Shown: positions 1 through 64,000, counted from the first letter of the stretch. The stretch: 64,000 bases of DNA from Planctomycetota bacterium (GCA_965223545.1 OZ245006.1:4160001-4224000), one strand, 5' to 3'. Translations and numbers: made by a program. Notes: a model not told the origin generated them from the sequence alone.

Positions 1-573
1 ATCGCCGTCCCCGAGGTCGTCGGTCCCGAGGCCGTCGCCGCCGCTCTCGAGCGCGTGCGCCCAGAGGGGCGGGTGTCGATCCTGGAACCCTCGCGGCCCG
101 GTCGCCGACCGCCGCCGAAGCGCGATGCCCCGACGATCTCGGCCGCCGAACTGCGGGACGGTCTTCGCCGATCGGGCGTGCTCGAGCGGCTCGTGGCAAA
201 GGTCCAAACTACGACCGACCCTGCAGGCACGTGCCGTGAGCTGCTGGGGCTAGCACTGGTTTTCACGGCGGGCAGTGCTAGTCGATCGGCAAGGAAGCGA
301 AGCGAACTCGCTCGGGGGCTTGTCGCATACCGAGGCCCAAACGCGCCCGTTGAGCTGTTGGTGCTGATCTTGCACTTGGCCGCAGCATCCCCATGGAACA
401 TCGGCGGCGCGCTTCGAGCCAAGAGGCTGCCCCGACTGATCAGCGGAGGGCTCGACCTGGCGCTTCTCGAGGACGAGGCGCCGTCGCTCGATGGTGCGTG
501 CGCTCGGTTGCTGGCGGCTTGGGAGCGGGATGGACGGAAAGGTGCGCAGGTACGAGCAGGAGTGAGCAGATGA
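1..573 (+). CDS. Hypothetical protein, 5' truncated by the window edge
   Basis: Frame 1 is open from base 1 (IAVPEVVGPEAVAAALERVRPEG...). Its TGA overlaps the ATG of the next gene (ATGA at 570-573). Confidence 0.6.
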   Translation: MAVPEVVGPEAVAAALERVRPEGRVSILEPSRPGRRPPPKRDAPTISAAELRDGLRRSGVLERLVAKVQTTTDPAGTCRELLGLALVFTAGSASRSARKRSELARGLVAYRGPNAPVELLVLILHLAAASPWNIGGALRAKRLPRLISGGLDLALLEDEAPSLDGACARLLAAWERDGRKGAQVRAGVSR

Positions 574-1520
574 CGACCAATGACGACAACCGAACGTTGA
601 CCGACGAAGAAGTGCAGGAACTCCGACAACTGAAGGAACTCCTGCCTGAGCAGACGTACGGAGGCTACACAGCTCATCCGGCAGCAGAGCTGTTCCCTGG
701 ACTTCCAGGTGACGAGCTAGGGGAGCTGGCGCAGGACATCGCGAAGAACGGGCAGAGGTTCCCGATCTTCTTGTGGCGCGGGCAGGTCTTGGATGGCCGG
801 AGTCGGCTTTCAGCGTGCGCGCAAGTTGGGGTGGAGCCGTGGACGGAGGATGTCACCGAGCAAGTCGCGGACCCGTTCGAGTTCTCGGTTTCGGCCAACC
901 TTCACCGCCGGCACCTGACGATTGGCCAGCGGGCCGTGATCGCCCAAGTTCTGGAACAGCGCTACAAGGAGCAAGCTGCGTCCGCCAGCACTCGGGGGGC
1001 GTTGGGTGGAAGGGGTCGCAAGAAAGCTGTTGTCAAATCTGACAACAGCTTTCCTGGCGAGGCGAGTAGCGCGAGCAATGGGCCTGCGAACCATTCCCGG
1101 GCCAGAGCGGCAAGACGCATGCGCATCAGTGAGGGGGCAGTTGCTCAGGTCAACATGATCAAGGAGGGTGCGCCGGATCTTCTTCCCGAGGTCGCATCAG
1201 GAGGGCGCTCCATCAACTCCGCCTTGACCGAGATGAGAGCTCGCGAGCCACAAGGCCAACCGAAACGGAGTGCCAAGCGTCGCGCTGAGCATCGCAAGAA
1301 GGCCGCCCCCGCGACCACCGGCGTCGTCGCTGATGAGGTGATGCTCAAGGTGATCGATCGCTTTCGCGAGTCGGCTGAGTCACCCGGTACGAAGCTGCAG
1401 GCCGCTGAGGAGTTCTTGCGCTTCCTGCGCAAGTCGGCGGAGTTGGATCCCGCCGTCGTGGCGCTCCTCGATGTTGCGTTGCCGCTGCTGGCGCGCGCTG
1501 GTGCTGAGACCAGCGCGTGA
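570..1520 (+). CDS. ParB/Srx N-terminal domain protein (phage/plasmid type)
   Basis: HPAAELFP..ELAQDIAKNGQRFPI...VLDGRSRLSAC...SANLHRRHLT is the phage-type ParB-like signature. The ATG at 570 is coupled to the upstream stop. Confidence 0.8.
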   Translation: MTTNDDNRTLTDEEVQELRQLKELLPEQTYGGYTAHPAAELFPGLPGDELGELAQDIAKNGQRFPIFLWRGQVLDGRSRLSACAQVGVEPWTEDVTEQVADPFEFSVSANLHRRHLTIGQRAVIAQVLEQRYKEQAASASTRGALGGRGRKKAVVKSDNSFPGEASSASNGPANHSRARAARRMRISEGAVAQVNMIKEGAPDLLPEVASGGRSINSALTEMRAREPQGQPKRSAKRRAEHRKKAAPATTGVVADEVMLKVIDRFRESAESPGTKLQAAEEFLRFLRKSAELDPAVVALLDVALPLLARAGAETSA

Positions 1521-1695
1521 CCCGCGCCCGGTTTCATCGGGGGGAAACGGAGCCCAATGTGGGTGTTCCTGTAGCCCGCTTTGACGGTGAGAAGCGGTCG
1601 GGTTTGCTGACGGAGGATTCTCTGGGTGCGTGGATGGGCCGCAACACCAGTCGTCAATTCAGGTTATGCCTCCTGAAACGACAAACGTTGCGATT

Positions 1696-1730
1696 TTGAG
1701 GATCCTCACTTGAAGTTGAGGATCCTCACT
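1696..1730. promoter_or_regulatory. Tandem palindromic operators, TGAGGATCCTCA x2 with a 20-bp period
   Basis: TTGAGGATCCTCACT at 1696-1710 and 1716-1730, each holding a perfect 12-bp palindrome, just upstream of an RHH gene. Confidence 0.75.
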
Positions 1731-1746
1731 CATAACCTGCTTGGAG

Positions 1747-2229
1747 ATGGCACGAACGAACTTCTACATCAAGGACGAGGTCCGCGAGCGCATGCGGGAG
1801 GCGAGTCACGTGAACTGGTCACGGGTGGCCTCCGCAGCGATCGAAGCCAAGCTCGCGGAGCTGAACCGCGAGAAAGAGATAGCTATGACCGATCAGCAAG
1901 TCGTCGACCGCATCCGGGCGAGCAAGAACATGCAAGAAGACACCGACCAGAAGGAAGGATTCGACGCGGGCGTCCAGTGGGCAAAGCTGGCGGCCGAGTG
2001 GCGGCACTTCGAGCGCCTCAGCAAGATCAACTCTGCCGACTCGCCTGATGACTACCCAGGTGACTGGCTGTGGGAGACCGTCATCGGCCCGGACGAGGGC
2101 AGCCGACCTCGTCGCGACGACGTGGAGGCGCTGTTCGGCGAGGGGATCGCGGATCCGTCGCACTCGTTCGTGGAGGGCTTCATCGAGGGCGCCCTGACCG
2201 TCTTCGAGAACGTCAAGGAGCAGCTCTAA
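1747..2229 (+). CDS. Ribbon-helix-helix (Arc/CcdA/VapB-like) regulator fused to an unknown C-terminal domain
   Basis: MARTNFYIKDEVRERMREASHVNWSRVASAAIEAKL has the RHH strand-helix-helix pattern. Confidence 0.7.
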   Translation: MARTNFYIKDEVRERMREASHVNWSRVASAAIEAKLAELNREKEIAMTDQQVVDRIRASKNMQEDTDQKEGFDAGVQWAKLAAEWRHFERLSKINSADSPDDYPGDWLWETVIGPDEGSRPRRDDVEALFGEGIADPSHSFVEGFIEGALTVFENVKEQL

Positions 2230-2235
2230 GCCGTG

Positions 2236-2595
2236 ATGATCGATCAGCAAGTCCTCGACCGCCTTCGGGAGAGTAAGAGCATGCAAGAAGACCTCGACCT
2301 GCACGCCGGGTTCCACTCTGGCGTCGACTGGGCCAAGCAAACGGCCGAGTGGGTGCATCTAGAGCGCCTTAGCAAGATTTGCCCAACCGACCTGCCCGGC
2401 GATGGCGCCGGAGATTGGCTTTGGAGCGAGATCATGGCGCCAGGAGAGAGTCGGAGTGGCAGTGTTCCCCGCGAGGAACTTGATGCGTGCTACGGCCTTT
2501 CCGAGAACGCTCACGATGCTTCGCATTTGTTCTTGGCCGGATTCATCGAAGGCGCCGAGGCCGTCTTTGCGAACGTCAAGGAGCAGATCATTTAG
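2236..2595 (+). CDS. Tandem paralog of the C-terminal domain of 1747-2229, without the RHH domain
   Basis: MIDQQVLDRLRESKSMQED...WAK..AEW.H.ERLSKI...GFIEGA..VF.NVKEQ aligns with the upstream protein from its internal Met at 1885. Confidence 0.8.
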   Translation: MIDQQVLDRLRESKSMQEDLDLHAGFHSGVDWAKQTAEWVHLERLSKICPTDLPGDGAGDWLWSEIMAPGESRSGSVPREELDACYGLSENAHDASHLFLAGFIEGAEAVFANVKEQII

Positions 2596-2720
2596 GGCTC
2601 CCGGGAGCGAGGTTGGGGCCGCCGACACGCGGTCCCCTGCTGTGAGGATGTGGTAGCTCATCGCTACGGACTGCGATGAACTCTCGCGGCAGCTTGTTCT
2701 GACTCAGCTCTCGGCATGCC

Positions 2721-2758
2721 GGGGCCGCGCACACGTGCAGGGTGCGCGGCCCCTTTTT
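2721..2758 (+). terminator. Intrinsic terminator
   Basis: GGGGCCGCGCAC / GTGCGCGGCCCC 12-bp stem followed by TTTTT. Confidence 0.75.
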
Positions 2759-2790
2759 GGTTCCGACGCCGGCTCCTACAGCGACGACGG

Positions 2791-3429
2791 CTACTGAGCG
2801 GCAAGCGCATCTACAAGTTTCGCGGCGGCCAGCACGTTCGCTGCGAACATGCCGCCGAGAGCCCCGGCCAGCCTTGCTGCAGACGCTCGTGCTGCCTTGC
2901 GCTCGTTCTCGAGGCCTTCGATGTAGTCACGGAGGCTCCAATGGATCTCAAACCCTGGAACTTCGCGAACGGGGTCCAGCAGGAACCAGCTCTTTGCAAG
3001 GACGATAAAGCGGTCGGCCTGGATCCCCCCAGGTCCGCCCGACATGTACAGAACCCGGAGCCCATCGACTCCTGAACCCGGGATGGGCCGGCTAGAGGCA
3101 CGCTCGTCGCCGGGACGTCGGTCGACGAACTGGACGCACTGACTCTTCACCAGCCAGGTGATCTGCTTGTAGCGCGCAGAAAAGCCCTCAGCGGCCGCGT
3201 AGCTGTGCAGTGCACCAGACAGGCCCAGTAGTAGCTGGACCCCGATCTGAATGTTGAGGGTCCATTCCGCAACGGTTGGCCAGCTCGCTGCCTTGGTGCT
3301 CACCAAGATCGTTCCGAGCAAGGTGACGGTGCCACCCGCGAAGAGAGCCCAACTCAGCACCCGTACTAAGGTGCTCAGCCTTGGTGGGCGCTTTGCTTGC
3401 TCGCTCAACCCGCTGCTCATGTCGCTCAT
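2791..3429 (-). CDS. Hypothetical membrane protein (cargo, opposite strand)
   Basis: 212-aa ORF with two N-terminal hydrophobic segments and a C-terminal hydrophobic tail. Confidence 0.55.
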   Translation of the reverse strand: MSDMSSGLSEQAKRPPRLSTLVRVLSWALFAGGTVTLLGTILVSTKAASWPTVAEWTLNIQIGVQLLLGLSGALHSYAAAEGFSARYKQITWLVKSQCVQFVDRRPGDERASSRPIPGSGVDGLRVLYMSGGPGGIQADRFIVLAKSWFLLDPVREVPGFEIHWSLRDYIEGLENERKAARASAARLAGALGGMFAANVLAAAKLVDALAAQ

Positions 3430-3479
3430 TGGTTGCCTACGCTAACGTCTCGGGGGTGGCTTGACCCACACCCTACCGG

Positions 3480-3720
3480 TCCACGAAAGCTCTGGCGCTC
3501 TCAGGCGAGCCAAGAGCGAACCGAGCGACTTCGTGGACTGATCGACGAGCCAAGGGAAGGCGACCCAAGCAGCGACTGGCTCAGCGGTCTGGTCGCCGCC
3601 ATCCCGCAGCTCGAGCGCGTGATCGATGAGGACTCACCGATCGAGGTGGCGTTCTTCGAGTTTGTGATCGCGGGCTTTCTAAGCGGTGCAGTGCCCGAGG
3701 CGATGGAGTGCGAGGAGTGA
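3480..3720 (+). pseudogene. Possible third, 5'-truncated copy of the duplicated domain
   Basis: W...A.....ERL, DWL and AGF..GA motifs occur in the same order as in the two upstream paralogs. No convincing start codon; 5' coordinate approximate. Confidence 0.35.
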
Positions 3721-3848
3721 GCCGGTCCCGGTCGAAGACGATTGTTGTTGGCAATCTCGCGGCAAAGTCTCGTCAATAACTCTTATAGTCGGCTTTTTCG
3801 GGGTCGCGGGGTCTACAACTCGCTTGTTGGTTGTGGCATATCAGACGC

Positions 3849-6593
3849 ATGCCGACCGTTGAGCAGCTGCGACTTGACATTGACGCGCGGGGGGCTGCGC
3901 GAGGCGGACGCGAGGCAGCCCGAGCCACCGATCGAGTTGCGGCGAGCGCGAAGCGCGCCGATCGCGCCGTCAACAAGTTCGACGGTGAGCTGCGCACGAT
4001 GGGCCAGACGACTCGCTCGCTGCTCGGCCCGTTGCTCGGTCTGGGAGGCGCGTTCACCGGTATCGCCGCCGCACGCTCGGCATTCGGCACGCTCTCGAGC
4101 TTCGACGGTGGGGTTGCGTCGCTGCGTGCGCTGACCGAGGCGACATCCGCGAGCGCCGAGCTAGCCACAGCGGAGATGGTCGAGCTCGAAGAGGCCGCGC
4201 GCGGCGTAGGCGCTTCCACGCGCTTCTCTACAAACGAGGCGATCACGGGCCTCGAGGGTCTGCGGCGTGCTGGTCTCTCGACCCGAGAGGCAATCGCGGC
4301 CATTGGACCTGCTGCGGACATCGCGGTCGTTGGCAAGCTAGGCTTCGCCGAAGCGGCCGATCTAGCAGCTGCGACGATGCGGCAATTCCAACTGCCGGCC
4401 GGGGAGATCCGAGTCGCGCTGGAGCAGCTGAACGCGGCCGCGGTGCGCTCGAACACCGGCGTCGCGGAGCTGAAAGAAGGCTTTCGAGTTGCTGCCCCCC
4501 TCGCGCATCAACTCGGTGCCGACGTCGCCGAGGTCGGCGGCATCCTCGGCATACTCGCAGACTCTGCGATCAAGGGCTCGGAAGGCGGAACCAAGTTCGC
4601 GTCATCGATGGCGGCGTTGCTGGCGCCAAGCCGTGAGGCTCAAGAGATCCTCGATGGCGTTGGCCTTTCCGCCGATCGAATCGCCGCCTCGCTTGGCGAT
4701 CCCGCGCACTTGTTCCGTGAGTTGGGGCAGGCAGGACTCTCGGCCTCTGAGTCAGTTCGCATCTTCGGCCGCGAGAACGCCGCCGCCGCCGCCATTTTGC
4801 AAGAGAACGCGGACCGTGCGATCGAACTCACAGCCGCGATCCGAGAGTCGAGCGGCGAGATGCGCCAGATGGCGGAGACCAGCGCCGACTCGCTCCAGGG
4901 GAAGGCCACGGAGCTCGAGAGCGCCATCGAGGCATTGACGATCGCGCTTGGTCAGAGCGGGCTCACAGCCGCGCTCACGTCGACGGTCGAGGGCATGACC
5001 GCCGTCGTCCGCGAGTTGGGCGGGCTCGACAAGTCGATGGCGTCCGCGAGCCTCACTGTGTCGACGACCGCCGACGCCGTGCGGACTCTTGCGCTTGTTC
5101 TTGGTGGTGCAGGGCTCGTGGCCGCACTCGGGAAAGCCCAGGCCGCGATGACGGCTCTGGACGCGGCGACGAAGATCAACCCGGTGCTCTTGTGGGGGAC
5201 GGCGATCGGCGTCGCAGCGTCAACCGTTCTCGAGTTCACCAGCAACGCGGCCAAGGCAGAAGAGGCTGCGGCCCAGCTCAATGCCGAGCTTGCGCGACTC
5301 GACAAGCAACGTGAGACCAACATCGCGGGCTTCCTGGGCAAGTTGGAGCCTGACCTGTCCGGTGTGCGCAGCGGGGCAGACATCTTGCAGGATGTGCTCG
5401 GAAGCAGTGTGCTGCCGAGTCCGGACGAGTTTCGCCAGCGCTTGCAGGAGGGGCTGGGGCAATCGCGCGAGATCATCGGCGAGGAGATCCGGGGGCTCCA
5501 ACAGACGTTGGACAACCTGTTCGAGGCGCTGGGTGATCGCTCGGTAAGCGCGCGTCAGCAGGACGCGTTTCGCGAAGGCATCGAGCAGACGAAGGCAGAG
5601 ATCGAGGGCCTCATCGCAAAGTACGATGAGCTGACGCAGACGAACGCTGCCGCTCTTCAAGCGGAGTTCGATCGGCAGAAGGCGATCGCTGACGCCGAGC
5701 AGGCGCGACAAGCCGCGGTCGCCGCAGCTGAGGCCGAGAAGGCGGCGATCGAGGCGACTGCAACCACGTTGCAGGAGATCACGGACCAGCTTCGGCTCGA
5801 GGCCGAGCTTGCGGGGTTGAACGCGGCCGAGCGCGCGCGGCTCCTGGCCACTCGCCAGGTCGAAGAGATCATCGCTGCCTCAGGCATCACCAGTGAGGAG
5901 GAGCGTAACCGCCTGCTCAAGGAGCAGATCGATCTCGTCAACGAGTTGATCGACCTGCGGTCGCAACGTGAGGAGGAAGCCCGGCGCGCCGACGACGAGA
6001 GGTTTCAGGCGAGCGTGCCGCAGCTTCGCGGGACCTACAGCGAGGTCGGTCAGCGGCCGCTCTCACAGGAGAGCGAACTCGCGTTGGGGCAGGTCGGCAA
6101 ATCCGCTGGCCGGGCGATCTCTGAGGGTCTTTTGGAAGTCATCGAGGGTTCCGGTGATCTCGAAGACATTGGCAAGTCGATCCTCCGACAGATCTCGGAG
6201 AGCGCTTACGAGAACTTCGTCACGAAGCCGCTTGCCAACCTGGGACAGGAGCTCCTGATCGCGCTGGGCGAGGGAGTCGGAAACGCGCTCTCGGGCAACA
6301 CGTCTGCAAGCTTGCTCGGCGGGAGCCCCGCATCGTCTTCCTCGAACCCCTATTCCGGATCGCAGGGTGTTTCGCCGCCGGCGCGCGCCTTGTTCGAGCC
6401 CCGCGTGCCTCTCCCGTTCTCTGGAGCACCGACGTTCCCGGATGGCTCTCGCGTTGGCGCGTCTCCGCAGGGCCAGCCAAGTCGCAGCACCGCTCCTACG
6501 ACCATCATCGTGCAAAGCATCGACCAGGCTGTGCGTACGAAACGCCAGATCGATGAGCAGCGCCGCCGCGACATCATGGGGAGGCGTCGGTGA
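3849..6593 (+). CDS. Phage tail tape measure protein, TP901 family
   Basis: N-terminus VEQLRLDIDA; core with T(R)FSTNEAITGLEGLRRAGLS, SNTGVAELKEGF..AAP.A, GILADSAIKGSEGGT and IFGRE; long Ala/Glu-rich helical C-terminal half. Confidence 0.9.
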   Translation: MPTVEQLRLDIDARGAARGGREAARATDRVAASAKRADRAVNKFDGELRTMGQTTRSLLGPLLGLGGAFTGIAAARSAFGTLSSFDGGVASLRALTEATSASAELATAEMVELEEAARGVGASTRFSTNEAITGLEGLRRAGLSTREAIAAIGPAADIAVVGKLGFAEAADLAAATMRQFQLPAGEIRVALEQLNAAAVRSNTGVAELKEGFRVAAPLAHQLGADVAEVGGILGILADSAIKGSEGGTKFASSMAALLAPSREAQEILDGVGLSADRIAASLGDPAHLFRELGQAGLSASESVRIFGRENAAAAAILQENADRAIELTAAIRESSGEMRQMAETSADSLQGKATELESAIEALTIALGQSGLTAALTSTVEGMTAVVRELGGLDKSMASASLTVSTTADAVRTLALVLGGAGLVAALGKAQAAMTALDAATKINPVLLWGTAIGVAASTVLEFTSNAAKAEEAAAQLNAELARLDKQRETNIAGFLGKLEPDLSGVRSGADILQDVLGSSVLPSPDEFRQRLQEGLGQSREIIGEEIRGLQQTLDNLFEALGDRSVSARQQDAFREGIEQTKAEIEGLIAKYDELTQTNAAALQAEFDRQKAIADAEQARQAAVAAAEAEKAAIEATATTLQEITDQLRLEAELAGLNAAERARLLATRQVEEIIAASGITSEEERNRLLKEQIDLVNELIDLRSQREEEARRADDERFQASVPQLRGTYSEVGQRPLSQESELALGQVGKSAGRAISEGLLEVIEGSGDLEDIGKSILRQISESAYENFVTKPLANLGQELLIALGEGVGNALSGNTSASLLGGSPASSSSNPYSGSQGVSPPARALFEPRVPLPFSGAPTFPDGSRVGASPQGQPSRSTAPTTIIVQSIDQAVRTKRQIDEQRRRDIMGRRR

Positions 6594-6880
6594 CCGACGG
6601 ACAGAACGCGACGCTGCAGGACGCGGTCACGACGATCGTCGGGCAGCTCATGGCGTGGGCCGCGGAAGTGCGCAAGCTTCGACCCGCTGAGCGCGACGGT
6701 CGCATTGCGGAGATGCGGCAGCGGATGAGCGTGTTCGCCGCGGCTCAGCACCAAGCGCTGGAGGAAGCCAGTGCAGCCGGCGACAGGGAGGGCATCGCAA
6801 GCCACTCGCTCATGTCGTCCATGGCCGAGCGACTCGCGGAACAGCTGGGCGACTGGCTCGATCAGCCCAATCGAAACTGA
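6590..6880 (+). CDS. Hypothetical protein
   Basis: GTGA overlap with the TMP stop and GGAGG upstream; 96 aa, helical. Confidence 0.6.
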   Translation: MTDGQNATLQDAVTTIVGQLMAWAAEVRKLRPAERDGRIAEMRQRMSVFAAAQHQALEEASAAGDREGIASHSLMSSMAERLAEQLGDWLDQPNRN

Positions 6881-6922
6881 GGGCCCATAAGGCCAATTGA
6901 GGAAACGTCAGGACGAGACACG

Positions 6923-7909
6923 ATGCCACGACGCCAGCAGACCGTTGCACAGGCGCGCGCCGAGCAGGCACGCGAAGCCCAAGCCGATCGAGACCGCCAC
7001 GACGCGGCCAAGGAGCGCGACCTTCGCGCGCGCGCATGGGTGCACTGGGGCCAGGGCTCGGCACGCCTCGCTCTCGCGGAGGGCGACACGAGCTCGGCCA
7101 GCTTCTTCGCCAGCAAACTCGCGGCGCCGCACCGCGAACTCACGGCCGAGCTGGCGAGGATTCGCGACGATTCGCGGCTGACCGCCGAGGGCAAGCGCGA
7201 TGCTGTCGCGGCGGTGGCCAAGCGGATCCGTGCGCGCTTCGACGACAGCGGCGATCCGCTGCACGTTGTGCGGCGCAAGATCGAGCAGCACGCGGCACAG
7301 GCCAAGGACGCGACGGCCGCCCTCCAAAGTCTCGTGCGGCAGCGAGCTCTCGGAGTTCGCCGGGAGAACTTCTACGATTCGGCTCGAGCGATCGCTGACT
7401 CCGAAGCGTTCGCGCGGCTCGCTGCGAAGGAACAGGTGGCGCGCATCGCCGATGCCGAAGCATCCGGCGACGTCCGCACCTTGTTGGCTGCCGCTGAGGC
7501 CTCGGCGTGGTCCGGTGTCGTCGAGGAGTGCAGGGAGCGCACCATGCGGACGCTCACGTCGTTGGTCGCCGGCGAGGAGGCGCGCGAGGTTGAGACCCTG
7601 TCGGCACAAGCGACCATCGCCGAGCAACAGCTCGCCGCAGCGCTTGGTGGCCTCGAGCTGCTGGCGGCGGCACCACGGCTCGGGCTCGGCAAGGGGCGTG
7701 ATGGCGACGACGTTCTCGCTGACGCCAGCCTGGTGAGTGCGGGGTACCTCCTCAAAGCCGACGCGGAAGGCGTGTCGCCCGACTTGCTCGATCCCACACC
7801 ACTGACTTCCGAACGGCGGCCGCAGACGGCGGAAGATCGCTTGCAGGAGCACTACGAACGACAAGTCGAGCGTCAGGTGGGCCCCGCCGTTGGCGCAGAC
7901 GCGCCGTGA
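6923..7909 (+). CDS. Hypothetical alpha-helical protein
   Basis: 328-aa Ala/Glu/Arg-rich ORF, coupled to the next gene. Confidence 0.65.
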   Translation: MPRRQQTVAQARAEQAREAQADRDRHDAAKERDLRARAWVHWGQGSARLALAEGDTSSASFFASKLAAPHRELTAELARIRDDSRLTAEGKRDAVAAVAKRIRARFDDSGDPLHVVRRKIEQHAAQAKDATAALQSLVRQRALGVRRENFYDSARAIADSEAFARLAAKEQVARIADAEASGDVRTLLAAAEASAWSGVVEECRERTMRTLTSLVAGEEAREVETLSAQATIAEQQLAAALGGLELLAAAPRLGLGKGRDGDDVLADASLVSAGYLLKADAEGVSPDLLDPTPLTSERRPQTAEDRLQEHYERQVERQVGPAVGADAP

Positions 7910-8358
7910 CTGGCAAGGAATCTTCAATCGGAGGTTACACAGCGATGACAGCACAGCAGAAGTACGACGCCATGCGCGCGCACGCGCCCTCACAACCAGT
8001 CCCTCCTGACGGGAAGCCTCTGGCCGGTGAAGTGGTTTGGGACCTCGCGCAAGCGCGTTGGCGACGGCTTCCGGCGGTTGATGCCAGGGAAGGCGTGGCC
8101 GTCGGCATCTACGCACGCAAGAGCCCGAGCGGAGTCACGACAGCCAACCCCGCTGGCAAGGCTTGGGTGCGCGACGTCGCATCCGCAGCGACCTACTTCG
8201 TCGATGCGAACGACGCCGAGGAGATGATCGCCGCTGGCCTCGCCGAGATCGTCGACGCGCACGAGGAGCGCGAGCGGGCCGAGGCAGCCGTCGCCGCGGA
8301 AGAGGCGGCCGGCCGCGATGCGATGGCGAATGTTCGCGCGGCACGAGGAGGACCGTAG
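7906..8358 (+). CDS. Hypothetical protein
   Basis: GTGA coupling; alternative ATG at about 7945 after GGAGG. Confidence 0.6.
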   Translation: MTGKESSIGGYTAMTAQQKYDAMRAHAPSQPVPPDGKPLAGEVVWDLAQARWRRLPAVDAREGVAVGIYARKSPSGVTTANPAGKAWVRDVASAATYFVDANDAEEMIAAGLAEIVDAHEERERAEAAVAAEEAAGRDAMANVRAARGGP

Positions 8359-8547
8359 GTGCCCGACGAGCCGGAGAGGCTACGGCGCTTGAGTCCGCGG
8401 CGGGGTGTCGCCCAGTTCATGAGTGTCGAGGAGCTGGTTGAGGAAATGCGGCGGCGCTATCCCGACCAGTTCTTCCGCGGCTCCGAGCTCGAGTGGCGTC
8501 AGCGAACGACTGTTGTCGCGCGGAGGCGCGCGAGGCGCTGGCGGTGA
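8359..8547 (+). CDS. Small hypothetical protein
   Basis: GGAGG upstream, abuts the previous stop, and its TGA overlaps the next GTG. Confidence 0.45.
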   Translation: MPDEPERLRRLSPRRGVAQFMSVEELVEEMRRRYPDQFFRGSELEWRQRTTVVARRRARRWR

Positions 8548-9014
8548 GCGACCGCGACGAGCGGGGCAGGTTCAAGCCGGGCTGCCGCGGCGGTCCGGGC
8601 GCGGGCAACGTCCGGTATGTCACCGTGATGCGGGCCGCGATTCGCGAGGCGGTCAACGCCGGCGAGGTGCGGGAGGTGCTGCGAGCGATGCTGACGGCCG
8701 CGAAGAAGGGCGACACGGCCGCGTCAAAGTTGCTTCTCGAGTACGGCCTGGGGAAGCCGACGGCGATCGCTGCGGACCCCACAGGCGTCGAGCTGCCGAA
8801 GCTCGACAGCGTCAGCGCATGCGTCGAGGCCGGCGAGCGGCTCACCGCGGCCGTCTTGCGTGGTGAGCTCGCAGCGGCCGATGCCGAGCGGCTGGCTCGG
8901 ATCATCGACGTCGCCCAGCGCGGGCTCGAGGCGATGGAGGTCGGCGCACGGCTTGATGAGATCGAGGGCGCGCGCGTCTTCTTGAAGCTCGAGGCGGGAG
9001 GTCTTCGTGCCTAG
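8544..9014 (+). CDS. DUF5681-like / terminase small subunit-like protein
   Basis: RDERGRFKPGCRGGPG ... AKKGDTAASKLLLEYGLGKP resembles the GRF.PG..G / GD..A.KLLLE..G.P pattern of DUF5681 proteins. Confidence 0.6.
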   Translation: MSDRDERGRFKPGCRGGPGAGNVRYVTVMRAAIREAVNAGEVREVLRAMLTAAKKGDTAASKLLLEYGLGKPTAIAADPTGVELPKLDSVSACVEAGERLTAAVLRGELAAADAERLARIIDVAQRGLEAMEVGARLDEIEGARVFLKLEAGGLRA

Positions 9015-9351
9015 TTGGCGGCAGCGGCTGCGTCGCTTGGGGCCGCAGATCGATGACCTCGAGCAGAGCGCATGGTGCGTTCGCGCGGCTCGCGGCGTGC
9101 CCTCCTCGAGCGATCGCGAGGAGAGTTGGCGGCTTCGCATGGACTTGTTCGGCGTGATGGCGTTCCTGGACTACCCGCACGAACCAAACCACGAACCTGC
9201 TCCGGACGTCGCCGAGGCCACCGCAGCGGTTCTGGGCCTCGATTGGCCCGAGCACGAGCCCCACCCGCGCGGCTTGACGCTGCAGCAGCTGCGCGGCCAC
9301 CTGAACGTCCTACGGATGGAGCTACCGCACCATGAAGACGGCCACGCCTGA
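9007..9351 (+). CDS. Hypothetical protein
   Basis: GGAGG then GTG, overlapping the previous stop. Confidence 0.5.
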   Translation: MPSWRQRLRRLGPQIDDLEQSAWCVRAARGVPSSSDREESWRLRMDLFGVMAFLDYPHEPNHEPAPDVAEATAAVLGLDWPEHEPHPRGLTLQQLRGHLNVLRMELPHHEDGHA

Positions 9352-9538
9352 TCGTCGCGACCGGACATCGGTCGCTCTCCCTCGCCGTCTCCGCGACGAG
9401 TTGCACCGGACCGCAGCATCAATCTCAGAGGCCCGTGGCGGCAGCCGCGTCGCGTTGGCCGAAGTCATCGCGCTCGGCGTCCGCGAGCTGAGTCGACGCT
9501 GCCCGTCGTGCTGGCGACCACCCGAAGCGCATAACTGA
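9332..9538 (+). CDS. Small RHH-like DNA-binding protein
   Basis: TSVALPRRLRDELHRTAA...LAEVIALGVREL strand-helix-helix pattern; a terminator follows. Confidence 0.5.
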   Translation: MKTATPDRRDRTSVALPRRLRDELHRTAASISEARGGSRVALAEVIALGVRELSRRCPSCWRPPEAHN

Positions 9539-9553
9539 ACTCACTCCAGGAGT

Positions 9554-9602
9554 GCGGGCGTCGCCTTGGCCTCGGCGGTCGGGGCGGCGCCCGCTTTTTC
9601 TT
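9554..9602 (+). terminator. Intrinsic terminator ending the TMP operon
   Basis: 18-bp stem with several G-U pairs (9554-9571 / 9577-9594) followed by TTTTTCTT. Confidence 0.8.
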
Positions 9603-9611
9603 GCCAGACTC

Positions 9612-9640
9612 TTGACACGCCAGCGCCGTTCTGATAACGC
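9612..9640 (+). promoter_or_regulatory. Sigma70-like promoter
   Basis: Perfect TTGACA, 17-nt spacer and TG-n-TAACGC (weak -10), directly after the terminator. Confidence 0.45.
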
Positions 9641-9677
9641 TCATTGCGTCCACGCTGAGATCGGCTCGGCACTCGGA

Positions 9678-9755
9678 CAAAGAATCGGCCCCCGGGGGTG
9701 CGCTAACACCCACCGAGAGCCTAACCCGCAAAGTGAGGAAAGCACGATGCAGGCT
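9678..9755 (-). ncRNA. Candidate SymR-like cis-antisense RNA over the RBS and start of ORF 9747
   Basis: Minus strand reads CAT...TTCCTCAC...GTTAGGCTCTCGGTGGGTGTTAGCGCACCCCCGGGGGCC GATTCTTTG. The hairpin loop GTGTTAGCGCAC resembles the SymR terminal hairpin as I recall it. Ends approximate. Confidence 0.35.
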
Positions 9756-10028
9756 GAGCGTAAACCTAGCGCTCTCGTTGGTTTCGGCCAACTGTTGGCT
9801 TCGCGTCTCGAGGAACTCGAGCGCAAGCACCCCAACCCCGACCACGCCGCGCGGATCGAGGAGCTCGTCAACGAGCTGGCGAGACGCTTTGAGATGCATC
9901 CGGAGATCGACGCGAGCACCTCGGCGCCGGCGTGGCGCCTTGTCGACACGATGACCGCACACGACATCGCGCGGCTTCGGGTTCGCACCGTCACGATGCT
10001 GCAGCCGATCGAGGGAGGTTCGCGATGA
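9747..10028 (+). CDS. Hypothetical protein
   Basis: GAGG RBS, ATG at 9747, ATGA coupling to the recombinase. Confidence 0.6.
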   Translation: MQAERKPSALVGFGQLLASRLEELERKHPNPDHAARIEELVNELARRFEMHPEIDASTSAPAWRLVDTMTAHDIARLRVRTVTMLQPIEGGSR

Positions 10029-11023
10029 CCGCCATCGCACTCGCGGCACCCGCTCCCGACCCGCGCGACGTTCCTGCGGTGCTTCAGCGCGAGCTGGGCG
10101 AGGACTGGTTGCGCGGCAAGAGCCCTGCGACCATCGCGGCATACCGCGGCGACCTTCGGCAGTTGGCGCTCTGGCTCGAGCTGCCCGGCGGAGAACAGGC
10201 CACGCTCGGCTACGTGACGCGACTCAGCTCTGTCGCGTTGAATGGGCTGGCTTTGCGCTGGCGCGGCGCGATGACCGAAGCGGGCCTGTCCAGCTCGACC
10301 ACCAATCGCAGGCTCGCATCGCTTCGTTCAGCGGTCAGGTTCGCGCGCATGCTCGGCATGACGTCGGCGACGATCGATGTCGCTGGCGTCCGACCTGAGC
10401 CTCGACGCGACAGCCGAGGCCCGACCGCAACCGAATTTCGAACGATGCTCGAGGCGCTCGAGCGGCGGCCCGATCACGCGCGCAAGTTGCGCCTTCGAGC
10501 GATGCTGCTTTGCCTTGGCGTGCTTGGTTTGCGTCGTGGCGAAGTCCTCGGTCTCGACCGTGAACACTGGGCCGACGGTCGCCTCATGGTGAAGCCGAAG
10601 GGTAGGCGAGAACGTCATCCCCTGACGGTGCCCCCGCTGGTGGCAACGGCGCTCGACCGATGGTGTGCGTCGTGGCCTGCGGAGGATGGGCCGCTGTTCG
10701 TCACGCTGCGCGGACGCACGACGGGTGCACGACTGTCGGCGACGGCGTTTGCCGGCTCGCTCAAGGTGCTTGGTCGCCAGGCAGGGCTCGAGCGTCCAGT
10801 GCGGCCACACGGCTTGCGACACTGCGCCGTCACGTGTGCGCTCGACACGCGCGACGGCGACTTGCGCGCCGTGAGGCGCTTTTCACGCCACGCGTCGCTC
10901 TCGATGCTGCTCGTCTACGACGACGATCGAACCGACACGTTCGGCGAGATTGCGCGCGCCGTCGAGGCCGCGCTCGTTCCGCAGGCCGTCGTCGAAGCGA
11001 CGAACGCGAAGGGAGGCGCGTGA
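10025..11023 (+). CDS. Tyrosine recombinase (XerC/D-like)
   Basis: SPATIAAYRGDL and SSTTNRRLASLRS in the N-domain; catalytic GLRRGE, K, HGLRH, SRH and Y (LLVYDD). Confidence 0.92.
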   Translation: MTAIALAAPAPDPRDVPAVLQRELGEDWLRGKSPATIAAYRGDLRQLALWLELPGGEQATLGYVTRLSSVALNGLALRWRGAMTEAGLSSSTTNRRLASLRSAVRFARMLGMTSATIDVAGVRPEPRRDSRGPTATEFRTMLEALERRPDHARKLRLRAMLLCLGVLGLRRGEVLGLDREHWADGRLMVKPKGRRERHPLTVPPLVATALDRWCASWPAEDGPLFVTLRGRTTGARLSATAFAGSLKVLGRQAGLERPVRPHGLRHCAVTCALDTRDGDLRAVRRFSRHASLSMLLVYDDDRTDTFGEIARAVEAALVPQAVVEATNAKGGA

Positions 11024-11517
11024 TGGGCTGGGTCGGTGCGCGTGAACTCACCCCGGAAGAGATGGCGAAGATCAGCGAGCGGAACCGCGACCAGCTTGGA
11101 CCGCACGCGCACGAACAGCTGGCCGAAGCTCTGTTCGATGAACTCCGCGAGGTGTCGGACGCGTCGCGCGGCGACGTTGATCCCGGCACCTTCGTGCTGG
11201 CGGCGCTGGCCCGTGCGGCGCCAGGCGTCGCGAGCGGACTTGACTTCGCGATGAACTACTACCGGCATGAGCCCGAGGTGCTCAACGTCCTGGTGGGCGC
11301 TTTAACGCTGGCCGGCGACTATGAGTACATCCGGGGCAACCTGGCCGATGCGGACCCCGCGATTCGCCGTGCCCAACAGTCGGCCCTGTGGATGCTCAAG
11401 GGCATCGAGGCGGCTTTCCCAGCCGATCAGTTCGAGCCCAATCCTGGCGAAGCGCTGAGCCAACACGAGGCGCGTTTCCGAATCGACCATCAGCGTGCCG
11501 GCGGGGCCGACTTCTGA
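11023..11517 (+). CDS. Hypothetical protein
   Basis: GGAGG RBS, TGATG coupling, protein-like composition. Confidence 0.65.
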   Translation: MGWVGARELTPEEMAKISERNRDQLGPHAHEQLAEALFDELREVSDASRGDVDPGTFVLAALARAAPGVASGLDFAMNYYRHEPEVLNVLVGALTLAGDYEYIRGNLADADPAIRRAQQSALWMLKGIEAAFPADQFEPNPGEALSQHEARFRIDHQRAGGADF

Positions 11518-11987
11518 TGTGCGGCGGCGCGTCGGTCCGTGTTCCGGCGCGTCGCCACCCGCTCGCGCCGCATAAGCGCGATTCAGCCTTGTCGCTCGCC
11601 GGGCGGCGGCGAGGGCGCATTCGGCGCTCGCTGTTGCGCCGCGGACCGCGCTTCGCCATGGCGCCGAATGCAGCAGCCAGACGCTGCCCATCGCAGAAAG
11701 CGAAAAAAAGTTGGGGCGCACTCGTCGGCCGCCCGAGCGAACGGGTGCAACGGCAACTCTGTGCCAACCGGGAACGGGCGAGAAGGGGGTAAGTGCCTTG
11801 AGCGTGTCGGCCTACGTCACTTGGCGACGTCCTACGCCATTCCGCGTGGGCCCGTGCCGCGGCAACGTCGTGTCAAGAAGAGGATCAAACTCAACACCGA
11901 AGACTCGGCAAGACGTCGGTGGACCACTCTAGACGCGCCTTTGCGTGGCCTGGCGCTCTTGCCCTGAGCGAGGCAGTTTGAACTTCC

Positions 11988-12197
11988 ATGATCTCGATCT
12001 CACCCGCACAGCAGTTGCTCACTGTCGACCAGGTTGCGGTCGTCCTGCAGATCTCACGTCGCACGGTGTTTCGGCTGTCCGCCGATCCACGGAGTGGCTT
12101 CCCGCCCAAGTTGCGCATCCGGGGCTCGACTCGGTTTCGCAAATCGGACGTCCTTCGCTTCTGCCAGACTGGGGGCAGGGAGAGCGTCGAGAGCTGA
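11988..12197 (+). CDS. AlpA/excisionase-like helix-turn-helix protein
   Basis: LLTVDQVAVVLQISRRTVFRL...FPPKLRIRGSTRFRKSDV; TGATG-coupled to the integrase. Confidence 0.85.
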   Translation: MISISPAQQLLTVDQVAVVLQISRRTVFRLSADPRSGFPPKLRIRGSTRFRKSDVLRFCQTGGRESVES

Positions 12198-13522
12198 TGG
12201 GTCGGAGCGGCACGAATCCGTACCGCCGCCGAGGCTCGCCGTATTGGCAGATCCTCTACCGCGATGCTGAAGGACGGAAGCGACGCGAATCGACAAAGAC
12301 CGGTGACATTGTGATCGCTCGCGCAATCCTCGCGGAGCGAGTCAAGGAGGCTGCGCAAGGGCGTGTCGGGCATCGTGACGAATACGCGGCTACGCGCCGG
12401 GCGGACGTCGACGATCTGATCGAAGCGTTCTGTGAGGCCCGTCTGGGGCGAGGGATCACGCAGAAGCGGGTCAGCGATCTAGCTCGCTTCCTGCGTTCCG
12501 TGTGCTCGCGGGCCAGCGTGCGCCGTCTGGACGACGTGGACGTGGCTCGCGTGGAGCGAGTCTTGGCGACGATCCGACGGGAGCGTTCCGTCTGCACCCG
12601 GGACCACCATGCAGCCGCCCTACGAACGTTTGGCTTATGGCTCGTTCGCAGTGATCGTTGGCCAACCGATCCCTTCGCAGCGATCGAAACGCACACGCGG
12701 ACCGAAGCCGATCGCAAGTTCGACCGCCGAGCGCTTCGGCTCGAAGAGCTGGAGCTGCTTGCCGCAGCCGCCCCGCAGCGAGCAGTGCAGCGCTGGGTCG
12801 CGACGCACCCTCCCGGGTCGGACGACGATGAGGCCAAGCGGGCCTCGACGATCGAGGAACTCGAGCGGCGTGGTAGAGAGCGGGGACTGCTGTACTTGTT
12901 CCTCGCGTACACTGGCATGCGTCGAACCGCCTGTCAGCGGTTGCGATGGCGGGACGTCGTTCTCGACGGCGAACACCCTCGCGTCGTGATCCGGGCAGAG
13001 ACACAGAAGGGTCGGCGAGATCACTTCGTGCCGTTGGCTCCTTGGTTGGTGAGTGCGCTACCCGAACGCCGCCGCGAGCGTGCGCTCTGGGGTCGCCACC
13101 CGAATGGTGGTCCGCTGTCGGGGCCGGTGAGAGACAGCGACCCGCTGTTTCATGTGCCCGACAAGCTCGCGGAGCTCTTGCGCCACGACGCCGAGTTTGC
13201 GGGTTTGGGTGATCGAGACCCCACGTGGGATCGCCTCGATGCCCACGCGCTGCGCAAGTCCTGCGCGACGCTGCTGGTGGAGGCCGGAATGCCGCCCGCG
13301 ATTGCCCAGAAGGTGCTGGGGCACAAACGCATCACCACCACGATGAAGTACTACGCACGCATCGGCGACGACCTCGTACGTTCCGAGTTGGCTCGCCTGC
13401 CTGCTCCCGTGTGCACTCCCGTGTGCACTCAACCAGTTCCCGGTGAGTCAACGCATGGCACACCAGGACACACCGAGGGCGACGACGATCCGCCCCAAAC
13501 CGATGAAACGAAGACTGGATAG
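12197..13522 (+). CDS. Tyrosine integrase with an N-terminal arm-binding domain
   Basis: YWQILYRDAEGRKRRESTKT arm-binding region; YTGMRR, K, HALRK, LGH and TTMKYY catalytic motifs. Confidence 0.93.
   Translation: MGRSGTNPYRRRGSPYWQILYRDAEGRKRRESTKTGDIVIARAILAERVKEAAQGRVGHRDEYAATRRADVDDLIEAFCEARLGRGITQKRVSDLARFLRSVCSRASVRRLDDVDVARVERVLATIRRERSVCTRDHHAAALRTFGLWLVRSDRWPTDPFAAIETHTRTEADRKFDRRALRLEELELLAAAAPQRAVQRWVATHPPGSDDDEAKRASTIEELERRGRERGLLYLFLAYTGMRRTACQRLRWRDVVLDGEHPRVVIRAETQKGRRDHFVPLAPWLVSALPERRRERALWGRHPNGGPLSGPVRDSDPLFHVPDKLAELLRHDAEFAGLGDRDPTWDRLDAHALRKSCATLLVEAGMPPAIAQKVLGHKRITTTMKYYARIGDDLVRSELARLPAPVCTPVCTQPVPGESTHGTPGHTEGDDDPPQTDETKTG
13404..13430. repeat. 12-bp tandem direct repeat, candidate arm-type site
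   Basis: CTCCCGTGTGCA twice plus CTC, in the integrase 3' tail after the catalytic Tyr. Confidence 0.55.
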
Positions 13523-13635
13523 CCCAATCGGGCGCGAAGTGGCACACTGTGTCACGGATGTGGAGAGGACTACGCGATTCCTTCGAATCCCGCAGGGCCC
13601 ACGATCGCGCGGGGCTGGGAACGGAAGCGAGAGCG

Positions 13636-14106
13636 ATGTACTTCTGGGACATTCAAGCACTCCGGCGCGACCTCTCGTCGAGAGCCACTTCGCCGCCGGG
13701 CATCGGCTATCTCTCTGCGTTGCTGCTCGTTCCTCCACTGGTCCATTTCACCGTGGATTTCATTGTTGGATTCGACCAGGTGTACGCGAGTCGCCCTAAC
13801 GTCGTTGATAGCACGTCAGAGCTCGCGTACGTCGCGGTGATTCTCGCAGGTCTTTGGTACTGCTGGATGAGAAAGCGCACTCGGGACGACTTCCTGCTGA
13901 GGGCGACGTGCTTGGCGTGGCCGTGCTTCGTACGGGTCCACGTGGTGTTGCTGCCTTCGGTCGTCCTGATTCCGATGGTGGTTCCCCAGTGGTTCACCAG
14001 TGAGTCCAGCACCTGGTTCTTCTATCTGCCGGACTATGGCGGAGCAGCGGCGGTCGGGTTCATGACCGGGAATCACATGGCAGGGCTGTCTTCGGTGGAA
14101 GCGTAG
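13636..14106 (+). CDS. Hypothetical integral membrane protein
   Basis: MYFWDIQALRRDL start and four hydrophobic segments. Confidence 0.65.
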   Translation: MYFWDIQALRRDLSSRATSPPGIGYLSALLLVPPLVHFTVDFIVGFDQVYASRPNVVDSTSELAYVAVILAGLWYCWMRKRTRDDFLLRATCLAWPCFVRVHVVLLPSVVLIPMVVPQWFTSESSTWFFYLPDYGGAAAVGFMTGNHMAGLSSVEA

Positions 14107-14257
14107 GGGAGCTGGCCGCCGTCGCCGGTCTCGCGCCACGCGATGCAATCACTCGCGTAGGTCGTCGGAGGTTGCCCGTACCAGGGGAGATTCTCCCGTT
14201 TGTGCCGAATGGTACCGAAAGCGTCGTGAGGGCGGGGTCGCGGTCCAGCTTGTCGCC

Positions 14258-16009
14258 ATGCCGGTCGTCGGCGAGGATGCGGCGATGCTCGACCGATCCG
14301 CTCGCGGTTGCCTCACGGTGTTTCTCGGCTGCGCGCTCTCGTGCCCACTGGACGCGCAGGCGAGCCAAGAGGAGTTCTTCGGGCTCGATCGGATCTGGGA
14401 CGTGCACATCACCGTGGACTCGGCGGATTGGAAGCAGCTGTTTCCCTCGGCGAGCCAGTCGCCGACGCGGCTGTTCGGCAAGTTCCCGTATCGGCCGGCG
14501 GCGGTGACGATTGGCGCGCATCGATTCGAGAACGTCGGGTTTCGGATGAAGGGCAACGCGACGTTCTTGGCCACGGGGGGCACGTTGAAGCGGTCACTCA
14601 AGATCGATTTCGACCGGTTCGTCGATGGGCAGCGGTTCTTGGGCATGGGCAAGCTCAATCTGCAGTGCAATGCGCTCGACGGGACGCAGATCAAAGAAGC
14701 GGTCAGCTACTCGATCTACCGCGCCTGTGGGGTTCCCGCCGGACGGACGGCGTTCGCGCGGGTCTACGTCACCATGCCGGATGTGCTCGAAAAGGCGTAC
14801 GTCGGCCTCTACACGGTCGTGGAGCAGGTCGATCAACGGTTCGCCAAGCGCGTGCTGGGCAGTGAAGGGCTGATCCTCAAGCCCGATGGCGAGACCTTGG
14901 GCTACTACGGTGCCGCCTGGAACGACGACTACGAGGCGGCCTATCACCCGAAGAGTGCGGTGACCGACGCGCTCGCGCAGCCGCTCATCGCGACGGCCGA
15001 CCTGTTCGACGAGCCCGATGACGACGTGTTCGCGGCCGGGCTCGAGGCGGTGATGGACGTCGATGGATTCTTGGCCTACACGGCGGTGACGGCGATCTTG
15101 ATCAACAGCGACAGTCCGCTGACGGTCCCCGACAACCACTACCTGGTCGTGCCCGAGGCGACCAAGAAGGTGACGTGGGTGCCGTGGGACATGAACTGGA
15201 GCATGGGGGAGTACGGGCGGGTGACGCAGACTCCCCACCTCGAGCTGAGCGTGCTGCGGCCGACCGAGAAGGAGATCTTTTGGCGCGTGCTCGGCATTCC
15301 GAAGTTCGAGCAGCGCTACAGAGAGATCTTGGCGCGGTGCATCGAGGGGCCCTGCTCGGCCGAGGCCATGCGCGCGGCGGTCGAGCAAGCGGAGGCCACG
15401 GCGGGTGCCGCGCGGACCGCGGAGGAGGACCGCGACGCTCTCGTCACCGACGCCGGCGAGGAGTTGGGTGGCCGGCGACGCGATCACCGGATGCTGAGTG
15501 GGCGCGCCGGCGACAACGTCGAGGGGCTGATCGAGTTCGTCGAACGGCGCGCCGCCCTGGTCGCCGCCGAGCTGCGCGGCGAACACGAGGGCAAGCCGGC
15601 GCGCAATCTGTTCGGCACCGACGAGCGTATGCCGCGCGGGGATGGAGTCCGCGACGCGTTCATCGAGGTGGCGGGTCTCGATCCGGAGCGGGAGGCGTTC
15701 GATGGGGAGGCCCTCGACGCTGTCTTGGCTTCGGCGTTCGCGGCGCTGGACAGGGACAACTCCGATACCGTCGACGCCGAGGAGGTGGCCAGGGTCCTGC
15801 ACCGCAGGGCGCGCGCCGCCGGCATGGGGTTCCTCGCCCGCTTGGCGCCCGCGCGCGGCGAGCGTTCCGTCCGCTACCTGGACGGCGATGGCGATGGGCT
15901 GGTCGACGGGGGCGAGTGGGAGGCCGGTGTGCAGGCGTTGCAGCGCTATTGGGACCGGGATCTCGATGGTCGCTGGAGCCGTCGAGAGCTGGGTCTGTCC
16001 GCCCCGTGA
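14258..16009 (+). CDS. CotH kinase family protein with C-terminal EF-hand-like motifs
   Basis: VGFRMKGN, KRSLKIDFD, YVGLYTVVEQVD, DNHYL and WVPWDMNWSMG; C-terminal DRDNSDTVD, DGDGDGLVD and DRDLDG. The start may be 14285. Confidence 0.88.
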   Translation: MPVVGEDAAMLDRSARGCLTVFLGCALSCPLDAQASQEEFFGLDRIWDVHITVDSADWKQLFPSASQSPTRLFGKFPYRPAAVTIGAHRFENVGFRMKGNATFLATGGTLKRSLKIDFDRFVDGQRFLGMGKLNLQCNALDGTQIKEAVSYSIYRACGVPAGRTAFARVYVTMPDVLEKAYVGLYTVVEQVDQRFAKRVLGSEGLILKPDGETLGYYGAAWNDDYEAAYHPKSAVTDALAQPLIATADLFDEPDDDVFAAGLEAVMDVDGFLAYTAVTAILINSDSPLTVPDNHYLVVPEATKKVTWVPWDMNWSMGEYGRVTQTPHLELSVLRPTEKEIFWRVLGIPKFEQRYREILARCIEGPCSAEAMRAAVEQAEATAGAARTAEEDRDALVTDAGEELGGRRRDHRMLSGRAGDNVEGLIEFVERRAALVAAELRGEHEGKPARNLFGTDERMPRGDGVRDAFIEVAGLDPEREAFDGEALDAVLASAFAALDRDNSDTVDAEEVARVLHRRARAAGMGFLARLAPARGERSVRYLDGDGDGLVDGGEWEAGVQALQRYWDRDLDGRWSRRELGLSAP

Positions 16010-16126
16010 CCCGGCGGGTCCGGCCTGTCCCGATCAGTCCGTTGCGGTGGGCAGTGCGGTCCGCGTTCGTGGACGATCGCCCCCGGACTTGCCCGCCGGC
16101 CGATTCTCCCTAACCTCCGCGGCCTC

Positions 16127-16912
16127 GTGTACACGATCCTGATCGCCGCCGGAATCGCACTGCTCGCCGCCGCCAGCGGTGTGCTGACCGGCATCTGGGG
16201 CTGGGTGGGGGCGATCTTCATCGCCCTCCTGGTGTTCGCCATCGTCTGGGTGCTGGCGGCGCGCCGCCTGATGCGCACCCTACAACCGCGCTTCGACCGC
16301 GTGCGCAAGCAGGCCGAGGCCGGGCAGGCCGACGCCGCGATGCAATCGCTCGAGGAGCTGTTGGCGATGGGGCCATGGATGCCGGGGCTCACCGGGCAGA
16401 TCCACGCGCAGCTCGGCACGCTGGCGCTGCACAACGGCAACGAGAAGAAGGCGCGCGAGCACCTTGCGCGGTCCAGCCGCCGCTCCGCCGAGGGGCAGCT
16501 GGTGCTCGCGTCGCTGCACCAGCGCAACGGCGACACCAAGGCGGCGCTCGACGTGCTGGCGCGGGCGGCGCCGTTCAACAAGTCGCACGGCCTGTTCCAC
16601 AACGTCTACGCCTACTTGCTGCACAAGGCCGACCGGGTGGACGAGGCCATCGCGCAGCTCAACCGGCTGCTGAAGAAGGCGCCCGATCACGCCATCGGCA
16701 AGGACAACCTGCTGCGCCTACAGAACGGGCAGAAGATGGACCTCAAGCCGTTCGGGCGCGAGTGGTTCGCGCTCGGCTTGGAGCGCCCCCCGGCCAGCAT
16801 GGGGGAGCTGCGCACCGCGCGGAAGGGCTTCCGTCAGGCTCCCAAGCAGAGCAAATCCGGCAAACCGGCGCGCGCGTCGAGGTCGAAGCCGAAGAAGCGG
16901 CGCAAGGGCTGA
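16127..16912 (+). CDS. Membrane-anchored TPR protein
   Basis: Two N-terminal TM helices, TPR-like repeats and a basic tail. Confidence 0.75.
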   Translation: MYTILIAAGIALLAAASGVLTGIWGWVGAIFIALLVFAIVWVLAARRLMRTLQPRFDRVRKQAEAGQADAAMQSLEELLAMGPWMPGLTGQIHAQLGTLALHNGNEKKAREHLARSSRRSAEGQLVLASLHQRNGDTKAALDVLARAAPFNKSHGLFHNVYAYLLHKADRVDEAIAQLNRLLKKAPDHAIGKDNLLRLQNGQKMDLKPFGREWFALGLERPPASMGELRTARKGFRQAPKQSKSGKPARASRSKPKKRRKG

Positions 16913-16929
16913 CGTGCGCCGCCGCGCGG

Positions 16930-17799
16930 TCAGGCCGCGCGGCGTTCGCGGCCGCGGCCCTCGGCCTCGTCGTACACGCTCTGCGGGTGCGGGCGCAGGT
17001 CCCAAACGACACCGATCTTGGCCAGCAGCGACAGGATCGAGTAGGTCGTGTCGATCTCCCACCAGTACATGCCTTGGCGGGCCGCACCGGGGCTGCGGTG
17101 GTGGTTGTTGTGCCAGCCCTCGCCGCCGGTGAGCAGCGCCAGCAGCCAGTTGTTGCGGCTGTCGTCGCGGGTCTCGAAGCGCCGCTTGCCGACGACGTGC
17201 GCCAGCGAGTTGATCATGAAGGTGGAGTGCCAGAGCACTACCGTGCTGATGAAGCCGCCCCACACCAGCCAGGACAGGCCTCCGGCAAAGAACAGCACGA
17301 CACACAGGAGCACGTAGGGCACGAGGTGCCAGCGGTTGAGCCAGCGCAGCTCCGGGAAACGAGCGTAGTCCTTGATGCGGTCGAAGTCGGTCGCCAAGTG
17401 CTCGCGGCACAAGATCCAACCGACGTGCGCCCACCAGAACCCGTGCTTCACCGGCGAATGCAGATCGCGTTCGGTGTCGGAATGGGTGTGGTGGCTGCGG
17501 TGGTGCGCGGCCCACCAGAGCACGCCCTTCTGCGCCGAAGACACGGCCAAGGTCGCCAGCAAGAACTGTCCGACGCGGCTGGTCTTGAACGAGCGGTGCG
17601 CGAAGTAGCGGTGGTAGCCGGCGGTGACGCCGAACATGCGCACGAAGTAGAGCCCGGCGCAGAGCAGGACTTCGGTCCAACCAAAGGGGACGAACAGCGC
17701 GAGCACGCACGCGACGTGCACGCCCAAGAACGGAATCGAGCCCGCCAGATCGAAGGTGGCGAGTGGTCTGGAAAAACCCGTATGCGTCGTGGTGGTCAT
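16930..17799 (-). CDS. Acyl-CoA (delta-9 type) fatty acid desaturase
   Basis: His boxes GYHRYFAHRS, HHRSHH and EGWHNNHH; W..D.T motif. Confidence 0.92.
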   Translation of the reverse strand: MTTTTHTGFSRPLATFDLAGSIPFLGVHVACVLALFVPFGWTEVLLCAGLYFVRMFGVTAGYHRYFAHRSFKTSRVGQFLLATLAVSSAQKGVLWWAAHHRSHHTHSDTERDLHSPVKHGFWWAHVGWILCREHLATDFDRIKDYARFPELRWLNRWHLVPYVLLCVVLFFAGGLSWLVWGGFISTVVLWHSTFMINSLAHVVGKRRFETRDDSRNNWLLALLTGGEGWHNNHHRSPGAARQGMYWWEIDTTYSILSLLAKIGVVWDLRPHPQSVYDEAEGRGRERRAA

Positions 17800-17909
17800 G
17801 GCGTTTGCCGGATGGACTGCGAACTGAGGCAGCGCGTCTTTTTCGGCGGAACTCGCGCCGGCCATGGTCAAACCCGTGTCAACTTTCCGTGACACGGCCC
17901 CGGTCCATG

Positions 17910-18623
17910 TCATCGGTCGAACCGGTAGCCGGTGCCGCGGACCGTGACGATGTGCCGTGGCTGCCGCGGATCCTCCTCGAACAGGCGCCGCAGGCGGAGG
18001 ATGAAGTTGTCGACCGTGCGCGTCGTCAGGTCGCCCGGGGCTCCCCAGACCTCTTCCAGCAGCCGCGCGCGGCTCACCGGGCGCCCCTGCTCCTCGGCCA
18101 GGTAGCGCAGCAACAGTGCCTCGGTCCGGCTGAGCTGCACCTTTTCGCCCCGGGCGCCGATCGCGCGGAACGTCTTGAAGTTGACCCGGCACGAGCCGAA
18201 CTCGAGCACGTGCGCGCTGCGTTCCTCTTGGGCGTTCGTCGAGCGATGCCATGCCTGGCGCCGCAGCAGCACCCGCACGCGCGCCAGCAGTTCGTCCAGG
18301 TCGAACGGCTTGGTCATGTAGTCGTCGGCGCCGGCGTCCAGCGCGCGGATCATGTCCTCGGGGAGGTTGCGCGCGGTGAGCACGAGGACCGGCGTGAGGT
18401 TGCGCGACTGCCGCATGTGGCGCGCGATTTCGAGCCCGTTGCCGCCGGGCAGCATCAGATCGAGGATCGTCAGGTCGAACACCGGGGCGTCTTCGGCGTC
18501 GATCCAATGCATGGCCTGTGGCGCGGTGCGCGCCACGGTGACGTCGTAGCCGGAGCTGATGAGGTTGAACTCCAGCGCGTCGGCCAGGTGCTCCTCGTCT
18601 TCCACCAACAGGATGTGCGTCAA
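17910..18623 (-). CDS. OmpR-family response regulator
   Basis: ILLVEDE, LDLMLPG, LTA, GADDYMTKPF and winged-helix TVRGTGYRF. Confidence 0.95.
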   Translation of the reverse strand: MTHILLVEDEEHLADALEFNLISSGYDVTVARTAPQAMHWIDAEDAPVFDLTILDLMLPGGNGLEIARHMRQSRNLTPVLVLTARNLPEDMIRALDAGADDYMTKPFDLDELLARVRVLLRRQAWHRSTNAQEERSAHVLEFGSCRVNFKTFRAIGARGEKVQLSRTEALLLRYLAEEQGRPVSRARLLEEVWGAPGDLTTRTVDNFILRLRRLFEEDPRQPRHIVTVRGTGYRFDR

Positions 18624-19588
18624 TCCATGTCCTCGGTCGTGTCGCGCTCGTAGTTGGAGATCTGCAAACCGATGGTGACGCCCTTGTCGCTACCTGCGGA
18701 GCGAGCGAACGCGGTCCAGCCGTGAGCTTCGGCGATCGAATGGACGATCGCCAGACCCAGCCCTGTGCCCTTGCGGCTGCGCCTCGGGTCGTCGTCCTCG
18801 ATCCGGTAGAAGCGGTCGAAGATCTTGCGGCGCTCACCCAGGGGCAAGCCGATGCCGCGGTCGCTCACCAACAGGTGCAGCGACCCCGGCGCGACCTCCT
18901 CCAGGCTGAGGCGAATCCGGCAGCGGTCTTCGGGCGAGTACTTGACCGCATTGTCGACCAGGTTGTCGAGCAGCTGCCGGAGCAGGGCCCGGTCGATGTC
19001 GACGATGAACTCGTTGCCCGGCTCGACCTCGATTGTGCGCCGCAGGCCGGCGCGTTCGAACGTAGCCTGGCTGCGCTCGGTATAGGTCACCAAGAACGCG
19101 CGCAGCGGCACGGCCTCCGTGCGGCAGGTCATGCTCTGCTGGTCGATCTGCGCCGCCCGCAAGACGTTGCCAATCAGGGCGGAGAGTCGGTCCACGTCCT
19201 CCATCAGCGCCGCCAAGAACTTCTGCCGGTGGGTATCGCTGACGCCGGGGCGCGACAGCGTTTGCGCCTGGAGCTTGATGGACTGCAGCGGCGAGTTGAG
19301 CTCGTGCGAGACGCTGGCCAAGAAGTTCTGCTGCCGTCTGCCCCAGCGGATCTCGGCGAACATCTGCGCCGCAAAGATCGACACCAACACGATGATCGCC
19401 AGGAACAACGTGCTGCCCACCGCGATGAAGGTCGTGTGGAACGGCCCTGACGTGTCGCTGGCGGCGAGCTCTTCGATGCGGCGGTAGTCGTGTACCAGCA
19501 CGACGTTCCACAGCACGGTCAGCGTGATGGTCAGAACCAGGACGACGACGAAGATGACGACCGGACCCTTGATCGAACGCCTGGCCAT
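18620..19588 (-). CDS. Sensor histidine kinase
   Basis: Two TM helices, SHELNSPL H-box, NLVDNAVKY, DRGIG and GTGLGL. Confidence 0.93.
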   Translation of the reverse strand: MARRSIKGPVVIFVVVLVLTITLTVLWNVVLVHDYRRIEELAASDTSGPFHTTFIAVGSTLFLAIIVLVSIFAAQMFAEIRWGRRQQNFLASVSHELNSPLQSIKLQAQTLSRPGVSDTHRQKFLAALMEDVDRLSALIGNVLRAAQIDQQSMTCRTEAVPLRAFLVTYTERSQATFERAGLRRTIEVEPGNEFIVDIDRALLRQLLDNLVDNAVKYSPEDRCRIRLSLEEVAPGSLHLLVSDRGIGLPLGERRKIFDRFYRIEDDDPRRSRKGTGLGLAIVHSIAEAHGWTAFARSAGSDKGVTIGLQISNYERDTTEDMD

Positions 19589-19702
19589 GGTGCGGACATT
19601 GTGCCTTGTTGGGCGTGGTCGGAGCAGCGACTCCGGGGATTCCTCAAGGTCCCCTTCGTGCCGACCCGACAGGGTGATTGGCTCTCTTTGCCAGGCGTTG
19701 CC

Positions 19703-20839
19703 ATGAAGCTCATCACCGAACAGGCCGGTCCGGTCCACGTCACGGCCACGGCGAGGCTCTGCGTCGACGCGGTCGGCGGCCTGCACGCCTGCGCCACGGC
19801 GGCGACGGCGTGGGGCGAGGTCATTGGCTATCTCGTCACCTACGGCGCGCCCGAGGGATTCCAGGCTCGGCTGAACAGCACCTTGATCGAGCTGGACAAC
19901 GCTCTGCGTCCGCTGCGGACGCTCGCGGGCCAACCCGAAACGGATGGTCCCGGCGCGGTGACTGAGGACTCGGAGAGCGCAACGGCCGGCCCGCAGGACG
20001 CGGTCGAGGCGACCGAAGCGCCCGCCGGCGACCTCCCGACGCCACCCTCTCCCGAGCCACCACCTCCGGTGGTCGCCGTCGCGTCCAGTCCGATGCCAAC
20101 CGCTCCGGTGGGGGCGCCGCCGATGGCCCCCCCCGTGGTCCACAGGCTGCCCGAGGTCGATGACGATGGCTGCCGGTGCGTGCTCAGCGCGACCGGCCCC
20201 GGTTTCTCGATCTCCGGTTTGATCGAGTTCCTCGGCCGCAGTGGCAAATCGGGCACGCTGCGCATGGCGACCGGCGGGGATGTCTTCACCCTGCGTCTCG
20301 TCGATGGCCAGCTGGTGCATGCGGAGTGCGAGCAGCGGCCGCCGAACGAGCGCCTGGGCGAGATTCTCGTCAGCCGCGGCGCCATGGATTCCACCCGGCT
20401 CCATCGCCTCCTCGAGCTCTGCTCCAGCGGTTGGGACGACGATCGCGTGCGGTTGGGCGAGCTGCTGGCGCGCGAGAACCTGATTTCCGAGACGGAGCTG
20501 TGCGACGCGCTCAGCGAGCAGGTGCGGCGGCTGTTCGCCCGCTTGTTCGCCGGCGAGGGGCACTGGTTCGGGTTCTACGAAGGACTGCCTTCGTACCCGC
20601 GCCTGCACGTCCAGCTGCGGCTGATGGAGCTGCTGCTGGACAGCTCGCGCGTCTACGACGAGAGCCTGCGCACGGGGCCGCCGCCCGGCGACGACGCTGC
20701 CGCCGATGACACTGCCGGCGGCGATGCGGCGGACGCGGCCAGGGCTGACGACGTCCCGACCGACGACCCCGTCGCCGCCGCGTTGGCGGAGGCGTCCGAT
20801 CTGCGCCGCTCGCGCGGTCTCGCCAGCCTCTGGGATTGA
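19703..20839 (+). CDS. DUF4388 domain protein with PilB/MshEN-like RLGE motifs
   Basis: LIEFLGRSGKSGTLR..F.L.DGQLVHA, RLGEILVSRG, RLGELLARENLIS and LMELLLDSSRVYDE. Confidence 0.75.
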   Translation: MKLITEQAGPVHVTATARLCVDAVGGLHACATAATAWGEVIGYLVTYGAPEGFQARLNSTLIELDNALRPLRTLAGQPETDGPGAVTEDSESATAGPQDAVEATEAPAGDLPTPPSPEPPPPVVAVASSPMPTAPVGAPPMAPPVVHRLPEVDDDGCRCVLSATGPGFSISGLIEFLGRSGKSGTLRMATGGDVFTLRLVDGQLVHAECEQRPPNERLGEILVSRGAMDSTRLHRLLELCSSGWDDDRVRLGELLARENLISETELCDALSEQVRRLFARLFAGEGHWFGFYEGLPSYPRLHVQLRLMELLLDSSRVYDESLRTGPPPGDDAAADDTAGGDAADAARADDVPTDDPVAAALAEASDLRRSRGLASLWD

Positions 20840-20858
20840 ACGAGGACCGGAACCGACC

Positions 20859-21410
20859 TCACGCCGGTGCCGGTCCAACCAGCTCGTCGAACCGAGGATC
20901 GCCGCGCAGCGCGTCGAGATCGCGCTCCTCGGCAGCGTGACGGCGGAACTCCTCGCTCATCCCGCAGGCGAGCGTCACCTCGTCGATCGCGCGCTCGGTA
21001 TCGCCGAGCAGCGCGAGATAGCAGGCCAAGTTGTAATGACCGATCGCCGATCGCCGCGACCGGCCGATCAGGCGCTGCATGCACTGGACTGCACCGTCGA
21101 TGCGGTCGATGCGCTTGAGGCACCAGGCTTCGGTCAGATCGAGCCAGTCGGGATCCTGATCGAAAGGGCGCAGCTCCTCGATCGCCGCCAGTGCTTCGTG
21201 ATAGCGATGCGAGTCGACCAATGCGCGAGTCTTGAAGTAGAGCCCGACCTGTCGCGCTCCGGGCTTGGCCAGCAGCGGTGGGATCCGCTCGAGCGCGGCT
21301 TGCGGGTCCCCGAGCTCGAGCCAGCCCTCGATCTCCAGTGCCAGTCGGCGGAGTGATTTGCGCACCGGCAGCTTCACCGCCGCATTTTCGTCGTCGGCTG
21401 CGGAGTGCAC
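20859..21410 (-). CDS. TPR protein
   Basis: EGWLELG, AWCLKR, YNLACYLALLG and DLDALR.DPRF. Confidence 0.8.
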   Translation of the reverse strand: MHSAADDENAAVKLPVRKSLRRLALEIEGWLELGDPQAALERIPPLLAKPGARQVGLYFKTRALVDSHRYHEALAAIEELRPFDQDPDWLDLTEAWCLKRIDRIDGAVQCMQRLIGRSRRSAIGHYNLACYLALLGDTERAIDEVTLACGMSEEFRRHAAEERDLDALRGDPRFDELVGPAPA

Positions 21411-21431
21411 AAGGTGCCCCCGCGCTTGCGC

Positions 21432-22511
21432 TCAGCGCGTCTCGTGACCGCGCGCGCTGACCGGCACGATGTCGATCAGCGCATCGTCTTCGACCAGGAC
21501 CGCTTCGTCGGCGAGGTTGACGGTCGGGCAGACGTGCAGCGGCGCCAGCTGAATGAGGGTGCCGGGCGCCGGCGCGGGCTCGGCGTCGACGTGCAGCGGC
21601 AAATGCTCTTCGCTCGGTGTTTGCGGCGTCAACGAGGGCCAGCCCTCGACCTCTGCACACGGGTCGCCGGCAGCGGCGTCGATCGCCTTGGAGCCGGCGT
21701 CGCAGGTGACGCGGTCGCCACCGGTGCTGCTCACCACCCGGCTCAGCACGTGCACCGCCCGCGCAAACCCGTCCACGCCCAGCTGTTCGGTGCGCAGATC
21801 GGAGTAGACGATCGTGCCGGGACTGACGCGGTGCGAAAGACCCGAGAAGCCATCGAAGGCGAGCGCCTGACGGTAGGTGGGTGTTCCGCTGGTGATGATC
21901 TCCCGAGGTTCGAGCTCGAGCTCCGCGAGGACCCGCAGCAGCTCTCCGTAGATGCGCCCGCAGTGCGCGGCGCGGTCTTCGGGTGTCTCTTCCAGGACAT
22001 GGCCGTCGTAGAAGTGCACGCCTGCCAGCGCACCCTCGCAGACCCCCAGCGTCTGCCGCAGCCGGTCGCGCTCCGCGAGCGGAATGCCGGTCCGGTGATA
22101 GCCGGGGTCGAGATCGACGAACAGGCCGACCCGCGGCGCCGCGTGCCTGACTTCTTGTGCGTGTCCCGACTCTTCGGTGAGCACCGAGAGCCGGTGCTGG
22201 GGATGCTCCTTGGCGAGCGCGGCGATGCGCCGCAGATTGGCGCCGCGATGGGCGTAGGCAACGAGCAGGTCGACCGGAGCTTCGGCCCGCGCCAGCAGCA
22301 CGGCGGCCTCGCGGGTCGTGGCGCACTTGAAGTGGCGCACGCCGGCCTGCAGCAGGAGGTCCATGACCTGCCCGACCTTGCTGGTCTTGATGTGGGGGCG
22401 CCAGCGATCGATGCCCGCGTCGGCGATGGCGCGGGCGATGTTGGCTCGCACGCGGTCGAGGCGGATCAGCAGGGCCGGCGTCTGCAGGTTGTCGAACGCG
22501 GTCGGGTCCAA
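21432..22511 (-). CDS. DSD1 / D-threonine aldolase family PLP-dependent enzyme (alanine racemase fold)
   Basis: TPALLI, RPHIKT(S)K, HRTG, HFYDGH, GTPT, DAGSK, SEEH and P.HVCPTVNL. Confidence 0.9.
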   Translation of the reverse strand: MDPTAFDNLQTPALLIRLDRVRANIARAIADAGIDRWRPHIKTSKVGQVMDLLLQAGVRHFKCATTREAAVLLARAEAPVDLLVAYAHRGANLRRIAALAKEHPQHRLSVLTEESGHAQEVRHAAPRVGLFVDLDPGYHRTGIPLAERDRLRQTLGVCEGALAGVHFYDGHVLEETPEDRAAHCGRIYGELLRVLAELELEPREIITSGTPTYRQALAFDGFSGLSHRVSPGTIVYSDLRTEQLGVDGFARAVHVLSRVVSSTGGDRVTCDAGSKAIDAAAGDPCAEVEGWPSLTPQTPSEEHLPLHVDAEPAPAPGTLIQLAPLHVCPTVNLADEAVLVEDDALIDIVPVSARGHETR

Positions 22512-22534
22512 GGCAGCCGTCCCGCGTATTCCGG

Positions 22535-24718
22535 TCAGAGCAGGCGCTCGATGGCGTCGATGCGCACCGTGAAGCTGCCGTGCTCGGACGGCAGCTCGGC
22601 AGTGTCACCGATGATCTTGCCGAGCAGCGGCTGGGCTGCCGGCGCGAGGTAGTTGACGGTGTCTTCGTCGACGCAGTCCCATGGCCCGAGGACGCGGACC
22701 GTGCGGCTCTGGCCAGTGCCGGTGTCGGTGTAGGTCACGGCCGTGCCAGGGGCGACCACATCGGACGGCACGGCGACGTCCTCGATCAGCTTGGCCTTGC
22801 GCAGATCGGCGTCCATCATCGATGCCCGGCCAGTGAGGTTGCGCTGCTCCTCCATCGCGGCCTCCCACTCGCTGTTCTCGCTGAGGTCGCCGAGCTCGGC
22901 GGCCGCGCCGATCGCCTTGGCATTCGCCGGGATCAGCTCTTGCGTCAGCTTGTGGTACTCCTCGCGCTTGGCCTCGAGGCCGGCGCGCGTGACGTAGATG
23001 GCGTCCTCTTGCCAGTACGGCTTGTCCGGCTTCGCGGTCAGATCCGGGAAGCGCTTGGCCACCGCGCGCAGTACCGCGTCGTTGATGTCGGTGGGGAAGT
23101 CGGGCCCACCGCGCTCGCAGATGCCGAGGAAGGTCGACATGTCCTCGCGCGTGACGTCCTCGAGGATTCCCTGCAAGAAGCGTCGCCGGCCGGTGAGCAG
23201 GCTCGACACGCGGGTCAGCAGCCGCGCGGTTTGCTGTTCGCTGCGCGGGCGGTTGGCCAGCACTCGGGCGAGATGGAGCAAGACCCGCGCGACGGCGACC
23301 GGCTGGGGCGCATCGGGCTCTTCGGCGAAGTGTCCGTCGGCGAACGCGCGACCCAAGAGATAGGTCATGACCGGGTGGCGGCCCGGATACGGCGCCACCG
23401 ACGGCCACTGGCTCACCAGCTGACCGCCCTGGCCGCGGTCGACCAGCAGCTGGATCACCGGCTCGACGACGCTCACCGGCAGGCGGGTGGCGCGATCCGC
23501 GCAGAGCGGGGCCCAGTCTTCACCGAGCGCATCGGGCAGGATCCGCACCGCGTGCAGGCGCGCGTCCTGCGTGTGCAAGAGGTCGAAGTGGCTCGGCTCG
23601 AACGGGTCGTCGCCGTTGGCCAGCATCGCCCGCAGCTCGTCCGTCGCCGACGTCGTCGGGTGCGGTCGGTTGTGCTCCTCGAGCAGCAGGATGCCGTCGA
23701 GGAGATGTGCGTGGCTGCTGGTGCTGGACTGCGCCGCGGCGGCCAGGCGGTTGGCCGCCAGGTCGAGGATCGCGTCGCGGCTGCCCTGGTCCGAGGTGCG
23801 CTCCAACGACTCGCGCAGCAGACCGATCTCCTGGCCTAGATCGTCGCAATGGCGCAGCTTGCGCTCGACCTCGTCGGCCAGTGACAGCGGCCGCTTGCGC
23901 AGCTCGAACACCGGTCGGGTGGTGCTCCCCTCGACCTGCAGATACGGATCGACTGCCGCGGCGGCCTTGGCCTTCTTCCAGAAGGAGGCCCACTTCTTGG
24001 TCGGCACGATCGCCGGCGACAGCGATTGCTTGACCTCGGTGCTGGTCACCCGGCCGCGGTAGATCTTCGCGCATTTGCGAATCAAGATGGACGGCTCGTC
24101 GGCGACGAGCCGTTGCAGCTCGTCCATCTGCGTCAGCGCCATCGCGCGCAAGTCGTCTTCCGCCAGCGGGGTCATGCTGTCGAACGCCGTGGTCAGCGGT
24201 ACCTCGTGCGTGCGCCCCGAGGCGAAGCGAATGGTCAGCTCGCGCTGGTTGGGGTCGAAGGCTTCGATCAGTCCTTCACCCCAGCCGCCGCGGTGGTAGA
24301 CGACGTGGCCCTTGGTGTAGCGGCGCATCTTGTCGAACTGCTCGAGTGCCTCGCCAGTGACCGAGTCGCCGGCAACGCCCGAGAGCTCGGCCACCATCCC
24401 GTACCACGCCTCGTCGCCGAAGCGCTGCTGGATCAGCTCGAGGAGGCGTTGCGCGAACTTGTCGTTGTGTGCATCACGCCGCACCAACGCCATGCCGACG
24501 TCGATGGCAGCCTCGACGCGCTCGGAGCCGGCGAGCGATTCGGTCAGGCTCTCGGCCAAGGTCAGCGCGCGGCTGGCGTGGTCACGGTCGCACAGAGCGT
24601 TCAGTGCGCGACAGAACGGGGTAATCTCGGCAGGGTCGGTGGCGGCTTCGCTCCAGGCCAAGTCCAGCTCATCGAGCCGGTCCTCCTGCGCGAGTTCGAC
24701 GAGGCTGGTCTGCGTCAA
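22535..24718 (-). CDS. Long GreA-family transcription elongation factor with a large N-terminal extension
   Basis: C-terminal AAELGDLSENSEWEAA and ILGPWD-like / YLAPAAQPLLGK Gre domain; TTG start inferred. Confidence 0.85.
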   Translation of the reverse strand: MTQTSLVELAQEDRLDELDLAWSEAATDPAEITPFCRALNALCDRDHASRALTLAESLTESLAGSERVEAAIDVGMALVRRDAHNDKFAQRLLELIQQRFGDEAWYGMVAELSGVAGDSVTGEALEQFDKMRRYTKGHVVYHRGGWGEGLIEAFDPNQRELTIRFASGRTHEVPLTTAFDSMTPLAEDDLRAMALTQMDELQRLVADEPSILIRKCAKIYRGRVTSTEVKQSLSPAIVPTKKWASFWKKAKAAAAVDPYLQVEGSTTRPVFELRKRPLSLADEVERKLRHCDDLGQEIGLLRESLERTSDQGSRDAILDLAANRLAAAAQSSTSSHAHLLDGILLLEEHNRPHPTTSATDELRAMLANGDDPFEPSHFDLLHTQDARLHAVRILPDALGEDWAPLCADRATRLPVSVVEPVIQLLVDRGQGGQLVSQWPSVAPYPGRHPVMTYLLGRAFADGHFAEEPDAPQPVAVARVLLHLARVLANRPRSEQQTARLLTRVSSLLTGRRRFLQGILEDVTREDMSTFLGICERGGPDFPTDINDAVLRAVAKRFPDLTAKPDKPYWQEDAIYVTRAGLEAKREEYHKLTQELIPANAKAIGAAAELGDLSENSEWEAAMEEQRNLTGRASMMDADLRKAKLIEDVAVPSDVVAPGTAVTYTDTGTGQSRTVRVLGPWDCVDEDTVNYLAPAAQPLLGKIIGDTAELPSEHGSFTVRIDAIERLL

Positions 24719-24892
24719 GGCGAATCGAGTTTCACGACGAGGGCGGATATCGGGCGGAAGAACATAGCCACCCGGACAGTCGCGGCCAACCCGCGAGCGC
24801 CGATCCTTGCCCGGCCGGGCGCATTTTGTGCCCCATGCTCCGCCGCGCGGCACCGGGGCGGGCCAACCCGCGGCCGGATATTGGGTGCCCGA

Positions 24893-25474
24893 TCAGTCCG
24901 TCAGCCGGCCGACCAACGTGTCCAGGTCGTTGGTCGTGCACGACTCGTCGTAGACCGCGAGGGGCACGTCGTCGATGATCTCTTCCGGGGCGACGAAGAT
25001 GACGTAGAACTCGGGTCCCAGCCGGCGCCGGAACGCGGCGATCTTGCTGAGGGTCAGGCCCTGGGTCTCGCTGGCGGCCTCGATGACCACGGTCTTGCCC
25101 TCCCGGCCGCGGCCGCGGAGGACCACCATCGGGGCGTATGCCGCGACCTTGCCGTCGTCCAGCTCGACCTCGAAGTGCCGGGGCGAGTGGCTATGGGTAA
25201 TCCCCGCCCTGGAAAGCTTGTCACACAGCGATTGCTCGATCTTCGAGCTCAGGACCCGGCCACCACAGCGGCCATAGCCGACGCCGCGGACGGTGCCGCC
25301 GCTCATCAAGACGTCGTCTTCGTCGTAGTCCAGCGTCGCCCGCGGGACCGAGGGAGCTTCCACGGCGGCTTTGGCGCGCGAGCGCGTGGAGCGCCGCGAA
25401 CGCGCCTTGACGGCCGACGCGCCGGCCGGCGTGGATGTGGAACGAGCCTTTTTGGTGACTGCTTTTCGAGCCAT
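24893..25474 (-). CDS. Hypothetical protein with a degenerate PD-(D/E)xK nuclease-like fold and a basic N-terminus
   Basis: SKIEQSLCDKLSRAGI...P.HF.......YAPM....VVIEAA. Confidence 0.55.
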   Translation of the reverse strand: MARKAVTKKARSTSTPAGASAVKARSRRSTRSRAKAAVEAPSVPRATLDYDEDDVLMSGGTVRGVGYGRCGGRVLSSKIEQSLCDKLSRAGITHSHSPRHFEVELDDGKVAAYAPMVVLRGRGREGKTVVIEAASETQGLTLSKIAAFRRRLGPEFYVIFVAPEEIIDDVPLAVYDESCTTNDLDTLVGRLTD

Positions 25475-25739
25475 CGCAATCCTCCCGACCTAACGAGGAG
25501 CGAACCGCGGAAATGCGGATCGAGACCGATGTTTGTTTCCGCCCGGGTGCGAGTAGTGGGGAACGGCCGGTCACCCTAACGCAGCCCTTCGGGGAGCGAA
25601 AGTGGGGGGGTTCCCCGTCGGACGCGCCGCCGGGCGAGACGCCGCGCCGGGGAGCCGCACCCGCCGCGCCGAGATCGTCGTAAGTCATTGCTGCGAACAC
25701 CACAAACTGTTTCGGTTGACGGTTTGCCCCGGCTCGGCC

Positions 25740-26296
25740 ATGGTCGGCGGTCGGTGATGCGGTCGCCCCTGGGTCTGTTTGCCGTCGCGGTCTTTGCAGT
25801 GTTGGCCACCGGTCTCGCCATGCGGCTCTGGCCGTGGACGCCCGAGCGGGCGTTGCGCGCGATCCTCGACGGCGATCTCGATCGAGCGGGGCGGCAACGC
25901 GCGCTCGAAGCGGTGCTCGGCGCGGTCGCCGGGGCCGCCGATGCCAGTCCCCAGCGCCGGATCCAGGCCGGGATGGCCGCGCTCGAGCTGCAGCGGCGCG
26001 CCGACTTCGACGCTGTGCTCGGCGCCGGTGCCGCCCCGGGCGAGGTGCCGGCCGCGGTCCGCGACGCCGGTGCCGCGCTCGCCGCCGCGGCTCCTGCCGG
26101 TCAGTCGGCGCTCGACGAGCTGGCCCTGGGCGTGCCCTACCTCGAAGACCTGTTGCGCGCTTGGTTGTTGCTGCGGGACGGGCGTGCCGACCGGGCGATC
26201 GACGCCCTCGAGCGCGGCCGTCGCTCCGCGCAGTTGTACGAGGCGCAGGAAGTCGTCGCGCTGATCGACGAGCAGCTGCAAGCGCGGCGGGAGTGA
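25740..26296 (+). CDS. Hypothetical membrane-anchored protein
   Basis: N-terminal TM helix and helical body; start uncertain (25688-25757). Confidence 0.5.
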
Positions 26297-26311
26297 GCGC
26301 GCGGGCGGCGG

Positions 26312-27871
26312 TCAGCCGGGACCGGCCGGCTGGGCCCGCCGCCGGAGTCGGTTGCCGACCGCCAACCGAACCTTGCGGCGGAGGTCGACGAGATAGGTCT
26401 CCAACTTGCGGGTCTCGCGGCCGCGCGCGGCGTTCCAGAGCAGCACGGGGACGCGCCACGGCCGGCGGGCGAAGGAGGCACCGTAGAAGTTGGCGAGGAT
26501 GCGGTACTTGAACAGCGTCAGCTGCCGCGCGGTGAGTGCCGTGCAGTAGTTGTTGGCCGGCAGCAGCCGTTCTTCGTTGGCGAAGATCGGCGTCATCAAG
26601 AAGTCGTCATCGAGCGCGATGCGCCCGCTGTCGCGGAGCTCGTGGTACAGCTGCGTGTTGGGGATCGGAAAGAAGAAGCCGACCGCGACGTCGTCGATGC
26701 CGGCCAGCGCCAACCGCCGCGCCAGGGCGGCGGTCTGCTGCAAGTCGTCGGCGGTGTCGTGCGGGAAGCCGATGACGATGAAGGCGGTGACGTTGAGCTT
26801 GTGGCGCACGGAGGCGCGCACTGCGTTCATCAACGACTCGGTCTTCATCTGTTTGCGGATCAACTTGCGGGTGCGCTCGCTGCCACTCTCCGGGGCCAGC
26901 GCCAGCGAGCGGCCGCCGGTGCGCGACAGCAGAGCCGCGACCTCGTCGTCGATGACTTCGCAGCGCGTGCCGGACGGAAACTGCCAGGTGATTCCCAGGG
27001 CGCGCCGCTCGAGCTCGCGGCAGAACGCCAGGATCCAGTCGCGCTTGAGGATCGCGGTCAAGTCCTGAAACGGGAAGTTGGTCGCGCCGTACGTGTCGTG
27101 GTAGTGCTGGATCTCGTCGACGACGTCGATGGGATCGCGCGGATACCACCGCGTGGTCCACATGCTCGGCGAGGAGCAGTACGTGCACTGGTAGGGGCAG
27201 CCTCGGGTCGCCAAGATCGGGATGGTCTTGCCGGCCTTGATGCCGTTGACGTAGTCGTGCGCGTTGTAGGTGTCGATGTCGAGCAGGTCCCAAGCGGGCC
27301 AGGCAATCGCGTCGACGTCGCGCCGGCGTGCGCGCGGCTTGCTGCTGCGCACCGGCTCGCCGTTGGCGTCGCGATAGACGATGCCGTCGACGGTGGCCAA
27401 ATCGGTGCCCTTCGCCAGCGCGTCCAGGAGCTCGACCGCGCCCTCTTCGCCCTCGCCCAGCACGATGCAGTCGATGGGGGCCTGCTGCATGGAGTGTTCG
27501 GGCAGGCCGGTGAAGTGCTCGCCCCCCGCGATCAGGATCGCCCCGGGACGCGCCGCTTTGATCTGGCGGATGATGTCGCGCACCAGGGGCCACGAGAAGG
27601 ACCACATGTTGGTGATGCCGATCACGTCGACGTCCGGTCGCAGTCGCTCGACGATCTGCTCGGTGCGCAGCCCCAGCGCGTAGAGCTGGGTGTTGCTGCG
27701 GCGGGTGACCTGTTCCGGCGCGGCGGCGACCGCGTCCAGAACGTCGACCTCGTGCCCCGCCTCGCGCAGCGCCGCCGCGACGTAGGCCAGACCGAGCGGC
27801 AGGCTCGGCCTCAGCGCGGTCATCGCGTGGACGTTGAGGTAGACCGGCGGATGGATCAGCTGGACCAGCAT
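26312..27871 (-). CDS. Cobalamin-binding radical SAM protein
   Basis: PLGLAYVAA, GGEH, GEGE and RGCPYQCTYC (CxxxCxxC). Confidence 0.93.
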   Translation of the reverse strand: MLVQLIHPPVYLNVHAMTALRPSLPLGLAYVAAALREAGHEVDVLDAVAAAPEQVTRRSNTQLYALGLRTEQIVERLRPDVDVIGITNMWSFSWPLVRDIIRQIKAARPGAILIAGGEHFTGLPEHSMQQAPIDCIVLGEGEEGAVELLDALAKGTDLATVDGIVYRDANGEPVRSSKPRARRRDVDAIAWPAWDLLDIDTYNAHDYVNGIKAGKTIPILATRGCPYQCTYCSSPSMWTTRWYPRDPIDVVDEIQHYHDTYGATNFPFQDLTAILKRDWILAFCRELERRALGITWQFPSGTRCEVIDDEVAALLSRTGGRSLALAPESGSERTRKLIRKQMKTESLMNAVRASVRHKLNVTAFIVIGFPHDTADDLQQTAALARRLALAGIDDVAVGFFFPIPNTQLYHELRDSGRIALDDDFLMTPIFANEERLLPANNYCTALTARQLTLFKYRILANFYGASFARRPWRVPVLLWNAARGRETRKLETYLVDLRRKVRLAVGNRLRRRAQPAGPG

Positions 27872-28032
27872 GCGAGTCGGGGGAGGGGCGGCCCCGGGGA
27901 TGGCGATCCGAGCATAGCGGCGGGCGGTGCGCGCAGCGGAGGCAAACGTCGCCGGCGTGGCGCGGTCCCCTGCGGGCCATGGCGCCGGCGGTTCGGGCGG
28001 CTTCCAGCGCCCCGCCGGCGGACCGCGCGGCG

Positions 28033-28821
28033 TCAGTCCAGCTCGAGGCCGCGTTCTTCTTCTTCCGTGATTCCCTCGCCGAAGCTCTGGCCCAAGTAGA
28101 CGCGCCGCACGTCTTCGTTGGCGATCACTTGTTGTGGCGAACCCTCGGCGATCACTTGACCCTGTGCCAGGATGTACGCGCGGTCGGAGATGCGCAGCGT
28201 CTCGGCGACGGCGTGGTCGGTGATCAGAATCGCGATCCCGCGCAGCGACAGGTCGCGCAGGATCTTCTGGATCTCCTCGACGGTGATCGGATCGATGCCG
28301 GCGAACGGCTCGTCCAACAAGAGCAGGCTCGGTTGGGTCGCCAATGCACGGCTGATCTCCAGCCGGCGGCGCTCGCCGCCGGACAGCGTCGCGCCCATCG
28401 ACGTGCGCAGGTGCGTCAGCTGCAGCTCCTCGAGCAGCGCCTCGGCGCGCGCCAGCCGCTCGGCGCGCGGCACGCGGCGTGCCTCGAGGACGGCGAGCAC
28501 GTTGTCGAGCACGCTCATGTTGCGGAACACCGAGGCCTCTTGGCTCAGGTAGCCCATGCCCCGGCGCGCGCGCCGATACATCGGCATGCGCGTGACGTTC
28601 TTCAGGGCGCGGTCGGCGGCGCCAAACATCACCTGGCCGGCGTCCGGGGTGATCATGCCGACCACCATGCGGAACGACGTCGTCTTGCCGGCCCCGTTCG
28701 GGCCGAGCAAGCCGACGATCTCACCACGACAGACGCTGAGACTGACGTCGTCGACCACCCGCCGGCGCCGATAGGTCTTGGTCAGTCCTTCGGCGCGAAG
28801 GATCTCGACCGCGGCGCTCAT
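28033..28821 (-). CDS. lptB: LPS export ABC transporter ATP-binding protein
   Basis: GPNGAGKTT, RARRGMGYLSQEASVFR, LSGGERRRLEI, LLDEPFAGIDP and ITDH. Confidence 0.93.
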   Translation of the reverse strand: MSAAVEILRAEGLTKTYRRRRVVDDVSLSVCRGEIVGLLGPNGAGKTTSFRMVVGMITPDAGQVMFGAADRALKNVTRMPMYRRARRGMGYLSQEASVFRNMSVLDNVLAVLEARRVPRAERLARAEALLEELQLTHLRTSMGATLSGGERRRLEISRALATQPSLLLLDEPFAGIDPITVEEIQKILRDLSLRGIAILITDHAVAETLRISDRAYILAQGQVIAEGSPQQVIANEDVRRVYLGQSFGEGITEEEERGLELD

Positions 28822-30473
28822 CGAATGAAGCCGAGGCGGAACGGCGAGAACACCGGCCAGAAGCCGAGCACCGGCCGGCCGAGCACGTGCTCTCTGGGCA
28901 CGAAGTAGATGTGCTGCTCCGGCGCCGTCCAGGTCGAGTTGGACGCCAGGTCGAGGAACTGCATGTTGCCGGGATCGTACGCCGGTCCGAGCTTGCCTTC
29001 GAGCGCGAACACCTCGCCGTTGTCGTCGGTGAACGCGATGCGATCGGGCGCGCGGCCGGGGCTGCGCACGATCACCGGGTTCTCGTCGACGTCGGGCTTG
29101 CCGTTGAGGTCCCACGGTCGCTTGTTGCCCTTGATCACGCGCACGCTGTCGTCGGTCTGCGCCTTCAGCGGGTCGACCATCGTGCCGTCCTCGGTGACGC
29201 CGACCGACAGCACCTTCCACTGGCGCGAGTCGGCCGACGCCAGGGTGTTGTCGCCCATCATCAAGAAGTGGTCGGCCGGCACTTGGATCACGTGGTTGAG
29301 GATCGAGCGGTCCATGCCCTCGGGCACCAGGTTGAGCAGGTCGTCCTCGATGCCGGCGGTCACGTAGTGCAGGTCGCGTTCGACCTGTAGCTCCTCGAGG
29401 CGCAGCTCCTTGGCGCCGCGCACGTCCAGGCGCAGCGACACCTGGCCGGGTTCCAGCAGTCGCAGGACGCGGGCATCGCCGACCTCGAGCTGTGCTGCTT
29501 CGTCACCGTCGACCGCGGCGAGCAGCCGGTCGTCGAGGTGCGCGAAGGTGAGGTGCGTGGCCTCCCCCGCGGCGAGCGCGCAGTCGAACGCCTCGCTGAC
29601 CGCGACCTCCTCGTCGCCGCGCTGGATGCGCAGCACGGCCTTGCCGCCGCTCGCCCGCAGCTGGAAGCGGCGGACGGGGTGGCCGGCGGGCTCGAGCCGC
29701 AGCTCGACGGTGAGCTGCTCGGGTGCGGCCGTCGGCACGATGGTGAATCCGAAGCGCACGTCCTGCACTCCCTCGCGGCCGCCGCCGCTGTCGCCGGCAG
29801 CCATGATCTCGGCGGCGATGTAGCTCGGATATCCGTCGTAGATCTGGTTGGCGAGGCCTCGGTGCTGCAGGTCGGTGAACGTCAGCTGCGCGCGCCCGGC
29901 CGCCTTGCCGATCAGCGCCTCGCCGTCCTCGGTCCAGGTGCCGAACGTGCCTTCGAAGAACTTCGCCAGCACCGGCGGGGTGCCGCCGCGTTCGATCTCG
30001 ATCTCGCGCCGCAGCGGATAGACCGTCTTCCACAGCCCGGCTTGGATCGCGTCGGGCTTGCGGTGGACGTGCGCGACCTCGCCGCTCTCGTCGACGTGCC
30101 AGAGGTTGCCGCCGGCGATCCGCAGCCGGTCTCCGCCGACGCCGACGATGCGTTTGACGTAGTTCTGGTTGCGCCGGATCGGATAGCGGAACACGGCCGG
30201 ATCCCAGCGCTCGGGCTCGAACACCTCGTAGCGCAGCTTGTCGACCAGGATGCGGTCGAAGACGCCGGCCTCGGCCGAGCCCATCAGGGTCGGCTGCATC
30301 GACGACGTCGGAATCTGATACGCCTCGATCACCATCGGCTTGAGCAGGACCGCCGCCAGGATGGCGACGCCGAACGCCTCCAAGTTGTCGCGCCACGGGC
30401 GCTTGGGCTTGGCGACGGCGGTCTTCGGATCGGTCGCGGGGGCGGCGGCGCTCGCCGGGACGGTGTCGGTCAT
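28818..30473 (-). CDS. lepB: Signal peptidase I with a large insertion
   Basis: IPTSSMQPTL (catalytic Ser), YVKRIVG (catalytic Lys) and MMGDN...SADSR; directly downstream of lepA. Confidence 0.9.
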   Translation of the reverse strand: MTDTVPASAAAPATDPKTAVAKPKRPWRDNLEAFGVAILAAVLLKPMVIEAYQIPTSSMQPTLMGSAEAGVFDRILVDKLRYEVFEPERWDPAVFRYPIRRNQNYVKRIVGVGGDRLRIAGGNLWHVDESGEVAHVHRKPDAIQAGLWKTVYPLRREIEIERGGTPPVLAKFFEGTFGTWTEDGEALIGKAAGRAQLTFTDLQHRGLANQIYDGYPSYIAAEIMAAGDSGGGREGVQDVRFGFTIVPTAAPEQLTVELRLEPAGHPVRRFQLRASGGKAVLRIQRGDEEVAVSEAFDCALAAGEATHLTFAHLDDRLLAAVDGDEAAQLEVGDARVLRLLEPGQVSLRLDVRGAKELRLEELQVERDLHYVTAGIEDDLLNLVPEGMDRSILNHVIQVPADHFLMMGDNTLASADSRQWKVLSVGVTEDGTMVDPLKAQTDDSVRVIKGNKRPWDLNGKPDVDENPVIVRSPGRAPDRIAFTDDNGEVFALEGKLGPAYDPGNMQFLDLASNSTWTAPEQHIYFVPREHVLGRPVLGFWPVFSPFRLGFIR

Positions 30474-32281
30474 TTGTCGTCGTCCGATTGCAGCACCACC
30501 AAGAACGCCTTCTGTGGGATCTCGACGTTGCCGACTTGTCGCATGCGCTTCTTGCCCGCCTTTTGCTTCTCGAGCAGCTTGCGCTTTCGGGTGATGTCAC
30601 CGCCGTAGCACTTGGCGGTGACGTTCTTGGACAGCGCGCGGATGTTCTCGCGCGCGACGATCTTGCCGCCGATCGCAGCCTGCAGGGCGACCTCGAACAG
30701 GTGTCTCGGGATCTCCTTGCGCAGCTTCTTGAGGATGGTCCGACCGCGGTTCTCGGCGTCGTCGCGATGGCACAGGAAAGACAGCGCGTCGACCTCGTTG
30801 CCGCTGACGAGGATGCGGACCTTGACCAGGTTGGAGGTCTGGTAGCCCTGCACCTCGTAGTCCATGGTGCCGAAGCCCCGCGTCATGGACTTCAGCTTGT
30901 CGTGGAAATCGAAGATGATCTCGGCGAACGGCATCTCGAACGAGAGCATGACGCGTTGGGCGCCATAATGCTCCGTGTTGAGATAAACACCGCGGCGCTC
31001 GGTGCAGAGCTTCATCACCGCGCCGATCGACGCGGTCGGCACCACGATGTTGCAGCGCACGATGGGCTCGAGGTACTCGTCGATGTGGGTGGCATCGGGC
31101 AGGTCGGCCGGCGAGTGGATCTCGACCGTCTCGCCGGTGGTCTTCACCACGCGGTAGGTCACGTTGGGTGCGGTCTGCACCAGGTCCATGTCCTCCTCGC
31201 GCTCGAGGCGCTGCTGGATGATCTCCATGTGCAGCAGACCCAAGAAGCCGCAGCGAAAACCGAAGCCGAGGGCGTCGGAAGTCTCCGGCTCGAAGTCGAA
31301 CGACGAGTCGTTGAGGCGCAGCTTCTCCAGGGACTTGCGCAGGTCTTCGAAGTCGCCCGGGTTGGTCGGATAGAAGCCGCAGAACACCATCGGCTTGGGC
31401 TCCTTGAAGCCCGGCAGCGCGCTGGCGCGCAGGCTTTCCTTGGCGTGGGTCAGGGTGTCGCCGACGACCACGTCCTGCAGGCGCTTGATGTTGGAGATCA
31501 GATAGCCGACTTCGCCGGCGGCCATCTCCTGCACCGGCGTCATGCGCGGTCGCAGGTGGCCGATCTCGAGCACTTCGTACTCGGTCTGCGTGCCGAGCAT
31601 GTAGATCATGTCGCCCTTCTTGATGGTGCCGTGCAGCACGCGCAAGTAGACGACGACGCCCCGATAGTCGTTGTACTCCGCGTCGAAGATCAGCGCTTGC
31701 AGCTTGCCGGCGGGATCGCCGGTCGGCGGCGGCACCAACTTGACGATGGCGGCGAGCACTTGGTCGACGTTTGCGCCGGTCTTGGCGGAGACCGCGATCG
31801 CGTCTTCGGCGGGGATGCAGATGGCGTCCTCGATCTCGGTGGCGACCTCCTCGGGCCGCGCGTGCGGCAGGTCCATCTTGTTGAGCACCGGCACGACGGC
31901 CAGCTGGGCCTGCTCGGCCAGGTGGGCGTTGACGACCGTTTGCGCCTCCACTCCCTGCGAGGCGTCGACCAGCAGTAGTGCGCCCTCGCAAGCCTGCAGG
32001 GACTTGAGTACCTCGTAGTTGAAGTCGACGTGTCCGGGGGTGTCGATCAGGTTGAGGAGATAGGTCTCGCCGTCGTCGGCGCGGTAGTGCATCGCGACCG
32101 CCCGCGCCTTGATGGTGATGCCGCGCTCGCGTTCCAGCTCCATGCTGTCGAGCAGCTGCTGCTTCATCTCGCGCTTCTGTACCGTGCCGGTCAGCTCGAG
32201 CATGCGGTCGGCGAGCGTCGACTTGCCGTGGTCGACGTGGGCGATGATGCTGAAGTTGCGGATCCGCAGAATCGGGTACAT
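30470..32281 (-). CDS. lepA: Elongation factor 4
   Basis: [42 protein letters not shown] and [18 protein letters not shown]. Confidence 0.98.
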
Positions 32282-32314
32282 CGAGCGATTCGGAAGAGGC
32301 TACGATCGAAGAGG

Positions 32315-32917
32315 CTATAGGGGCAGGCCGGCCAGTCGAGTGAGCAGCTGCCGCAACGCCTTGCCACGATGGCTGAGCGCGTCCTTCTGGCCGGCGTCCA
32401 GCTCGGCGAAGGTCGAATCGGGAGCGGCGTCCGGGACGAACACCGGGTCGTAGCCGAAGCCGTGGCGGCCGCGCGGCGCGGTCGCGATGCGACCCTCGCA
32501 GGATTCCTCGATCGCGGCCAGCACGCGACCGTCCGCGGCGGCGAGGCACAGGTGGCAGACGAACCGCGCCGTGCGGCGCGGTGCGGGGACGCCGTGCAGC
32601 TCTTCGAGCAGCAGCCGAACCCGATCGTCGTCGGTGGCGCCCTCGCCGCCGTAGCGCGCCGACAACACCCCCGGCCGGCCGTCGAGCGCGTCCACGCACA
32701 GCCCCGAGTCGTCGCCGATCGCCGGCGCGGCGACCGCGCGTGCCAGCGCGCGCGCCTTGATCGCGGCGTTGCCGGCGAAGTCGGGCGCATCCTCGCGCAT
32801 GGCGACCGGACCCGGGGCCTCCGCCAGCCGGCGCAGAGAATAGCCCAACGGTCCGAGCAAGCGCTCGAGCTCGTCGCGCTTCTTCGCGTTGTTGGAAGCG
32901 ATCCAGAGGTCGGTCAT
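32315..32917 (-). CDS. rdgB: Non-canonical purine NTP pyrophosphatase (RdgB/HAM1)
   Basis: [35 protein letters not shown] and SHRG. Confidence 0.95.
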
Positions 32918-32938
32918 GTCGGTGCGAGTGCGTGGTCG

Positions 32939-33658
32939 CTACAGCCCGAGTGCCGTGCGCTGGAGACCGTTGATGTGCTCGCACGCCACCTTGGCGCGAG
33001 CCATCATCTCCTGGAACTGCTCATCGGAGAACGGCGCGCCCTCGGCGCTGCCCTGCACCTCGACGAGCATGCCGTCGGAAGTGCGCACGACGTTGAGATC
33101 GACGTCGGCGGCGTAGTCCTCCTTGTAGTCGAGGTCGACCAGACACCCGCCGTTGCGCAGGCCGACGGAGATGGCGCTGACCTCGCTGCGCAGCGGCCAC
33201 TTGCGCACCTTCTTCCTCTCCTCGAGCGCCAACAGCGCGTCGAACAGCGCCACGCAAGCGCCGTTGATCGCCGTCGTCCGCGTGCCGCCATCCGCCGACA
33301 GCACTTCGCAGTCGACCCAAAGGGTGATCTCGGGCATCGACTTGAGGTCGATGATGCTGCGCAGACTGCGGCCGATGAGGCGGCCGATCTCGAGGGAGCG
33401 TCCGTCGACGCGCGCCGTTCGCCCCTCGCGCGGTTTGCGGGAGTGGGTCGAGCCGGGCACCATGCCGTACTCGGCGGTGAGCCAGGCGCCGCCTTCGTTC
33501 TGCCGCCACAACGGCACTTGCTCGCTGACCGACACGGTGCACAGCACCTTGGTGTTGCCAGCCTCGACCAACACCGAACCCGGGGCGTTCTCGGTGAAAG
33601 CCCGTGTGAACTTCAACGGCCGGATCTGGTCCTCGGCCCTGTCGTTGCGCCGCTTCAG
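32939..33658 (-). CDS. rph: Ribonuclease PH, probable CTG start
   Basis: GSVLVEAGNTKVLCT, WLTAEYGM.P, EIGRLIGRSLR and ADGGTRT. The conserved N-terminus (R.DR..DQIRP) lies upstream of the ORF-track TTG. Confidence 0.93.
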   Translation of the reverse strand: MKRRNDRAEDQIRPLKFTRAFTENAPGSVLVEAGNTKVLCTVSVSEQVPLWRQNEGGAWLTAEYGMVPGSTHSRKPREGRTARVDGRSLEIGRLIGRSLRSIIDLKSMPEITLWVDCEVLSADGGTRTTAINGACVALFDALLALEERKKVRKWPLRSEVSAISVGLRNGGCLVDLDYKEDYAADVDLNVVRTSDGMLVEVQGSAEGAPFSDEQFQEMMARAKVACEHINGLQRTALGL

Positions 33659-33764
33659 CGTGTTCTCCTCGAGACCGGAAGAAAGCCCGGCAGCTTACCC
33701 GGCGCCTCCGGCCGGTTTTGACAGAATTCGCGCGACGTCCGTGCGCGCCCGGAGAATTGCGGCC

Positions 33765-36374
33765 GTGACCGAGCCCCTGCGCAGCCTCGACCGCGACTTC
33801 GCCCGCTACTGCCGCAGCGGAGATCCGGGTGCGTTGGCGGCGGTGTTCGACGGGTCCGCCGACGAGCTCTGGCGGCTGGCGCGACACCTGGTCGGCGACC
33901 GGCACGCGGCCGACGACCTCGTGCAGGAGGTGTTCTTGGTCGCCATCGAGCGCCGCGATCGGTTCGAGCCGGGCCGACCTGTGTTGCCGTGGCTGCTGGG
34001 CATCCTGGCCAACCTCGCGCGCCGGCGCCGGCGGCGGACGACTGCGGGTGCCCCGCCGGCTCGCTTCAGCGGCACCTCCGGCGACGATCCGGTCGAAGCG
34101 GCCGCGCGCGGCGAGCTGGTCCGTTCGCTGCAGCGCTGCGTTCGCGGGCTCCCGCAGCCGTACCGCGACGTGCTGGTGTCTCACTTGGAGCACGGCGAGG
34201 GAGCGCGGGCGATCGCCGCGCGGCGCCGCTGCCCACCGAGCACGGTGCGCAACCAGGTGATGCGGGGACTCGACCTGTTGCGGCGTTCGCTGCCGGCGGG
34301 GCTCGGCAGCGCTGCCGCCGTCGGCACGCTTTCCCCGCGCGCGGCGGCCGCCTTGCGGGACACCGTTCTGCGCCGCGCGGCCGCGGCGGCACCGGTCTCC
34401 CCGGCGCTGACCCTGACTGGAGCGATTGTCATGCACAAGATCACGATCTCGGCGGTGGTGCTCGCCGCCGTCCTGTTGGCCTGGTGGGTGGTTTCGCCGC
34501 CATCGGCACCGCCCAAAGAGCGTCCCGCGCCGGTGGACGGCACGGGGTCGGCTGCCGCCGACGCGGGGGCGGGCGGCGTGGACACGGCCGCTTCGCCGGG
34601 CGCGCGTGACCGCGTGCCGCAAACGCCGGCGAGCACCGCTCCTGCGACCTCCCGCGCCAGTCTGTCGGTGCGCGTCCACCGCGACTCCGAGCCGGTCGCG
34701 GCGGTCGGCGTGTACGTGCGGCCCGTCGACGGTGGCCCTGGTGCCGGCCAGGGGGGCGTCGGGCAGGGGGGCGTCGAGCAGAAGACCGACGCCGCCGGCG
34801 AGGTCGTGTTCGCCGACTTGGCGCCAGGGCCATTTCGCGTCGTGACCGACCGGGGCGTGGGCACCGAGGTCTCGCTGCGCGCGGGCGAGCAGCAGCGGAT
34901 CGAGCTGTCGCTGCCGCGTGGCTTGAACGTCGACGGCACGGTGGTCGACGTCGAGGGCAAGCCGGTGGCGGGTGCCGGCATCTTCGCCAAGCAGCGGCTG
35001 CACCACGACTGGTTCCACCAGGTCGCCACCAGCGATGCCGACGGCCGGTTCCGGTTGACCGAGGTCGCGCAGGGCACGCGTCTGCTGGCGCGCGCCGAGC
35101 ACTACCAACCGTCCCACCACCGCCGCAGCGGGGCGGTCGAGGGCGAGATCGGTGCCGACGTCGCGGTGCGGCTGCGGCTGGGTGCGCGCGCGCACCGCTT
35201 GCGCGGTGTCGTGCGCCACGCCGACGGGCGTCCGGCCGCCGGCGCCGTGGTCGCGATCGCCGCCGACGAGGACGCGCGCAACCACCCCGACGGGGTGCTG
35301 AGCCAGAAGTACGAGTCCGAGTTCACCCGACCGATGGACATGGAGGCGTTCTTGGTCCGCTGCGATGCCGAGGGGCGCTTCACGACCACGGAGGTGCCGA
35401 TGGGGCGCACGCTGCTGGTCGCGCGCGCGGTTGCCGAGGCCGGCATCGCGGTGACCAACGTCGTCGTACGGCCGGAGTCGGACAACCGCGTTGAGGTGGT
35501 GTTGCAGCGCGGTGCCACGGTCCACGGCCGCGTCGTCGATGGCGACGGAGTGGGCTACGCCGGGCTGCGCGTCGCCGCCGAGTGGCAGGGGACCATCGAG
35601 GTCGGCACGTTCGAGCACGATATCGGTCACTTGGTGTCGGACCGGCACGCGGTCACCGATGGCGAGGGTCGCTTCGAGTTGTCCGCGCTGCTTGCCGGCG
35701 AGCACCGGCTGGTGGTCGGCGCCGCGGTCGATCCCGAGTTGCGGTTGGATGACGACAGCGCGTTGCACAGCGAGCGCGTCGTGCTGGCGAGCGAAGAGGC
35801 CTTGCACTGGCAGGCCGTGGTGACCCGCCGGCAGCCGCTGCGGGTGTCGGTGTCGGGGCCCGACGGCGCGCCGCTGGCGGGGGTCGCAGTCAACGCGAGT
35901 GGCGGTGAGGCGCCCACCAGCGAGCGTGCCCTGCGCCGGCAGCGGAGCGGCACCGACGGTGTGGTCACCCTCGACGTGGAGCCGGGAGAATGCGTGGTGA
36001 CCGCGCACGGCACGATGGCGGACGGGTCCCCCGATCCGCTGCCGGCGCGGATCGAGCGGGTCGCCGCCGGCAGCGGCGCGGTCGACCTGCGCTTGGAGCA
36101 CTTGCCCTCCGCGGTTCTCGCTGGTCGGCTGACCGGCGACCTGGGGTCGCGCGCCTGGCTGCGGCTGCGGCGCACGGATTGGCCGGCCGGCCGGATTCGC
36201 GGGCTGGACCGGACCACCGGGGAGTTCGCGTTCGAGCGGCTGCCGGCTGCGACCTACCGGCTCGCCCTGCGGCGCGTCGGCGACGACGGTTGGCGCGATC
36301 TGCGCGAAGTGACCCTGCGGCCGGGCGAACGGCTCGCTCTCGGCATCCTGCCGATAAGCTCGGGGAGCCGCTGA
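33765..36374 (+). CDS. ECF sigma factor fused to a TM helix and carboxypeptidase-regulatory-like repeats
   Basis: ADDLVQEVF, PWLLGI and STVRNQVMRGL sigma regions, then a TM helix and repeated G.VVD..G.PVAGA / SDADGRF domains. Confidence 0.85.
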   Translation: MTEPLRSLDRDFARYCRSGDPGALAAVFDGSADELWRLARHLVGDRHAADDLVQEVFLVAIERRDRFEPGRPVLPWLLGILANLARRRRRRTTAGAPPARFSGTSGDDPVEAAARGELVRSLQRCVRGLPQPYRDVLVSHLEHGEGARAIAARRRCPPSTVRNQVMRGLDLLRRSLPAGLGSAAAVGTLSPRAAAALRDTVLRRAAAAAPVSPALTLTGAIVMHKITISAVVLAAVLLAWWVVSPPSAPPKERPAPVDGTGSAAADAGAGGVDTAASPGARDRVPQTPASTAPATSRASLSVRVHRDSEPVAAVGVYVRPVDGGPGAGQGGVGQGGVEQKTDAAGEVVFADLAPGPFRVVTDRGVGTEVSLRAGEQQRIELSLPRGLNVDGTVVDVEGKPVAGAGIFAKQRLHHDWFHQVATSDADGRFRLTEVAQGTRLLARAEHYQPSHHRRSGAVEGEIGADVAVRLRLGARAHRLRGVVRHADGRPAAGAVVAIAADEDARNHPDGVLSQKYESEFTRPMDMEAFLVRCDAEGRFTTTEVPMGRTLLVARAVAEAGIAVTNVVVRPESDNRVEVVLQRGATVHGRVVDGDGVGYAGLRVAAEWQGTIEVGTFEHDIGHLVSDRHAVTDGEGRFELSALLAGEHRLVVGAAVDPELRLDDDSALHSERVVLASEEALHWQAVVTRRQPLRVSVSGPDGAPLAGVAVNASGGEAPTSERALRRQRSGTDGVVTLDVEPGECVVTAHGTMADGSPDPLPARIERVAAGSGAVDLRLEHLPSAVLAGRLTGDLGSRAWLRLRRTDWPAGRIRGLDRTTGEFAFERLPAATYRLALRRVGDDGWRDLREVTLRPGERLALGILPISSGSR

Positions 36375-36435
36375 GCTCGATTCGGGCGCGGCCGGTGGGA
36401 TCCCGGCGGGCGCGGCCGCGTAGGACAGGTCGAAC

Positions 36436-37179
36436 ATGCACACCATCGCCGCACTCGGAGCCGTCGCGCTCGGAGCCATCGCCATGACGATTCACCCGCA
36501 GGATCCGCTCACCGAGAAGCAGCCCAACCCGCAGATTCGGACCGCGACCTTCGCGGTCGGTTGATTCTGGGGGCCCGACTCCCGGTTCGGGGGTCTCGAA
36601 GGCGTGCTCCGCACCCGCGTGGGCTACGCGGGTGGGTCGACTCCGGACCCGACGTATCGAGAGATCGGCGATCACACCGAGGTGTTTCAGGTCGACTTCG
36701 ACCCGAAGGTGATCTCGTTCGGCGAGCTGTTGGAGGTGTTCTGGGAGAGCCACGGGCCGTGCGCGCCGGTCCGGTCGACGCAGTACAAGGCAGTGCTGTT
36801 CCATCACGACGAGGCGCAGCGCGCGCTGGCCGAAGCCTCGGCGCAGGCGCGGCAAGAGCAGCTGGGTCGGCCGATCACGACCGAGCTACGCGCGCTGGAG
36901 CGGTTCTATCTGGCCGAGGAATATCACCAGAAGTACGCGTTGCGTCGGCACCCGTCGGTGGTGCGTGATCTGTTGGTGCTGGCTCCAAGAGACACCGCAC
37001 TGGTGGGGTCGATCGCGGCGGCCAAGCTCAATGCCTACTTCGCCGGTCACCTGTCGTTCGAAGGGCTGGAGCGAGCGCTGAAGGAGCTGGACTTGCGCGT
37101 CGAGGGCGGTGAGCGAGTCACCGGAGTGTGCAGAATGCGCGCACCGGCCGTGCGCGAAGCGCGCGGGGCCTCCTCCTGA
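36436..37179 (+). CDS. msrA: Peptide methionine sulfoxide reductase MsrA, selenocysteine-containing (TGA at 36562-36564)
   Basis: ATFAVG-TGA-FWGPDSRFG.LEGVLRTRVGYAGG, HTE, FYLAEEYHQKY. The TGA occupies the catalytic Cys position of GCFWG. Confidence 0.9.
36577..36595 (+). promoter_or_regulatory. Candidate bacterial SECIS hairpin
   Basis: GACTCCCG-GTT-CGGGGGTC stem-loop starting 12 nt after the UGA, with GU in the apical loop. Confidence 0.65.
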
Positions 37180-37266
37180 CCGATCAGTTGCTATGGTGTT
37201 GGGCCTCGGCCCGTGGTTTGCGGGTGCAGCGAGAACCACACATCCCAGACAACAAGGACTTCGCGA

Positions 37267-38046
37267 ATGTCACGTCTGTTCCTCGGACTGGCGGTTGCGT
37301 CAGCATTCACTCTCTCCGCCCCGGCCCAGAGCACCTTCACGTACGACGTCGAGCTGATCGGCGGTCAGGAGGAGCCGCCCAACAGCTCCGGCGGCATCGG
37401 CCAGGCGCAGGTCACCATCGACCCGGCGCAGGGTCGCATCGCGGTCACCGGCCGCTACTCGAACCTGCAGGGCACCGCCTCCGCGGCGCATATCCACGGC
37501 AGCGCGCGGCGCGGCGCCAACAGCGGCGTCATCCTCGGGCTGACCGTTTCGGGTGGCAGCGCGGGCACGATCAGCGGCTCGGGCATGCTGACCGCGAGTG
37601 AAGTGCAGACCCTGATGGACGGCTTGGCCTACCTGAACCTGCACTCCTCGGCCTTTCCCGGTGGTGAAATCCGCGGCCAGATCGACCACGTGCCCGACAG
37701 TGGCAGCCCCAGCGCGCCGTCGCCCACGGTCACCGGACCGGCGACCCCTGGAGGCACGCTGAACATCGGCTGCCCGCCTTCGATCAACATCGGAATCGTC
37801 TTGGTCGGCATCGGCCTGCCGGCGACGGTGACTCTGCCCTTGCCGGCGATCATCGCCTGCGTGGCGCCGACCAACATCGGCATCGACATCTCGCTGCCGT
37901 TCCTGAACACGGGAACCGGCTTCGTGCCGCTCGCGATTCCGCCGGGCGTGCCGTCGTTCGAGCTCGCGACCCAGTGCGCGATGCTGCCACTCGGCGGCGG
38001 CTGCGTCGACCTGTCCGGTGCGCACCGCATCGCCGTGCGCCCCTGA
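37267..38046 (+). CDS. Secreted CHRD-domain protein
   Basis: Signal peptide, L.GGQE.PP, AAHIHG and YLNLHSSAFPGGEIRGQI. Confidence 0.9.
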   Translation: MSRLFLGLAVASAFTLSAPAQSTFTYDVELIGGQEEPPNSSGGIGQAQVTIDPAQGRIAVTGRYSNLQGTASAAHIHGSARRGANSGVILGLTVSGGSAGTISGSGMLTASEVQTLMDGLAYLNLHSSAFPGGEIRGQIDHVPDSGSPSAPSPTVTGPATPGGTLNIGCPPSINIGIVLVGIGLPATVTLPLPAIIACVAPTNIGIDISLPFLNTGTGFVPLAIPPGVPSFELATQCAMLPLGGGCVDLSGAHRIAVRP

Positions 38047-38121
38047 CCGCCAAGCGAGAAAAACGAGCCGGACTCCGTACGTTCGCTCGCATTCGGCGGG
38101 GTTGGGGTCGATCCTCGATCG

Positions 38122-38586
38122 ATGCCATCCCTGCAGGCCGGTAGTGCGATCCCTGTCCTGTTTGCTTTGATCGCCGGCGTCGTCGTCGCGGTCCAGCCCG
38201 GCATCAACGGCGTGCTCTCCAAGCGGCTCGAGCATCCGATCCAGGCGAGCGTGATCTCGTTCTCGGTCGGGTGGGCGCTGCTGGTGGCGGTTTGCCTGGC
38301 CCTCGGCCAGCGCTTGCCGCGACCGTCGATGTTGAGCGGCGCGCCGTGGTGGCTTTGGCTCGGCGGCGGCACGGTGGGCGCGTTCTTCGTCACCACGGCG
38401 CTGATCGTCGCACCGAAGATCGGCGCGGCGTTCTGGATCGCGTTGATCGTCGCCGGACAGATGGCGGCGTCGCTGGCGCTCGATCACTTCGGCGTGCTCG
38501 GTTTCGCGCGGCGGACGATCTCGCTCGTGGACGGCGTCGGCGCTGGGCTCATCGTGGCCGGCGTTTGGTTGCTCTCGCGTCGCTGA
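38122..38586 (+). CDS. DMT family transporter (YdcZ/DUF606)
   Basis: AVQPGING.L, ISFSVG, PWWLWLGG, AGQM..SLALDHFG. Confidence 0.9.
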   Translation: MPSLQAGSAIPVLFALIAGVVVAVQPGINGVLSKRLEHPIQASVISFSVGWALLVAVCLALGQRLPRPSMLSGAPWWLWLGGGTVGAFFVTTALIVAPKIGAAFWIALIVAGQMAASLALDHFGVLGFARRTISLVDGVGAGLIVAGVWLLSRR

Positions 38587-38601
38587 ACGAGCGTCGCGCA
38601 C

Positions 38602-41574
38602 CTAGCGTCGGCGCTCGGCCTCGAGCCGCTCGTGCTCGGCCCGCCAGTGGGCGGCCTGCTCGCTGCGCTCGTCGCTCGGCTCCGCGGAGTGCCACTGTTC
38701 GTAGAGCTGGGCCAGGCGGTTCGCGCCCCGCCAGGGCTGCCCCAGCTCGACGCTGAGCTCCTGCATCCGCCGCATCGCCTGCTCGGCGCCAGTCCAGTCG
38801 CCCTGTGCCGACCGCGCCCAGGCCAGCTCCCGGTAGCCGGTCAGCCGCAGCAGCGAAGACGGGGCTTCGGCATCCAGAATGGCCAGCGCCTCGGTGATGG
38901 TGGTCGCGGCCTCCGCCGGGCGCTCGGTGCGCCGTAGCAGCGCGCCGAGGCGCACGATGTTCTCCTGCACCGCGCGGTGGCGCTCGCCGTGCAGCGCGCG
39001 CAGCACGTCGATCGCCTCGATCAACACCGGCTCGGCGGCCAGCGGGTTGTCGTTGCCGATGTGACAGAAGGCGAGGTTGAGCGTGGACTGCCCCACCTCC
39101 GCGCAGATCGGACCGATGCTGCGCTTGCGCACGTCGATCGAGCGTTGGTAGAGCCGCACGGCGTCTTGGTAGCGGCCTTGCCGGTCGACCGCGATCGCCA
39201 AGTTGTTGAGCGTCGTGCCGACGTCCGGGTGATCGGCGCCGAGCGCCTCGGTGAGAATGTCGACTGCCTTCTCCTGGGCCTCCACCGATTGGTCGACCTG
39301 TCCCTTGCGAATCAAGATCTTGCCCAACGCGCCCCAGGCCTTGCCGACGTTGGGGTGCGACGCTCCGAGCCGCTCCGTCGTCGTCGCGATCGACGTGCGG
39401 ATCAGATCCTCGGCCTCGTCGGGCCGGCCCTGCGCGGAAACGAACCCGGCCAGATTGTGCTGCAGGATCGCGATGTGATGGTGGCCATCGCCGTGCTGGC
39501 TGCGCAATAGCTCGATGGCTTCGCGCATGTGCTTCTCGGCAGCCGCGTAGCGCCCGCGATTGCTCTCGGTCGTCGCGATGTTGGCCAGGTTGACCACCAC
39601 CTCCGGATGCGCCGCGCGCAGGGTTCGCCGGCGTAGAGCCAACGCCTCGCGAAACACACGCTCGGCGTCCTCGTACTCACCAGAGAGCCGGTGCGCGCGT
39701 CCGAGCGTGCCGAGCAGGCCGGCGTGCGCCTGATCGAGGCCGGCGGCACGCGCCGTGTCGATCGCCGCCAAGCACAGCGCCTTGGCCTCGTCGATCCGGC
39801 GCAGCTCGCACAGCGTCTGTGCGCGCAGATCCTGCAGCTCCAGCTCCATGGTCGGATCGGGGGCGCCACGCGCCGTCATCGCCAGTGCCCGGTCGCACAC
39901 TACAAGAACGTCGTCGTAGCCGGCGCGGTGGAATCGCAAGGTGCCCCACTGCAGCAGCGCCGGGACCAGCCGGGCCGGGTCGCCGTGCTGCTCCTCGATT
40001 TCCAGGGCGCGTTGCAGGTGCTGCTCGGCGCGATCCAGGGCGCCGATGGCGAGATAGGCCTCGCCGAGCGTGAGCCGCAGGGCGGCCTCTACGTCAGGCT
40101 GGTCGGCGATCTCCTCGCTGTCTTCCAGCTCGAAGTCGTCGAGCAGCTCTCGCAGCGTGTAGTCCGGGTCGGCGTGGTACGGGTTGGCCGACGCCAGCAT
40201 GCGCCGGGTGACCTCCAGCACGGTCGACGCGCGGTCTGCCTCGGCCCGGGCAGTGCGCTCGGCGGCCAGCGCTCGCCGCAGCATCACTCCGGTGCCGACC
40301 ACTCCGCCGACCAGGGAGAGCAAGAGGAGCAACCCGGCTGCCGCCATGGCGCGGTTGCGGCGGACGAACTTGCCGAGCCGATACGCCGTACCCGGAGGTC
40401 CGGCAATGACCGGCACGTTGTCGAGGTGTCGCTGCAGGTCCTCGGCCAGTGCAGCGGCGGTGTCGTAGCGTCGGTTGCGATCCTTCTCGATCGCCTTCAT
40501 CACGATCCAGTCGAGGTCGCCGCGCAGCGTGTGCCGCAAGTCGCGGGCCTCGATGCGGCGCCGGTGCGCGATGTCGTCGAGCTGGTCGCCGAGCGAGCTC
40601 ACGCGCGTGCTCGGCTTGGCGGGCTCGGACTCGCGAATGTGCCGCACCATGTCGGCGTAGTCACCCGAGCGCAGGCGGTTGGGATCGAACGCCTTGGTGC
40701 CGGTGAGCAGCTCGTAGAGCACGATCCCGAGGCTGTAGACGTCAGCGCGCGTGTCGACGTCGAGGCCCGAGTACTGGGCCTGCTCCGGCGCCATGTACTC
40801 CGGGGTACCGATCATCTGGTGGTACTCGGTGAACAGCGTGCGCTGGGTGAGCTCCTGCCCCGTCGCCTTGGCGACGCCGAAGTCGATGACCTTCGGAGTG
40901 GCGACCCGGTCGTGCATGGTGACCAGGATGTTGCCGGGCTTGAGGTCGCGGTGGATGATCCCCTTGTGGTGCGCGTGCTGCACCGCGTGGCATACCTTCT
41001 GGAACAGCTCGATGCGCGCGCGCGGCGTCCACTGCTCGGTGTCGCAGAACTCGGTGATCGGCACGCCGCGCACCAGCTCCATGACGAAGTAGGGCCGCCC
41101 CGCTTCGGTCGCACCGCCGTCGAGGACTCGGGCGATGTGGGGGTGTTCCATCATCGCCAGTGCCTGTCGCTCGGCCTCGAAGCGGGCGATCACCTGGTGC
41201 GTATCCATGCCGACCTTGATGACCTTGACCGCGACCTTGCGGCGGATCGGCTCGGTCTGCTCGGCCATCCAGACCACGCCGAAGCCGCCTTCACCGATCT
41301 TCTGCAGCAGCTTGTAGCGGCCGATCTCGCTGCCGGGTGCTCCGCCCGGCGGCTCCGCCGTCGCCATGAACGACGCCGCCTTGTGATAGGCCTCGAGCAG
41401 GTCGGCGACCTCGGCGCGCACCGCCGGGTCGGTGCACTGCTCTTGCAGGAAGCGGCCGCGCGCTTCGGTCGGTAGCTCGAGCGCCCGTTCGAAGATCGCC
41501 CTGGTTTGCTCGGCCCCGCTCGGCAAGGGGCTGGTTTCGTCCAGCGGGTTGGTGTCGGGCAGCTCTGGGCTCAC
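38602..41574 (-). CDS. Ser/Thr protein kinase with a TM helix and TPR repeats
   Basis: GEGGFG, VAVK, HRDLKPGN, DFG, APE and DVYSLG; C-terminal HP-containing TPR repeats. Confidence 0.95.
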   Translation of the reverse strand: MSPELPDTNPLDETSPLPSGAEQTRAIFERALELPTEARGRFLQEQCTDPAVRAEVADLLEAYHKAASFMATAEPPGGAPGSEIGRYKLLQKIGEGGFGVVWMAEQTEPIRRKVAVKVIKVGMDTHQVIARFEAERQALAMMEHPHIARVLDGGATEAGRPYFVMELVRGVPITEFCDTEQWTPRARIELFQKVCHAVQHAHHKGIIHRDLKPGNILVTMHDRVATPKVIDFGVAKATGQELTQRTLFTEYHQMIGTPEYMAPEQAQYSGLDVDTRADVYSLGIVLYELLTGTKAFDPNRLRSGDYADMVRHIRESEPAKPSTRVSSLGDQLDDIAHRRRIEARDLRHTLRGDLDWIVMKAIEKDRNRRYDTAAALAEDLQRHLDNVPVIAGPPGTAYRLGKFVRRNRAMAAAGLLLLLSLVGGVVGTGVMLRRALAAERTARAEADRASTVLEVTRRMLASANPYHADPDYTLRELLDDFELEDSEEIADQPDVEAALRLTLGEAYLAIGALDRAEQHLQRALEIEEQHGDPARLVPALLQWGTLRFHRAGYDDVLVVCDRALAMTARGAPDPTMELELQDLRAQTLCELRRIDEAKALCLAAIDTARAAGLDQAHAGLLGTLGRAHRLSGEYEDAERVFREALALRRRTLRAAHPEVVVNLANIATTESNRGRYAAAEKHMREAIELLRSQHGDGHHHIAILQHNLAGFVSAQGRPDEAEDLIRTSIATTTERLGASHPNVGKAWGALGKILIRKGQVDQSVEAQEKAVDILTEALGADHPDVGTTLNNLAIAVDRQGRYQDAVRLYQRSIDVRKRSIGPICAEVGQSTLNLAFCHIGNDNPLAAEPVLIEAIDVLRALHGERHRAVQENIVRLGALLRRTERPAEAATTITEALAILDAEAPSSLLRLTGYRELAWARSAQGDWTGAEQAMRRMQELSVELGQPWRGANRLAQLYEQWHSAEPSDERSEQAAHWRAEHERLEAERRR

Positions 41575-41581
41575 GGTGTGC

Positions 41582-42754
41582 TCACGAGGCGGCGTCCGCG
41601 ATCGAGGCTGGCGGCAGCATCGTCTGGCATCGGGCGCGGAGCTGGTGGATGCCGAACGGCCGGCGCAGGACCTGACAGCGGCTGCCGAGCTCCGGCAGAT
41701 CCGCTTCCGGCGTGCTGGTGCGGATGAGCAGCAGCACCCGCACCGAGGGGTTGGTGGAAAGCGCGGTGGCGACCAGCTCGGTGATCGCGGGTCGCGGCGG
41801 GTGAGTGTCGAGGATCAACAGCTCGAAGCGGTCGGGCGTCGCCTCGAACAGCGTCGCCGCGGCCGCGTCGTCCGTGCAGCAGATCACCCGGCGCCCTGAT
41901 TCGACCAGCGGCGTCTTGAGCATCTCGCGCATCGACGCGTCCGGCTCCAGCACGAGTACGCCGCCGAACGCGTGCGGTGGGGTCGCGTCCGGCGTCGGCC
42001 GCACTTCGGGCACCGCGGCCGGAGTGGTGACCGCGGGGCGCAGCTGCAGGGTGGCGACCGTGTGTCGGCCGCGCTCCGCCAGCGCGAACGCGCCACCCAG
42101 CGCGCGCAGCCACTGGTGGGCTGCCTTGTCGTTCAGCTTGGCCAGCGCGTCCGCCGGCTGGCTCGCGGCGTCGCCGTGTGCCGCGATCGTGAGGTCGACC
42201 AAGAGGCCGCGGTCGTCGTTGCTCGCCGCGGCGCGGACGTCGAGCGCGTCCGCTTTCGGCTGCCGGGCGAGCAGACAATGCACGCCGAGCAGCAGGGCTT
42301 GCCGCAGGCTGTCGGGATCGCCGGCGACCGGCGGCAGCACGTCGGTCGCGGTGACCTCGATCTGCATCGGCCGCACCGCGTGCTGTTCGAGCATCAGGCG
42401 CAGGCCGGCAAGCAGGCTTGCCAAGTCGGTGGCAGTGCCACCGGGGTTGGGCAGGTTGCGGTCGATATCGAGCTTGGCGGCGAGCAGTCGCAGCCGCCGC
42501 ACCGCGGTGCGCAGGTGCTCGATCCGGCCGGTGACGCGCAGGGCGTCATTGGCGGATTCGCACACCAGCAGAGCGTGGCCCTCGACCGCATTGGCGAGGT
42601 GGACCAGCTCCTCGCCGACCGCCGCCGGCAAGTCACCCAAGGCGGCCGGCGGTGCCGTCGTCGCCACCGGCTGCCCGCGCCGGCGGCGCCCATTCCACCA
42701 GCAGACCGCCGCGGTGCCGGCACAACCGATCGAGAAGCCGAGAACAGTGGACAT
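41582..42754 (-). CDS. Degenerate hybrid histidine kinase / receiver protein (pseudokinase-like)
   Basis: Order TM, HisKA-like, HATPase-like (VAGDPDSLRQAL), receiver (VLVLEPD, LLILD, LRRPF), with key residues altered. Confidence 0.65.
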   Translation of the reverse strand: MSTVLGFSIGCAGTAAVCWWNGRRRRGQPVATTAPPAALGDLPAAVGEELVHLANAVEGHALLVCESANDALRVTGRIEHLRTAVRRLRLLAAKLDIDRNLPNPGGTATDLASLLAGLRLMLEQHAVRPMQIEVTATDVLPPVAGDPDSLRQALLLGVHCLLARQPKADALDVRAAASNDDRGLLVDLTIAAHGDAASQPADALAKLNDKAAHQWLRALGGAFALAERGRHTVATLQLRPAVTTPAAVPEVRPTPDATPPHAFGGVLVLEPDASMREMLKTPLVESGRRVICCTDDAAAATLFEATPDRFELLILDTHPPRPAITELVATALSTNPSVRVLLLIRTSTPEADLPELGSRCQVLRRPFGIHQLRARCQTMLPPASIADAAS

Positions 42755-42790
42755 GGAACTCGGCCCCGCGGTCCGGGGCCGTGCCCGAGC

Positions 42791-43744
42791 TTAGCAGGCC
42801 GGCGGGAGCTCCGGCGCGCCGAGCGTCATTCGGTGCTCGATGACGCCGAGACACTGCGCGGCGGGGACCGCGATGCTGGCGCCGCCGACGTCGAGACGAC
42901 CGCAGGCGCGCACCAGAGTCGCCGCACGAAACCGGCCGCCGCGGTGGACGATGGACTCCCAGGCCGGGGTGCCGGCGTGCGCGATGGGATAGTCGTCCGG
43001 CAGACCGGCGAAACGGACGCGGAGCCGGTGGTCCGGCCGGCGGTTCTCGATGCGAATGCGCAGCTCGACACCGTCGCGGTCCGCGGCGGCGAGGATGCCG
43101 AGCTCGCACGGGTAGCCGTCGGGCCGCCGGCCCAACCGGCCGCGCAGCCACAGCGCCGCGGCGCCGCGGGACTCCTCGAGTCTGACCGGCTGAAGGAAGC
43201 CCGGGGAGAACAGCCGTGGGCGTTCTTCCTCGAGAGGTGCGAAGCCATCCAGCGTGCCGCGGTCGGTGCGATCCTCGAAGCGCATGCAGTCCAGCACGTG
43301 CACGCCGCGACCGCGGTCGACCAGCAACAATCCGCCCTTGCGCGAAAAGCGGATGCGGGCGCTCGCGGAAGCGATCAGGATGTCGCGTTTGCGTCGCAGG
43401 GCGCGCCCCTCGAGGACGTCGGCCGGCGTGGTGTCCCCGCTGGGCGGCGGCGCTTCGCACAGGCTGATCGCCTCCTCCAGCGCGACCAGCAAGCCGCGCG
43501 CGGTGCCGTCCTGCACCGTCCCCGCCAGCAGATCCGGCGTGTCCAGGCCGGCGAGCCGCGCGCGCGCCGCCGGGGTGCCGCGCGCGGCCAGAATCCGAGC
43601 CGCGCGGTGGGCGGCCAGCTTGAGGTCGACGCGCGCGTCGTCGCTGCCCGGCCCCGGGGTCGCGAACGGGCCCTGCCATGCGGTGGACGGCAGCGCGTCG
43701 CGCTGCGCCAAGGTCGCCGCGAGTCGGTCCGGGTGCGCCTTCAT
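42791..43744 (-). CDS. Protein resembling the C-terminal part of GH38 alpha-mannosidases, without the catalytic domain
   Basis: FEDRTDRG, IENRRPDHRLRVRF, TLVRACGRL and PAAQCLG echo GH38 C-terminal motifs. Confidence 0.5.
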   Translation of the reverse strand: MKAHPDRLAATLAQRDALPSTAWQGPFATPGPGSDDARVDLKLAAHRAARILAARGTPAARARLAGLDTPDLLAGTVQDGTARGLLVALEEAISLCEAPPPSGDTTPADVLEGRALRRKRDILIASASARIRFSRKGGLLLVDRGRGVHVLDCMRFEDRTDRGTLDGFAPLEEERPRLFSPGFLQPVRLEESRGAAALWLRGRLGRRPDGYPCELGILAAADRDGVELRIRIENRRPDHRLRVRFAGLPDDYPIAHAGTPAWESIVHRGGRFRAATLVRACGRLDVGGASIAVPAAQCLGVIEHRMTLGAPELPPAC

Positions 43745-43893
43745 CCGGACACCTCCGCCGCGTGGCGTTGGGGACAACCATGCATCACCGTTGGATTGTA
43801 GAACGGGTCCAGGGGCGCTCTGGCTGCACTTGGGCCCACGCTGGCGCCGATAGCAGGGAGGCGAGCGCCATCGCTCGACTCCCGATTCCGTCA

Positions 43894-44688
43894 ATGGACC
43901 TTCCGTTCAGCGCACAACGCAAGCACTTTCGCGTGGCATGGCGCATGTCCGTCGAGGTCGTGCCCGACGACGGCGGAGACTCGGTGCGCGCCAGCACGCT
44001 CAACATCTCGGCCGGGGGCATGAGCTTGCTCACCGCCAAGCCGCTGCCGAAGGATGCGGCGGTGGAGTTGCGCTTCGAGCTGCCGGACGGGGTGCAGCGG
44101 CGCAGAATGCAAGTGCGGGGCAGCGTGCTGCGCAGCGGCGTTCTACCCAATCGGGCGCCTTCGGCGGCGGTGGTGTTCGGCGAGATGGACTCGCGCGACC
44201 GCGCGTTCGTGCGCAGCTGCGTGCTGCATCAGGCGCTGCGGCAGATGCAGTCGATGGCCGAGTACCAGGCGTTTCGCACGGTCTCGGATCTCGACCTCCT
44301 GCAGCTCGCGTCGGTGTCCAACGAGCTCGTGTTGGCGGCGGGCGACTACGCCGCCCACCACGGCGACGAGGCCACCAGCGTGTTCTTGGTCAAGTCGGGC
44401 AAGGTGCGGCTGATGGGACCGGGGGCCGCCGCCGACGAGCCGCCGATCGAGGTGGTGCACGCGGGGCAGATGTTCGGCGAGGTGTCGGCCCTACTCGCCC
44501 TCCCACACAGCTTCGACGTGATCGCCACCGAGCCGACCGAGCTCTTGGTGGTCTCGCGCGCGGCGCTGAGCTACCTGCGCGAGCACAATCTGCACCTCGC
44601 CCTGGTGCTGTACGACATCATCGTCGCTTTCATGGCGCGCCGCGTGCGGCGGCTCACCGCGCGGCTGGCGGCCACCGCCCCGTTCTGA
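43894..44688 (+). CDS. PilZ plus cyclic-nucleotide-binding domain protein
   Basis: QRKHFR (RxxxR) and NISAGG (D/NxSxxG); C-terminal FLVKSGKV...GQMFGEVS cNMP domain. Confidence 0.85.
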   Translation: MDLPFSAQRKHFRVAWRMSVEVVPDDGGDSVRASTLNISAGGMSLLTAKPLPKDAAVELRFELPDGVQRRRMQVRGSVLRSGVLPNRAPSAAVVFGEMDSRDRAFVRSCVLHQALRQMQSMAEYQAFRTVSDLDLLQLASVSNELVLAAGDYAAHHGDEATSVFLVKSGKVRLMGPGAAADEPPIEVVHAGQMFGEVSALLALPHSFDVIATEPTELLVVSRAALSYLREHNLHLALVLYDIIVAFMARRVRRLTARLAATAPF

Positions 44689-44833
44689 GCGACGCGCCCG
44701 TCCGAGGGCTGCCGCAGCGGCCGGTCTCAAGGCCGGGCCGGCCGGTGGCCGATCTGAACCCAGAGTCCCCGACCCGGATCCGGGGCGGCTCGGAGGTCCG
44801 GTCGTCCCCGCCCGGCGGTCGATCGAGAGTCCA

Positions 44834-46267
44834 ATGCCGTCGTTCATGGCCCACAGCACCGCGCAGCTCAGGGCGACCTGGGAGCGGCTCGATGCCGCCC
44901 AGCGCTGGGTCATCGCCAGCGTGCCGTTGGCCGCGGCCGGCGCCTTGATCAGCGTTCTCGCATTCGCGGCCGGCGGGCGCGAGCGCGTCGCGTGGACCGG
45001 CACGGGCGCCGAGCTGCAGGTCGCGGTCGGTGCGTTGGACGGTCGCGTCGGCTACCGCATCGAAGAGGGGCGGTTGGTGGTCGCTGCGGACGACCTGCAG
45101 CGGGCTCGCCGACTGCTGTGGAGCGCGGGCGTGGCGGCAGAAGACGCATCGTCCGTCGATGACCATGCTGGCCGCGAAGGCGACGTCGCGCGCGCGCTGG
45201 AGCGCGCCGCCGCGCAGCAGCTGGAGCGCTTCCAGCACGTCGTCGAGGCGCGGGTGGCGTTCGCGGCGCCGGTCGTTGTCGGTGATGCAGCGCGCGCGCA
45301 AGTCGGGCTGCGGCTGGTGCGCGGCGCCGATTTCCGCGAGCTGGCGCCGGTGGCGGCGAGCACCGCATCGGCGGCGCTGGGCGTGCCGGTCGATGCGGTG
45401 TCCGTGGCCAACCTGACGACCGCCGAGCTGTGGAGCGCGGGGGGTGATCGCCTCGGTAGTGCGGACGCGGCGGAGGAGTTCCTGCGCATGCAAGAGCGCC
45501 GCACGCGGCAGCTGACCGCCGTGGCCCAGTCGATCCTCGACGCGCTGTACCCGGGCAAGGCGATCGCCCGCGTCCATGTCGAGCTCGATCCGGAGATGCG
45601 CACGGTGCTCGACCGGAGTGCCAGCGACAACCCCGTGTTGCTGCGCTCATCGACCAACAAGGAGGAGACGCGATCGCCGGCGGAGCGAGATCCACGCGCC
45701 GTGCCGGAGATCGGCACCGAGGTCTTCTCCCGCCCCACCGAGAGCTCGCAGCTGCGCGAGAACGAGTACTCACCGGAGTCGTTCGTCGAGACCAGCACCA
45801 AGCACCTGGCTCCAGCGGTCCGCGCCGTCGGCGTCGCTCTCTTCGTCGATCGCCAGGCACTCGGTTCGACCGACACCGCGGCGCTGTGCCGGCAGATCGG
45901 CGTCGCCGTCGGGTGGCGCGAGGGGCGGGATCCCGCGATCGAGGTGCACCCTGTCGACCTGCCCGAACCGCCGCGGCACGACCCCTCGGCAGCCGCTGCG
46001 GCGTGGGCATGGTACGAGCGGCACCAGCCCATCGTCGCGGGAGCCACCGGCACCGCGCTGGTACTGCTGTTCTTGGTGTGGATGATCCGGCGGGCGACGG
46101 GCCCCCGCGCCGCGAGAGTCGCACCGGCCGGCGTGGCGGCGGCGGCCGGCGAGTCCGCCAGCGAGGGTGACTCCGACGCCCGCAACAGTATCGAGCAGGC
46201 GATCGATCGAGATCCCGCCGCGATCACGCGGGCACTCGAGACTTGGTTGCAGGAGCAGCGACCGTGA
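44834..46267 (+). CDS. fliF: FliF-like MS-ring protein, divergent and shortened
   Basis: EGDVARALE, VVEARV, ILDALYPGKAIARVHVELD, VGVALFVD, VAVG...GRD, a second TM helix and DPAAITRALETWL; coupled to fliG. Confidence 0.7.
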   Translation: MPSFMAHSTAQLRATWERLDAAQRWVIASVPLAAAGALISVLAFAAGGRERVAWTGTGAELQVAVGALDGRVGYRIEEGRLVVAADDLQRARRLLWSAGVAAEDASSVDDHAGREGDVARALERAAAQQLERFQHVVEARVAFAAPVVVGDAARAQVGLRLVRGADFRELAPVAASTASAALGVPVDAVSVANLTTAELWSAGGDRLGSADAAEEFLRMQERRTRQLTAVAQSILDALYPGKAIARVHVELDPEMRTVLDRSASDNPVLLRSSTNKEETRSPAERDPRAVPEIGTEVFSRPTESSQLRENEYSPESFVETSTKHLAPAVRAVGVALFVDRQALGSTDTAALCRQIGVAVGWREGRDPAIEVHPVDLPEPPRHDPSAAAAAWAWYERHQPIVAGATGTALVLLFLVWMIRRATGPRAARVAPAGVAAAAGESASEGDSDARNSIEQAIDRDPAAITRALETWLQEQRP

Positions 46268-47280
46268 CCGCGGACGAACCCGGCGGCCCGACCCCCGATC
46301 AGGCGGTCGCGGTGTTGTTGCTGTCGATCGAGCCCGAGCGCGCCGCCTCGGTGTTGCGTCGTCTGGCGCCCGAGGCGCTGCGCCGCATCGTGCAGGCGAT
46401 GCGCGAGGTCGGCACCGAGACGCTGGACGGGGCGGCGATCGGCCGGGTGCACGAGCTGGTCGAGAGCCGGCTGCGGGCGGCCTCGCCTGGGGTGTCGAGC
46501 CTGGCGGACCTGCACCAGCTGTTGGTCGCGGCGTTCGGCGAGGAGCAGGCCGCGCAGCTCGAAGACGAGGCGACCCGGGAGTTGGAAGCACGGCGACCTC
46601 TGGCGGTGTTCGAGGCGCTCGATCCACAGGATCTCGCCGCCCTGGTCGCCGAGGAGCACCCGCAGATCGCCGCCGTGTTCCTCGCCAACCTGGATCGCGG
46701 CAAGGCGGGAACCGTGCTGCGACACTTGCCGCCGTCGGTGAGGCCGGACCTGGTGCGCCGCGTCGCCACGCTGGACCGGACCGCTCCGGACGTCGTCGCG
46801 CGCGTCCTCGACGTGATGCGTCAAAAAGTGCGCGACCTGGGACTGTCCGGCCTGCGCGCCGAGCCCATGCTGTGGATCAAGGCCGCCGCCGGCATGCTCA
46901 ACCACATGGGAGGTGGCGAGCGCCGAGTGCTGGACGGCATTGCCGAGGTCGACCCGGAGATCGCCGCCGCCGTGCGCGAGGAGATGTTCACGTTCGACGA
47001 CCTCGCCAAGCTCAACCGCCGCGGGATGCAGCGCATTCTCAGCCAGGTGGACTCGCGCGTCCTGGCGCTGTCCCTCAAGGCGGCGAGCACCGAAGTCGAG
47101 GAGAACGTGTTCGGGAATCTGTCCCGCCGGGCGGGCGAAATCGTGCGCGAGGAGCGCGAGATGCTCGGCCCGACGCCGCTGGGCGAGGTGCTCGCGGCGC
47201 AGCAGGACATCCTCGAGCTGGTGCGCTCGCTCATGGACAGCGGCGACCTCTCGGTCGTCGACGAAGAGACGCTGGTCTGA
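46264..47280 (+). CDS. fliG: Flagellar motor switch protein FliG
   Basis: AVLLLSI, EEHPQIAAVFLA, EEMFTFDDL, LALSLK, NLSRRA and LGP..LGEV.AAQ. Confidence 0.92.
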   Translation: MTADEPGGPTPDQAVAVLLLSIEPERAASVLRRLAPEALRRIVQAMREVGTETLDGAAIGRVHELVESRLRAASPGVSSLADLHQLLVAAFGEEQAAQLEDEATRELEARRPLAVFEALDPQDLAALVAEEHPQIAAVFLANLDRGKAGTVLRHLPPSVRPDLVRRVATLDRTAPDVVARVLDVMRQKVRDLGLSGLRAEPMLWIKAAAGMLNHMGGGERRVLDGIAEVDPEIAAAVREEMFTFDDLAKLNRRGMQRILSQVDSRVLALSLKAASTEVEENVFGNLSRRAGEIVREEREMLGPTPLGEVLAAQQDILELVRSLMDSGDLSVVDEETLV

Positions 47281-47352
47281 TTCTCCACGGGTTGCGGCTC
47301 GAGCGTCGCTCAGCTAACACTCGGGCCCCGACTGTCGCGGGGGTCGAATCCG

Positions 47353-47802
47353 ATGACACGCAGCCGTCGCGTCTTGCTGGTAGCTTCGAGCGGTGGTTAT
47401 TGGGTGCAGCTGCAACGGCTGGCGCCCGCGTTCTCGAGTTGGGAGCGGATCTACGTCTCGCCACAGCCCGGATATCGCTCCGAGGTCCCCGAGCACCGCT
47501 TCTTCACCGTGCGCGATGCGCCGCGCCGCCGCGGCAGCCTGCGGCTCGCGCTGGCGATGCTGGCGATCGTCGTGCGCGAGCGCCCGCGGGTCGTGATCTC
47601 GACCGGCGCGCTGCCGGGCTACTACGCCCTGCGCTTCGGCAAGTGGATCGGCGCCCACACGATCTGGGTGGACTGCGCTGCGCATGCAGAGGCGATGTCG
47701 CCGGCCGGCTTGCGCGCGCGGCGTTTCGCCGACTTGTGGCTGACCCAGTGGCGACACCTCAAGCGTCGCGGCGGCCCCGACCACGCCGGGAGCGTGCTTT
47801 GA
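47353..47802 (+). CDS. PssD/Cps14F (Alg14-like) glycosyltransferase subunit
   Basis: LLVASSGG, ERPRVVISTGA, TIWVD and ADLWLTQW. Confidence 0.88.
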   Translation: MTRSRRVLLVASSGGYWVQLQRLAPAFSSWERIYVSPQPGYRSEVPEHRFFTVRDAPRRRGSLRLALAMLAIVVRERPRVVISTGALPGYYALRFGKWIGAHTIWVDCAAHAEAMSPAGLRARRFADLWLTQWRHLKRRGGPDHAGSVL

Positions 47803-48284
47803 TCTTCGTCACCGTCGGTTACCACGAGCCGTTCGATCGATTGGTGCGCGTGGTCGACGATTGGGCGGCGCTGCACCCGGACCGCGAGGTGTTCGCCCAG
47901 ATCGGCGACTCCAGCTGGCACCCGGAGCACGTGCCGTGGTGCGATTGGCTGCTGCCGGCGCAGTATCGCCGGGTGGTCGGCGAGGCGTCGTGCGTCATCT
48001 CGCACGCGGGCATCGGCGCGGTCTGCGCGGCGCGCCGGGCGGCGGTGCCGCTCTTGGTGATGCCGCGCCGCGCGGAGCTGGGCGAGGCCGACGACGAGCA
48101 CCAATCCGTGGCGGCGCGCCAATTCGCCCGCGCCGACTGGGCGACGGTGGTCGAAGACGAGACGCAGCTGGCCGATCGCCTGACCGACCTCGACCAGCTG
48201 CGGCGCGCGCCGTCCCTCGGGCCGCACGCCGACCGCGAGATGCTCGAGGCGCTGCACGCCTTTGCCGCGCGCGCCAGCCTCTAG
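47799..48284 (+). CDS. PssE/Cps14G (Alg13-like, GT28 C-terminal) subunit
   Basis: IFVTVG..PFDRL, FAQIG, ISHAGIG, VMPR...E..DEHQ; TTG start overlapping the previous stop. Confidence 0.88.
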   Translation: MIFVTVGYHEPFDRLVRVVDDWAALHPDREVFAQIGDSSWHPEHVPWCDWLLPAQYRRVVGEASCVISHAGIGAVCAARRAAVPLLVMPRRAELGEADDEHQSVAARQFARADWATVVEDETQLADRLTDLDQLRRAPSLGPHADREMLEALHAFAARASL

Positions 48285-48319
48285 CCCCGACCATGATGAC
48301 TGGGCGCCTCCGACGCTCG

Positions 48320-49711
48320 CTACGTCCCGGTGCCGCGCAGAACCACTCCGAACGTCCGCAGCATCAGCTTGAAGTCCATGCTCAACGACCAGTGGTCCAC
48401 GTAGTAGAGGTCCATCGCCACCCACTGGTCGAAGGACACGCGGGCGGTCCGGCCGGTGACCTGCCACAGGCCGGTGATGCCTGGCGGGACCGACATCCGC
48501 CGCCGGTGCCAGAGGTCGTACTTGGCGACCTCCTCGGGGATCGGCGGCCGCGGACCGACTAGGCTCATGTTGCCGATCAGCACGTTGAACAGCTGCGGCA
48601 GCTCGTCCAGACCGTGCTTGCGCAGCAGGCGCCCGATTCTGGTGATGCGCGGGTCGTCCTTGATCTTGAACGCGGCACCTTGCTGTTCGTTCTTGGCGGC
48701 GAGCTCGGCCTGCATCCGCTCGGCGCCGACACACATCGTGCGGAACTTGAAGCAGGCGAACGCGCGGCCGTGCCGTCCGAGCCGCTCCTGCACGAACAGC
48801 ACGGGGCCGCGGTCCTGCAGCTTGATGGCGATGGCGATCGCCAGCATCACCGGTGAGAGCAGGATCAGCGCCACCCCCGACACGGCGAGGTCGATGCCGC
48901 GCTTGGCGACCACGCGCCACGGTGTCGAACGCCGGTGGCGGAACGTCAGCGCGGGGATCTCGCCGTACCACGCCAGCGCCGGCACCAGATCGTGAGCGGC
49001 GAGGAAGCCGGGGGCGTAGTGGCAGCGGATGCCCGCCTCGCTGCACACTTCGAAGACCTTCAGCACGTCGGCGTTGCGGGCGTCGTCGGGTGGGCAGAGC
49101 AGGACGTAGTCGACGTGGTGCCGCAGCAGGACCCGCTCGAGATCGGCGATGCCGCCCATGCTGCGCACGTCGTCGAGCTCGTGCTCGCCCTCGCCGAGCG
49201 GAATGCCGCCGAGGATGACGATGCCGTATTGCGGGTTGTCCCGGAGCTCGCGCCGGAGCCGGACGGCGGACTCGCCGCCGCCGACGAACAGCGCGCGGCG
49301 GTAGTTGAGGCCGCGGAGACGGATGCGGCGCAGCGAGAAGCGCAGCGTGACGCGGAGCGTCGCCAGTCCCAGGTAGCCGGTCACCGCCGCGATCAGCGGC
49401 TCGAACGCCGGGGCCCCGTGCGCGATCTGGGCGAACAGGACGGTGAGGCCCAGCGTTGCGACCCAGGTCTCCGCCAGCGCCAGCAGTTCCAGGCGCGAGC
49501 CTTGGGTGCGGCGCGATCGATAGAGGCCCAGCCGCGCCGACAGCACCAGCCAGGCGACGGCGGCGACCGCGATCTGCCAGCCGCAGTCGGCCCAGGAACC
49601 CGCGCTTCCGGCCGCCAGATAACGCCGCGAGAACGCCACCGCCGTGCCGACCAACAACAAGTCGTTGGTCACCAGAACGCGGTGCAGTGCGAGGTGGTGG
49701 CTCTGCAGCAT
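48320..49711 (-). CDS. Polyprenyl-phosphate glycosylphosphotransferase (WcaJ-like priming sugar transferase)
   Basis: KRGID, FKFRTM, DPRITRIGRLLRK..LDELPQLFNVL.G.MSLVGPRP, PGITGLWQV; the start may be further upstream. Confidence 0.93.
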   Translation of the reverse strand: MLQSHHLALHRVLVTNDLLLVGTAVAFSRRYLAAGSAGSWADCGWQIAVAAVAWLVLSARLGLYRSRRTQGSRLELLALAETWVATLGLTVLFAQIAHGAPAFEPLIAAVTGYLGLATLRVTLRFSLRRIRLRGLNYRRALFVGGGESAVRLRRELRDNPQYGIVILGGIPLGEGEHELDDVRSMGGIADLERVLLRHHVDYVLLCPPDDARNADVLKVFEVCSEAGIRCHYAPGFLAAHDLVPALAWYGEIPALTFRHRRSTPWRVVAKRGIDLAVSGVALILLSPVMLAIAIAIKLQDRGPVLFVQERLGRHGRAFACFKFRTMCVGAERMQAELAAKNEQQGAAFKIKDDPRITRIGRLLRKHGLDELPQLFNVLIGNMSLVGPRPPIPEEVAKYDLWHRRRMSVPPGITGLWQVTGRTARVSFDQWVAMDLYYVDHWSLSMDFKLMLRTFGVVLRGTGT

Positions 49712-50087
49712 GCGGCGGAAGAGGGGCCCGGGTGCGCGGCGAGGTGTGCGAGGTGGGTCGCGGTCCGCTCCGCCCGGCGGTCGGCGCCGGGCGGGAGCGG
49801 TTCGCGGCCGCTGGATCGCCGACGAGGCGTTCCAATCCTCAGTGTAGCTCCGGGTCGTGCCGCGCGGCAACGAGCGCGTCGCCGAGCGGACCGTACGATT
49901 CCGTGGCACGGGCCGGTTGGTCGGTCGGGGTGGCCTCCGGCGGGGCCATCGGTTTTTCTACACTGCCCGGGGCCGCCAGCCGATCCAGCGAGTAGCGCCG
50001 CATGTCCCCCATCGACCCAACGACCCCCCTGTCATCTTGGCCCCCCAACGCTCGCCGAGCGGATGTCCGCGTCGACGAGGCAGCGCC

Positions 50088-50864
50088 ATGAGGGTCGGGA
50101 TCCTCGCCGGCGGCTTCGGCTCGCGGTTGGCCGAAGAAACCGAGATTCGGCCCAAGCCCATGGTCGAGATCGGTGGTCGTCCGATTCTGTGGCACATCAT
50201 GCGCCACTACGCATCATTCGGACACACCGAGTTCGTCATCGCGCTCGGCTACAAGGGAGAGCTGATCAAGAAGTTCTTCGCCGACTACTGCGCCCTGGGC
50301 GGCAACGTCACCGTCGATTTCGGTGCGCGCTCGGTGCGCAGCCATGGACGCGAGCAGCTCGAGTGGAAGGTCGACCTGATCGAGACCGGTCCGAGCACGC
50401 TCACCGGCGGCCGGATCAAGCGGTTGGCGCCGTACCTTGGCGACGAGACGTTCATGGTCACCTGGGGTGACGGCGTCAGCAACGTCGACGTCGACAAGCT
50501 GGTCGCGTTCCACAAGGCGCACGGCAAGCTGGCGACCGTGACGGCGGTGCGGCCGCCGGCACGCTACGGTCGGTTGGAGATCGAGGACGGTCGGGTGGTG
50601 GACTTCTCCGAGAAGCCGCAGCTCGCCGAGGGCTGGATCAACGGTGCTTTCTTCGTGCTCGAGCCCGGGGTCTTCGATTACATCGATGGCGATGACACCA
50701 TGTGGGAGCACGCGCCGCTCGAGCGCCTGGCGCGGCACGGCCAGCTGATGGCGTACGAGCACGCCGGCTTCTGGCAGTGCATGGACACGCTGCGCGAGAA
50801 GCGAATCCTCGAGAACCTGTGGGCCTCCGGCTCGGCACCCTGGAAGACCTGGAGCGACGACTGA
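50088..50864 (+). CDS. rfbF: Glucose-1-phosphate cytidylyltransferase
   Basis: [30 protein letters not shown] and [11 protein letters not shown]. Confidence 0.95.
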
Positions 50865-51895
50865 TGCGAGTCTTGATCACCGGCCACGAGGGCTACATCG
50901 GCGCGGTCTTGGTGCCGCTGACGCAGGCCGCTGGGCACCAGGTGGTGGGGCTGGACAACGGTCTGTTCCGCGGTTGCACGTTCGGCGCCGAGCCGCCTGC
51001 GCTCGAGGAGCTGGACATGGACGTCCGCGACGTCGAGGAGGAGCACCTGCGCGGATTCGACGCGGTGTTCCATCTCGCCGGCCTGTCCAACGATCCGCTC
51101 GGCGACCTGCAGCCACAGCTCACCTACGACATCAACCACATCGCCTCGGTGCGGTTGGCGGAGAAGGCGCGCGCTGCAGGCGTGCAGCGGTTCGTGTTCT
51201 CGTCGTCGTGCAGCAACTACGGTGCCGCCGAGGACGGGCTGTTGGACGAGAGCTCGGCGTTCAATCCGGTGACGCCGTACGGCGAGTCCAAGGTGCGCTC
51301 CGAGCAAGACATCGCCAAGCTCGCCACCGACGAGTTCTCGCCGACCTTCCTGCGCAACGCCACGGCCTACGGCCTCTCGTCGCGGCTGCGCGGCGACTTG
51401 GTGGTCAACAATCTGACCGGTTACGCGTTCACCACCGGCAAGGTGCTGTTGAAGAGCGCCGGCACCTCGTGGCGGCCACTGGTCCACATCGAGGACATCT
51501 CGCGCGCGTTCCTCGCCGTGCTGCACGCGCCGCGCGAGAAGGTGCACAACGAGGCGTTCAACGTCGGCCGCACCGCCGAGAACTACCGGATTCGCGATGT
51601 CGCCGAGCTGGTCGCCGACATCGTGCCCAACAGCACCGTGGAGTTTGCCGAAGGCGCAAGCCCCGACAAGCGCAACTACAACGTCAGCTGCGACAAGATC
51701 TGCGAGGTGCTGCCCGAGTACCAGCCGACGTGGACCGTGGCGGCCGGCATCCGCGAGATGTACGACGCGTTCTCGCGCGAGAAGTTGACCTACGACCAGT
51801 TCGTCAGCCCCAGGTTCCTGCGCATCAAGCACGTGCTGCAGCTGCGCGGCGAGGGCCGGTTGGACGACGACCTTCGCCTGAACGGCACTGCCTGA
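50864..51895 (+). CDS. NAD-dependent epimerase/dehydratase (extended SDR)
   Basis: [29 protein letters not shown] and RNATAYG. Confidence 0.92.
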
Positions 51896-51905
51896 GCTGT
51901 CCGCG

Positions 51906-53162
51906 ATGCAGCCGGCCTGCCGTTCTTGCGGGAGCAGCGCCCTCGAGCGCTTCCTCGATCTCGGCCGGTTGCCGCTGCCGGACGCGCTGCGCCTGCCCGA
52001 CCAGATTGGCGCACCGCAGGCGCGCTACCCGCTACAGGTCTCGTTCTGCTCGAGCTGCAGCTTGGTGCAGATCACCGAGGAGGTCGATCCCGGCGAGATG
52101 TTCGTCGAGAACTACCACTACTTCTCCTCGTTCAGCGAGGACCTGCTGCGCCACTCCAAGGCCAACGTCGACGAGCTGATCGCGGCCCGCGGGTTGGGCG
52201 AGAACAGCCTGGTGGTGGAGCTGGCGAGCAACGACGGCTACCTGTTGCAGTTCTTCGCGGCGGCCGGTGTGCCGGTGCTCGGCATCGACCCTTCCCCCGG
52301 ACCGGCGGCCGCGGCGGTGAAGCGCGGGATCCCCACGCTGCAGCAGTTCTTCAGCGCCGAGCTGGCAGAGCAGCTGCGCGCCGAGGGCAAGCAGGCCGAT
52401 GTGATCGTCGCCAACAACGTCCTGGCGCACGTGCCCGACACCAATGGCTTCGTCAGTGGCATCGCCAAGCTGCTCGCGCCGCACGGCACCACGTCGATCG
52501 AGGCGCCGTACGTGCGCGACCTGATCGACCACTGTGAGTTCGACACGATCTACCACGAGCACTTGTGCTACTTCTCGGTGACGGCGGTGCAGGCCCTGTG
52601 CGCACGCCATGGCCTGCACCTCAACCGGGTGCGGCACCTCGAGATCCACGGGGGCTCGTTGCGCTACTACGCCAGCCCCACGGCGGACCCGGACGGCTCG
52701 GTGGAGCGCTACCTCGCCGAAGAGCGGCAGAGCGGTTTGGATCGGTTCGACTACTACGCCGACTTCGCCGGCCGCGTGCGCGATCTGAAGCAGCGCCTGT
52801 TGGCGCTGGTCCGCGGCCTGGTCGCCGACGGCAAGCGCGTGGCGGCGTACGGAGCGGCGGCCAAGGGCGCGATCATGCTCAACTACGTCGGCCTGGACGA
52901 TTCCCTGATCGACTTCGTGGTCGACCGCAACGTGCACAAGCAGGGGCGCTACATGCCCGGAGTCGACGTGCCGATCCTGCCGCCGCAGGCGTTGCTCGAG
53001 CGAGGTCCCGACTACGTCTTGATTCTGCCGTGGAACTTCCGCGACGAGATCGTGCGCCAGCAGCGCGAGTACGCGAGCCGCGGCGGGCGGTTCATCGTGC
53101 CGGTGCCCGAGCCGGTGGTCCTGGCCGGTGACCCCGCGGTCCCGATCGAGCACCGCGGATGA
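51906..53162 (+). CDS. NDP-hexose C-methyltransferase family protein
   Basis: CRSC/C..C zinc site, ELASNDGYLL, NNVLAHVP, FDTIYHEH, HGGSLR, YGAAAKG and LPWNF. Confidence 0.92.
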   Translation: MQPACRSCGSSALERFLDLGRLPLPDALRLPDQIGAPQARYPLQVSFCSSCSLVQITEEVDPGEMFVENYHYFSSFSEDLLRHSKANVDELIAARGLGENSLVVELASNDGYLLQFFAAAGVPVLGIDPSPGPAAAAVKRGIPTLQQFFSAELAEQLRAEGKQADVIVANNVLAHVPDTNGFVSGIAKLLAPHGTTSIEAPYVRDLIDHCEFDTIYHEHLCYFSVTAVQALCARHGLHLNRVRHLEIHGGSLRYYASPTADPDGSVERYLAEERQSGLDRFDYYADFAGRVRDLKQRLLALVRGLVADGKRVAAYGAAAKGAIMLNYVGLDDSLIDFVVDRNVHKQGRYMPGVDVPILPPQALLERGPDYVLILPWNFRDEIVRQQREYASRGGRFIVPVPEPVVLAGDPAVPIEHRG

Positions 53163-54334
53163 CCGTCGCCTGCTTTGCCTGCGGCTCTGACCGCACCCGT
53201 GTCTTCCACTCGGTAGACGGGGTGCCGGTGCACAGCTGTCTGTTGATGGAGTCGCGCGCGGCGGCGCGCGCGTATCCGCGGGGAGATCTGCGCATCGCGT
53301 TCTGCCAGCACTGTGGCTTCATTCAGAACTCCGCGTTCGACCCGAGTGTGCACGAGTACTCGCAGCGCTATGAAGAGACGCAGGCGTTCTCGCCGCGGTT
53401 CATGCAGCTGGTCGCCGAGCTGACCGAGCACTACGACCAGCGCTACGCGCTGGCCGGCAAGACCGTCTTGGAGATCGGTTGTGGCAAGGGCGAGTTCTTG
53501 GTCGCGCTTTGCGAAGCCGCTGGCTGCTCCGGCATCGGCATCGACCCGGGCTATCGCCCGGAGCGCACGACGAGCCCTGCGCGCGATCGCATCGAGTTCA
53601 TCGTCGACTTCTACTCGCGCGACTACGCGCACCTGCAGGCCGACATGGTGTTGTGCCGGCACACGCTCGAGCACATCCAACCGACCCGCGACTTCGTGTC
53701 GATGGTCCGCGACGCGGTCGGTGACGTGCCCGCGACCGTGGTCGCGTTCGAGCTGCCGGACATGGAGCGGATCCTGGCGGAGCAGGCATTCTGGGACATC
53801 TACTACGAGCACTGCTCCTACTTCACGCTCGGTTCGCTGGCGCGGCTGTTCCGCCGCTGTGGGTTCGAGATCCTGGAGCTGACCAAGTGCTTCGATGACC
53901 AGTACCTGCTGCTCGACGCGAGGCCGACCTCGGCTGCGACTCCGCCGGCCCACGCGGCCGAGGAAGACGTCGAGCACCTGCGCGGGTTGGTGGCTGGGTT
54001 CGAACGGGGGTTGGCCGAGAAGATGGCCGGCTGGCGCGCGTTCTTCGAGGGGGCCGCGCGGCGCGGCGAGCCCGTCGTGCTCTGGGGGTCCGGCTCCAAG
54101 GCGGTCGCGTTCCTGTGCGAGCTGCAGCTGGGCGACGCGATCGACTGCGTCACCGATATCAATCCGCACAAGCATGGCAAGTTCATGCCGGGCACGGGGC
54201 ACGAGATCGTCGCTCCCGAGGCGCTGGCCGGCCGGCGACCCGCGCACGTCGTGGCGATGAACCCGATCTACTCTGACGAGATTCGGGCCGAGCTCGATCG
54301 TCTCGGCGTGGCCGCCGAGCTGCACGCCGTGTGA
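53159..54334 (+). CDS. Class I SAM methyltransferase (C-methyltransferase family)
   Basis: CFAC/C.HC, EIGCGKG, RHTLEH, DIYYEH and WGSGSK. Confidence 0.9.
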   Translation: MTVACFACGSDRTRVFHSVDGVPVHSCLLMESRAAARAYPRGDLRIAFCQHCGFIQNSAFDPSVHEYSQRYEETQAFSPRFMQLVAELTEHYDQRYALAGKTVLEIGCGKGEFLVALCEAAGCSGIGIDPGYRPERTTSPARDRIEFIVDFYSRDYAHLQADMVLCRHTLEHIQPTRDFVSMVRDAVGDVPATVVAFELPDMERILAEQAFWDIYYEHCSYFTLGSLARLFRRCGFEILELTKCFDDQYLLLDARPTSAATPPAHAAEEDVEHLRGLVAGFERGLAEKMAGWRAFFEGAARRGEPVVLWGSGSKAVAFLCELQLGDAIDCVTDINPHKHGKFMPGTGHEIVAPEALAGRRPAHVVAMNPIYSDEIRAELDRLGVAAELHAV

Positions 54335-55494
54335 TGGCCGCTGCCGCGCGACGATGTCCGGTTTGCCGCGCCGCCGGTGGCGATGAGTTCTTCGCCGCCG
54401 AAGCGGTCCCGGTGCACTGCAACGTATTGCATGGCGACGCCGGCGCGGCCCGACAGGCGCCGCGCGGAGACCTTCGCCTGGTGTTCTGCGCCGACTGCGG
54501 CCTCATCTACAACGCGGCGTTCGAGCCGGCGCTGGTGGCGTACTCGCCGGACTACGAGAACTCGCTGCACTGCTCGCCGCGGTTCGCCGACTACGCCGCG
54601 GAGCTGGCGCAGCGGTTGCTCGCCGAACAGGGCGCGGATCGGCGGCGCGTGTTGGAGATCGGCTGTGGCAAGGGTGATTTCTTGGCGCAGCTGTCGGCGG
54701 CGGGAGCCACCGCGTGCTTGGGATTTGATGCGTCGTACGACGGCCGGCACGGCGCCGGGCTGGAGATCGTGCGCTCGGGCTGGGATCCGGATCGGGCGGC
54801 GTCGTTTGCGCCGGACCTGGTGGTTTGCCGGCACGTGTTGGAGCACATCGAGACCCCGGTGGAGTTCTTGCGCGGCGTCCGCGGCGCGCTGCCCGCGGGT
54901 TGTCGCGCGTACTTCGAAGTGCCGGACACCATGTTCACGCTGCGCGACCTGGGCGTGTGGGACGTCATCTACGAACACTGCGTCTATTTCACTGCGCCGT
55001 CGCTGTGGCGCGCGTTCAGCGAAGCGGGGTGGTCGGTGCGCGGTGTCGACAGCGCGTTCGGGGGGCAGTTCTTGTGGCTGGAAGCCAGCGTCAGCGGTGC
55101 CGGCCGGTTCGACCCCGACCCCGGCGAGCGCGCGCGGCTGCCCGAGCTGATCGACCGGTTCGCCGCCGAGCACCGGCGCGTCGTCGCGCGCTGGAGCGAG
55201 ACCCTGGCGGAGCTCGAAGTCGCGGGCAACGGTGTCGCGGTCTGGGGCGTCGGGTCCAAAGGTGTGACATTCCTCAACACCGTCGACCGCGCCGCGGGAA
55301 TCGATGTCGCGATCGACATCAATCCGCGCAAGGTGGGGCGTTTCGTGCCCGGTACGGGGCACCGCGTCGAGGCGCCCGAGGCTCTGGTCGGTGCTGGGGT
55401 CGGCACGGTCTTGGCGATGAATCCCAACTACCGCGAGGAGATCGCGGGCCGGCTCGCAGAGCTCGGGGTCAGGGCCGACGTGGTCTGTGTTTGA
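54334..55494 (+). CDS. Class I SAM methyltransferase (C-methyltransferase family), paralog of the previous gene
   Basis: CPVC/CADC, EIGCGKG, RHVLEH, DVIYEH and WGVGSKG. Confidence 0.9.
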   Translation: MAAAARRCPVCRAAGGDEFFAAEAVPVHCNVLHGDAGAARQAPRGDLRLVFCADCGLIYNAAFEPALVAYSPDYENSLHCSPRFADYAAELAQRLLAEQGADRRRVLEIGCGKGDFLAQLSAAGATACLGFDASYDGRHGAGLEIVRSGWDPDRAASFAPDLVVCRHVLEHIETPVEFLRGVRGALPAGCRAYFEVPDTMFTLRDLGVWDVIYEHCVYFTAPSLWRAFSEAGWSVRGVDSAFGGQFLWLEASVSGAGRFDPDPGERARLPELIDRFAAEHRRVVARWSETLAELEVAGNGVAVWGVGSKGVTFLNTVDRAAGIDVAIDINPRKVGRFVPGTGHRVEAPEALVGAGVGTVLAMNPNYREEIAGRLAELGVRADVVCV

Positions 55495-55548
55495 GGCCGG
55501 GCCGGGGGCGGCTGTGGTTGGCAGCGGCCAAGTGCCGATAGCATCGAG

Positions 55549-55788
55549 GTGGAGCGGTTCGGCGACAGAATCGAGCGGGCACGTGCCGGGCGGGACCTCG
55601 GTGTTGCGCGCGCTCGCCAGCGGTTGCAGCTGGCGTTGTGCGCGTTGACGGTGCGTGTGCGGCAGCAGCCCCGGGCACTGGACACGGAGGCGGCTGCGGC
55701 GGCCGCCGCGGCCGCCCACGCGGACTACCTCGATCGGCAGCGCGCTCGCCTCGGCTTGCTGCGTGCACTGCGGCGGAGGCAATCGTGA
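55549..55788 (+). CDS. Small helical protein, possible FliJ remnant
   Basis: Sits where fliJ normally precedes motE/ylxF and is GTGA-coupled to the next gene; sequence similarity is weak. Confidence 0.3.
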   Translation: MERFGDRIERARAGRDLGVARARQRLQLALCALTVRVRQQPRALDTEAAAAAAAAAHADYLDRQRARLGLLRALRRRQS

Positions 55789-56585
55789 AGCGAGCCGGCG
55801 TCATGACCGCGGTCGGTGTGCTGTTGTTCGTGGCGACCATCTTCGTCCTGCTCGCGTTGCAGGGGCGGCTCGACTACGCGGGGACGCGGGGCATTCCGCT
55901 GGTGCAGAGCCTGTTCTCCAAGCCGTCCTCGGCGACCGACGCGTCGCGGACGGCGCGGCCGCGCGCGCTACCGCCGGCGCCGGCGGCGGAGCCGGCGCTC
56001 GATGCCGCCAAGCAGCAGCAATTCGAAGCCCGAGTCGAGGCGTTGACCGATCCCGGTCGCCAACCGCAAACCGGCTTGTTTCAGCTGCCGCTGTTGGAGT
56101 CCGGCCTGTCGGCCGCCGATCTCGACGAGATGGCGCGGGCCGCGCGCGAGCAGCGAGAGTCGCTGGCCCGGCGGGAGGCGGCCCTCGACCACCGCGAGGA
56201 GCAGCTCGCGGCGCGGGAGGACGACGTCACCAGGCGACACGGCGAGGTGCAGTCGCTGATGCGCGACGTGGTCGATGCACGGCAGCAGCTGATGGAGGAA
56301 CGCCGCGAGCTGGGTCGCCTGTACACCTTCATCGATGAGAGCGAGGAGTCGCGCTACCGAGAGCAAGCCCGGTTCCTGGCCGGTCAAGATCGCGTGCAGG
56401 CGGGCGGCGTGGTGCGCGAGATGTGGCGCAGCGAGAGTGGCCGCACTGACGCCGTGCGCATGCTGCGGCTCATGCAGGCCGAGGATCGCGACGAAATCCT
56501 CGCGGTCTTGTCGGCTGCCGAGCTGCGCGACATCGTCGCGCGGCTCGCCAACGCCGTGATCGTACCGGCGGGAGACAAGCAATGA
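55785..56585 (+). CDS. MotE/YlxF/FlbB-like protein (TM helix, coiled coil, MgtE-N-like domain)
   Basis: N-terminal TM helix, long coiled coil and C-terminal AVRMLRLMQAEDRDEILAVL; upstream of fliL. Confidence 0.6.
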   Translation: MKRAGVMTAVGVLLFVATIFVLLALQGRLDYAGTRGIPLVQSLFSKPSSATDASRTARPRALPPAPAAEPALDAAKQQQFEARVEALTDPGRQPQTGLFQLPLLESGLSAADLDEMARAAREQRESLARREAALDHREEQLAAREDDVTRRHGEVQSLMRDVVDARQQLMEERRELGRLYTFIDESEESRYREQARFLAGQDRVQAGGVVREMWRSESGRTDAVRMLRLMQAEDRDEILAVLSAAELRDIVARLANAVIVPAGDKQ

Positions 56586-56615
56586 TCGCGTCGAGCGGAA
56601 CGCGGGAGGTGCAAC

Positions 56616-57158
56616 GTGGCACTTGATGCGCAGAAGTGGGGGCGCGCGCGACGCACGTCGTGGTTGGTGCTGACGGTCGTTGGCGCCGCGGTCGGAGCCG
56701 CGGCGGTCGTGGTCATCACTCCGCGGTCCGGCGCTGGCGAGCAGCAGCCGGTGTCCAAGGCGGTGTCGCTCTACGACCACCCCCGGCCGATGGAGTTCAC
56801 CTTCAACCCGATCGTCGACCGTGGACACAAGACCGCCTTGATCACTTTCAAGTTCAGCTACCGGGCGGACACTTTCGACATCTATGGCGATCGCGACCCG
56901 GAGGTCGGCGAGCGCGAGCGTCTGAAACTGGACATCGCCGCCCTGGGCGTCGTGCCGAAGAGGATCGAGCGCCACTGGGACCGCGCCTACTCGCGGTGCC
57001 TGGAGATGCTCACCAACCAGCGTGCCGAGACGCTGATGGACCCCAAGGGCAAGGTCCTGATCAAGCGGATGCTGCGGGACGAGCTCACCAGCAGCTTGTT
57101 TCCCGAGGGCGCCGCGCGCGTCGACGACATCCTGTGGACCAAGTTCGTGCTGCAATGA
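56616..57158 (+). CDS. fliL: FliL-like protein
   Basis: Single TM helix, EFTFNP, ETLMDPKGK.LIK..LRDEL and VDDILWTKFVLQ C-terminus; ATGA-coupled to fliM. Confidence 0.8.
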   Translation: MALDAQKWGRARRTSWLVLTVVGAAVGAAAVVVITPRSGAGEQQPVSKAVSLYDHPRPMEFTFNPIVDRGHKTALITFKFSYRADTFDIYGDRDPEVGERERLKLDIAALGVVPKRIERHWDRAYSRCLEMLTNQRAETLMDPKGKVLIKRMLRDELTSSLFPEGAARVDDILWTKFVLQ

Positions 57159-58153
57159 GCGAGCTGCTCTCCAACACCGAGATCGAGACCTTGCTCTTGG
57201 CGTTCCGCGCCGAGGGCGAGACGCTGCACGATGCGGTCGCGGCGCTGGAACGGCAGCGGCAGCCCAACCAGACCGGCCCACGCGCGCACGTCACCGAGGT
57301 CGACCTGCTGAAGCCGAACCGCTTCGCCCGCGACCAGGTGCGCCGCGTCGAGCGTTTGCTCAACGGCGCCGCCAAGGGCATCGCCGCGTCGTTGAGCGAC
57401 CGGCTGCGGCTCGAGGTCGGTTGCGATTGCGTCGCCGTCGAGCAGATGCGGTTCTCCACGTGGATGTCGCTGCTGGTCGACCCGGTGGCCATCTACATGC
57501 TCGATCTGCCGCCGCTGGAGACCCCGGTGCTGCTGACCGCCACGACCGACCTGCTGCACCGCGCGGTCGATCGGGTCATGGGCGGCGTCGGCCGGGGCGT
57601 GGCGGAACGCTGCGAGCTCACGGACGCCGAGTTCGCGGTCGTGGATGCGTTGATCGGACCGTGCCTCGACAAGCTTTGCCGCGCCCTGGAGGAACTCGGC
57701 CAGTTCGCGTGGAGCATCGAAGGGCGCACCTGCAACCCGACGACTGCCGAGATCTTCCCCGGGCAGGACGTCGTCCTCGCGGCGCACCTGCAGGTATCCA
57801 GCCAGCCGATGCTCGGCGACTTCCGCCTGGTCGTGCCGCACAGCGGGTTGGCGGCGCTGTTGGAGACGGTCGATCCATGGCCGGGGCCGAGCCAGGCCGC
57901 AAAGCCGGGGGCGATGCGCGCGGCCACGACGCGGTCGGTGCGCGGAGTCCCGGTGTCGCTGACGGTGGAGCTCGGCCGCTTGCAGCTGCAGCTCGGCCGG
58001 CTGCTGTCGATGCAGCCGGGCGACGTGCTGCCCCTCGGAGGGCGCGGTATCGAGTCCACGGTCGCCAAGGTGCAGGGCATGCCGAAGTTCCGCGGCAAGG
58101 TCGGCGTTCGCGGCCGTCAGTTGGCGTTCCAGGTGGTCGAAGTGGTGGAGTAG
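57155..58153 (+). CDS. fliM: Flagellar motor switch protein FliM
   Basis: LLSNTEIETLL (LSQxEIDALL-like), VDLLKPNRF, VDRVMGG.G, ELTDAE and C-terminal SpoA domain with MQPGDVL. Confidence 0.88.
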   Translation: MSELLSNTEIETLLLAFRAEGETLHDAVAALERQRQPNQTGPRAHVTEVDLLKPNRFARDQVRRVERLLNGAAKGIAASLSDRLRLEVGCDCVAVEQMRFSTWMSLLVDPVAIYMLDLPPLETPVLLTATTDLLHRAVDRVMGGVGRGVAERCELTDAEFAVVDALIGPCLDKLCRALEELGQFAWSIEGRTCNPTTAEIFPGQDVVLAAHLQVSSQPMLGDFRLVVPHSGLAALLETVDPWPGPSQAAKPGAMRAATTRSVRGVPVSLTVELGRLQLQLGRLLSMQPGDVLPLGGRGIESTVAKVQGMPKFRGKVGVRGRQLAFQVVEVVE

Positions 58154-58156
58154 GGC

Positions 58157-58519
58157 ATGACCGAAGAAGACAAACGCTCGCGGCCCAAGCGCAAACCGGC
58201 GCAACGCGCCCGGAGTCGCCCGGTCGAGTTCGAGCCGCTCGAAGAATCCATGACCGCCGGGGAGCGGCCCAATCTGGACCTCTTGATGGACGTCTCGATC
58301 CCGGTCTCCGTGGAGATCGGCCGCGCCGACGTCCACTTGCAAGAAGTGCTCGACCTGGTGCCGGGCAGCGTCGTCACGCTGGACAAGAAGGCGGACGAGC
58401 CGATCGATCTCCGCGTCAACGGCAAGCTGGTCGCGCGCGGAGAGGTGGTATTGGTCGACGACAGCTACGGCCTGCGCGTCACGCAGATCCTCGATCCTGT
58501 GCGCCGTATCGGCGAGTGA
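58157..58519 (+). CDS. fliN: Flagellar motor switch protein FliN
   Basis: NLDLLMDVSIPVSVEIGR, GSVVTLDK, VNGKLVARGEVVLVDDSYGLRVT. Confidence 0.95.
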   Translation: MTEEDKRSRPKRKPAQRARSRPVEFEPLEESMTAGERPNLDLLMDVSIPVSVEIGRADVHLQEVLDLVPGSVVTLDKKADEPIDLRVNGKLVARGEVVLVDDSYGLRVTQILDPVRRIGE

Positions 58520-58572
58520 GGATTCCCGGTGCCATCGAATGCGCAGGGCCGTACGTGCACAATAGATCCGTT

Positions 58573-58590
58573 TATCGAGATCTTATGATA
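58573..58590. promoter_or_regulatory. SahR-like operator
   Basis: TATCGAGATCTTATGATA (TATC-N10-GATA dyad) in an AT-rich patch 13 nt upstream of the ArsR-methyltransferase gene. Confidence 0.6.
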
Positions 58591-58603
58591 GACTGCTGTC
58601 GCG

Positions 58604-59566
58604 ATGGTCACCGAAACCCTGCGGCAGGTCTTCAAGACCCTGGCAGACCCCACGCGCTTGCGGCTCCTGGTCCTCCTGGAGCGCGAGGAGCTGGCGGTGC
58701 ACGAGCTGATGCAGGTGCTTGGCATGGCCCAATCCACGGTGTCGCGGCACCTTGGCATTCTGCGTGAGGCCGGGCTGCTGCTCGATCGGCGCGAGGGCAC
58801 TTCGGTGCACTATCGATTCGTGCCGCCGGAAGACGGGGACTGGCGCGAGGTCTGGGCGCTGGCGAAGCGATCGCTGCGCGACGACGCCGACAGCACCGCA
58901 GACCTGGCTGCGCTGGACAAGATTCTCGAGCGGCGGGCGCTGCGCACGCGCACCTGGTTCGACCAGGTGGGCCCCGCGTGGGACGCCCTGCGCTCGGTGT
59001 TCAACGACACCGCGCATCGGGCGCGCGCCATCAACCGGCTGGTGAGCCCCGATCTGATCGTCGCCGACATCGGCACCGGCACCGGAATCCTGGCACGCGA
59101 GCTGGCCGGCCTCGGCCTGACGGTGATCGCCGTCGATCACTCGCGTCGGATGTTGGACGCCGCGCGCGCCAAACTCACCGCTGCCGAGGTCGATCGCATC
59201 GACCTGCGCCAGGGGGATGCCGGCGACCTGCCGTTGGTCGACGGCGAAGTCGATGCGGCGTTCGCGCACATGGTCCTGCAGCACCTCGCGTCGCCGGCCG
59301 AAGCCGTCGCCGAAATGTTCCGCGTGGTCAAGCCGGGTGGCCGCGTCGTCGTCGTCGACCTGGTCGAGCACGATCGCGAATGGATGCGTGAACGGCTCGG
59401 CAGTCAGTGGCTCGGCTTCTCGACCGAAACCGTGCGTGCCTGGTTCACCCAGGCCGGCTTCGTCGACGTCGACATCGAGCTGCACGACGTCGATCCGGCC
59501 GGCAACGGCAAGTCGACCGACATTCCCGCCACCTTCATTGCCACGAGCCGCGTGCCGCCGCACTAG
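58604..59566 (+). CDS. ArsR-family regulator fused to a SAM-binding methyltransferase domain (SahR-like)
   Basis: FKTLADPTRLRLL, QSTVSRHL, DIGTGTG and MVLQH; upstream of metH. Confidence 0.9.
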   Translation: MVTETLRQVFKTLADPTRLRLLVLLEREELAVHELMQVLGMAQSTVSRHLGILREAGLLLDRREGTSVHYRFVPPEDGDWREVWALAKRSLRDDADSTADLAALDKILERRALRTRTWFDQVGPAWDALRSVFNDTAHRARAINRLVSPDLIVADIGTGTGILARELAGLGLTVIAVDHSRRMLDAARAKLTAAEVDRIDLRQGDAGDLPLVDGEVDAAFAHMVLQHLASPAEAVAEMFRVVKPGGRVVVVDLVEHDREWMRERLGSQWLGFSTETVRAWFTQAGFVDVDIELHDVDPAGNGKSTDIPATFIATSRVPPH

Positions 59567-59754
59567 GAGCCCGTCTCACGGAAGGACGAACCACCATGCA
59601 CGCGTCTTTCACGCCAGCTCGCCCCGCGAAAGCCTCGCTGACTCCACCGATTCACCTACGTCTTCGCAAGCCGACCCGCCGCGAAACTCACGCACCTGGC
59701 CGGTCCGCCTCCCATGAGACAAGCTCCTGAGACCCACAAAGCGACCGAACACCG

Positions 59755-63471
<3,717 letters not shown>

Positions 63472-63544
63472 TGCGGTGACTCGAGCGCCGGCCTTGCGGC
63501 TATGCTACGAGGCTGTTGCCCGTCGAGTGCAAAGAGGTCGTGTC

Positions 63545-64000
63545 ATGCGCGATTTGTCCCTCACTTCTGCTCGCCGCCAGCGGCGTGCCGGTCCGTGGTT
63601 GGTTGCGTGCTTCTCCTGGCTGGTGGTCATGCCAGGGGCCCGGGCGCAGGAAGTCGAGCCCCCGCCCCCGCCGCCGGCCAGGGCGGAGGAGGTCGGCGGT
63701 GGTCTGTCGAATGAGTACATGACGATCTCCGTCAACGAGGAGAAGGGCATCAGTCTGCCCGAGTTCGTCAAGCTGGCGCAGACCCTGACCAACTCCTCGA
63801 TCGTGTACGAGCCCGGACTGTTCGACGGACAGCCGCCGCTGCGGCTGCCGGAGAGTCAGCGTCTCCGCGTGGTCGACTTCATGCTCCTGTTCAAGAACGT
63901 GATGGCGGCGCGCGGCTTCACGGCGGAGCGCATTGGTCGCAGCGACGGGCGCCTGTGGCAGGTCGCCGTCGATCCCCGGTCGATGGTGACCCTGACCGTG
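63545..64000 (+). CDS. Secreted protein with a secretin (GspD) N0-like domain, 3' truncated
   Basis: Frame open to the window end: signal peptide ..ARAQE, Pro linker, ISLPEFVKLAQTLTNSSIVY and LFKNVMAARGF. Confidence 0.55.
   Translation, partial: MRDLSLTSARRQRRAGPWLVACFSWLVVMPGARAQEVEPPPPPPARAEEVGGGLSNEYMTISVNEEKGISLPEFVKLAQTLTNSSIVYEPGLFDGQPPLRLPESQRLRVVDFMLLFKNVMAARGFTAERIGRSDGRLWQVAVDPRSMVTLTV

Follow-up and report, generated by a model that had tools for sequence, protein, structure and literature searches.

The window, a 64,000-nucleotide stretch of the chromosome (C1) of a Planctomycetota bacterium whose positions are used below, opens inside an integrated element. A repeat search of C1 delimits this element as a 14,662-bp (14.66-kb) unit with tRNA-Met att repeats at both ends. 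Its left end lies 1.08 kb left of the window, where attL (G000:C1:4158920-4158939) comprises the last 20 bases of a tRNA-Met(CAT) gene identified by ARAGORN and Rfam; its right end is at 13601, where attR (13582-13601, + strand) repeats the final 20 bp of tRNA-Met. These boundaries correct a sequence-only reading of the window, which had placed the element at 1-13555 and had suggested a leftward extension to find attL. At 13409-13430 (+) a 10-bp repeat occurs twice in tandem with 12-bp spacing, matching a pair ~70 bases inside attL; C1 has 14 copies of the 10-mer, of which these two pairs account for four, and the pairs are candidate arm-type sites of the integrase. An Rfam scan of the element returned the tRNA only, and a sigma-70 promoter scan returned 0 sites.

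The window stretch is covered by contigs of four runs with no differing letters listed, the runs representing at most two samples of one study and possibly the source data. It is therefore not an assembly artefact. They pass through attR and contain no excision or circle joint, so the circular excised form sought was not seen, in contigs that drop rare forms. Runs with a small match share yielded just short, scattered pieces, and no RNA run was listed among those holding the stretch.

Between attL and the window there is just one ORF and no head or tail module, whose presence would have spoken for an ordinary or decayed prophage. This ORF encodes a 455-aa tandem-HTH protein (gene start G000:C1:4159206; 3′ part at 1-573, +) with HTH_29, HTH_36 and GntR matches on residues 1-265, that to HTH_29 barely over the cut-off. 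It lies beside attL and is likely a replication initiator; a 58-60% identical remnant is found at tRNA-Gln, and a search for Rep in 339 genomes gave one weak match outside this genome. No primase or helicase profile matched any element ORF. Next come a 316-aa ParB-like protein (570-1520, +; phrog_21315, E 1.5e-23; ParB-like phrog_12047, E 1.3e-5) and a 160-aa protein of the ribbon-helix-helix (RHH) type (1747-2229, +), for which the Atlas leads are RHH_12, in 14-18% of members, and CcdA, in 29%, with a weak VapB match below the cut-off. The latter has a 119-aa paralog of 58% identity that lacks the RHH part (2236-2595, +) and a third, diverged paralog (3397-3720, +; 23% identity, 10 columns being invariant in an alignment of four sequences). 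On the - strand, 2791-3429 encodes a 212-aa protein of no family, with two hydrophobic stretches by eye and a 73% identical copy in a remnant at tRNA-Ser; it is possibly defence or exclusion cargo. PADLOC matched 0 of 13 proteins.

An operon on the + strand begins as the sequence-only reading had described it, with a 914-aa TP901-type tape measure protein (TMP; 3849-6593, ATG start; TIGR01760 E 7e-40, PF10145 E 6e-29). Its ORFs run from 3849 to 9538 with successive gaps of -4, 42, -4, 0, -4, -8 and -20 bases. Coupled to tmp by a 4-base overlap is a gene for a 96-aa protein of no family (6590-6880), followed by a 328-aa protein (6923-7909) whose protein search returned itself only. A low-confidence single-sequence model (pLDDT 55) predicts the latter to be all-helical; the model has no Foldseek match, its Atlas matches are mainly unnamed clusters of low recognition, and among 339 genomes the ORF has one weak 73-residue match and nothing else. 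The operon continues with proteins of 150 aa (7906-8358, no family) and 62 aa (8359-8547), a DUF5681-related 156-aa protein (8544-9014, GTG start at 8544), and proteins of 114 aa (9007-9351, no family) and 68 aa (9332-9538, no family, RHH-like by eye only). It closes at an intrinsic terminator-like hairpin (9554-9602, +), an 18-pair stem (9554-9594) with a T run, and the strength attributed to it earlier is confirmed by a folding energy of -43.8 kcal/mol (z -4.9; 0 of 200 shuffles equally stable). No protein of the operon can be named as the inhibitor in step 4 of the mechanism set out below.

The DUF5681/TerS-like label given earlier to 8544-9014 holds for part of its family: 28 of 75 aligned members, from 2706 relatives, match DUF5681 (PF18932) at E ≤ 0.01, and relatives sit upstream of TerL in two of 20 fetched loci. 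The product itself has no DUF5681 match over the cut-off and no TerS model or structural match, and a word search returned self only. Its model is helical (pLDDT 91), and the best structural hits (Z 7.0 at most) are generic helical hairpins, none of them specific. Taken together with its relatives, it is a candidate small terminase.

To the right of the terminator, all on the + strand, are a 93-aa protein of no family (9747-10028, with a purine-rich upstream site) coupled to int1, a 332-aa Xer-like tyrosine recombinase (10025-11023; PF00589, PF02899; catalytic residues by eye); a 164-aa protein with no family above the cut-off (11023-11517); a 69-aa AlpA/excisionase-like HTH protein (11988-12197; HTH_17 E 2e-7, TIGR01764 just under the cut-off); and int2, a 441-aa tyrosine integrase (12197-13522; PF00589 E 1e-17). 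Both recombinases are of the tyrosine type, with no serine integrase among the profile matches. Relatives of int2 in genome records are 35-42% identical, several of them near tRNA-Met, and their 19 genome loci are labelled Planctomycetota (18) or Brocadiaceae (1); int2 is likely the tRNA-Met integrase.

The TMP is the element's only recognisable virion gene. Against Pfam, PHROGs and NCBIfam, no other element ORF matched capsid, portal, TerL, tube, chaperone, distal-tail, baseplate or lysis models, a negative to be taken with the fact that most ORFs of 6590-9538 have no family and could be remote homologues. Apart from the TMP, the element has no tblastn match at E 0.01 to the virion or lysis genes of the prophage described below or of a second phage contig of the assembly (C2). 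Neither HMMs nor tblastn detected a tail chaperone (tac), head-tail adaptor or stopper, the small helical ORFs being compared by sequence only. The earlier description of a lone TMP in a bounded, satellite-like element is thus upheld by att sites at both ends and by the TMP as sole match to a structural-gene model.

The same chromosome carries a 77.5-kb siphophage prophage (G000:C1:7775442-7852941) with genes for TerS, TerL, portal, capsid, adaptor, tail terminator, chaperone, TMP, distal tail, hub, a megatron-like protein and an integrase. No sheath was found among the tail genes scanned, and the tail tip is GTA-like, with an RcGTA-type baseplate. From its gene content the prophage appears to be a complete-looking helper. 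A second family common to element and prophage is that of the RHH protein: the 1747-2229 product is 40% identical by alignment to the prophage gene just after the guide array described below. Outside tmp, a comparison of the two revealed no shared DNA that might serve as a packaging site.

The 901-aa TMP of this prophage is the closest database relative of the element TMP: in a search of 5.8 billion proteins, with 7999 candidates scored, it ranked first at E 1e-117, and the runner-up had E 2e-21. The two are 40% identical over their full length, and identity is concentrated at the ends: 69/80 N-terminal and 49/74 C-terminal residues, with 213/623 in the middle. Against the prophage TMP the ends score 346 (N80) and 236 (C75), whereas none of 20 other TMPs exceeds 87 and 43, a set that includes the TMP of contig C2 and leaves out that of locus L016. 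A recent copy of the prophage TMP is ruled out, as the ends are 72-76% identical at the DNA level, with divergence at synonymous sites. At the N-terminus, pN/pS is 0.17 and pS 0.49 (compared pS, 0.64), values that fit selection on the protein rather than a fresh copy. The C2 phage was rejected as helper: its TMP is at background score for both ends. With 914 against 901 aa, a change of tail length is an unlikely purpose of the element TMP. In lambda, the available text places the TMP C-terminus in the tail tip and has the TMP work with chaperones (PMC10721106); for RcGTA, the accessible portion of the structural account locates the end of the TMP close to the iris and peptidase of the megatron (PMC7296036), and the TMP may thus have a partner other than the hub. 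A search for the helper hub in viral contigs found nothing.

The prophage also contains a VIPR-like guide array, comprising a Vipr-like gene (assigned from the arrays and from a top PDB match that is weak, with E 0.015), a second gene and pentamer arrays. Decoded with the published one-base skip, three of 11 tracts, two pointing to tmp and one to a recombinase gene, match the element better than any other part of C1, of which it makes up 0.18%; this count is from local scoring, adopted after full-length ungapped scoring including tails had put tract 11 alone at the top and tract 8 in a tie. With control skips of 0, 2 and 3, 0 of 33 tracts were best matched in the element. Tract 7 is predicted to target 5765-5824 (-) inside tmp (42.6 bits, next 31.4; 29/40 read bases) and tract 11 to target 10891-10953 (-) inside int1 (41.4 vs 28.5 bits; 31/42). 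Tract 9 has a weaker predicted target in tmp at 6153-6212 (+; 32.7 vs 28.5 bits; 24/40), and the genome-best scores of shuffled guides span this value, one guide in 12 scoring higher elsewhere; on the prophage's own tmp it scores 21.8. The skipped base falls at codon position 3 in all three targets. For tract 1, a site at 8485-8538, within the gene for the 62-aa protein, is a weak predicted target and the second-best C1 match (27.2 bits, again skipping codon position 3). For tracts 1, 7, 9 and 11, 0 of 300 unit shuffles attain the element score. For six tracts the element offers no clear target, and merged tract 2+3 has none either in the chromosome searched. The element itself showed no solo guide array. 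We predict that the prophage guides silence the element and would repress tmp and int1.

These observations suggest a chain of events in which, upon induction of the helper, int2 and the AlpA/Xis-like protein would excise the element and the HTH protein would start its replication (step 1). The DUF5681-related protein would steer element DNA to the large terminase, portal and capsid of the helper (step 2). Helper chaperones would load the TMP onto the RcGTA-type baseplate and the helper tube would coat it, giving a tail of nearly the same length as the helper's (step 3); because both its ends are kept helper-like, the element TMP would be able to work with helper tail parts. The divergent middle may allow the satellite TMP to escape a block on the helper TMP, imposed by one uncharacterised protein encoded beside tmp in its operon, the part that Rta plays for PLE11 (step 4), and the helper may respond with VIPR guides repressing tmp and int1 (step 5). 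We regard it as very probable, from the sequences compared, that the element is a satellite of this prophage, and probable that its TMP enters hybrid tails; for the whole chain, with step 4 included, the chances appear evenly balanced. A helper-satellite pair with ends kept and middle swapped, hybrid non-contractile tails built via helper chaperones, and guides on tmp that spare the helper's own copy is a reading to which we give slightly less than an even chance. Among the three functions proposed earlier for the TMP, substitution into helper tails fits best.

The same divergent middle could instead pay off at DNA entry, with hybrid tails formed as above but the gain lying in access to cells that exclude the helper TMP, such as helper lysogens, or in the use of other membrane partners. 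With a temperate helper, lysogens would be the most useful recipients, and Ltp-type exclusion proteins are thought, in the available text of PMC4465916, to target TMPs. Relaxed constraint alone, however, also predicts a divergent middle (213/623 identical here), and no exclusion gene emerged from the general annotation of the prophage; we consider this explanation rather unlikely.

We give a lower probability still to a poison or decoy, in which helper-like ends trap baseplates and chaperones in dead tails and shield the population, the element travelling, if at all, with helper tails. A TMP unaccompanied by a recognisable chaperone or baseplate gene suits such a role, as do the two guides on tmp, expected if the TMP harms the helper; islands of the same chassis lack a detected TMP, so the chassis seems not to need one. 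But a decoy has no need of a full-length protein that differs from the helper's by 13 residues in length and keeps both ends conserved, and deletion of tmp from PLEs lowers transduction by 96-99.9%, according to the accessible part of PMC12987554. Least probable, in our estimate, is a decayed prophage, or an island that acquired tmp as a passenger now serving no function. The element is known from one genome, its relatives at tRNA-Ser and tRNA-Gln are disrupted copies, excision was not seen in contigs, and the lower N-terminal pS (0.49 vs 0.64) allows past recombination with the prophage lineage; yet the att sites are intact, the two recombinases keep catalytic residues, ORFs are open and coupled, no head or tail gene relics were detected, the TMP N-terminus has a pN/pS of 0.17, and helper guides match the element.

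Sister-element remnants lie at tRNA-Ser and tRNA-Gln, and related chassis islands do carry primase/helicase genes. The search for sister elements with a TMP, which the sequence-only reading had recommended, found none in viral and metagenome contigs, and 0/20 and 0/21 related loci, in two partly overlapping sets, carry a TMP; the case is thus built on a single genome. A literature search of incomplete coverage found no papers on planctomycete phage satellites. Satellites that bring their own tape measure have been described only in 2025-2026, and a helper and satellite in one chromosome, with the TMP as sole recognisable virion gene, offer a compact, testable model of tail hijacking in non-contractile tails. 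The conserved ends and divergent middle point to residues needed for assembly, and the helper guide array independently names the parasite and suggests that tmp is worth silencing. If the pair reading is true, the conserved blocks would mark the interfaces through which a siphophage TMP is assembled, and a new inhibitor of tail assembly would be found among the orphan proteins.

PICIs and SaPIs have a tyrosine integrase, an AlpA-like regulator, a TerS-like gene, a size of about 15 kb and no capsid. The element shares the integrase, regulator, size and lack of capsid and has a candidate for the small terminase, but differs from PICIs in having no detected primase-helicase module and in carrying a TMP and a second, Xer-like recombinase. 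It is not the undescribed satellite type first supposed, since TMP-bearing satellites have been published, as the available parts of each source describe: PLEs (PMC12987554), EPIPs (PMC12822802) and SUSP1 F5 satellites (bioRxiv 10.64898/2026.10.15.759431). PLE TMPs were shown to enter hybrid tails by mass spectrometry and deletion, and the accessible PLE text states that how the satellite TMP is picked over the helper's is unknown (PMC12987554). The likeness to PLEs, especially PLE11, is a satellite TMP in tails of helper parts, inferred here from sequence. PLEs, as excerpted, reside in Vibrio cholerae with the contractile-tailed helper ICP1, encode a chaperone besides the TMP and in some cases BhuB, and have TMPs 20% identical to the helper's with a 95-aa length difference; the element TMP is 40% identical (86% at the N-terminus), differs by 13 aa and has no recognisable chaperone. 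EPIPs (Mycolicibacterium aichiense, ~11 kb) likewise combine a TMP with a small terminase (a candidate here) and a resident prophage helper, but in the available text have a serine integrase, head-tail adaptor, stopper and tails longer than the helper's, whereas the element has two tyrosine recombinases, no detected adaptor or stopper and a predicted unchanged tail length.

F5 satellites are, in the accessible portion of their description, defined by one or more genes of the tail module, either TMP or baseplate, flanking att copies and a recombinase 3-mer containment of at least 0.65 to an F5 panel, and VIPR restrains those that bear a TMP (10.64898/2026.10.15.759431). The element has the TMP and the att sites. 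Both are integrated, att-flanked and capsid-less with a tape measure, and in both, here computationally, helper VIPR guides that skip the wobble base target the satellite, including a recombinase gene. F5 satellites, as far as that source describes them, also carry a baseplate protein, live in E. coli, rarely have a replication gene (2.7%) and depend on the obligately lytic SUSP1; the element has a TMP alone and no solo guide array that was found, and its putative helper is a co-resident temperate siphophage with a CGC guide scaffold and two guides on tmp itself. The prophage array resembles VIPR systems, in the available account, in its Vipr-like gene, its second gene and its pentamer arrays, whose decoding with a one-base skip leads to a satellite, and differs in a coding-strand CGC scaffold where published VIPR has GGY (bioRxiv 10.64898/2026.04.26.720920). 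New here are a planctomycete-lineage pair with a temperate helper, a TMP that comes alone and guides aimed at tmp, which extend the VIPR-satellite conflict past the enterobacterial and Pseudomonas cases found in the available sources.

The element is real and complete. An exact second copy of the last 20 bases of a tRNA-Met(CAT) gene, whose end lies 1.06 kb left of the window, occurs at window positions 13582-13601, and because this 20-bp repeat stands at both ends we regard the element, which runs from position 4158920 of the chromosome contig (C1) to window position 13601 and forms a unit of 14,662 bp, as complete. The window itself covers C1:4160001-4224000. The sequence-only reading had proposed a satellite-like element and had suggested looking to the left for attL; attL is indeed located there, at the tRNA-Met gene (C1:4158920). 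The left part contains no head-tail module, which would have spoken against the proposal, and a single ORF, encoding a 455-aa tandem-HTH protein, lies between attL and the window. GC content in 2-kb bins is 0.63-0.69 within the element versus 0.67-0.73 across 60 kb to its left. Near each end lies a pair of 10-bp repeats, which are candidate integrase arm sites. Contigs from four sequencing runs (at most two samples from one study, possibly the source data) carry no letters differing from the element, and no excision joint was seen in them.

The attachment site is arranged differently when window 11988-13601 is compared with two relatives (loci L153 and L155). In the relatives, tRNA-Met lies directly after the integrase gene int2 on the opposite strand; in the element the tRNA gene stands at the other end and points the same way as int2, which leaves the att core in inverted orientation to the integrase. 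ORF 13549-14106, which reads like a membrane protein, overlaps attR and probably has its true start after it. Immediately right of the element is a host gene for a CotH kinase-family protein with EF-hand motifs (14258-16009).

From left to right, the element encodes an HTH Rep-like protein, a ParB-like protein, two paralogs of the RHH family, a hydrophobic protein on the reverse strand, a third and more diverged paralog, and the tape measure protein (TMP; 3849-6593, TIGR01760, E 7e-40). Seven closely coupled ORFs follow, ended by a strong hairpin (9554-9602), and then a small ORF, a Xer-like tyrosine recombinase (int1, 10025-11023), an unfamiliar ORF, an AlpA/Xis-like HTH protein and the tyrosine integrase (int2, 12197-13522). 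Apart from the TMP, no element ORF matched virion or lysis models, and defence models matched none of 13 element proteins scanned. ORF 8544-9014 has 2706 relatives; a DUF5681 match is found in 28 of 75 aligned members and not in the protein itself. A helical structure is modelled for it (pLDDT 91), and the structural matches to this model are all generic. From its family and context, we infer that this ORF is TerS-like. ORF 6923 is an orphan in both sequence and structure searches.

A full-length relative of the element TMP is encoded elsewhere in the chromosome, within a 77.5-kb siphophage prophage (C1:7775442-7852941; loci L003, L004, L007, L073 and L129). This prophage is inserted at tRNA-Asn and is bounded on each side by a repeat of 45 bp or more; it is the proposed helper and is called the helper below. 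The helper encodes TerS, TerL, portal, scaffold, capsid, adaptor, tail terminator, chaperone and TMP, together with two distal-tail-like proteins, a hub, a megatron-like protein and an integrase; on positional grounds we take a 392-aa protein encoded before the chaperone, annotated only as 'minor tail protein', to be the tube. The baseplate of the helper is of the RcGTA type, a Doc-like toxin gene sits within its tail region, and it also has a VIPR-like (RNA-guide) locus.

The two TMPs are of similar length (914 aa in the element, 901 aa in the helper) and 40% identical, with identity concentrated outside the middle: 69 of 80 residues at the N-terminus (pN/pS 0.17), 38 of 64 at 746-810 (0.41) and 49 of 74 at the C-terminus (0.38), versus 213 of 623 in the middle (0.74), with pS at 0.49-0.69 across these regions. 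Among 7999 scored candidates, the helper TMP is the better of two matches at E <= 1e-20, with 95% coverage, and none of the phage records reaches 80% coverage of the element TMP query. Scored against the N- and C-terminal ends of the element TMP, the helper reaches 346 and 236, versus at most 87 and 43 for 20 other TMPs, including that of the second contig of the genome (C2). The latter (L069, L070) is a 39.6-kb HK97/lambda-like siphophage contig with portal, protease, capsid, tube, TMP, GpJ-like tip and RecT. In lambda, the TMP C-terminus sits in the tail tip and the TMP acts with chaperones (PMC10721106). The element thus appears to keep its TMP compatible with helper tail parts.

A second connection between the two runs through a guide array in the helper. 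For the product of C1:7790776-7791342, the top PDB match is SUSP1 Vipr, a weak one (E 0.015), and the CGC-NN arrays that follow this gene are the strongest such arrays in C1. We delimited 11 guide tracts, two of which may form a single guide, and scored each of them along the two strands of C1 under the published rule (10.64898/2026.04.26.720920). With a one-base skip, the best matches of tracts 7 and 9 fall in the element's tmp gene and that of tract 11 in int1, and tract 1 has its second-best C1 match at 8485 in the element; with control skips of 0, 2 and 3, none of 33 best matches lies inside the element. For tracts 1, 7, 8, 9 and 11 the skip falls on codon position 3. Unit shuffles never reached the element score for tracts 1, 7, 9 and 11 (0/300 each) and did so in 8/300 cases for tract 8, and for no shuffled guide (0/36) did the best site in C1 fall within the element. 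Tracts 7 and 11 outscored all 12 of their own shuffles, and tract 9 was beaten by one of 12. Tract 7 scores 42.6 bits at its element target versus 18.0 in the helper's own tmp, and tract 9 scores 32.7 versus 21.8. None of these matches is perfect, and for six tracts no element site stands out as a target. The predicted targeting of the element is firm for two tracts, fair for a third and weak for two more.

Tracts 2+3 and 6 (L007:11340-12940) have a common run of identical dinucleotides and seem to be two guides aimed at one site; a scan of C1, C2 and 43 loci from other genomes did not locate it. Tract 5 reaches 31.4 bits at C2:18488-18529 versus 26.7 for its best C1 match, and is possibly a guide against a rival phage on C2. 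Directly after the array, helper gene L007:12958-13443 is related (40%) to the three RHH-type paralogs of the element (1747-2595 and 3397-3720, one without the RHH part), which could be decoys of a helper regulator.

The ORF 8544 family is present in 50 of the 339 genomes of the class and in 33 of a further 90 from the family. We extracted 20 of its loci; several have the order TerS-like, int1-like, AlpA and int2, some adjoin tRNA-Met, and TerL lies downstream in two. None of the 20 contains a TMP (tblastn, 21 TMP queries), nor do any of the 21 loci of at least 8 kb among 46 found via int2, a set that overlaps the first. The element is thus a widespread island chassis that has acquired a TMP and uses a different Rep. 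Named records with int2 relatives are labelled Planctomycetota at 18 of 19 loci and Brocadiaceae at the remaining one, and from these labels we take the lineage. The chassis, common in the bacterial family and seen at L108, L109, L113, L114 and L124, consists of a ParB-methylase, a DUF5681-related gene, a Xer-like recombinase, a primase or helicase, AlpA and an integrase; some of these islands lie beside tRNA-Met, and in two that have TerL neither portal nor capsid was detected.

Two sister fragments lie in the same chromosome. That at tRNA-Ser (C1:6909400-6918400, L005) is split by insertion sequences, has TMP N-terminal pieces 74-92% identical to the element and keeps copies of ORFs 2791 and 3397 (88% DNA identity); that at tRNA-Gln (C1:7922083-7923670, L006) is a 1.56-kb mini element that has a 29-bp repeat and pieces of a Rep from the element's Rep family, with internal deletions. 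PF10145 matches occur in 49 of 339 genomes, and 20 such loci plus three further loci, compared with local proteins only, mostly look like ordinary tail modules by layout, several being short or not called. One of these loci (L067:387-17790; G318:C1 near 1.28-1.30 Mb, in another genome) is an independent 17.4-kb tRNA-Leu element. It encodes an integrase, an HTH protein, TerS, an S49 protease and a lambda-type TMP of 695 aa; the 15 ORFs scanned gave no match to capsid, portal or tube, and no second, helper TMP was found in that genome.

At the level of sequence, then, we have a bounded element with intact recombinases and TMP, TMP ends that match those of the helper, a helper that looks complete, and guide matches. 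Upon helper induction the element would excise and replicate, and its DNA would be packaged by helper TerL into helper capsids; helper chaperones would load the element TMP to give a tail of nearly equal length, the divergent TMP middle would escape a satellite-made block on the helper TMP, and the VIPR guides would silence the element. We give this whole chain about an even chance. An account in which the benefit of a separate TMP comes at DNA entry instead (PMC4465916) we consider unlikely. More doubtful is that the element TMP is a decoy, and least probable of all is that the element is a remnant or the TMP a passenger.

The main importance of the satellite-helper reading is that helper, satellite and counter-defence can be linked within one chromosome. 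The element departs from each known system in a defining feature (host and helper, integrase type or replication module), and is therefore placed in none. TMP, TerS and a prophage helper are common to EPIPs (PMC12822802) and the element, whose TerS and helper are putative. In its working, the element would resemble PLEs (PMC12987554) and, most closely, the SUSP1 F5 satellites (10.64898/2026.10.15.759431).

Follow-up and report, generated by a model that had tools for sequence, protein, structure and literature searches.

A flagellar rotor and stator retained without export or rod genes in six genomes of a Planctomycetota family

Introduction

Buchnera and Chlamydia carry export-only flagellar remnants, and to our knowledge the flagellar remnants described so far have lost the motor and preserved the export machinery. 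The export-only remnant of Lysobacter enzymogenes has lost fliG, fliM, motA and motB while retaining the export apparatus (PMC9927559), and in Campylobacter jejuni the MS/C-ring has a motility-independent role in FlhG-dependent division control for which FliH and FliI are not needed (PMC6946799). In a 2025 survey, rotor proteins without a filament are counted in 11% of non-motile species, and an alternative function is raised as no more than a possibility (PMC12199754). The literature that we searched, with subscription journals and the per-genome tables of that survey lying outside it, describes no motor-only remnant from the Planctomycetota.

The present analysis concerns a 64,000-nucleotide stretch of Planctomycetota DNA (the window), which an earlier note, made from its sequence, had read as a rotor-only flagellar module interleaved with a polysaccharide cluster. 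The genome carrying it (G000; 91% complete, two contigs) was analyzed within a set of 73 genomes of its family. What is new is a set of repeated, traceable reductions from a complete flagellum.

Results

Layout of the locus

Annotation bears out the gene order first read from the window, in which fliF-fliG is followed by eight glycan genes (47353-55494, between fliG and the fliJ relic), the motE-like gene, fliL, fliM and fliN, with a sahR-like gene and then metH 3' of fliN (Table 1). The intact frames, coupling and signature motifs claimed for FliG, FliM and FliN are likewise confirmed by sequence and alignments: no reading frame of a motor gene is broken, there is a 4-bp overlap between fliF and fliG and another between fliL and fliM, and the motifs EHPQ and MFTFDDL (FliG) and LSNTEIETLL (CheY-binding N-terminus of FliM) are present. 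No sigma-70-type promoter was found here, and terminators were not in excess.

Table 1. Features of the locus, in window coordinates
Feature	Position	Strand	Basis
PilZ + cNMP-binding protein gene	43894..44688	+	Pfam PilZ E 1e-10, cNMP_binding E 3e-15
fliF, MS-ring protein, 477 aa	44834..46267	+	weak Pfam YscJ_FliF, YscJ_FliF_C matches; family profile; alignment; hydropathy
fliG, rotor protein	46264..47280	+	Pfam FliG_N, FliG_M, FliG_C; alignments
pssD-like/pssE-like glycosyltransferase pair	47353..48284	+	NCBIfam PssD, PssE matches under cut-off
wcaJ-like polyprenyl glycosylphosphotransferase	48320..49711	-	TIGR03025 above cut-off; 54% identity with G009 copy
rfbF-like cytidylyltransferase, NAD-dependent epimerase, three sugar methyltransferase-like genes	50088..55494	+	G009 orthologues
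fliJ relic, truncated, 79 aa	55549..55788	+	low codon-model score; family FliJ profile
motE/FlgY/FlbB-like accessory protein	55785..56585	+	alignment; 40% identity to G009 gene
fliL, stator-associated ring protein	56616..57158	+	Pfam FliL above cut-off
fliM, switch protein	57155..58153	+	Pfam FliM, FliMN_C; alignment
fliN, C-ring protein	58157..58519	+	TIGR02480 above cut-off

Genes that are missing

Whole-genome profile searches gave no match in G000 to FlhA, FliP or flagellin, and the rod/hook domains PF00460 and PF06429 and the flagellin domain PF00669 are absent. Genome-wide searches with family-built profiles for FliH, FliJ, FliE, FlgB, FlgC, FliQ, FliR, FlhB, FlgG, FlgD and FlgM were equally empty, as were searches for export, rod or hook genes with the flagellar clusters of relatives and with flgA and flgD-N from G011. 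The genome thus contains no detectable gene for the export gate (FlhA, FlhB, FliP, FliQ, FliR), nor one for a rod, hook, L/P ring or flagellin, so that there is nothing for the rotor to turn. A non-flagellar type III secretion gate (SctV/SctR) was not found either, PF00771 and PF00813, which we take to cover these proteins too, having no match in G000. The export ATPase complex is also gone: FliH is absent, the best FliI-type matches are 26-31% identical, lie away from the operon and are probably ATP-synthase subunits, and FliJ is a relic. The open reading frame earlier called FliJ-sized is indeed fliJ by identity, but its 79 aa compare with 145 aa in the sister genome G009; the codon model scores it at 0.067, where the motor genes reach 0.20-0.30, and the family FliJ profile matches it in a one-sequence search only (E 6e-4), not genome-wide. 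Its 4-bp overlap with motE is still present.

The earlier note had stressed that these genes were missing from their ancestral positions. The fliK-flgD-flgE and fliO-flhA blocks are, however, also away from the operon in flagellated G011 and G009, and sahR-metH follows fliN in G009 as well; positional absence alone therefore proves nothing, and it is the genome-wide absence that counts. The latter holds for the export ATPase, export gate and hook and fails for the stator, which the note had also listed as missing. A split but ordinary flagellum, the outcome that would have overturned the note, is not what the full-genome search found.

The junctions left by these losses are clean. In relatives the missing genes form at least four separate blocks. 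Three of them are gone from within one unbroken 8.07-Mb contig, where the genes that flanked them now adjoin. In place of the fliP-fliQ-fliR-flhB-flhA of relatives, 19 bp separate fliO from flhF, a gap that contigs from the public runs X1, X2 and X4 bridge with 0 differences; the pssD/pssE-like pair occupies the site of fliH-fliI, and the fliG-pssD junction is bridged, again with 0 differences, by a contig of run X4 (66% of that run was read, and its low cover at 55.7-58.2 kb carries no information). Runs X5-X7 yielded just short pieces identical to window DNA, and so no strain variation.

Motor proteins

FliF had been called shortened and divergent, and only the second description stands: it has 477 aa, compared with 479-512 aa for full-length copies of flagellated relatives. 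Alignment and hydropathy give two transmembrane helices and three ring-building regions that are alignable though diverged, including RBM3, together with the FliG-binding C-terminus, and comparison of a family FliF profile with solved FliF gives E 1.6e-38. In the four-species genus g28 and in G034 the RBM1-RBM2 region is deleted; what is left comprises RBM3, the two helices and the tail that binds FliG. RBM2 touches FliP/FliR, and RBM3 by itself makes a ring (PMC11739650).

FliG, FliM and FliN have full domain sets. The charged torque-helix residues of FliG match those of flagellated relatives, and in place of the final Arg of the motif G000 has Pro, as do all flagellated relatives shown. fliF and fliG are separate genes. 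The MotE-like protein, so named from position and shape, without family model support, has an N-terminal membrane helix, a coiled coil and a C-terminal helical domain, and shares 40% identity across 162 aa with the product of the gene following fliJ in G009; a Pfam MgtE_N match appears in relatives only, and comparison of its profile with solved structures gave no convincing match. No outer-membrane or TPR partner gene is linked to the G000 operon.

An intact motA-motB pair lies about 700 kb from the fliF-fliN operon (G000:C1:3501342-3502843), and the two loci are also separate in the family members examined. MotA retains RREGLLALE, with its cytoplasmic Arg/Glu pair, and MotB its membrane Asp and plug; for the stator pair PRK09109 is matched above cut-off. 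Pfam matches the MotB plug alone and not an OmpA-like peptidoglycan-binding domain, in G000 and flagellated G009 alike, and the C-terminal part is alignable across the family. The module is accordingly not rotor-only: the retained unit is rotor plus stator, that is, motor-only. G000 keeps 443 of 540 family-conserved columns, compared with 151 of 676 variable columns; the fraction of conserved columns kept is 0.66-0.68 in g28, 0.82 in G000 and 0.94 in flagellated G009 (a test that left out G040 and G048 and excluded G064 from the flagellated reference set).

Distribution and origins

FliG and FlhA occur together in 50 of the 73 family genomes, 15 have neither, six are motor-only and two are discordant. 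The reduced set of G000 recurs in the family, the same eight genes (fliF, fliG, motE, fliL, fliM, fliN, motA and motB) being found without export or rod genes in five further genomes (G027, G034, G077, G078 and G079). MotA is present in all six motor-only genomes and in 1 of the 15 genomes with neither FliG nor FlhA. The discordant G004 and G063 carry rod genes and resemble assembly gaps; together with G105 and G139 they were rejected as motor-only or discordant cases, since rod genes are present, with FliI or flagellin/FlgL where checked, and counted as ordinary. Isolated leftovers occur too: G064 has motA but no motB, G122 has a fragment of fliP, and G034 has an internally deleted flagellin with fliS.

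Trees of RpoB and of FliG+M+N, which left out G040 and G048, place the six genomes in three lineages (G000, G034 and g28), and a single motor-only clade is rejected (AU test p=8e-9). The motor-only state arose three separate times in the family. In a related family, G040 and G048 encode a likely FliF-FliG fusion with MotE and MotAB, FliM not being detected, and are likely a fourth, further reduced version. Neither profile nor BLAST comparison gave a significant match for the FliF-like N-terminus of this fusion in G040, which was assigned from a pair of membrane helices and a weak motif in the tail, and a single-sequence model (pLDDT 45) was too poor for use. A metagenome scan with FliM found nothing, and among 78 FliG loci examined none was motor-only: in 72, fliG is followed by fliH, fliI or both, five are too short to show what follows, and L297 is no fliG locus.

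Selection after loss

All eight motor genes are open in the four g28 species, at fourfold-site divergences of 0.42-0.55 and second-position divergences of 0.12-0.21. Because dS is saturated in most pairs under the pairwise codon model, only finite omega values (0.02-0.05) and direct site counts were used. In neutral simulations of the g28 genes, 0 of 200 sets were stop-free at 0.25 substitutions per site. Since the loss, strong purifying selection has acted on the motor genes of g28. A dN/dS near 1, which the earlier note had taken as a sign of simple decay, is thus contradicted in g28; G000 is the sole species of its genus in the set, and the measurement belongs to g28, not to the G000 branch.

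The rotor proteins of each of the three motor-only lineages show accelerated evolution, with branches 2.4-3.2 times those of flagellated sisters (G000 0.93 against 0.29 in sister G009, where RpoB gives 0.13 against 0.14; G034 0.31 against 0.13). The sister of g28, G008, has neither FliG nor MotA.

Glycan genes and candidate regulators

It had been proposed that the ring links CheY/c-di-GMP signals to polysaccharide synthesis, and this found no support. The sister G009, which is fully flagellated, has six of these eight glycan genes at the corresponding site, between fliI and fliJ, and the five other motor-only operons are without the cluster; three of these have an unrelated kinase gene there, two with a single glycosyltransferase gene in addition. 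The fliI-fliJ gap of further relatives holds unrelated cargo. A polysaccharide switch was rejected on these grounds, and the pssD/pssE-like, wcaJ-like and rfbF-like block is cargo outside the motor.

The PilZ-cNMP gene upstream of fliF occurs in 4 of 73 family genomes, the other three carrying it just upstream of flgB, which suggests an old operon member left beside fliF once flgB-flgC-fliE were lost. PilZ domains are marked by RxxxR and (D/N)xSxGG; the protein has RKHFR and NISAGG, which fit, and is likely a c-di-GMP-responsive motor regulator. Among the six motor-only genomes only G000 has it. CheW is absent from all five others. The pair flhF-flhG is kept in G000 and G034; G000 FlhG conservation is 50% against 47% in a flagellated control, its FlhF lacks the G3 and part of the G1 GTPase motif, and in g28 an FlhG query found no orthologue, the best match being a different MinD-like paralogue. 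Among CheW, PilZ-cNMP and FlhG, then, no output partner is common to the three lineages.

Discussion

The motor-only pattern likely means that the motor took on a job other than swimming. At somewhat better than even confidence, we read the locus as a shaftless, ion-driven ring motor kept for that job, most plausibly the sensing of envelope load or energy state. The ancestral export, rod, hook and filament genes have been deleted, and rotor, accessory proteins and the MotAB stator retained intact; the retained parts likely still assemble. RBM3 of FliF would nucleate the ring, with FliG, FliM and FliN forming the C-ring beneath; the MotE-like protein and FliL would dock MotAB units round it; and ion flow through MotAB would push FliG, so that the ring turns or stays under tension against the cell wall. 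Known motor biology underlies these three steps (ring nucleation, stator docking and ion-driven torque). The motor's output is the weakest step, and a doubtful one: stator number and switch state might be read or set by signalling proteins, such as a CheY-like regulator on FliM and in G000 also the PilZ-cNMP protein, and feed surface behavior, for instance type IV pilus activity.

At the family level a non-flagellar role, as the earlier note had suggested for an MS/C-ring, is supported by the three lineages, the purifying selection and the domain-specific trimming of FliF in g28 and G034, provided that the unit is taken as rotor plus stator. There is nonetheless reason to consider slow decay, the note's other suggestion, in which the genes that are expensive to maintain (filament, hook, rod and export) are lost earliest, and the cheap motor genes persist for a time without use until they disappear as well. 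Rotor branches are long, a degenerate FlhF and the fliJ relic both occur in G000, G034 has its flagellin remnant and fliS, lone leftovers persist in G064 and G122, and section 14 of the survey makes the case that retaining a few rotor proteins costs little (PMC12199754). Given that complete loss is commoner (15 of 73) and that G008 is sister to g28, the motor-only state may be a step towards losing the motor altogether. Decay leaves unexplained, however, eight open genes in four g28 species despite near-saturated synonymous divergence, a FliF that lost its export-gate domains specifically, and the separate deletions needed on both fliF-fliG flanks in each lineage; a crude hand count puts the chance of keeping the two motor blocks of six at 1/15 per lineage, the six being those not used to pick genomes. 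We regard it as unlikely overall, yet it is a real rival with a fair case for G000, a weak one for g28 and its strongest for G034. That an ordinary flagellum is simply missing from the assembly is largely refuted already and scarcely credible: completeness is 91%, and single flagellar genes do drop out of metagenome assemblies (G004, G063, G105, G139), but the losses here fall in at least four blocks, three within one contig, and other contigs bridge two junctions.

Two further explanations give the ring another task. A shaftless motor might do mechanical work on the envelope, pushing an unlinked periplasmic or outer-membrane partner for surface or shape-changing motility, and all torque parts (stator, FliL, MotE-like protein, FliG charges) are indeed kept. 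One close FliG relative is labelled CL500-15, an OM190 clade (PMC5607371), and cultured OM190 members show amoeba-like locomotion; for two of three, no flagellum was seen in >300 cells although the gene set is complete (10.1101/817700). The authors of that 2019 study, however, ascribed the motility to an actin homologue (10.1101/817700), a single label is what places G000 in OM190, none of the three lineages has an envelope partner linked to the operon, and flagellated G028 and G031 have a similar-sized counterpart of the large gene that lies beyond fliN in g28; we consider this reading improbable. Less probable still, and in our view very unlikely, is a polar landmark that positions division or other machines with FlhF/FlhG, as in C. 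jejuni, the stator being a passenger. Retention of flhF-flhG in G000 and G034 and the conservation of G000 FlhG would fit, but motAB in all six genomes would go unexplained, G000 FlhF is damaged in G3 and G1, and the best g28 FlhG match is another paralogue.

Tentatively, the motor in this Planctomycetota class may have a second, flagellum-independent job, of enough use that the machine was reduced to a shaftless rotary motor on four occasions, and such motors could underlie the unexplained non-flagellar motility of the group; with the same reserve, the genomes might be ordered as a series from full FliF with switch (G000) through the FliF ring domain (G034, g28) to fused FliF-FliG (G040/G048). 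In that case living genomes would show stand-alone rotary envelope motors arising from the flagellum. The RBM3-only FliF and the likely FliF-FliG fusion would offer natural minimal rotors for ring assembly without an export gate.

Compared with the bacterial flagellar motor, the genes are orthologous, vertically inherited and in ancestral order, with the rotor-stator charges, the MotB Asp and the CheY-binding end of FliM kept; the differences are that G000 is without export gate and ATPase, rod, L/P rings, hook and filament, and that the RBM1-RBM2 region of FliF is absent in two of the three motor-only lineages. The C. jejuni MS/C-ring is alike in a role that needs no FliH/FliI, and flhG is kept in G000 and G034, but there the flagellum is complete, whereas here the stator is co-retained and FlhF/FlhG is not in all lineages. 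As in L. enzymogenes, a flagellar sub-module would have outlived the flagellum in a new role. The motor-only remnants are nonetheless the reverse of export-only ones, and recurring: a mirror image, in which the motor was kept and export lost.

The motor operon and the deletions around it

The source genome, G000, comprises 8.1 Mb on two contigs at 91.24% completeness, and the named relatives of its FliG are mostly Planctomycetota metagenome assemblies, one labelled CL500-15. On that single label the genome may be placed in OM190/Saltatorellota, CL500-15 being one clade within OM190 in PMC5607371 and OM190 being equated with the proposed Saltatorellota in 10.1101/817700. Within the window, which spans G000:C1:4160001-4224000, Pfam and NCBIfam support fliF (weakly), fliG, fliL, fliM and fliN, as well as eight glycan genes that separate fliG from the motE-like gene. 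The intact frames described in the earlier note were borne out by open reading frames and 4-bp overlaps at fliF/fliG and fliL/fliM, and the signature motifs (EHPQ, MFTFDDL and LSxxEIxxLL) are present. Other descriptions required revision: the supposed FliJ-sized ORF is a 79-aa relic (codon score 0.067 versus 0.20–0.30 in motor genes), and FliF, called shortened, has 477 aa, slightly under the 479–512 aa that flagellated relatives have in their full-length copies. Nor is the module rotor-only: the stator genes motA-motB are kept elsewhere in G000 with their key residues, so that the motor has been retained in full.

A whole-genome search for export, rod, hook and filament genes, as had been proposed, found none. 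Family searches that were positive in all four flagellated control genomes detected no FlhA, FliP, flagellin, rod or hook domain in G000, and tblastn with the flagellar clusters of G011, a flagellated relative, and G009, the flagellated sister of G000, gave no match to flgA, flgB, flgC, flgD-N, fliE, fliH, fliJ, fliK, fliP, fliQ, fliR, flhA or flhB. Family-built profiles (1 to 55 sequences apiece) found 0 of 11 such flagellar genes and recovered fliO; the top FliI matches (26–31% identity) are probably ATP-synthase subunits. The order in relatives is flgB-flgC-fliE-fliF-fliG-fliH-fliI-fliJ-motE-fliL-fliM-fliN, with a second block fliO-fliP-fliQ-fliR-flhB-flhA-flhF-flhG. In G000 a PilZ-cNMP gene, which precedes flgB in three relatives, lies directly before fliF, pssD lies directly after fliG, and the fliO-flhF gap is 19 bp. 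The fliG-pssD junction is spanned by one contig from public sequencing run X4, and the fliO-flhF junction by contigs from runs X1, X2 and X4 with 0 differences (X1 and X2 are possibly the source sample, and X4 comes from a second sample in that study). Given this gene order, the joined neighbours and the spanning contigs, the missing genes are deletions and not assembly gaps.

FlhF of G000 lacks the G3 motif and part of G1 and therefore may be a dead GTPase; it shares 36% identity with FlhF of G009, and in a flagellated control that is more distantly related the figure is 58%. In another relative, G034, fliP-fliQ-fliR-flhB-flhA were deleted independently and FlhF looks intact. The flagellum-less G000 also keeps two chemosensory clusters and two FliA/WhiG-type sigma factors, together with cheD, a cheC-like gene, an HDOD protein, and a cheY that stands alone and whose orthologue in relatives sits in the flagellar cluster. 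PilT-family ATPase genes above the TIGR01420 cut-off occupy ten loci on contig C1, many more than is usual for pilus retraction. MotB of the family, f1, is short (∼240 aa), and its periplasmic part, which matched no OmpA-like model even in flagellated members, is possibly a divergent wall-anchoring domain.

Coordinates of features in G000 and its relatives
Feature	Location	Remarks
fliO-flhF-flhG	G000:C1:3583885-3586218 (L144:13886-16219)	fliP-fliQ-fliR-flhB-flhA removed
motA-motB	G000:C1:3501342-3502843	RREGLLALE segment and MotB Asp as in flagellated relatives
Chemosensory and sigma genes	G000:C1:2438137-2445623, 2949516-2957119, 3096318-3096704, 3573722-3577116, 3894375-3895118	
Short MotB, example	L143:4119-4844	
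Insertion between fliQ and fliR	G031:C32 (L307:5132-19357)	∼14 kb
Flagellin remnant and truncated cheY	G034:C169 (L237:1175-2125)	Remnant 177 aa, middle deleted, beside fliS
Ser/Thr kinase gene, example	L183:15527-17509	
Compact clusters	L259:2737-11228 (G040); L100:9452-17929 (G048)	

The proposed link between motor and polysaccharide synthesis did not survive comparison with G009, which is flagellated (FlhA, FliP, rod genes) and carries wcaJ-like, rfbF-like, epimerase and three methyltransferase genes at the same site, between fliI and fliJ, at 52–79% identity to those of G000. The glycan genes are absent from the other motor-only operons, and the fliI-fliJ gap of other relatives holds unrelated cargo; by this comparison the cluster is older than flagellum loss and a passenger. 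Family flagellar operons are often split by unrelated insertions, as in G031 and in loci L047, L067, L282 and L284, the latter four having varied cargo after fliI.

Recurrence among relatives

Among 73 family genomes of at least 80% completeness, FliG was found in 57, FlhA in 51 and MotA in 58; FliG and FlhA occur together in 50, neither occurs in 15, and six are motor-only, keeping fliF-fliG-motE-fliL-fliM-fliN and motAB without export or rod genes. Two more, G004 and G063, have one marker absent and rod genes present, and were treated as assembly gaps. The six comprise G000, G034 and the whole of genus g28 (four species). On synteny across the clade, raised in the earlier note, the reduced set recurs in each of the five genomes besides G000, and the glycan cluster in none of them. 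No FliP, rod domain or CheW was found in these five, nor flagellin in g28. MotA is present in 6/6 motor-only genomes versus 1 of the 15 lacking both markers (G064, where motB is absent). The flagellin remnant and truncated cheY of G034 are signs of recent flagellum loss. Three of the four g28 species (G027, G078, G079) carry a Ser/Thr kinase gene of 660–677 codons after fliG on the same strand, a site empty of it in G077.

Across 172 class genomes of at least 88% completeness, seven have FliG without FliP and one has a FliP fragment without FliG. Two of the seven, G105 and G139, proved to be ordinary flagellated genomes with rod genes. Another two, G040 and G048 of family f5, have a cluster reduced further than in the motor-only six; its gene order matches the family-f10 flagellar operon once deleted blocks are allowed for. 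It comprises a TPR-like protein, a kinase-like protein, a sigma-54-type response regulator, a protein of 599/605 aa in which FliG domains are combined with two membrane helices at the N-terminus, motE-like (broken across two frames in G040), motA, motB and a further motB-like gene. The 599/605-aa protein is likely a natural FliF-FliG fusion; its FliF-like part is not significant by sequence comparison. The MotA of this cluster falls outside the f1 MotA clade, and FliM, FlhA, FliP, rod genes and flagellin were not found in either genome.

Origins of the motor-only state and selection on it

An RpoB tree of 29 genomes (G034 and G078 gave no RpoB match) places G000 beside flagellated G009 (100/99) and g28 in a separate clade, with motor-less G008 as sister, then flagellated G023 and G031. 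It is possible that G008 passed through the motor-only state and then left it. A FliG+FliM+FliN tree of 35 genomes is broadly similar, with G034 among G011 and G004, and rejects a single motor-only clade (p-AU 8e-9). These data argue that the motor was kept after flagellum loss three times in f1, with selection shown in one lineage; a fourth motor-only origin, in the order, is probable.

That lineage is g28, whose divergence falls entirely later than flagellum loss. Each of the eight motor genes has an open frame in 4/4 species. Fourfold-degenerate sites differ at 0.42–0.55 (saturation ∼0.6), second positions at 0.12–0.21. The dN/dS comparison suggested earlier, run within g28, put omega far from the value of 1 expected of decay: omega = 1 was rejected with likelihood-ratio statistics >1,000, and omega was 0.02–0.05 between G077 and G078 in genes with finite dS. 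In a point-mutation simulation assuming an 85% GC equilibrium, 3/200 gene sets stayed stop-free at 0.1 and 0/200 at 0.25 neutral substitutions per site. For selection in G000 itself the indications are indirect: 443/540 family-conserved columns are kept versus 151/676 variable ones, in the same genome that has only a fliJ relic and an FlhF lacking GTPase motifs.

A proposed working motor and its alternatives

FliF is 280–298 aa (as called) in g28 and 360 aa in G034, and in both the stretch matching RBM1-RBM2, the ring-building regions that hold the export gate, is gone, while RBM3, the helices and the tail that binds FliG remain. In PMC11739650, FliP/FliR are contacted by loops of RBM2, and the S-ring and collar are built from RBM3 alone; in PMC12054838, the MotE relative FlgY encircles the S-ring collar as a ring and templates stator recruitment. 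Given this trimming pattern and these roles, the kept set is the rotor-stator interface. The regulator-binding end of FliM is conserved in all six motor-only genomes, including those where CheW was not found.

There is reason to think that this is a kept, working, non-swimming motor, a reading we hold with somewhat more belief than doubt. FliF would build an MS-ring via RBM3 and carry a C-ring of FliG-FliM-FliN. MotAB would be docked by FliL together with the MotE-like protein, and the shaftless ring would then experience torque from ion flow. Stator engagement varies with load and ion-motive force. Sensing is the most likely role, and the weakest step of the proposal; in its favor are the PilZ-cNMP protein of the G000 operon and the ten PilT-family genes, although that PilZ-cNMP gene occurs in G000 only among the six, and the three lineages have no signalling or envelope partner in common. 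Mechanical envelope or motility work by the same motor is a doubtful alternative to sensing, and a division landmark, as described for C. jejuni in PMC6946799, more doubtful still; the search of g28 for an FlhG orthologue was negative.

Slow decay of leftover motor genes is the alternative with the most behind it, though unlikely in our estimate. Branch lengths indicate that constraint on motor-only rotor genes is relaxed, which counts against a retained working motor: the rotor branch is 0.93 in G000 versus 0.29 in G009 (RpoB 0.13 and 0.14), 0.31 versus 0.13 for G034, and 1.12 on the g28 stem under midpoint rooting. Also against it, g28 keeps 0.66–0.68 of conserved columns versus 0.94 in G009, total loss is commoner than the motor-only state, and lone flagellar leftovers occur in G064, G122 and G034. 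Against decay stand the omega values and simulation in g28. That the arrangement is an assembly artefact is scarcely credible with junctions spanned in separate runs.

Comparison with known systems

The literature, supplements and subscription journals aside, yielded no description of the motor-only arrangement, and the accessible portions of PMC13277936 and PMC10746217 hold nothing on such remnants. Rotor proteins without a filament are reported in 11% of non-motile species, with an alternative function suggested, in the accessible part of PMC12199754, where the main text does not name Planctomycetota. Lysobacter, as presented in PMC9927559, is the mirror image, having lost fliG, fliM and motAB and kept export. 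The G000 set is neither a complete flagellum nor a type III secretion system; by sequence, it belongs with the flagellar motor core.
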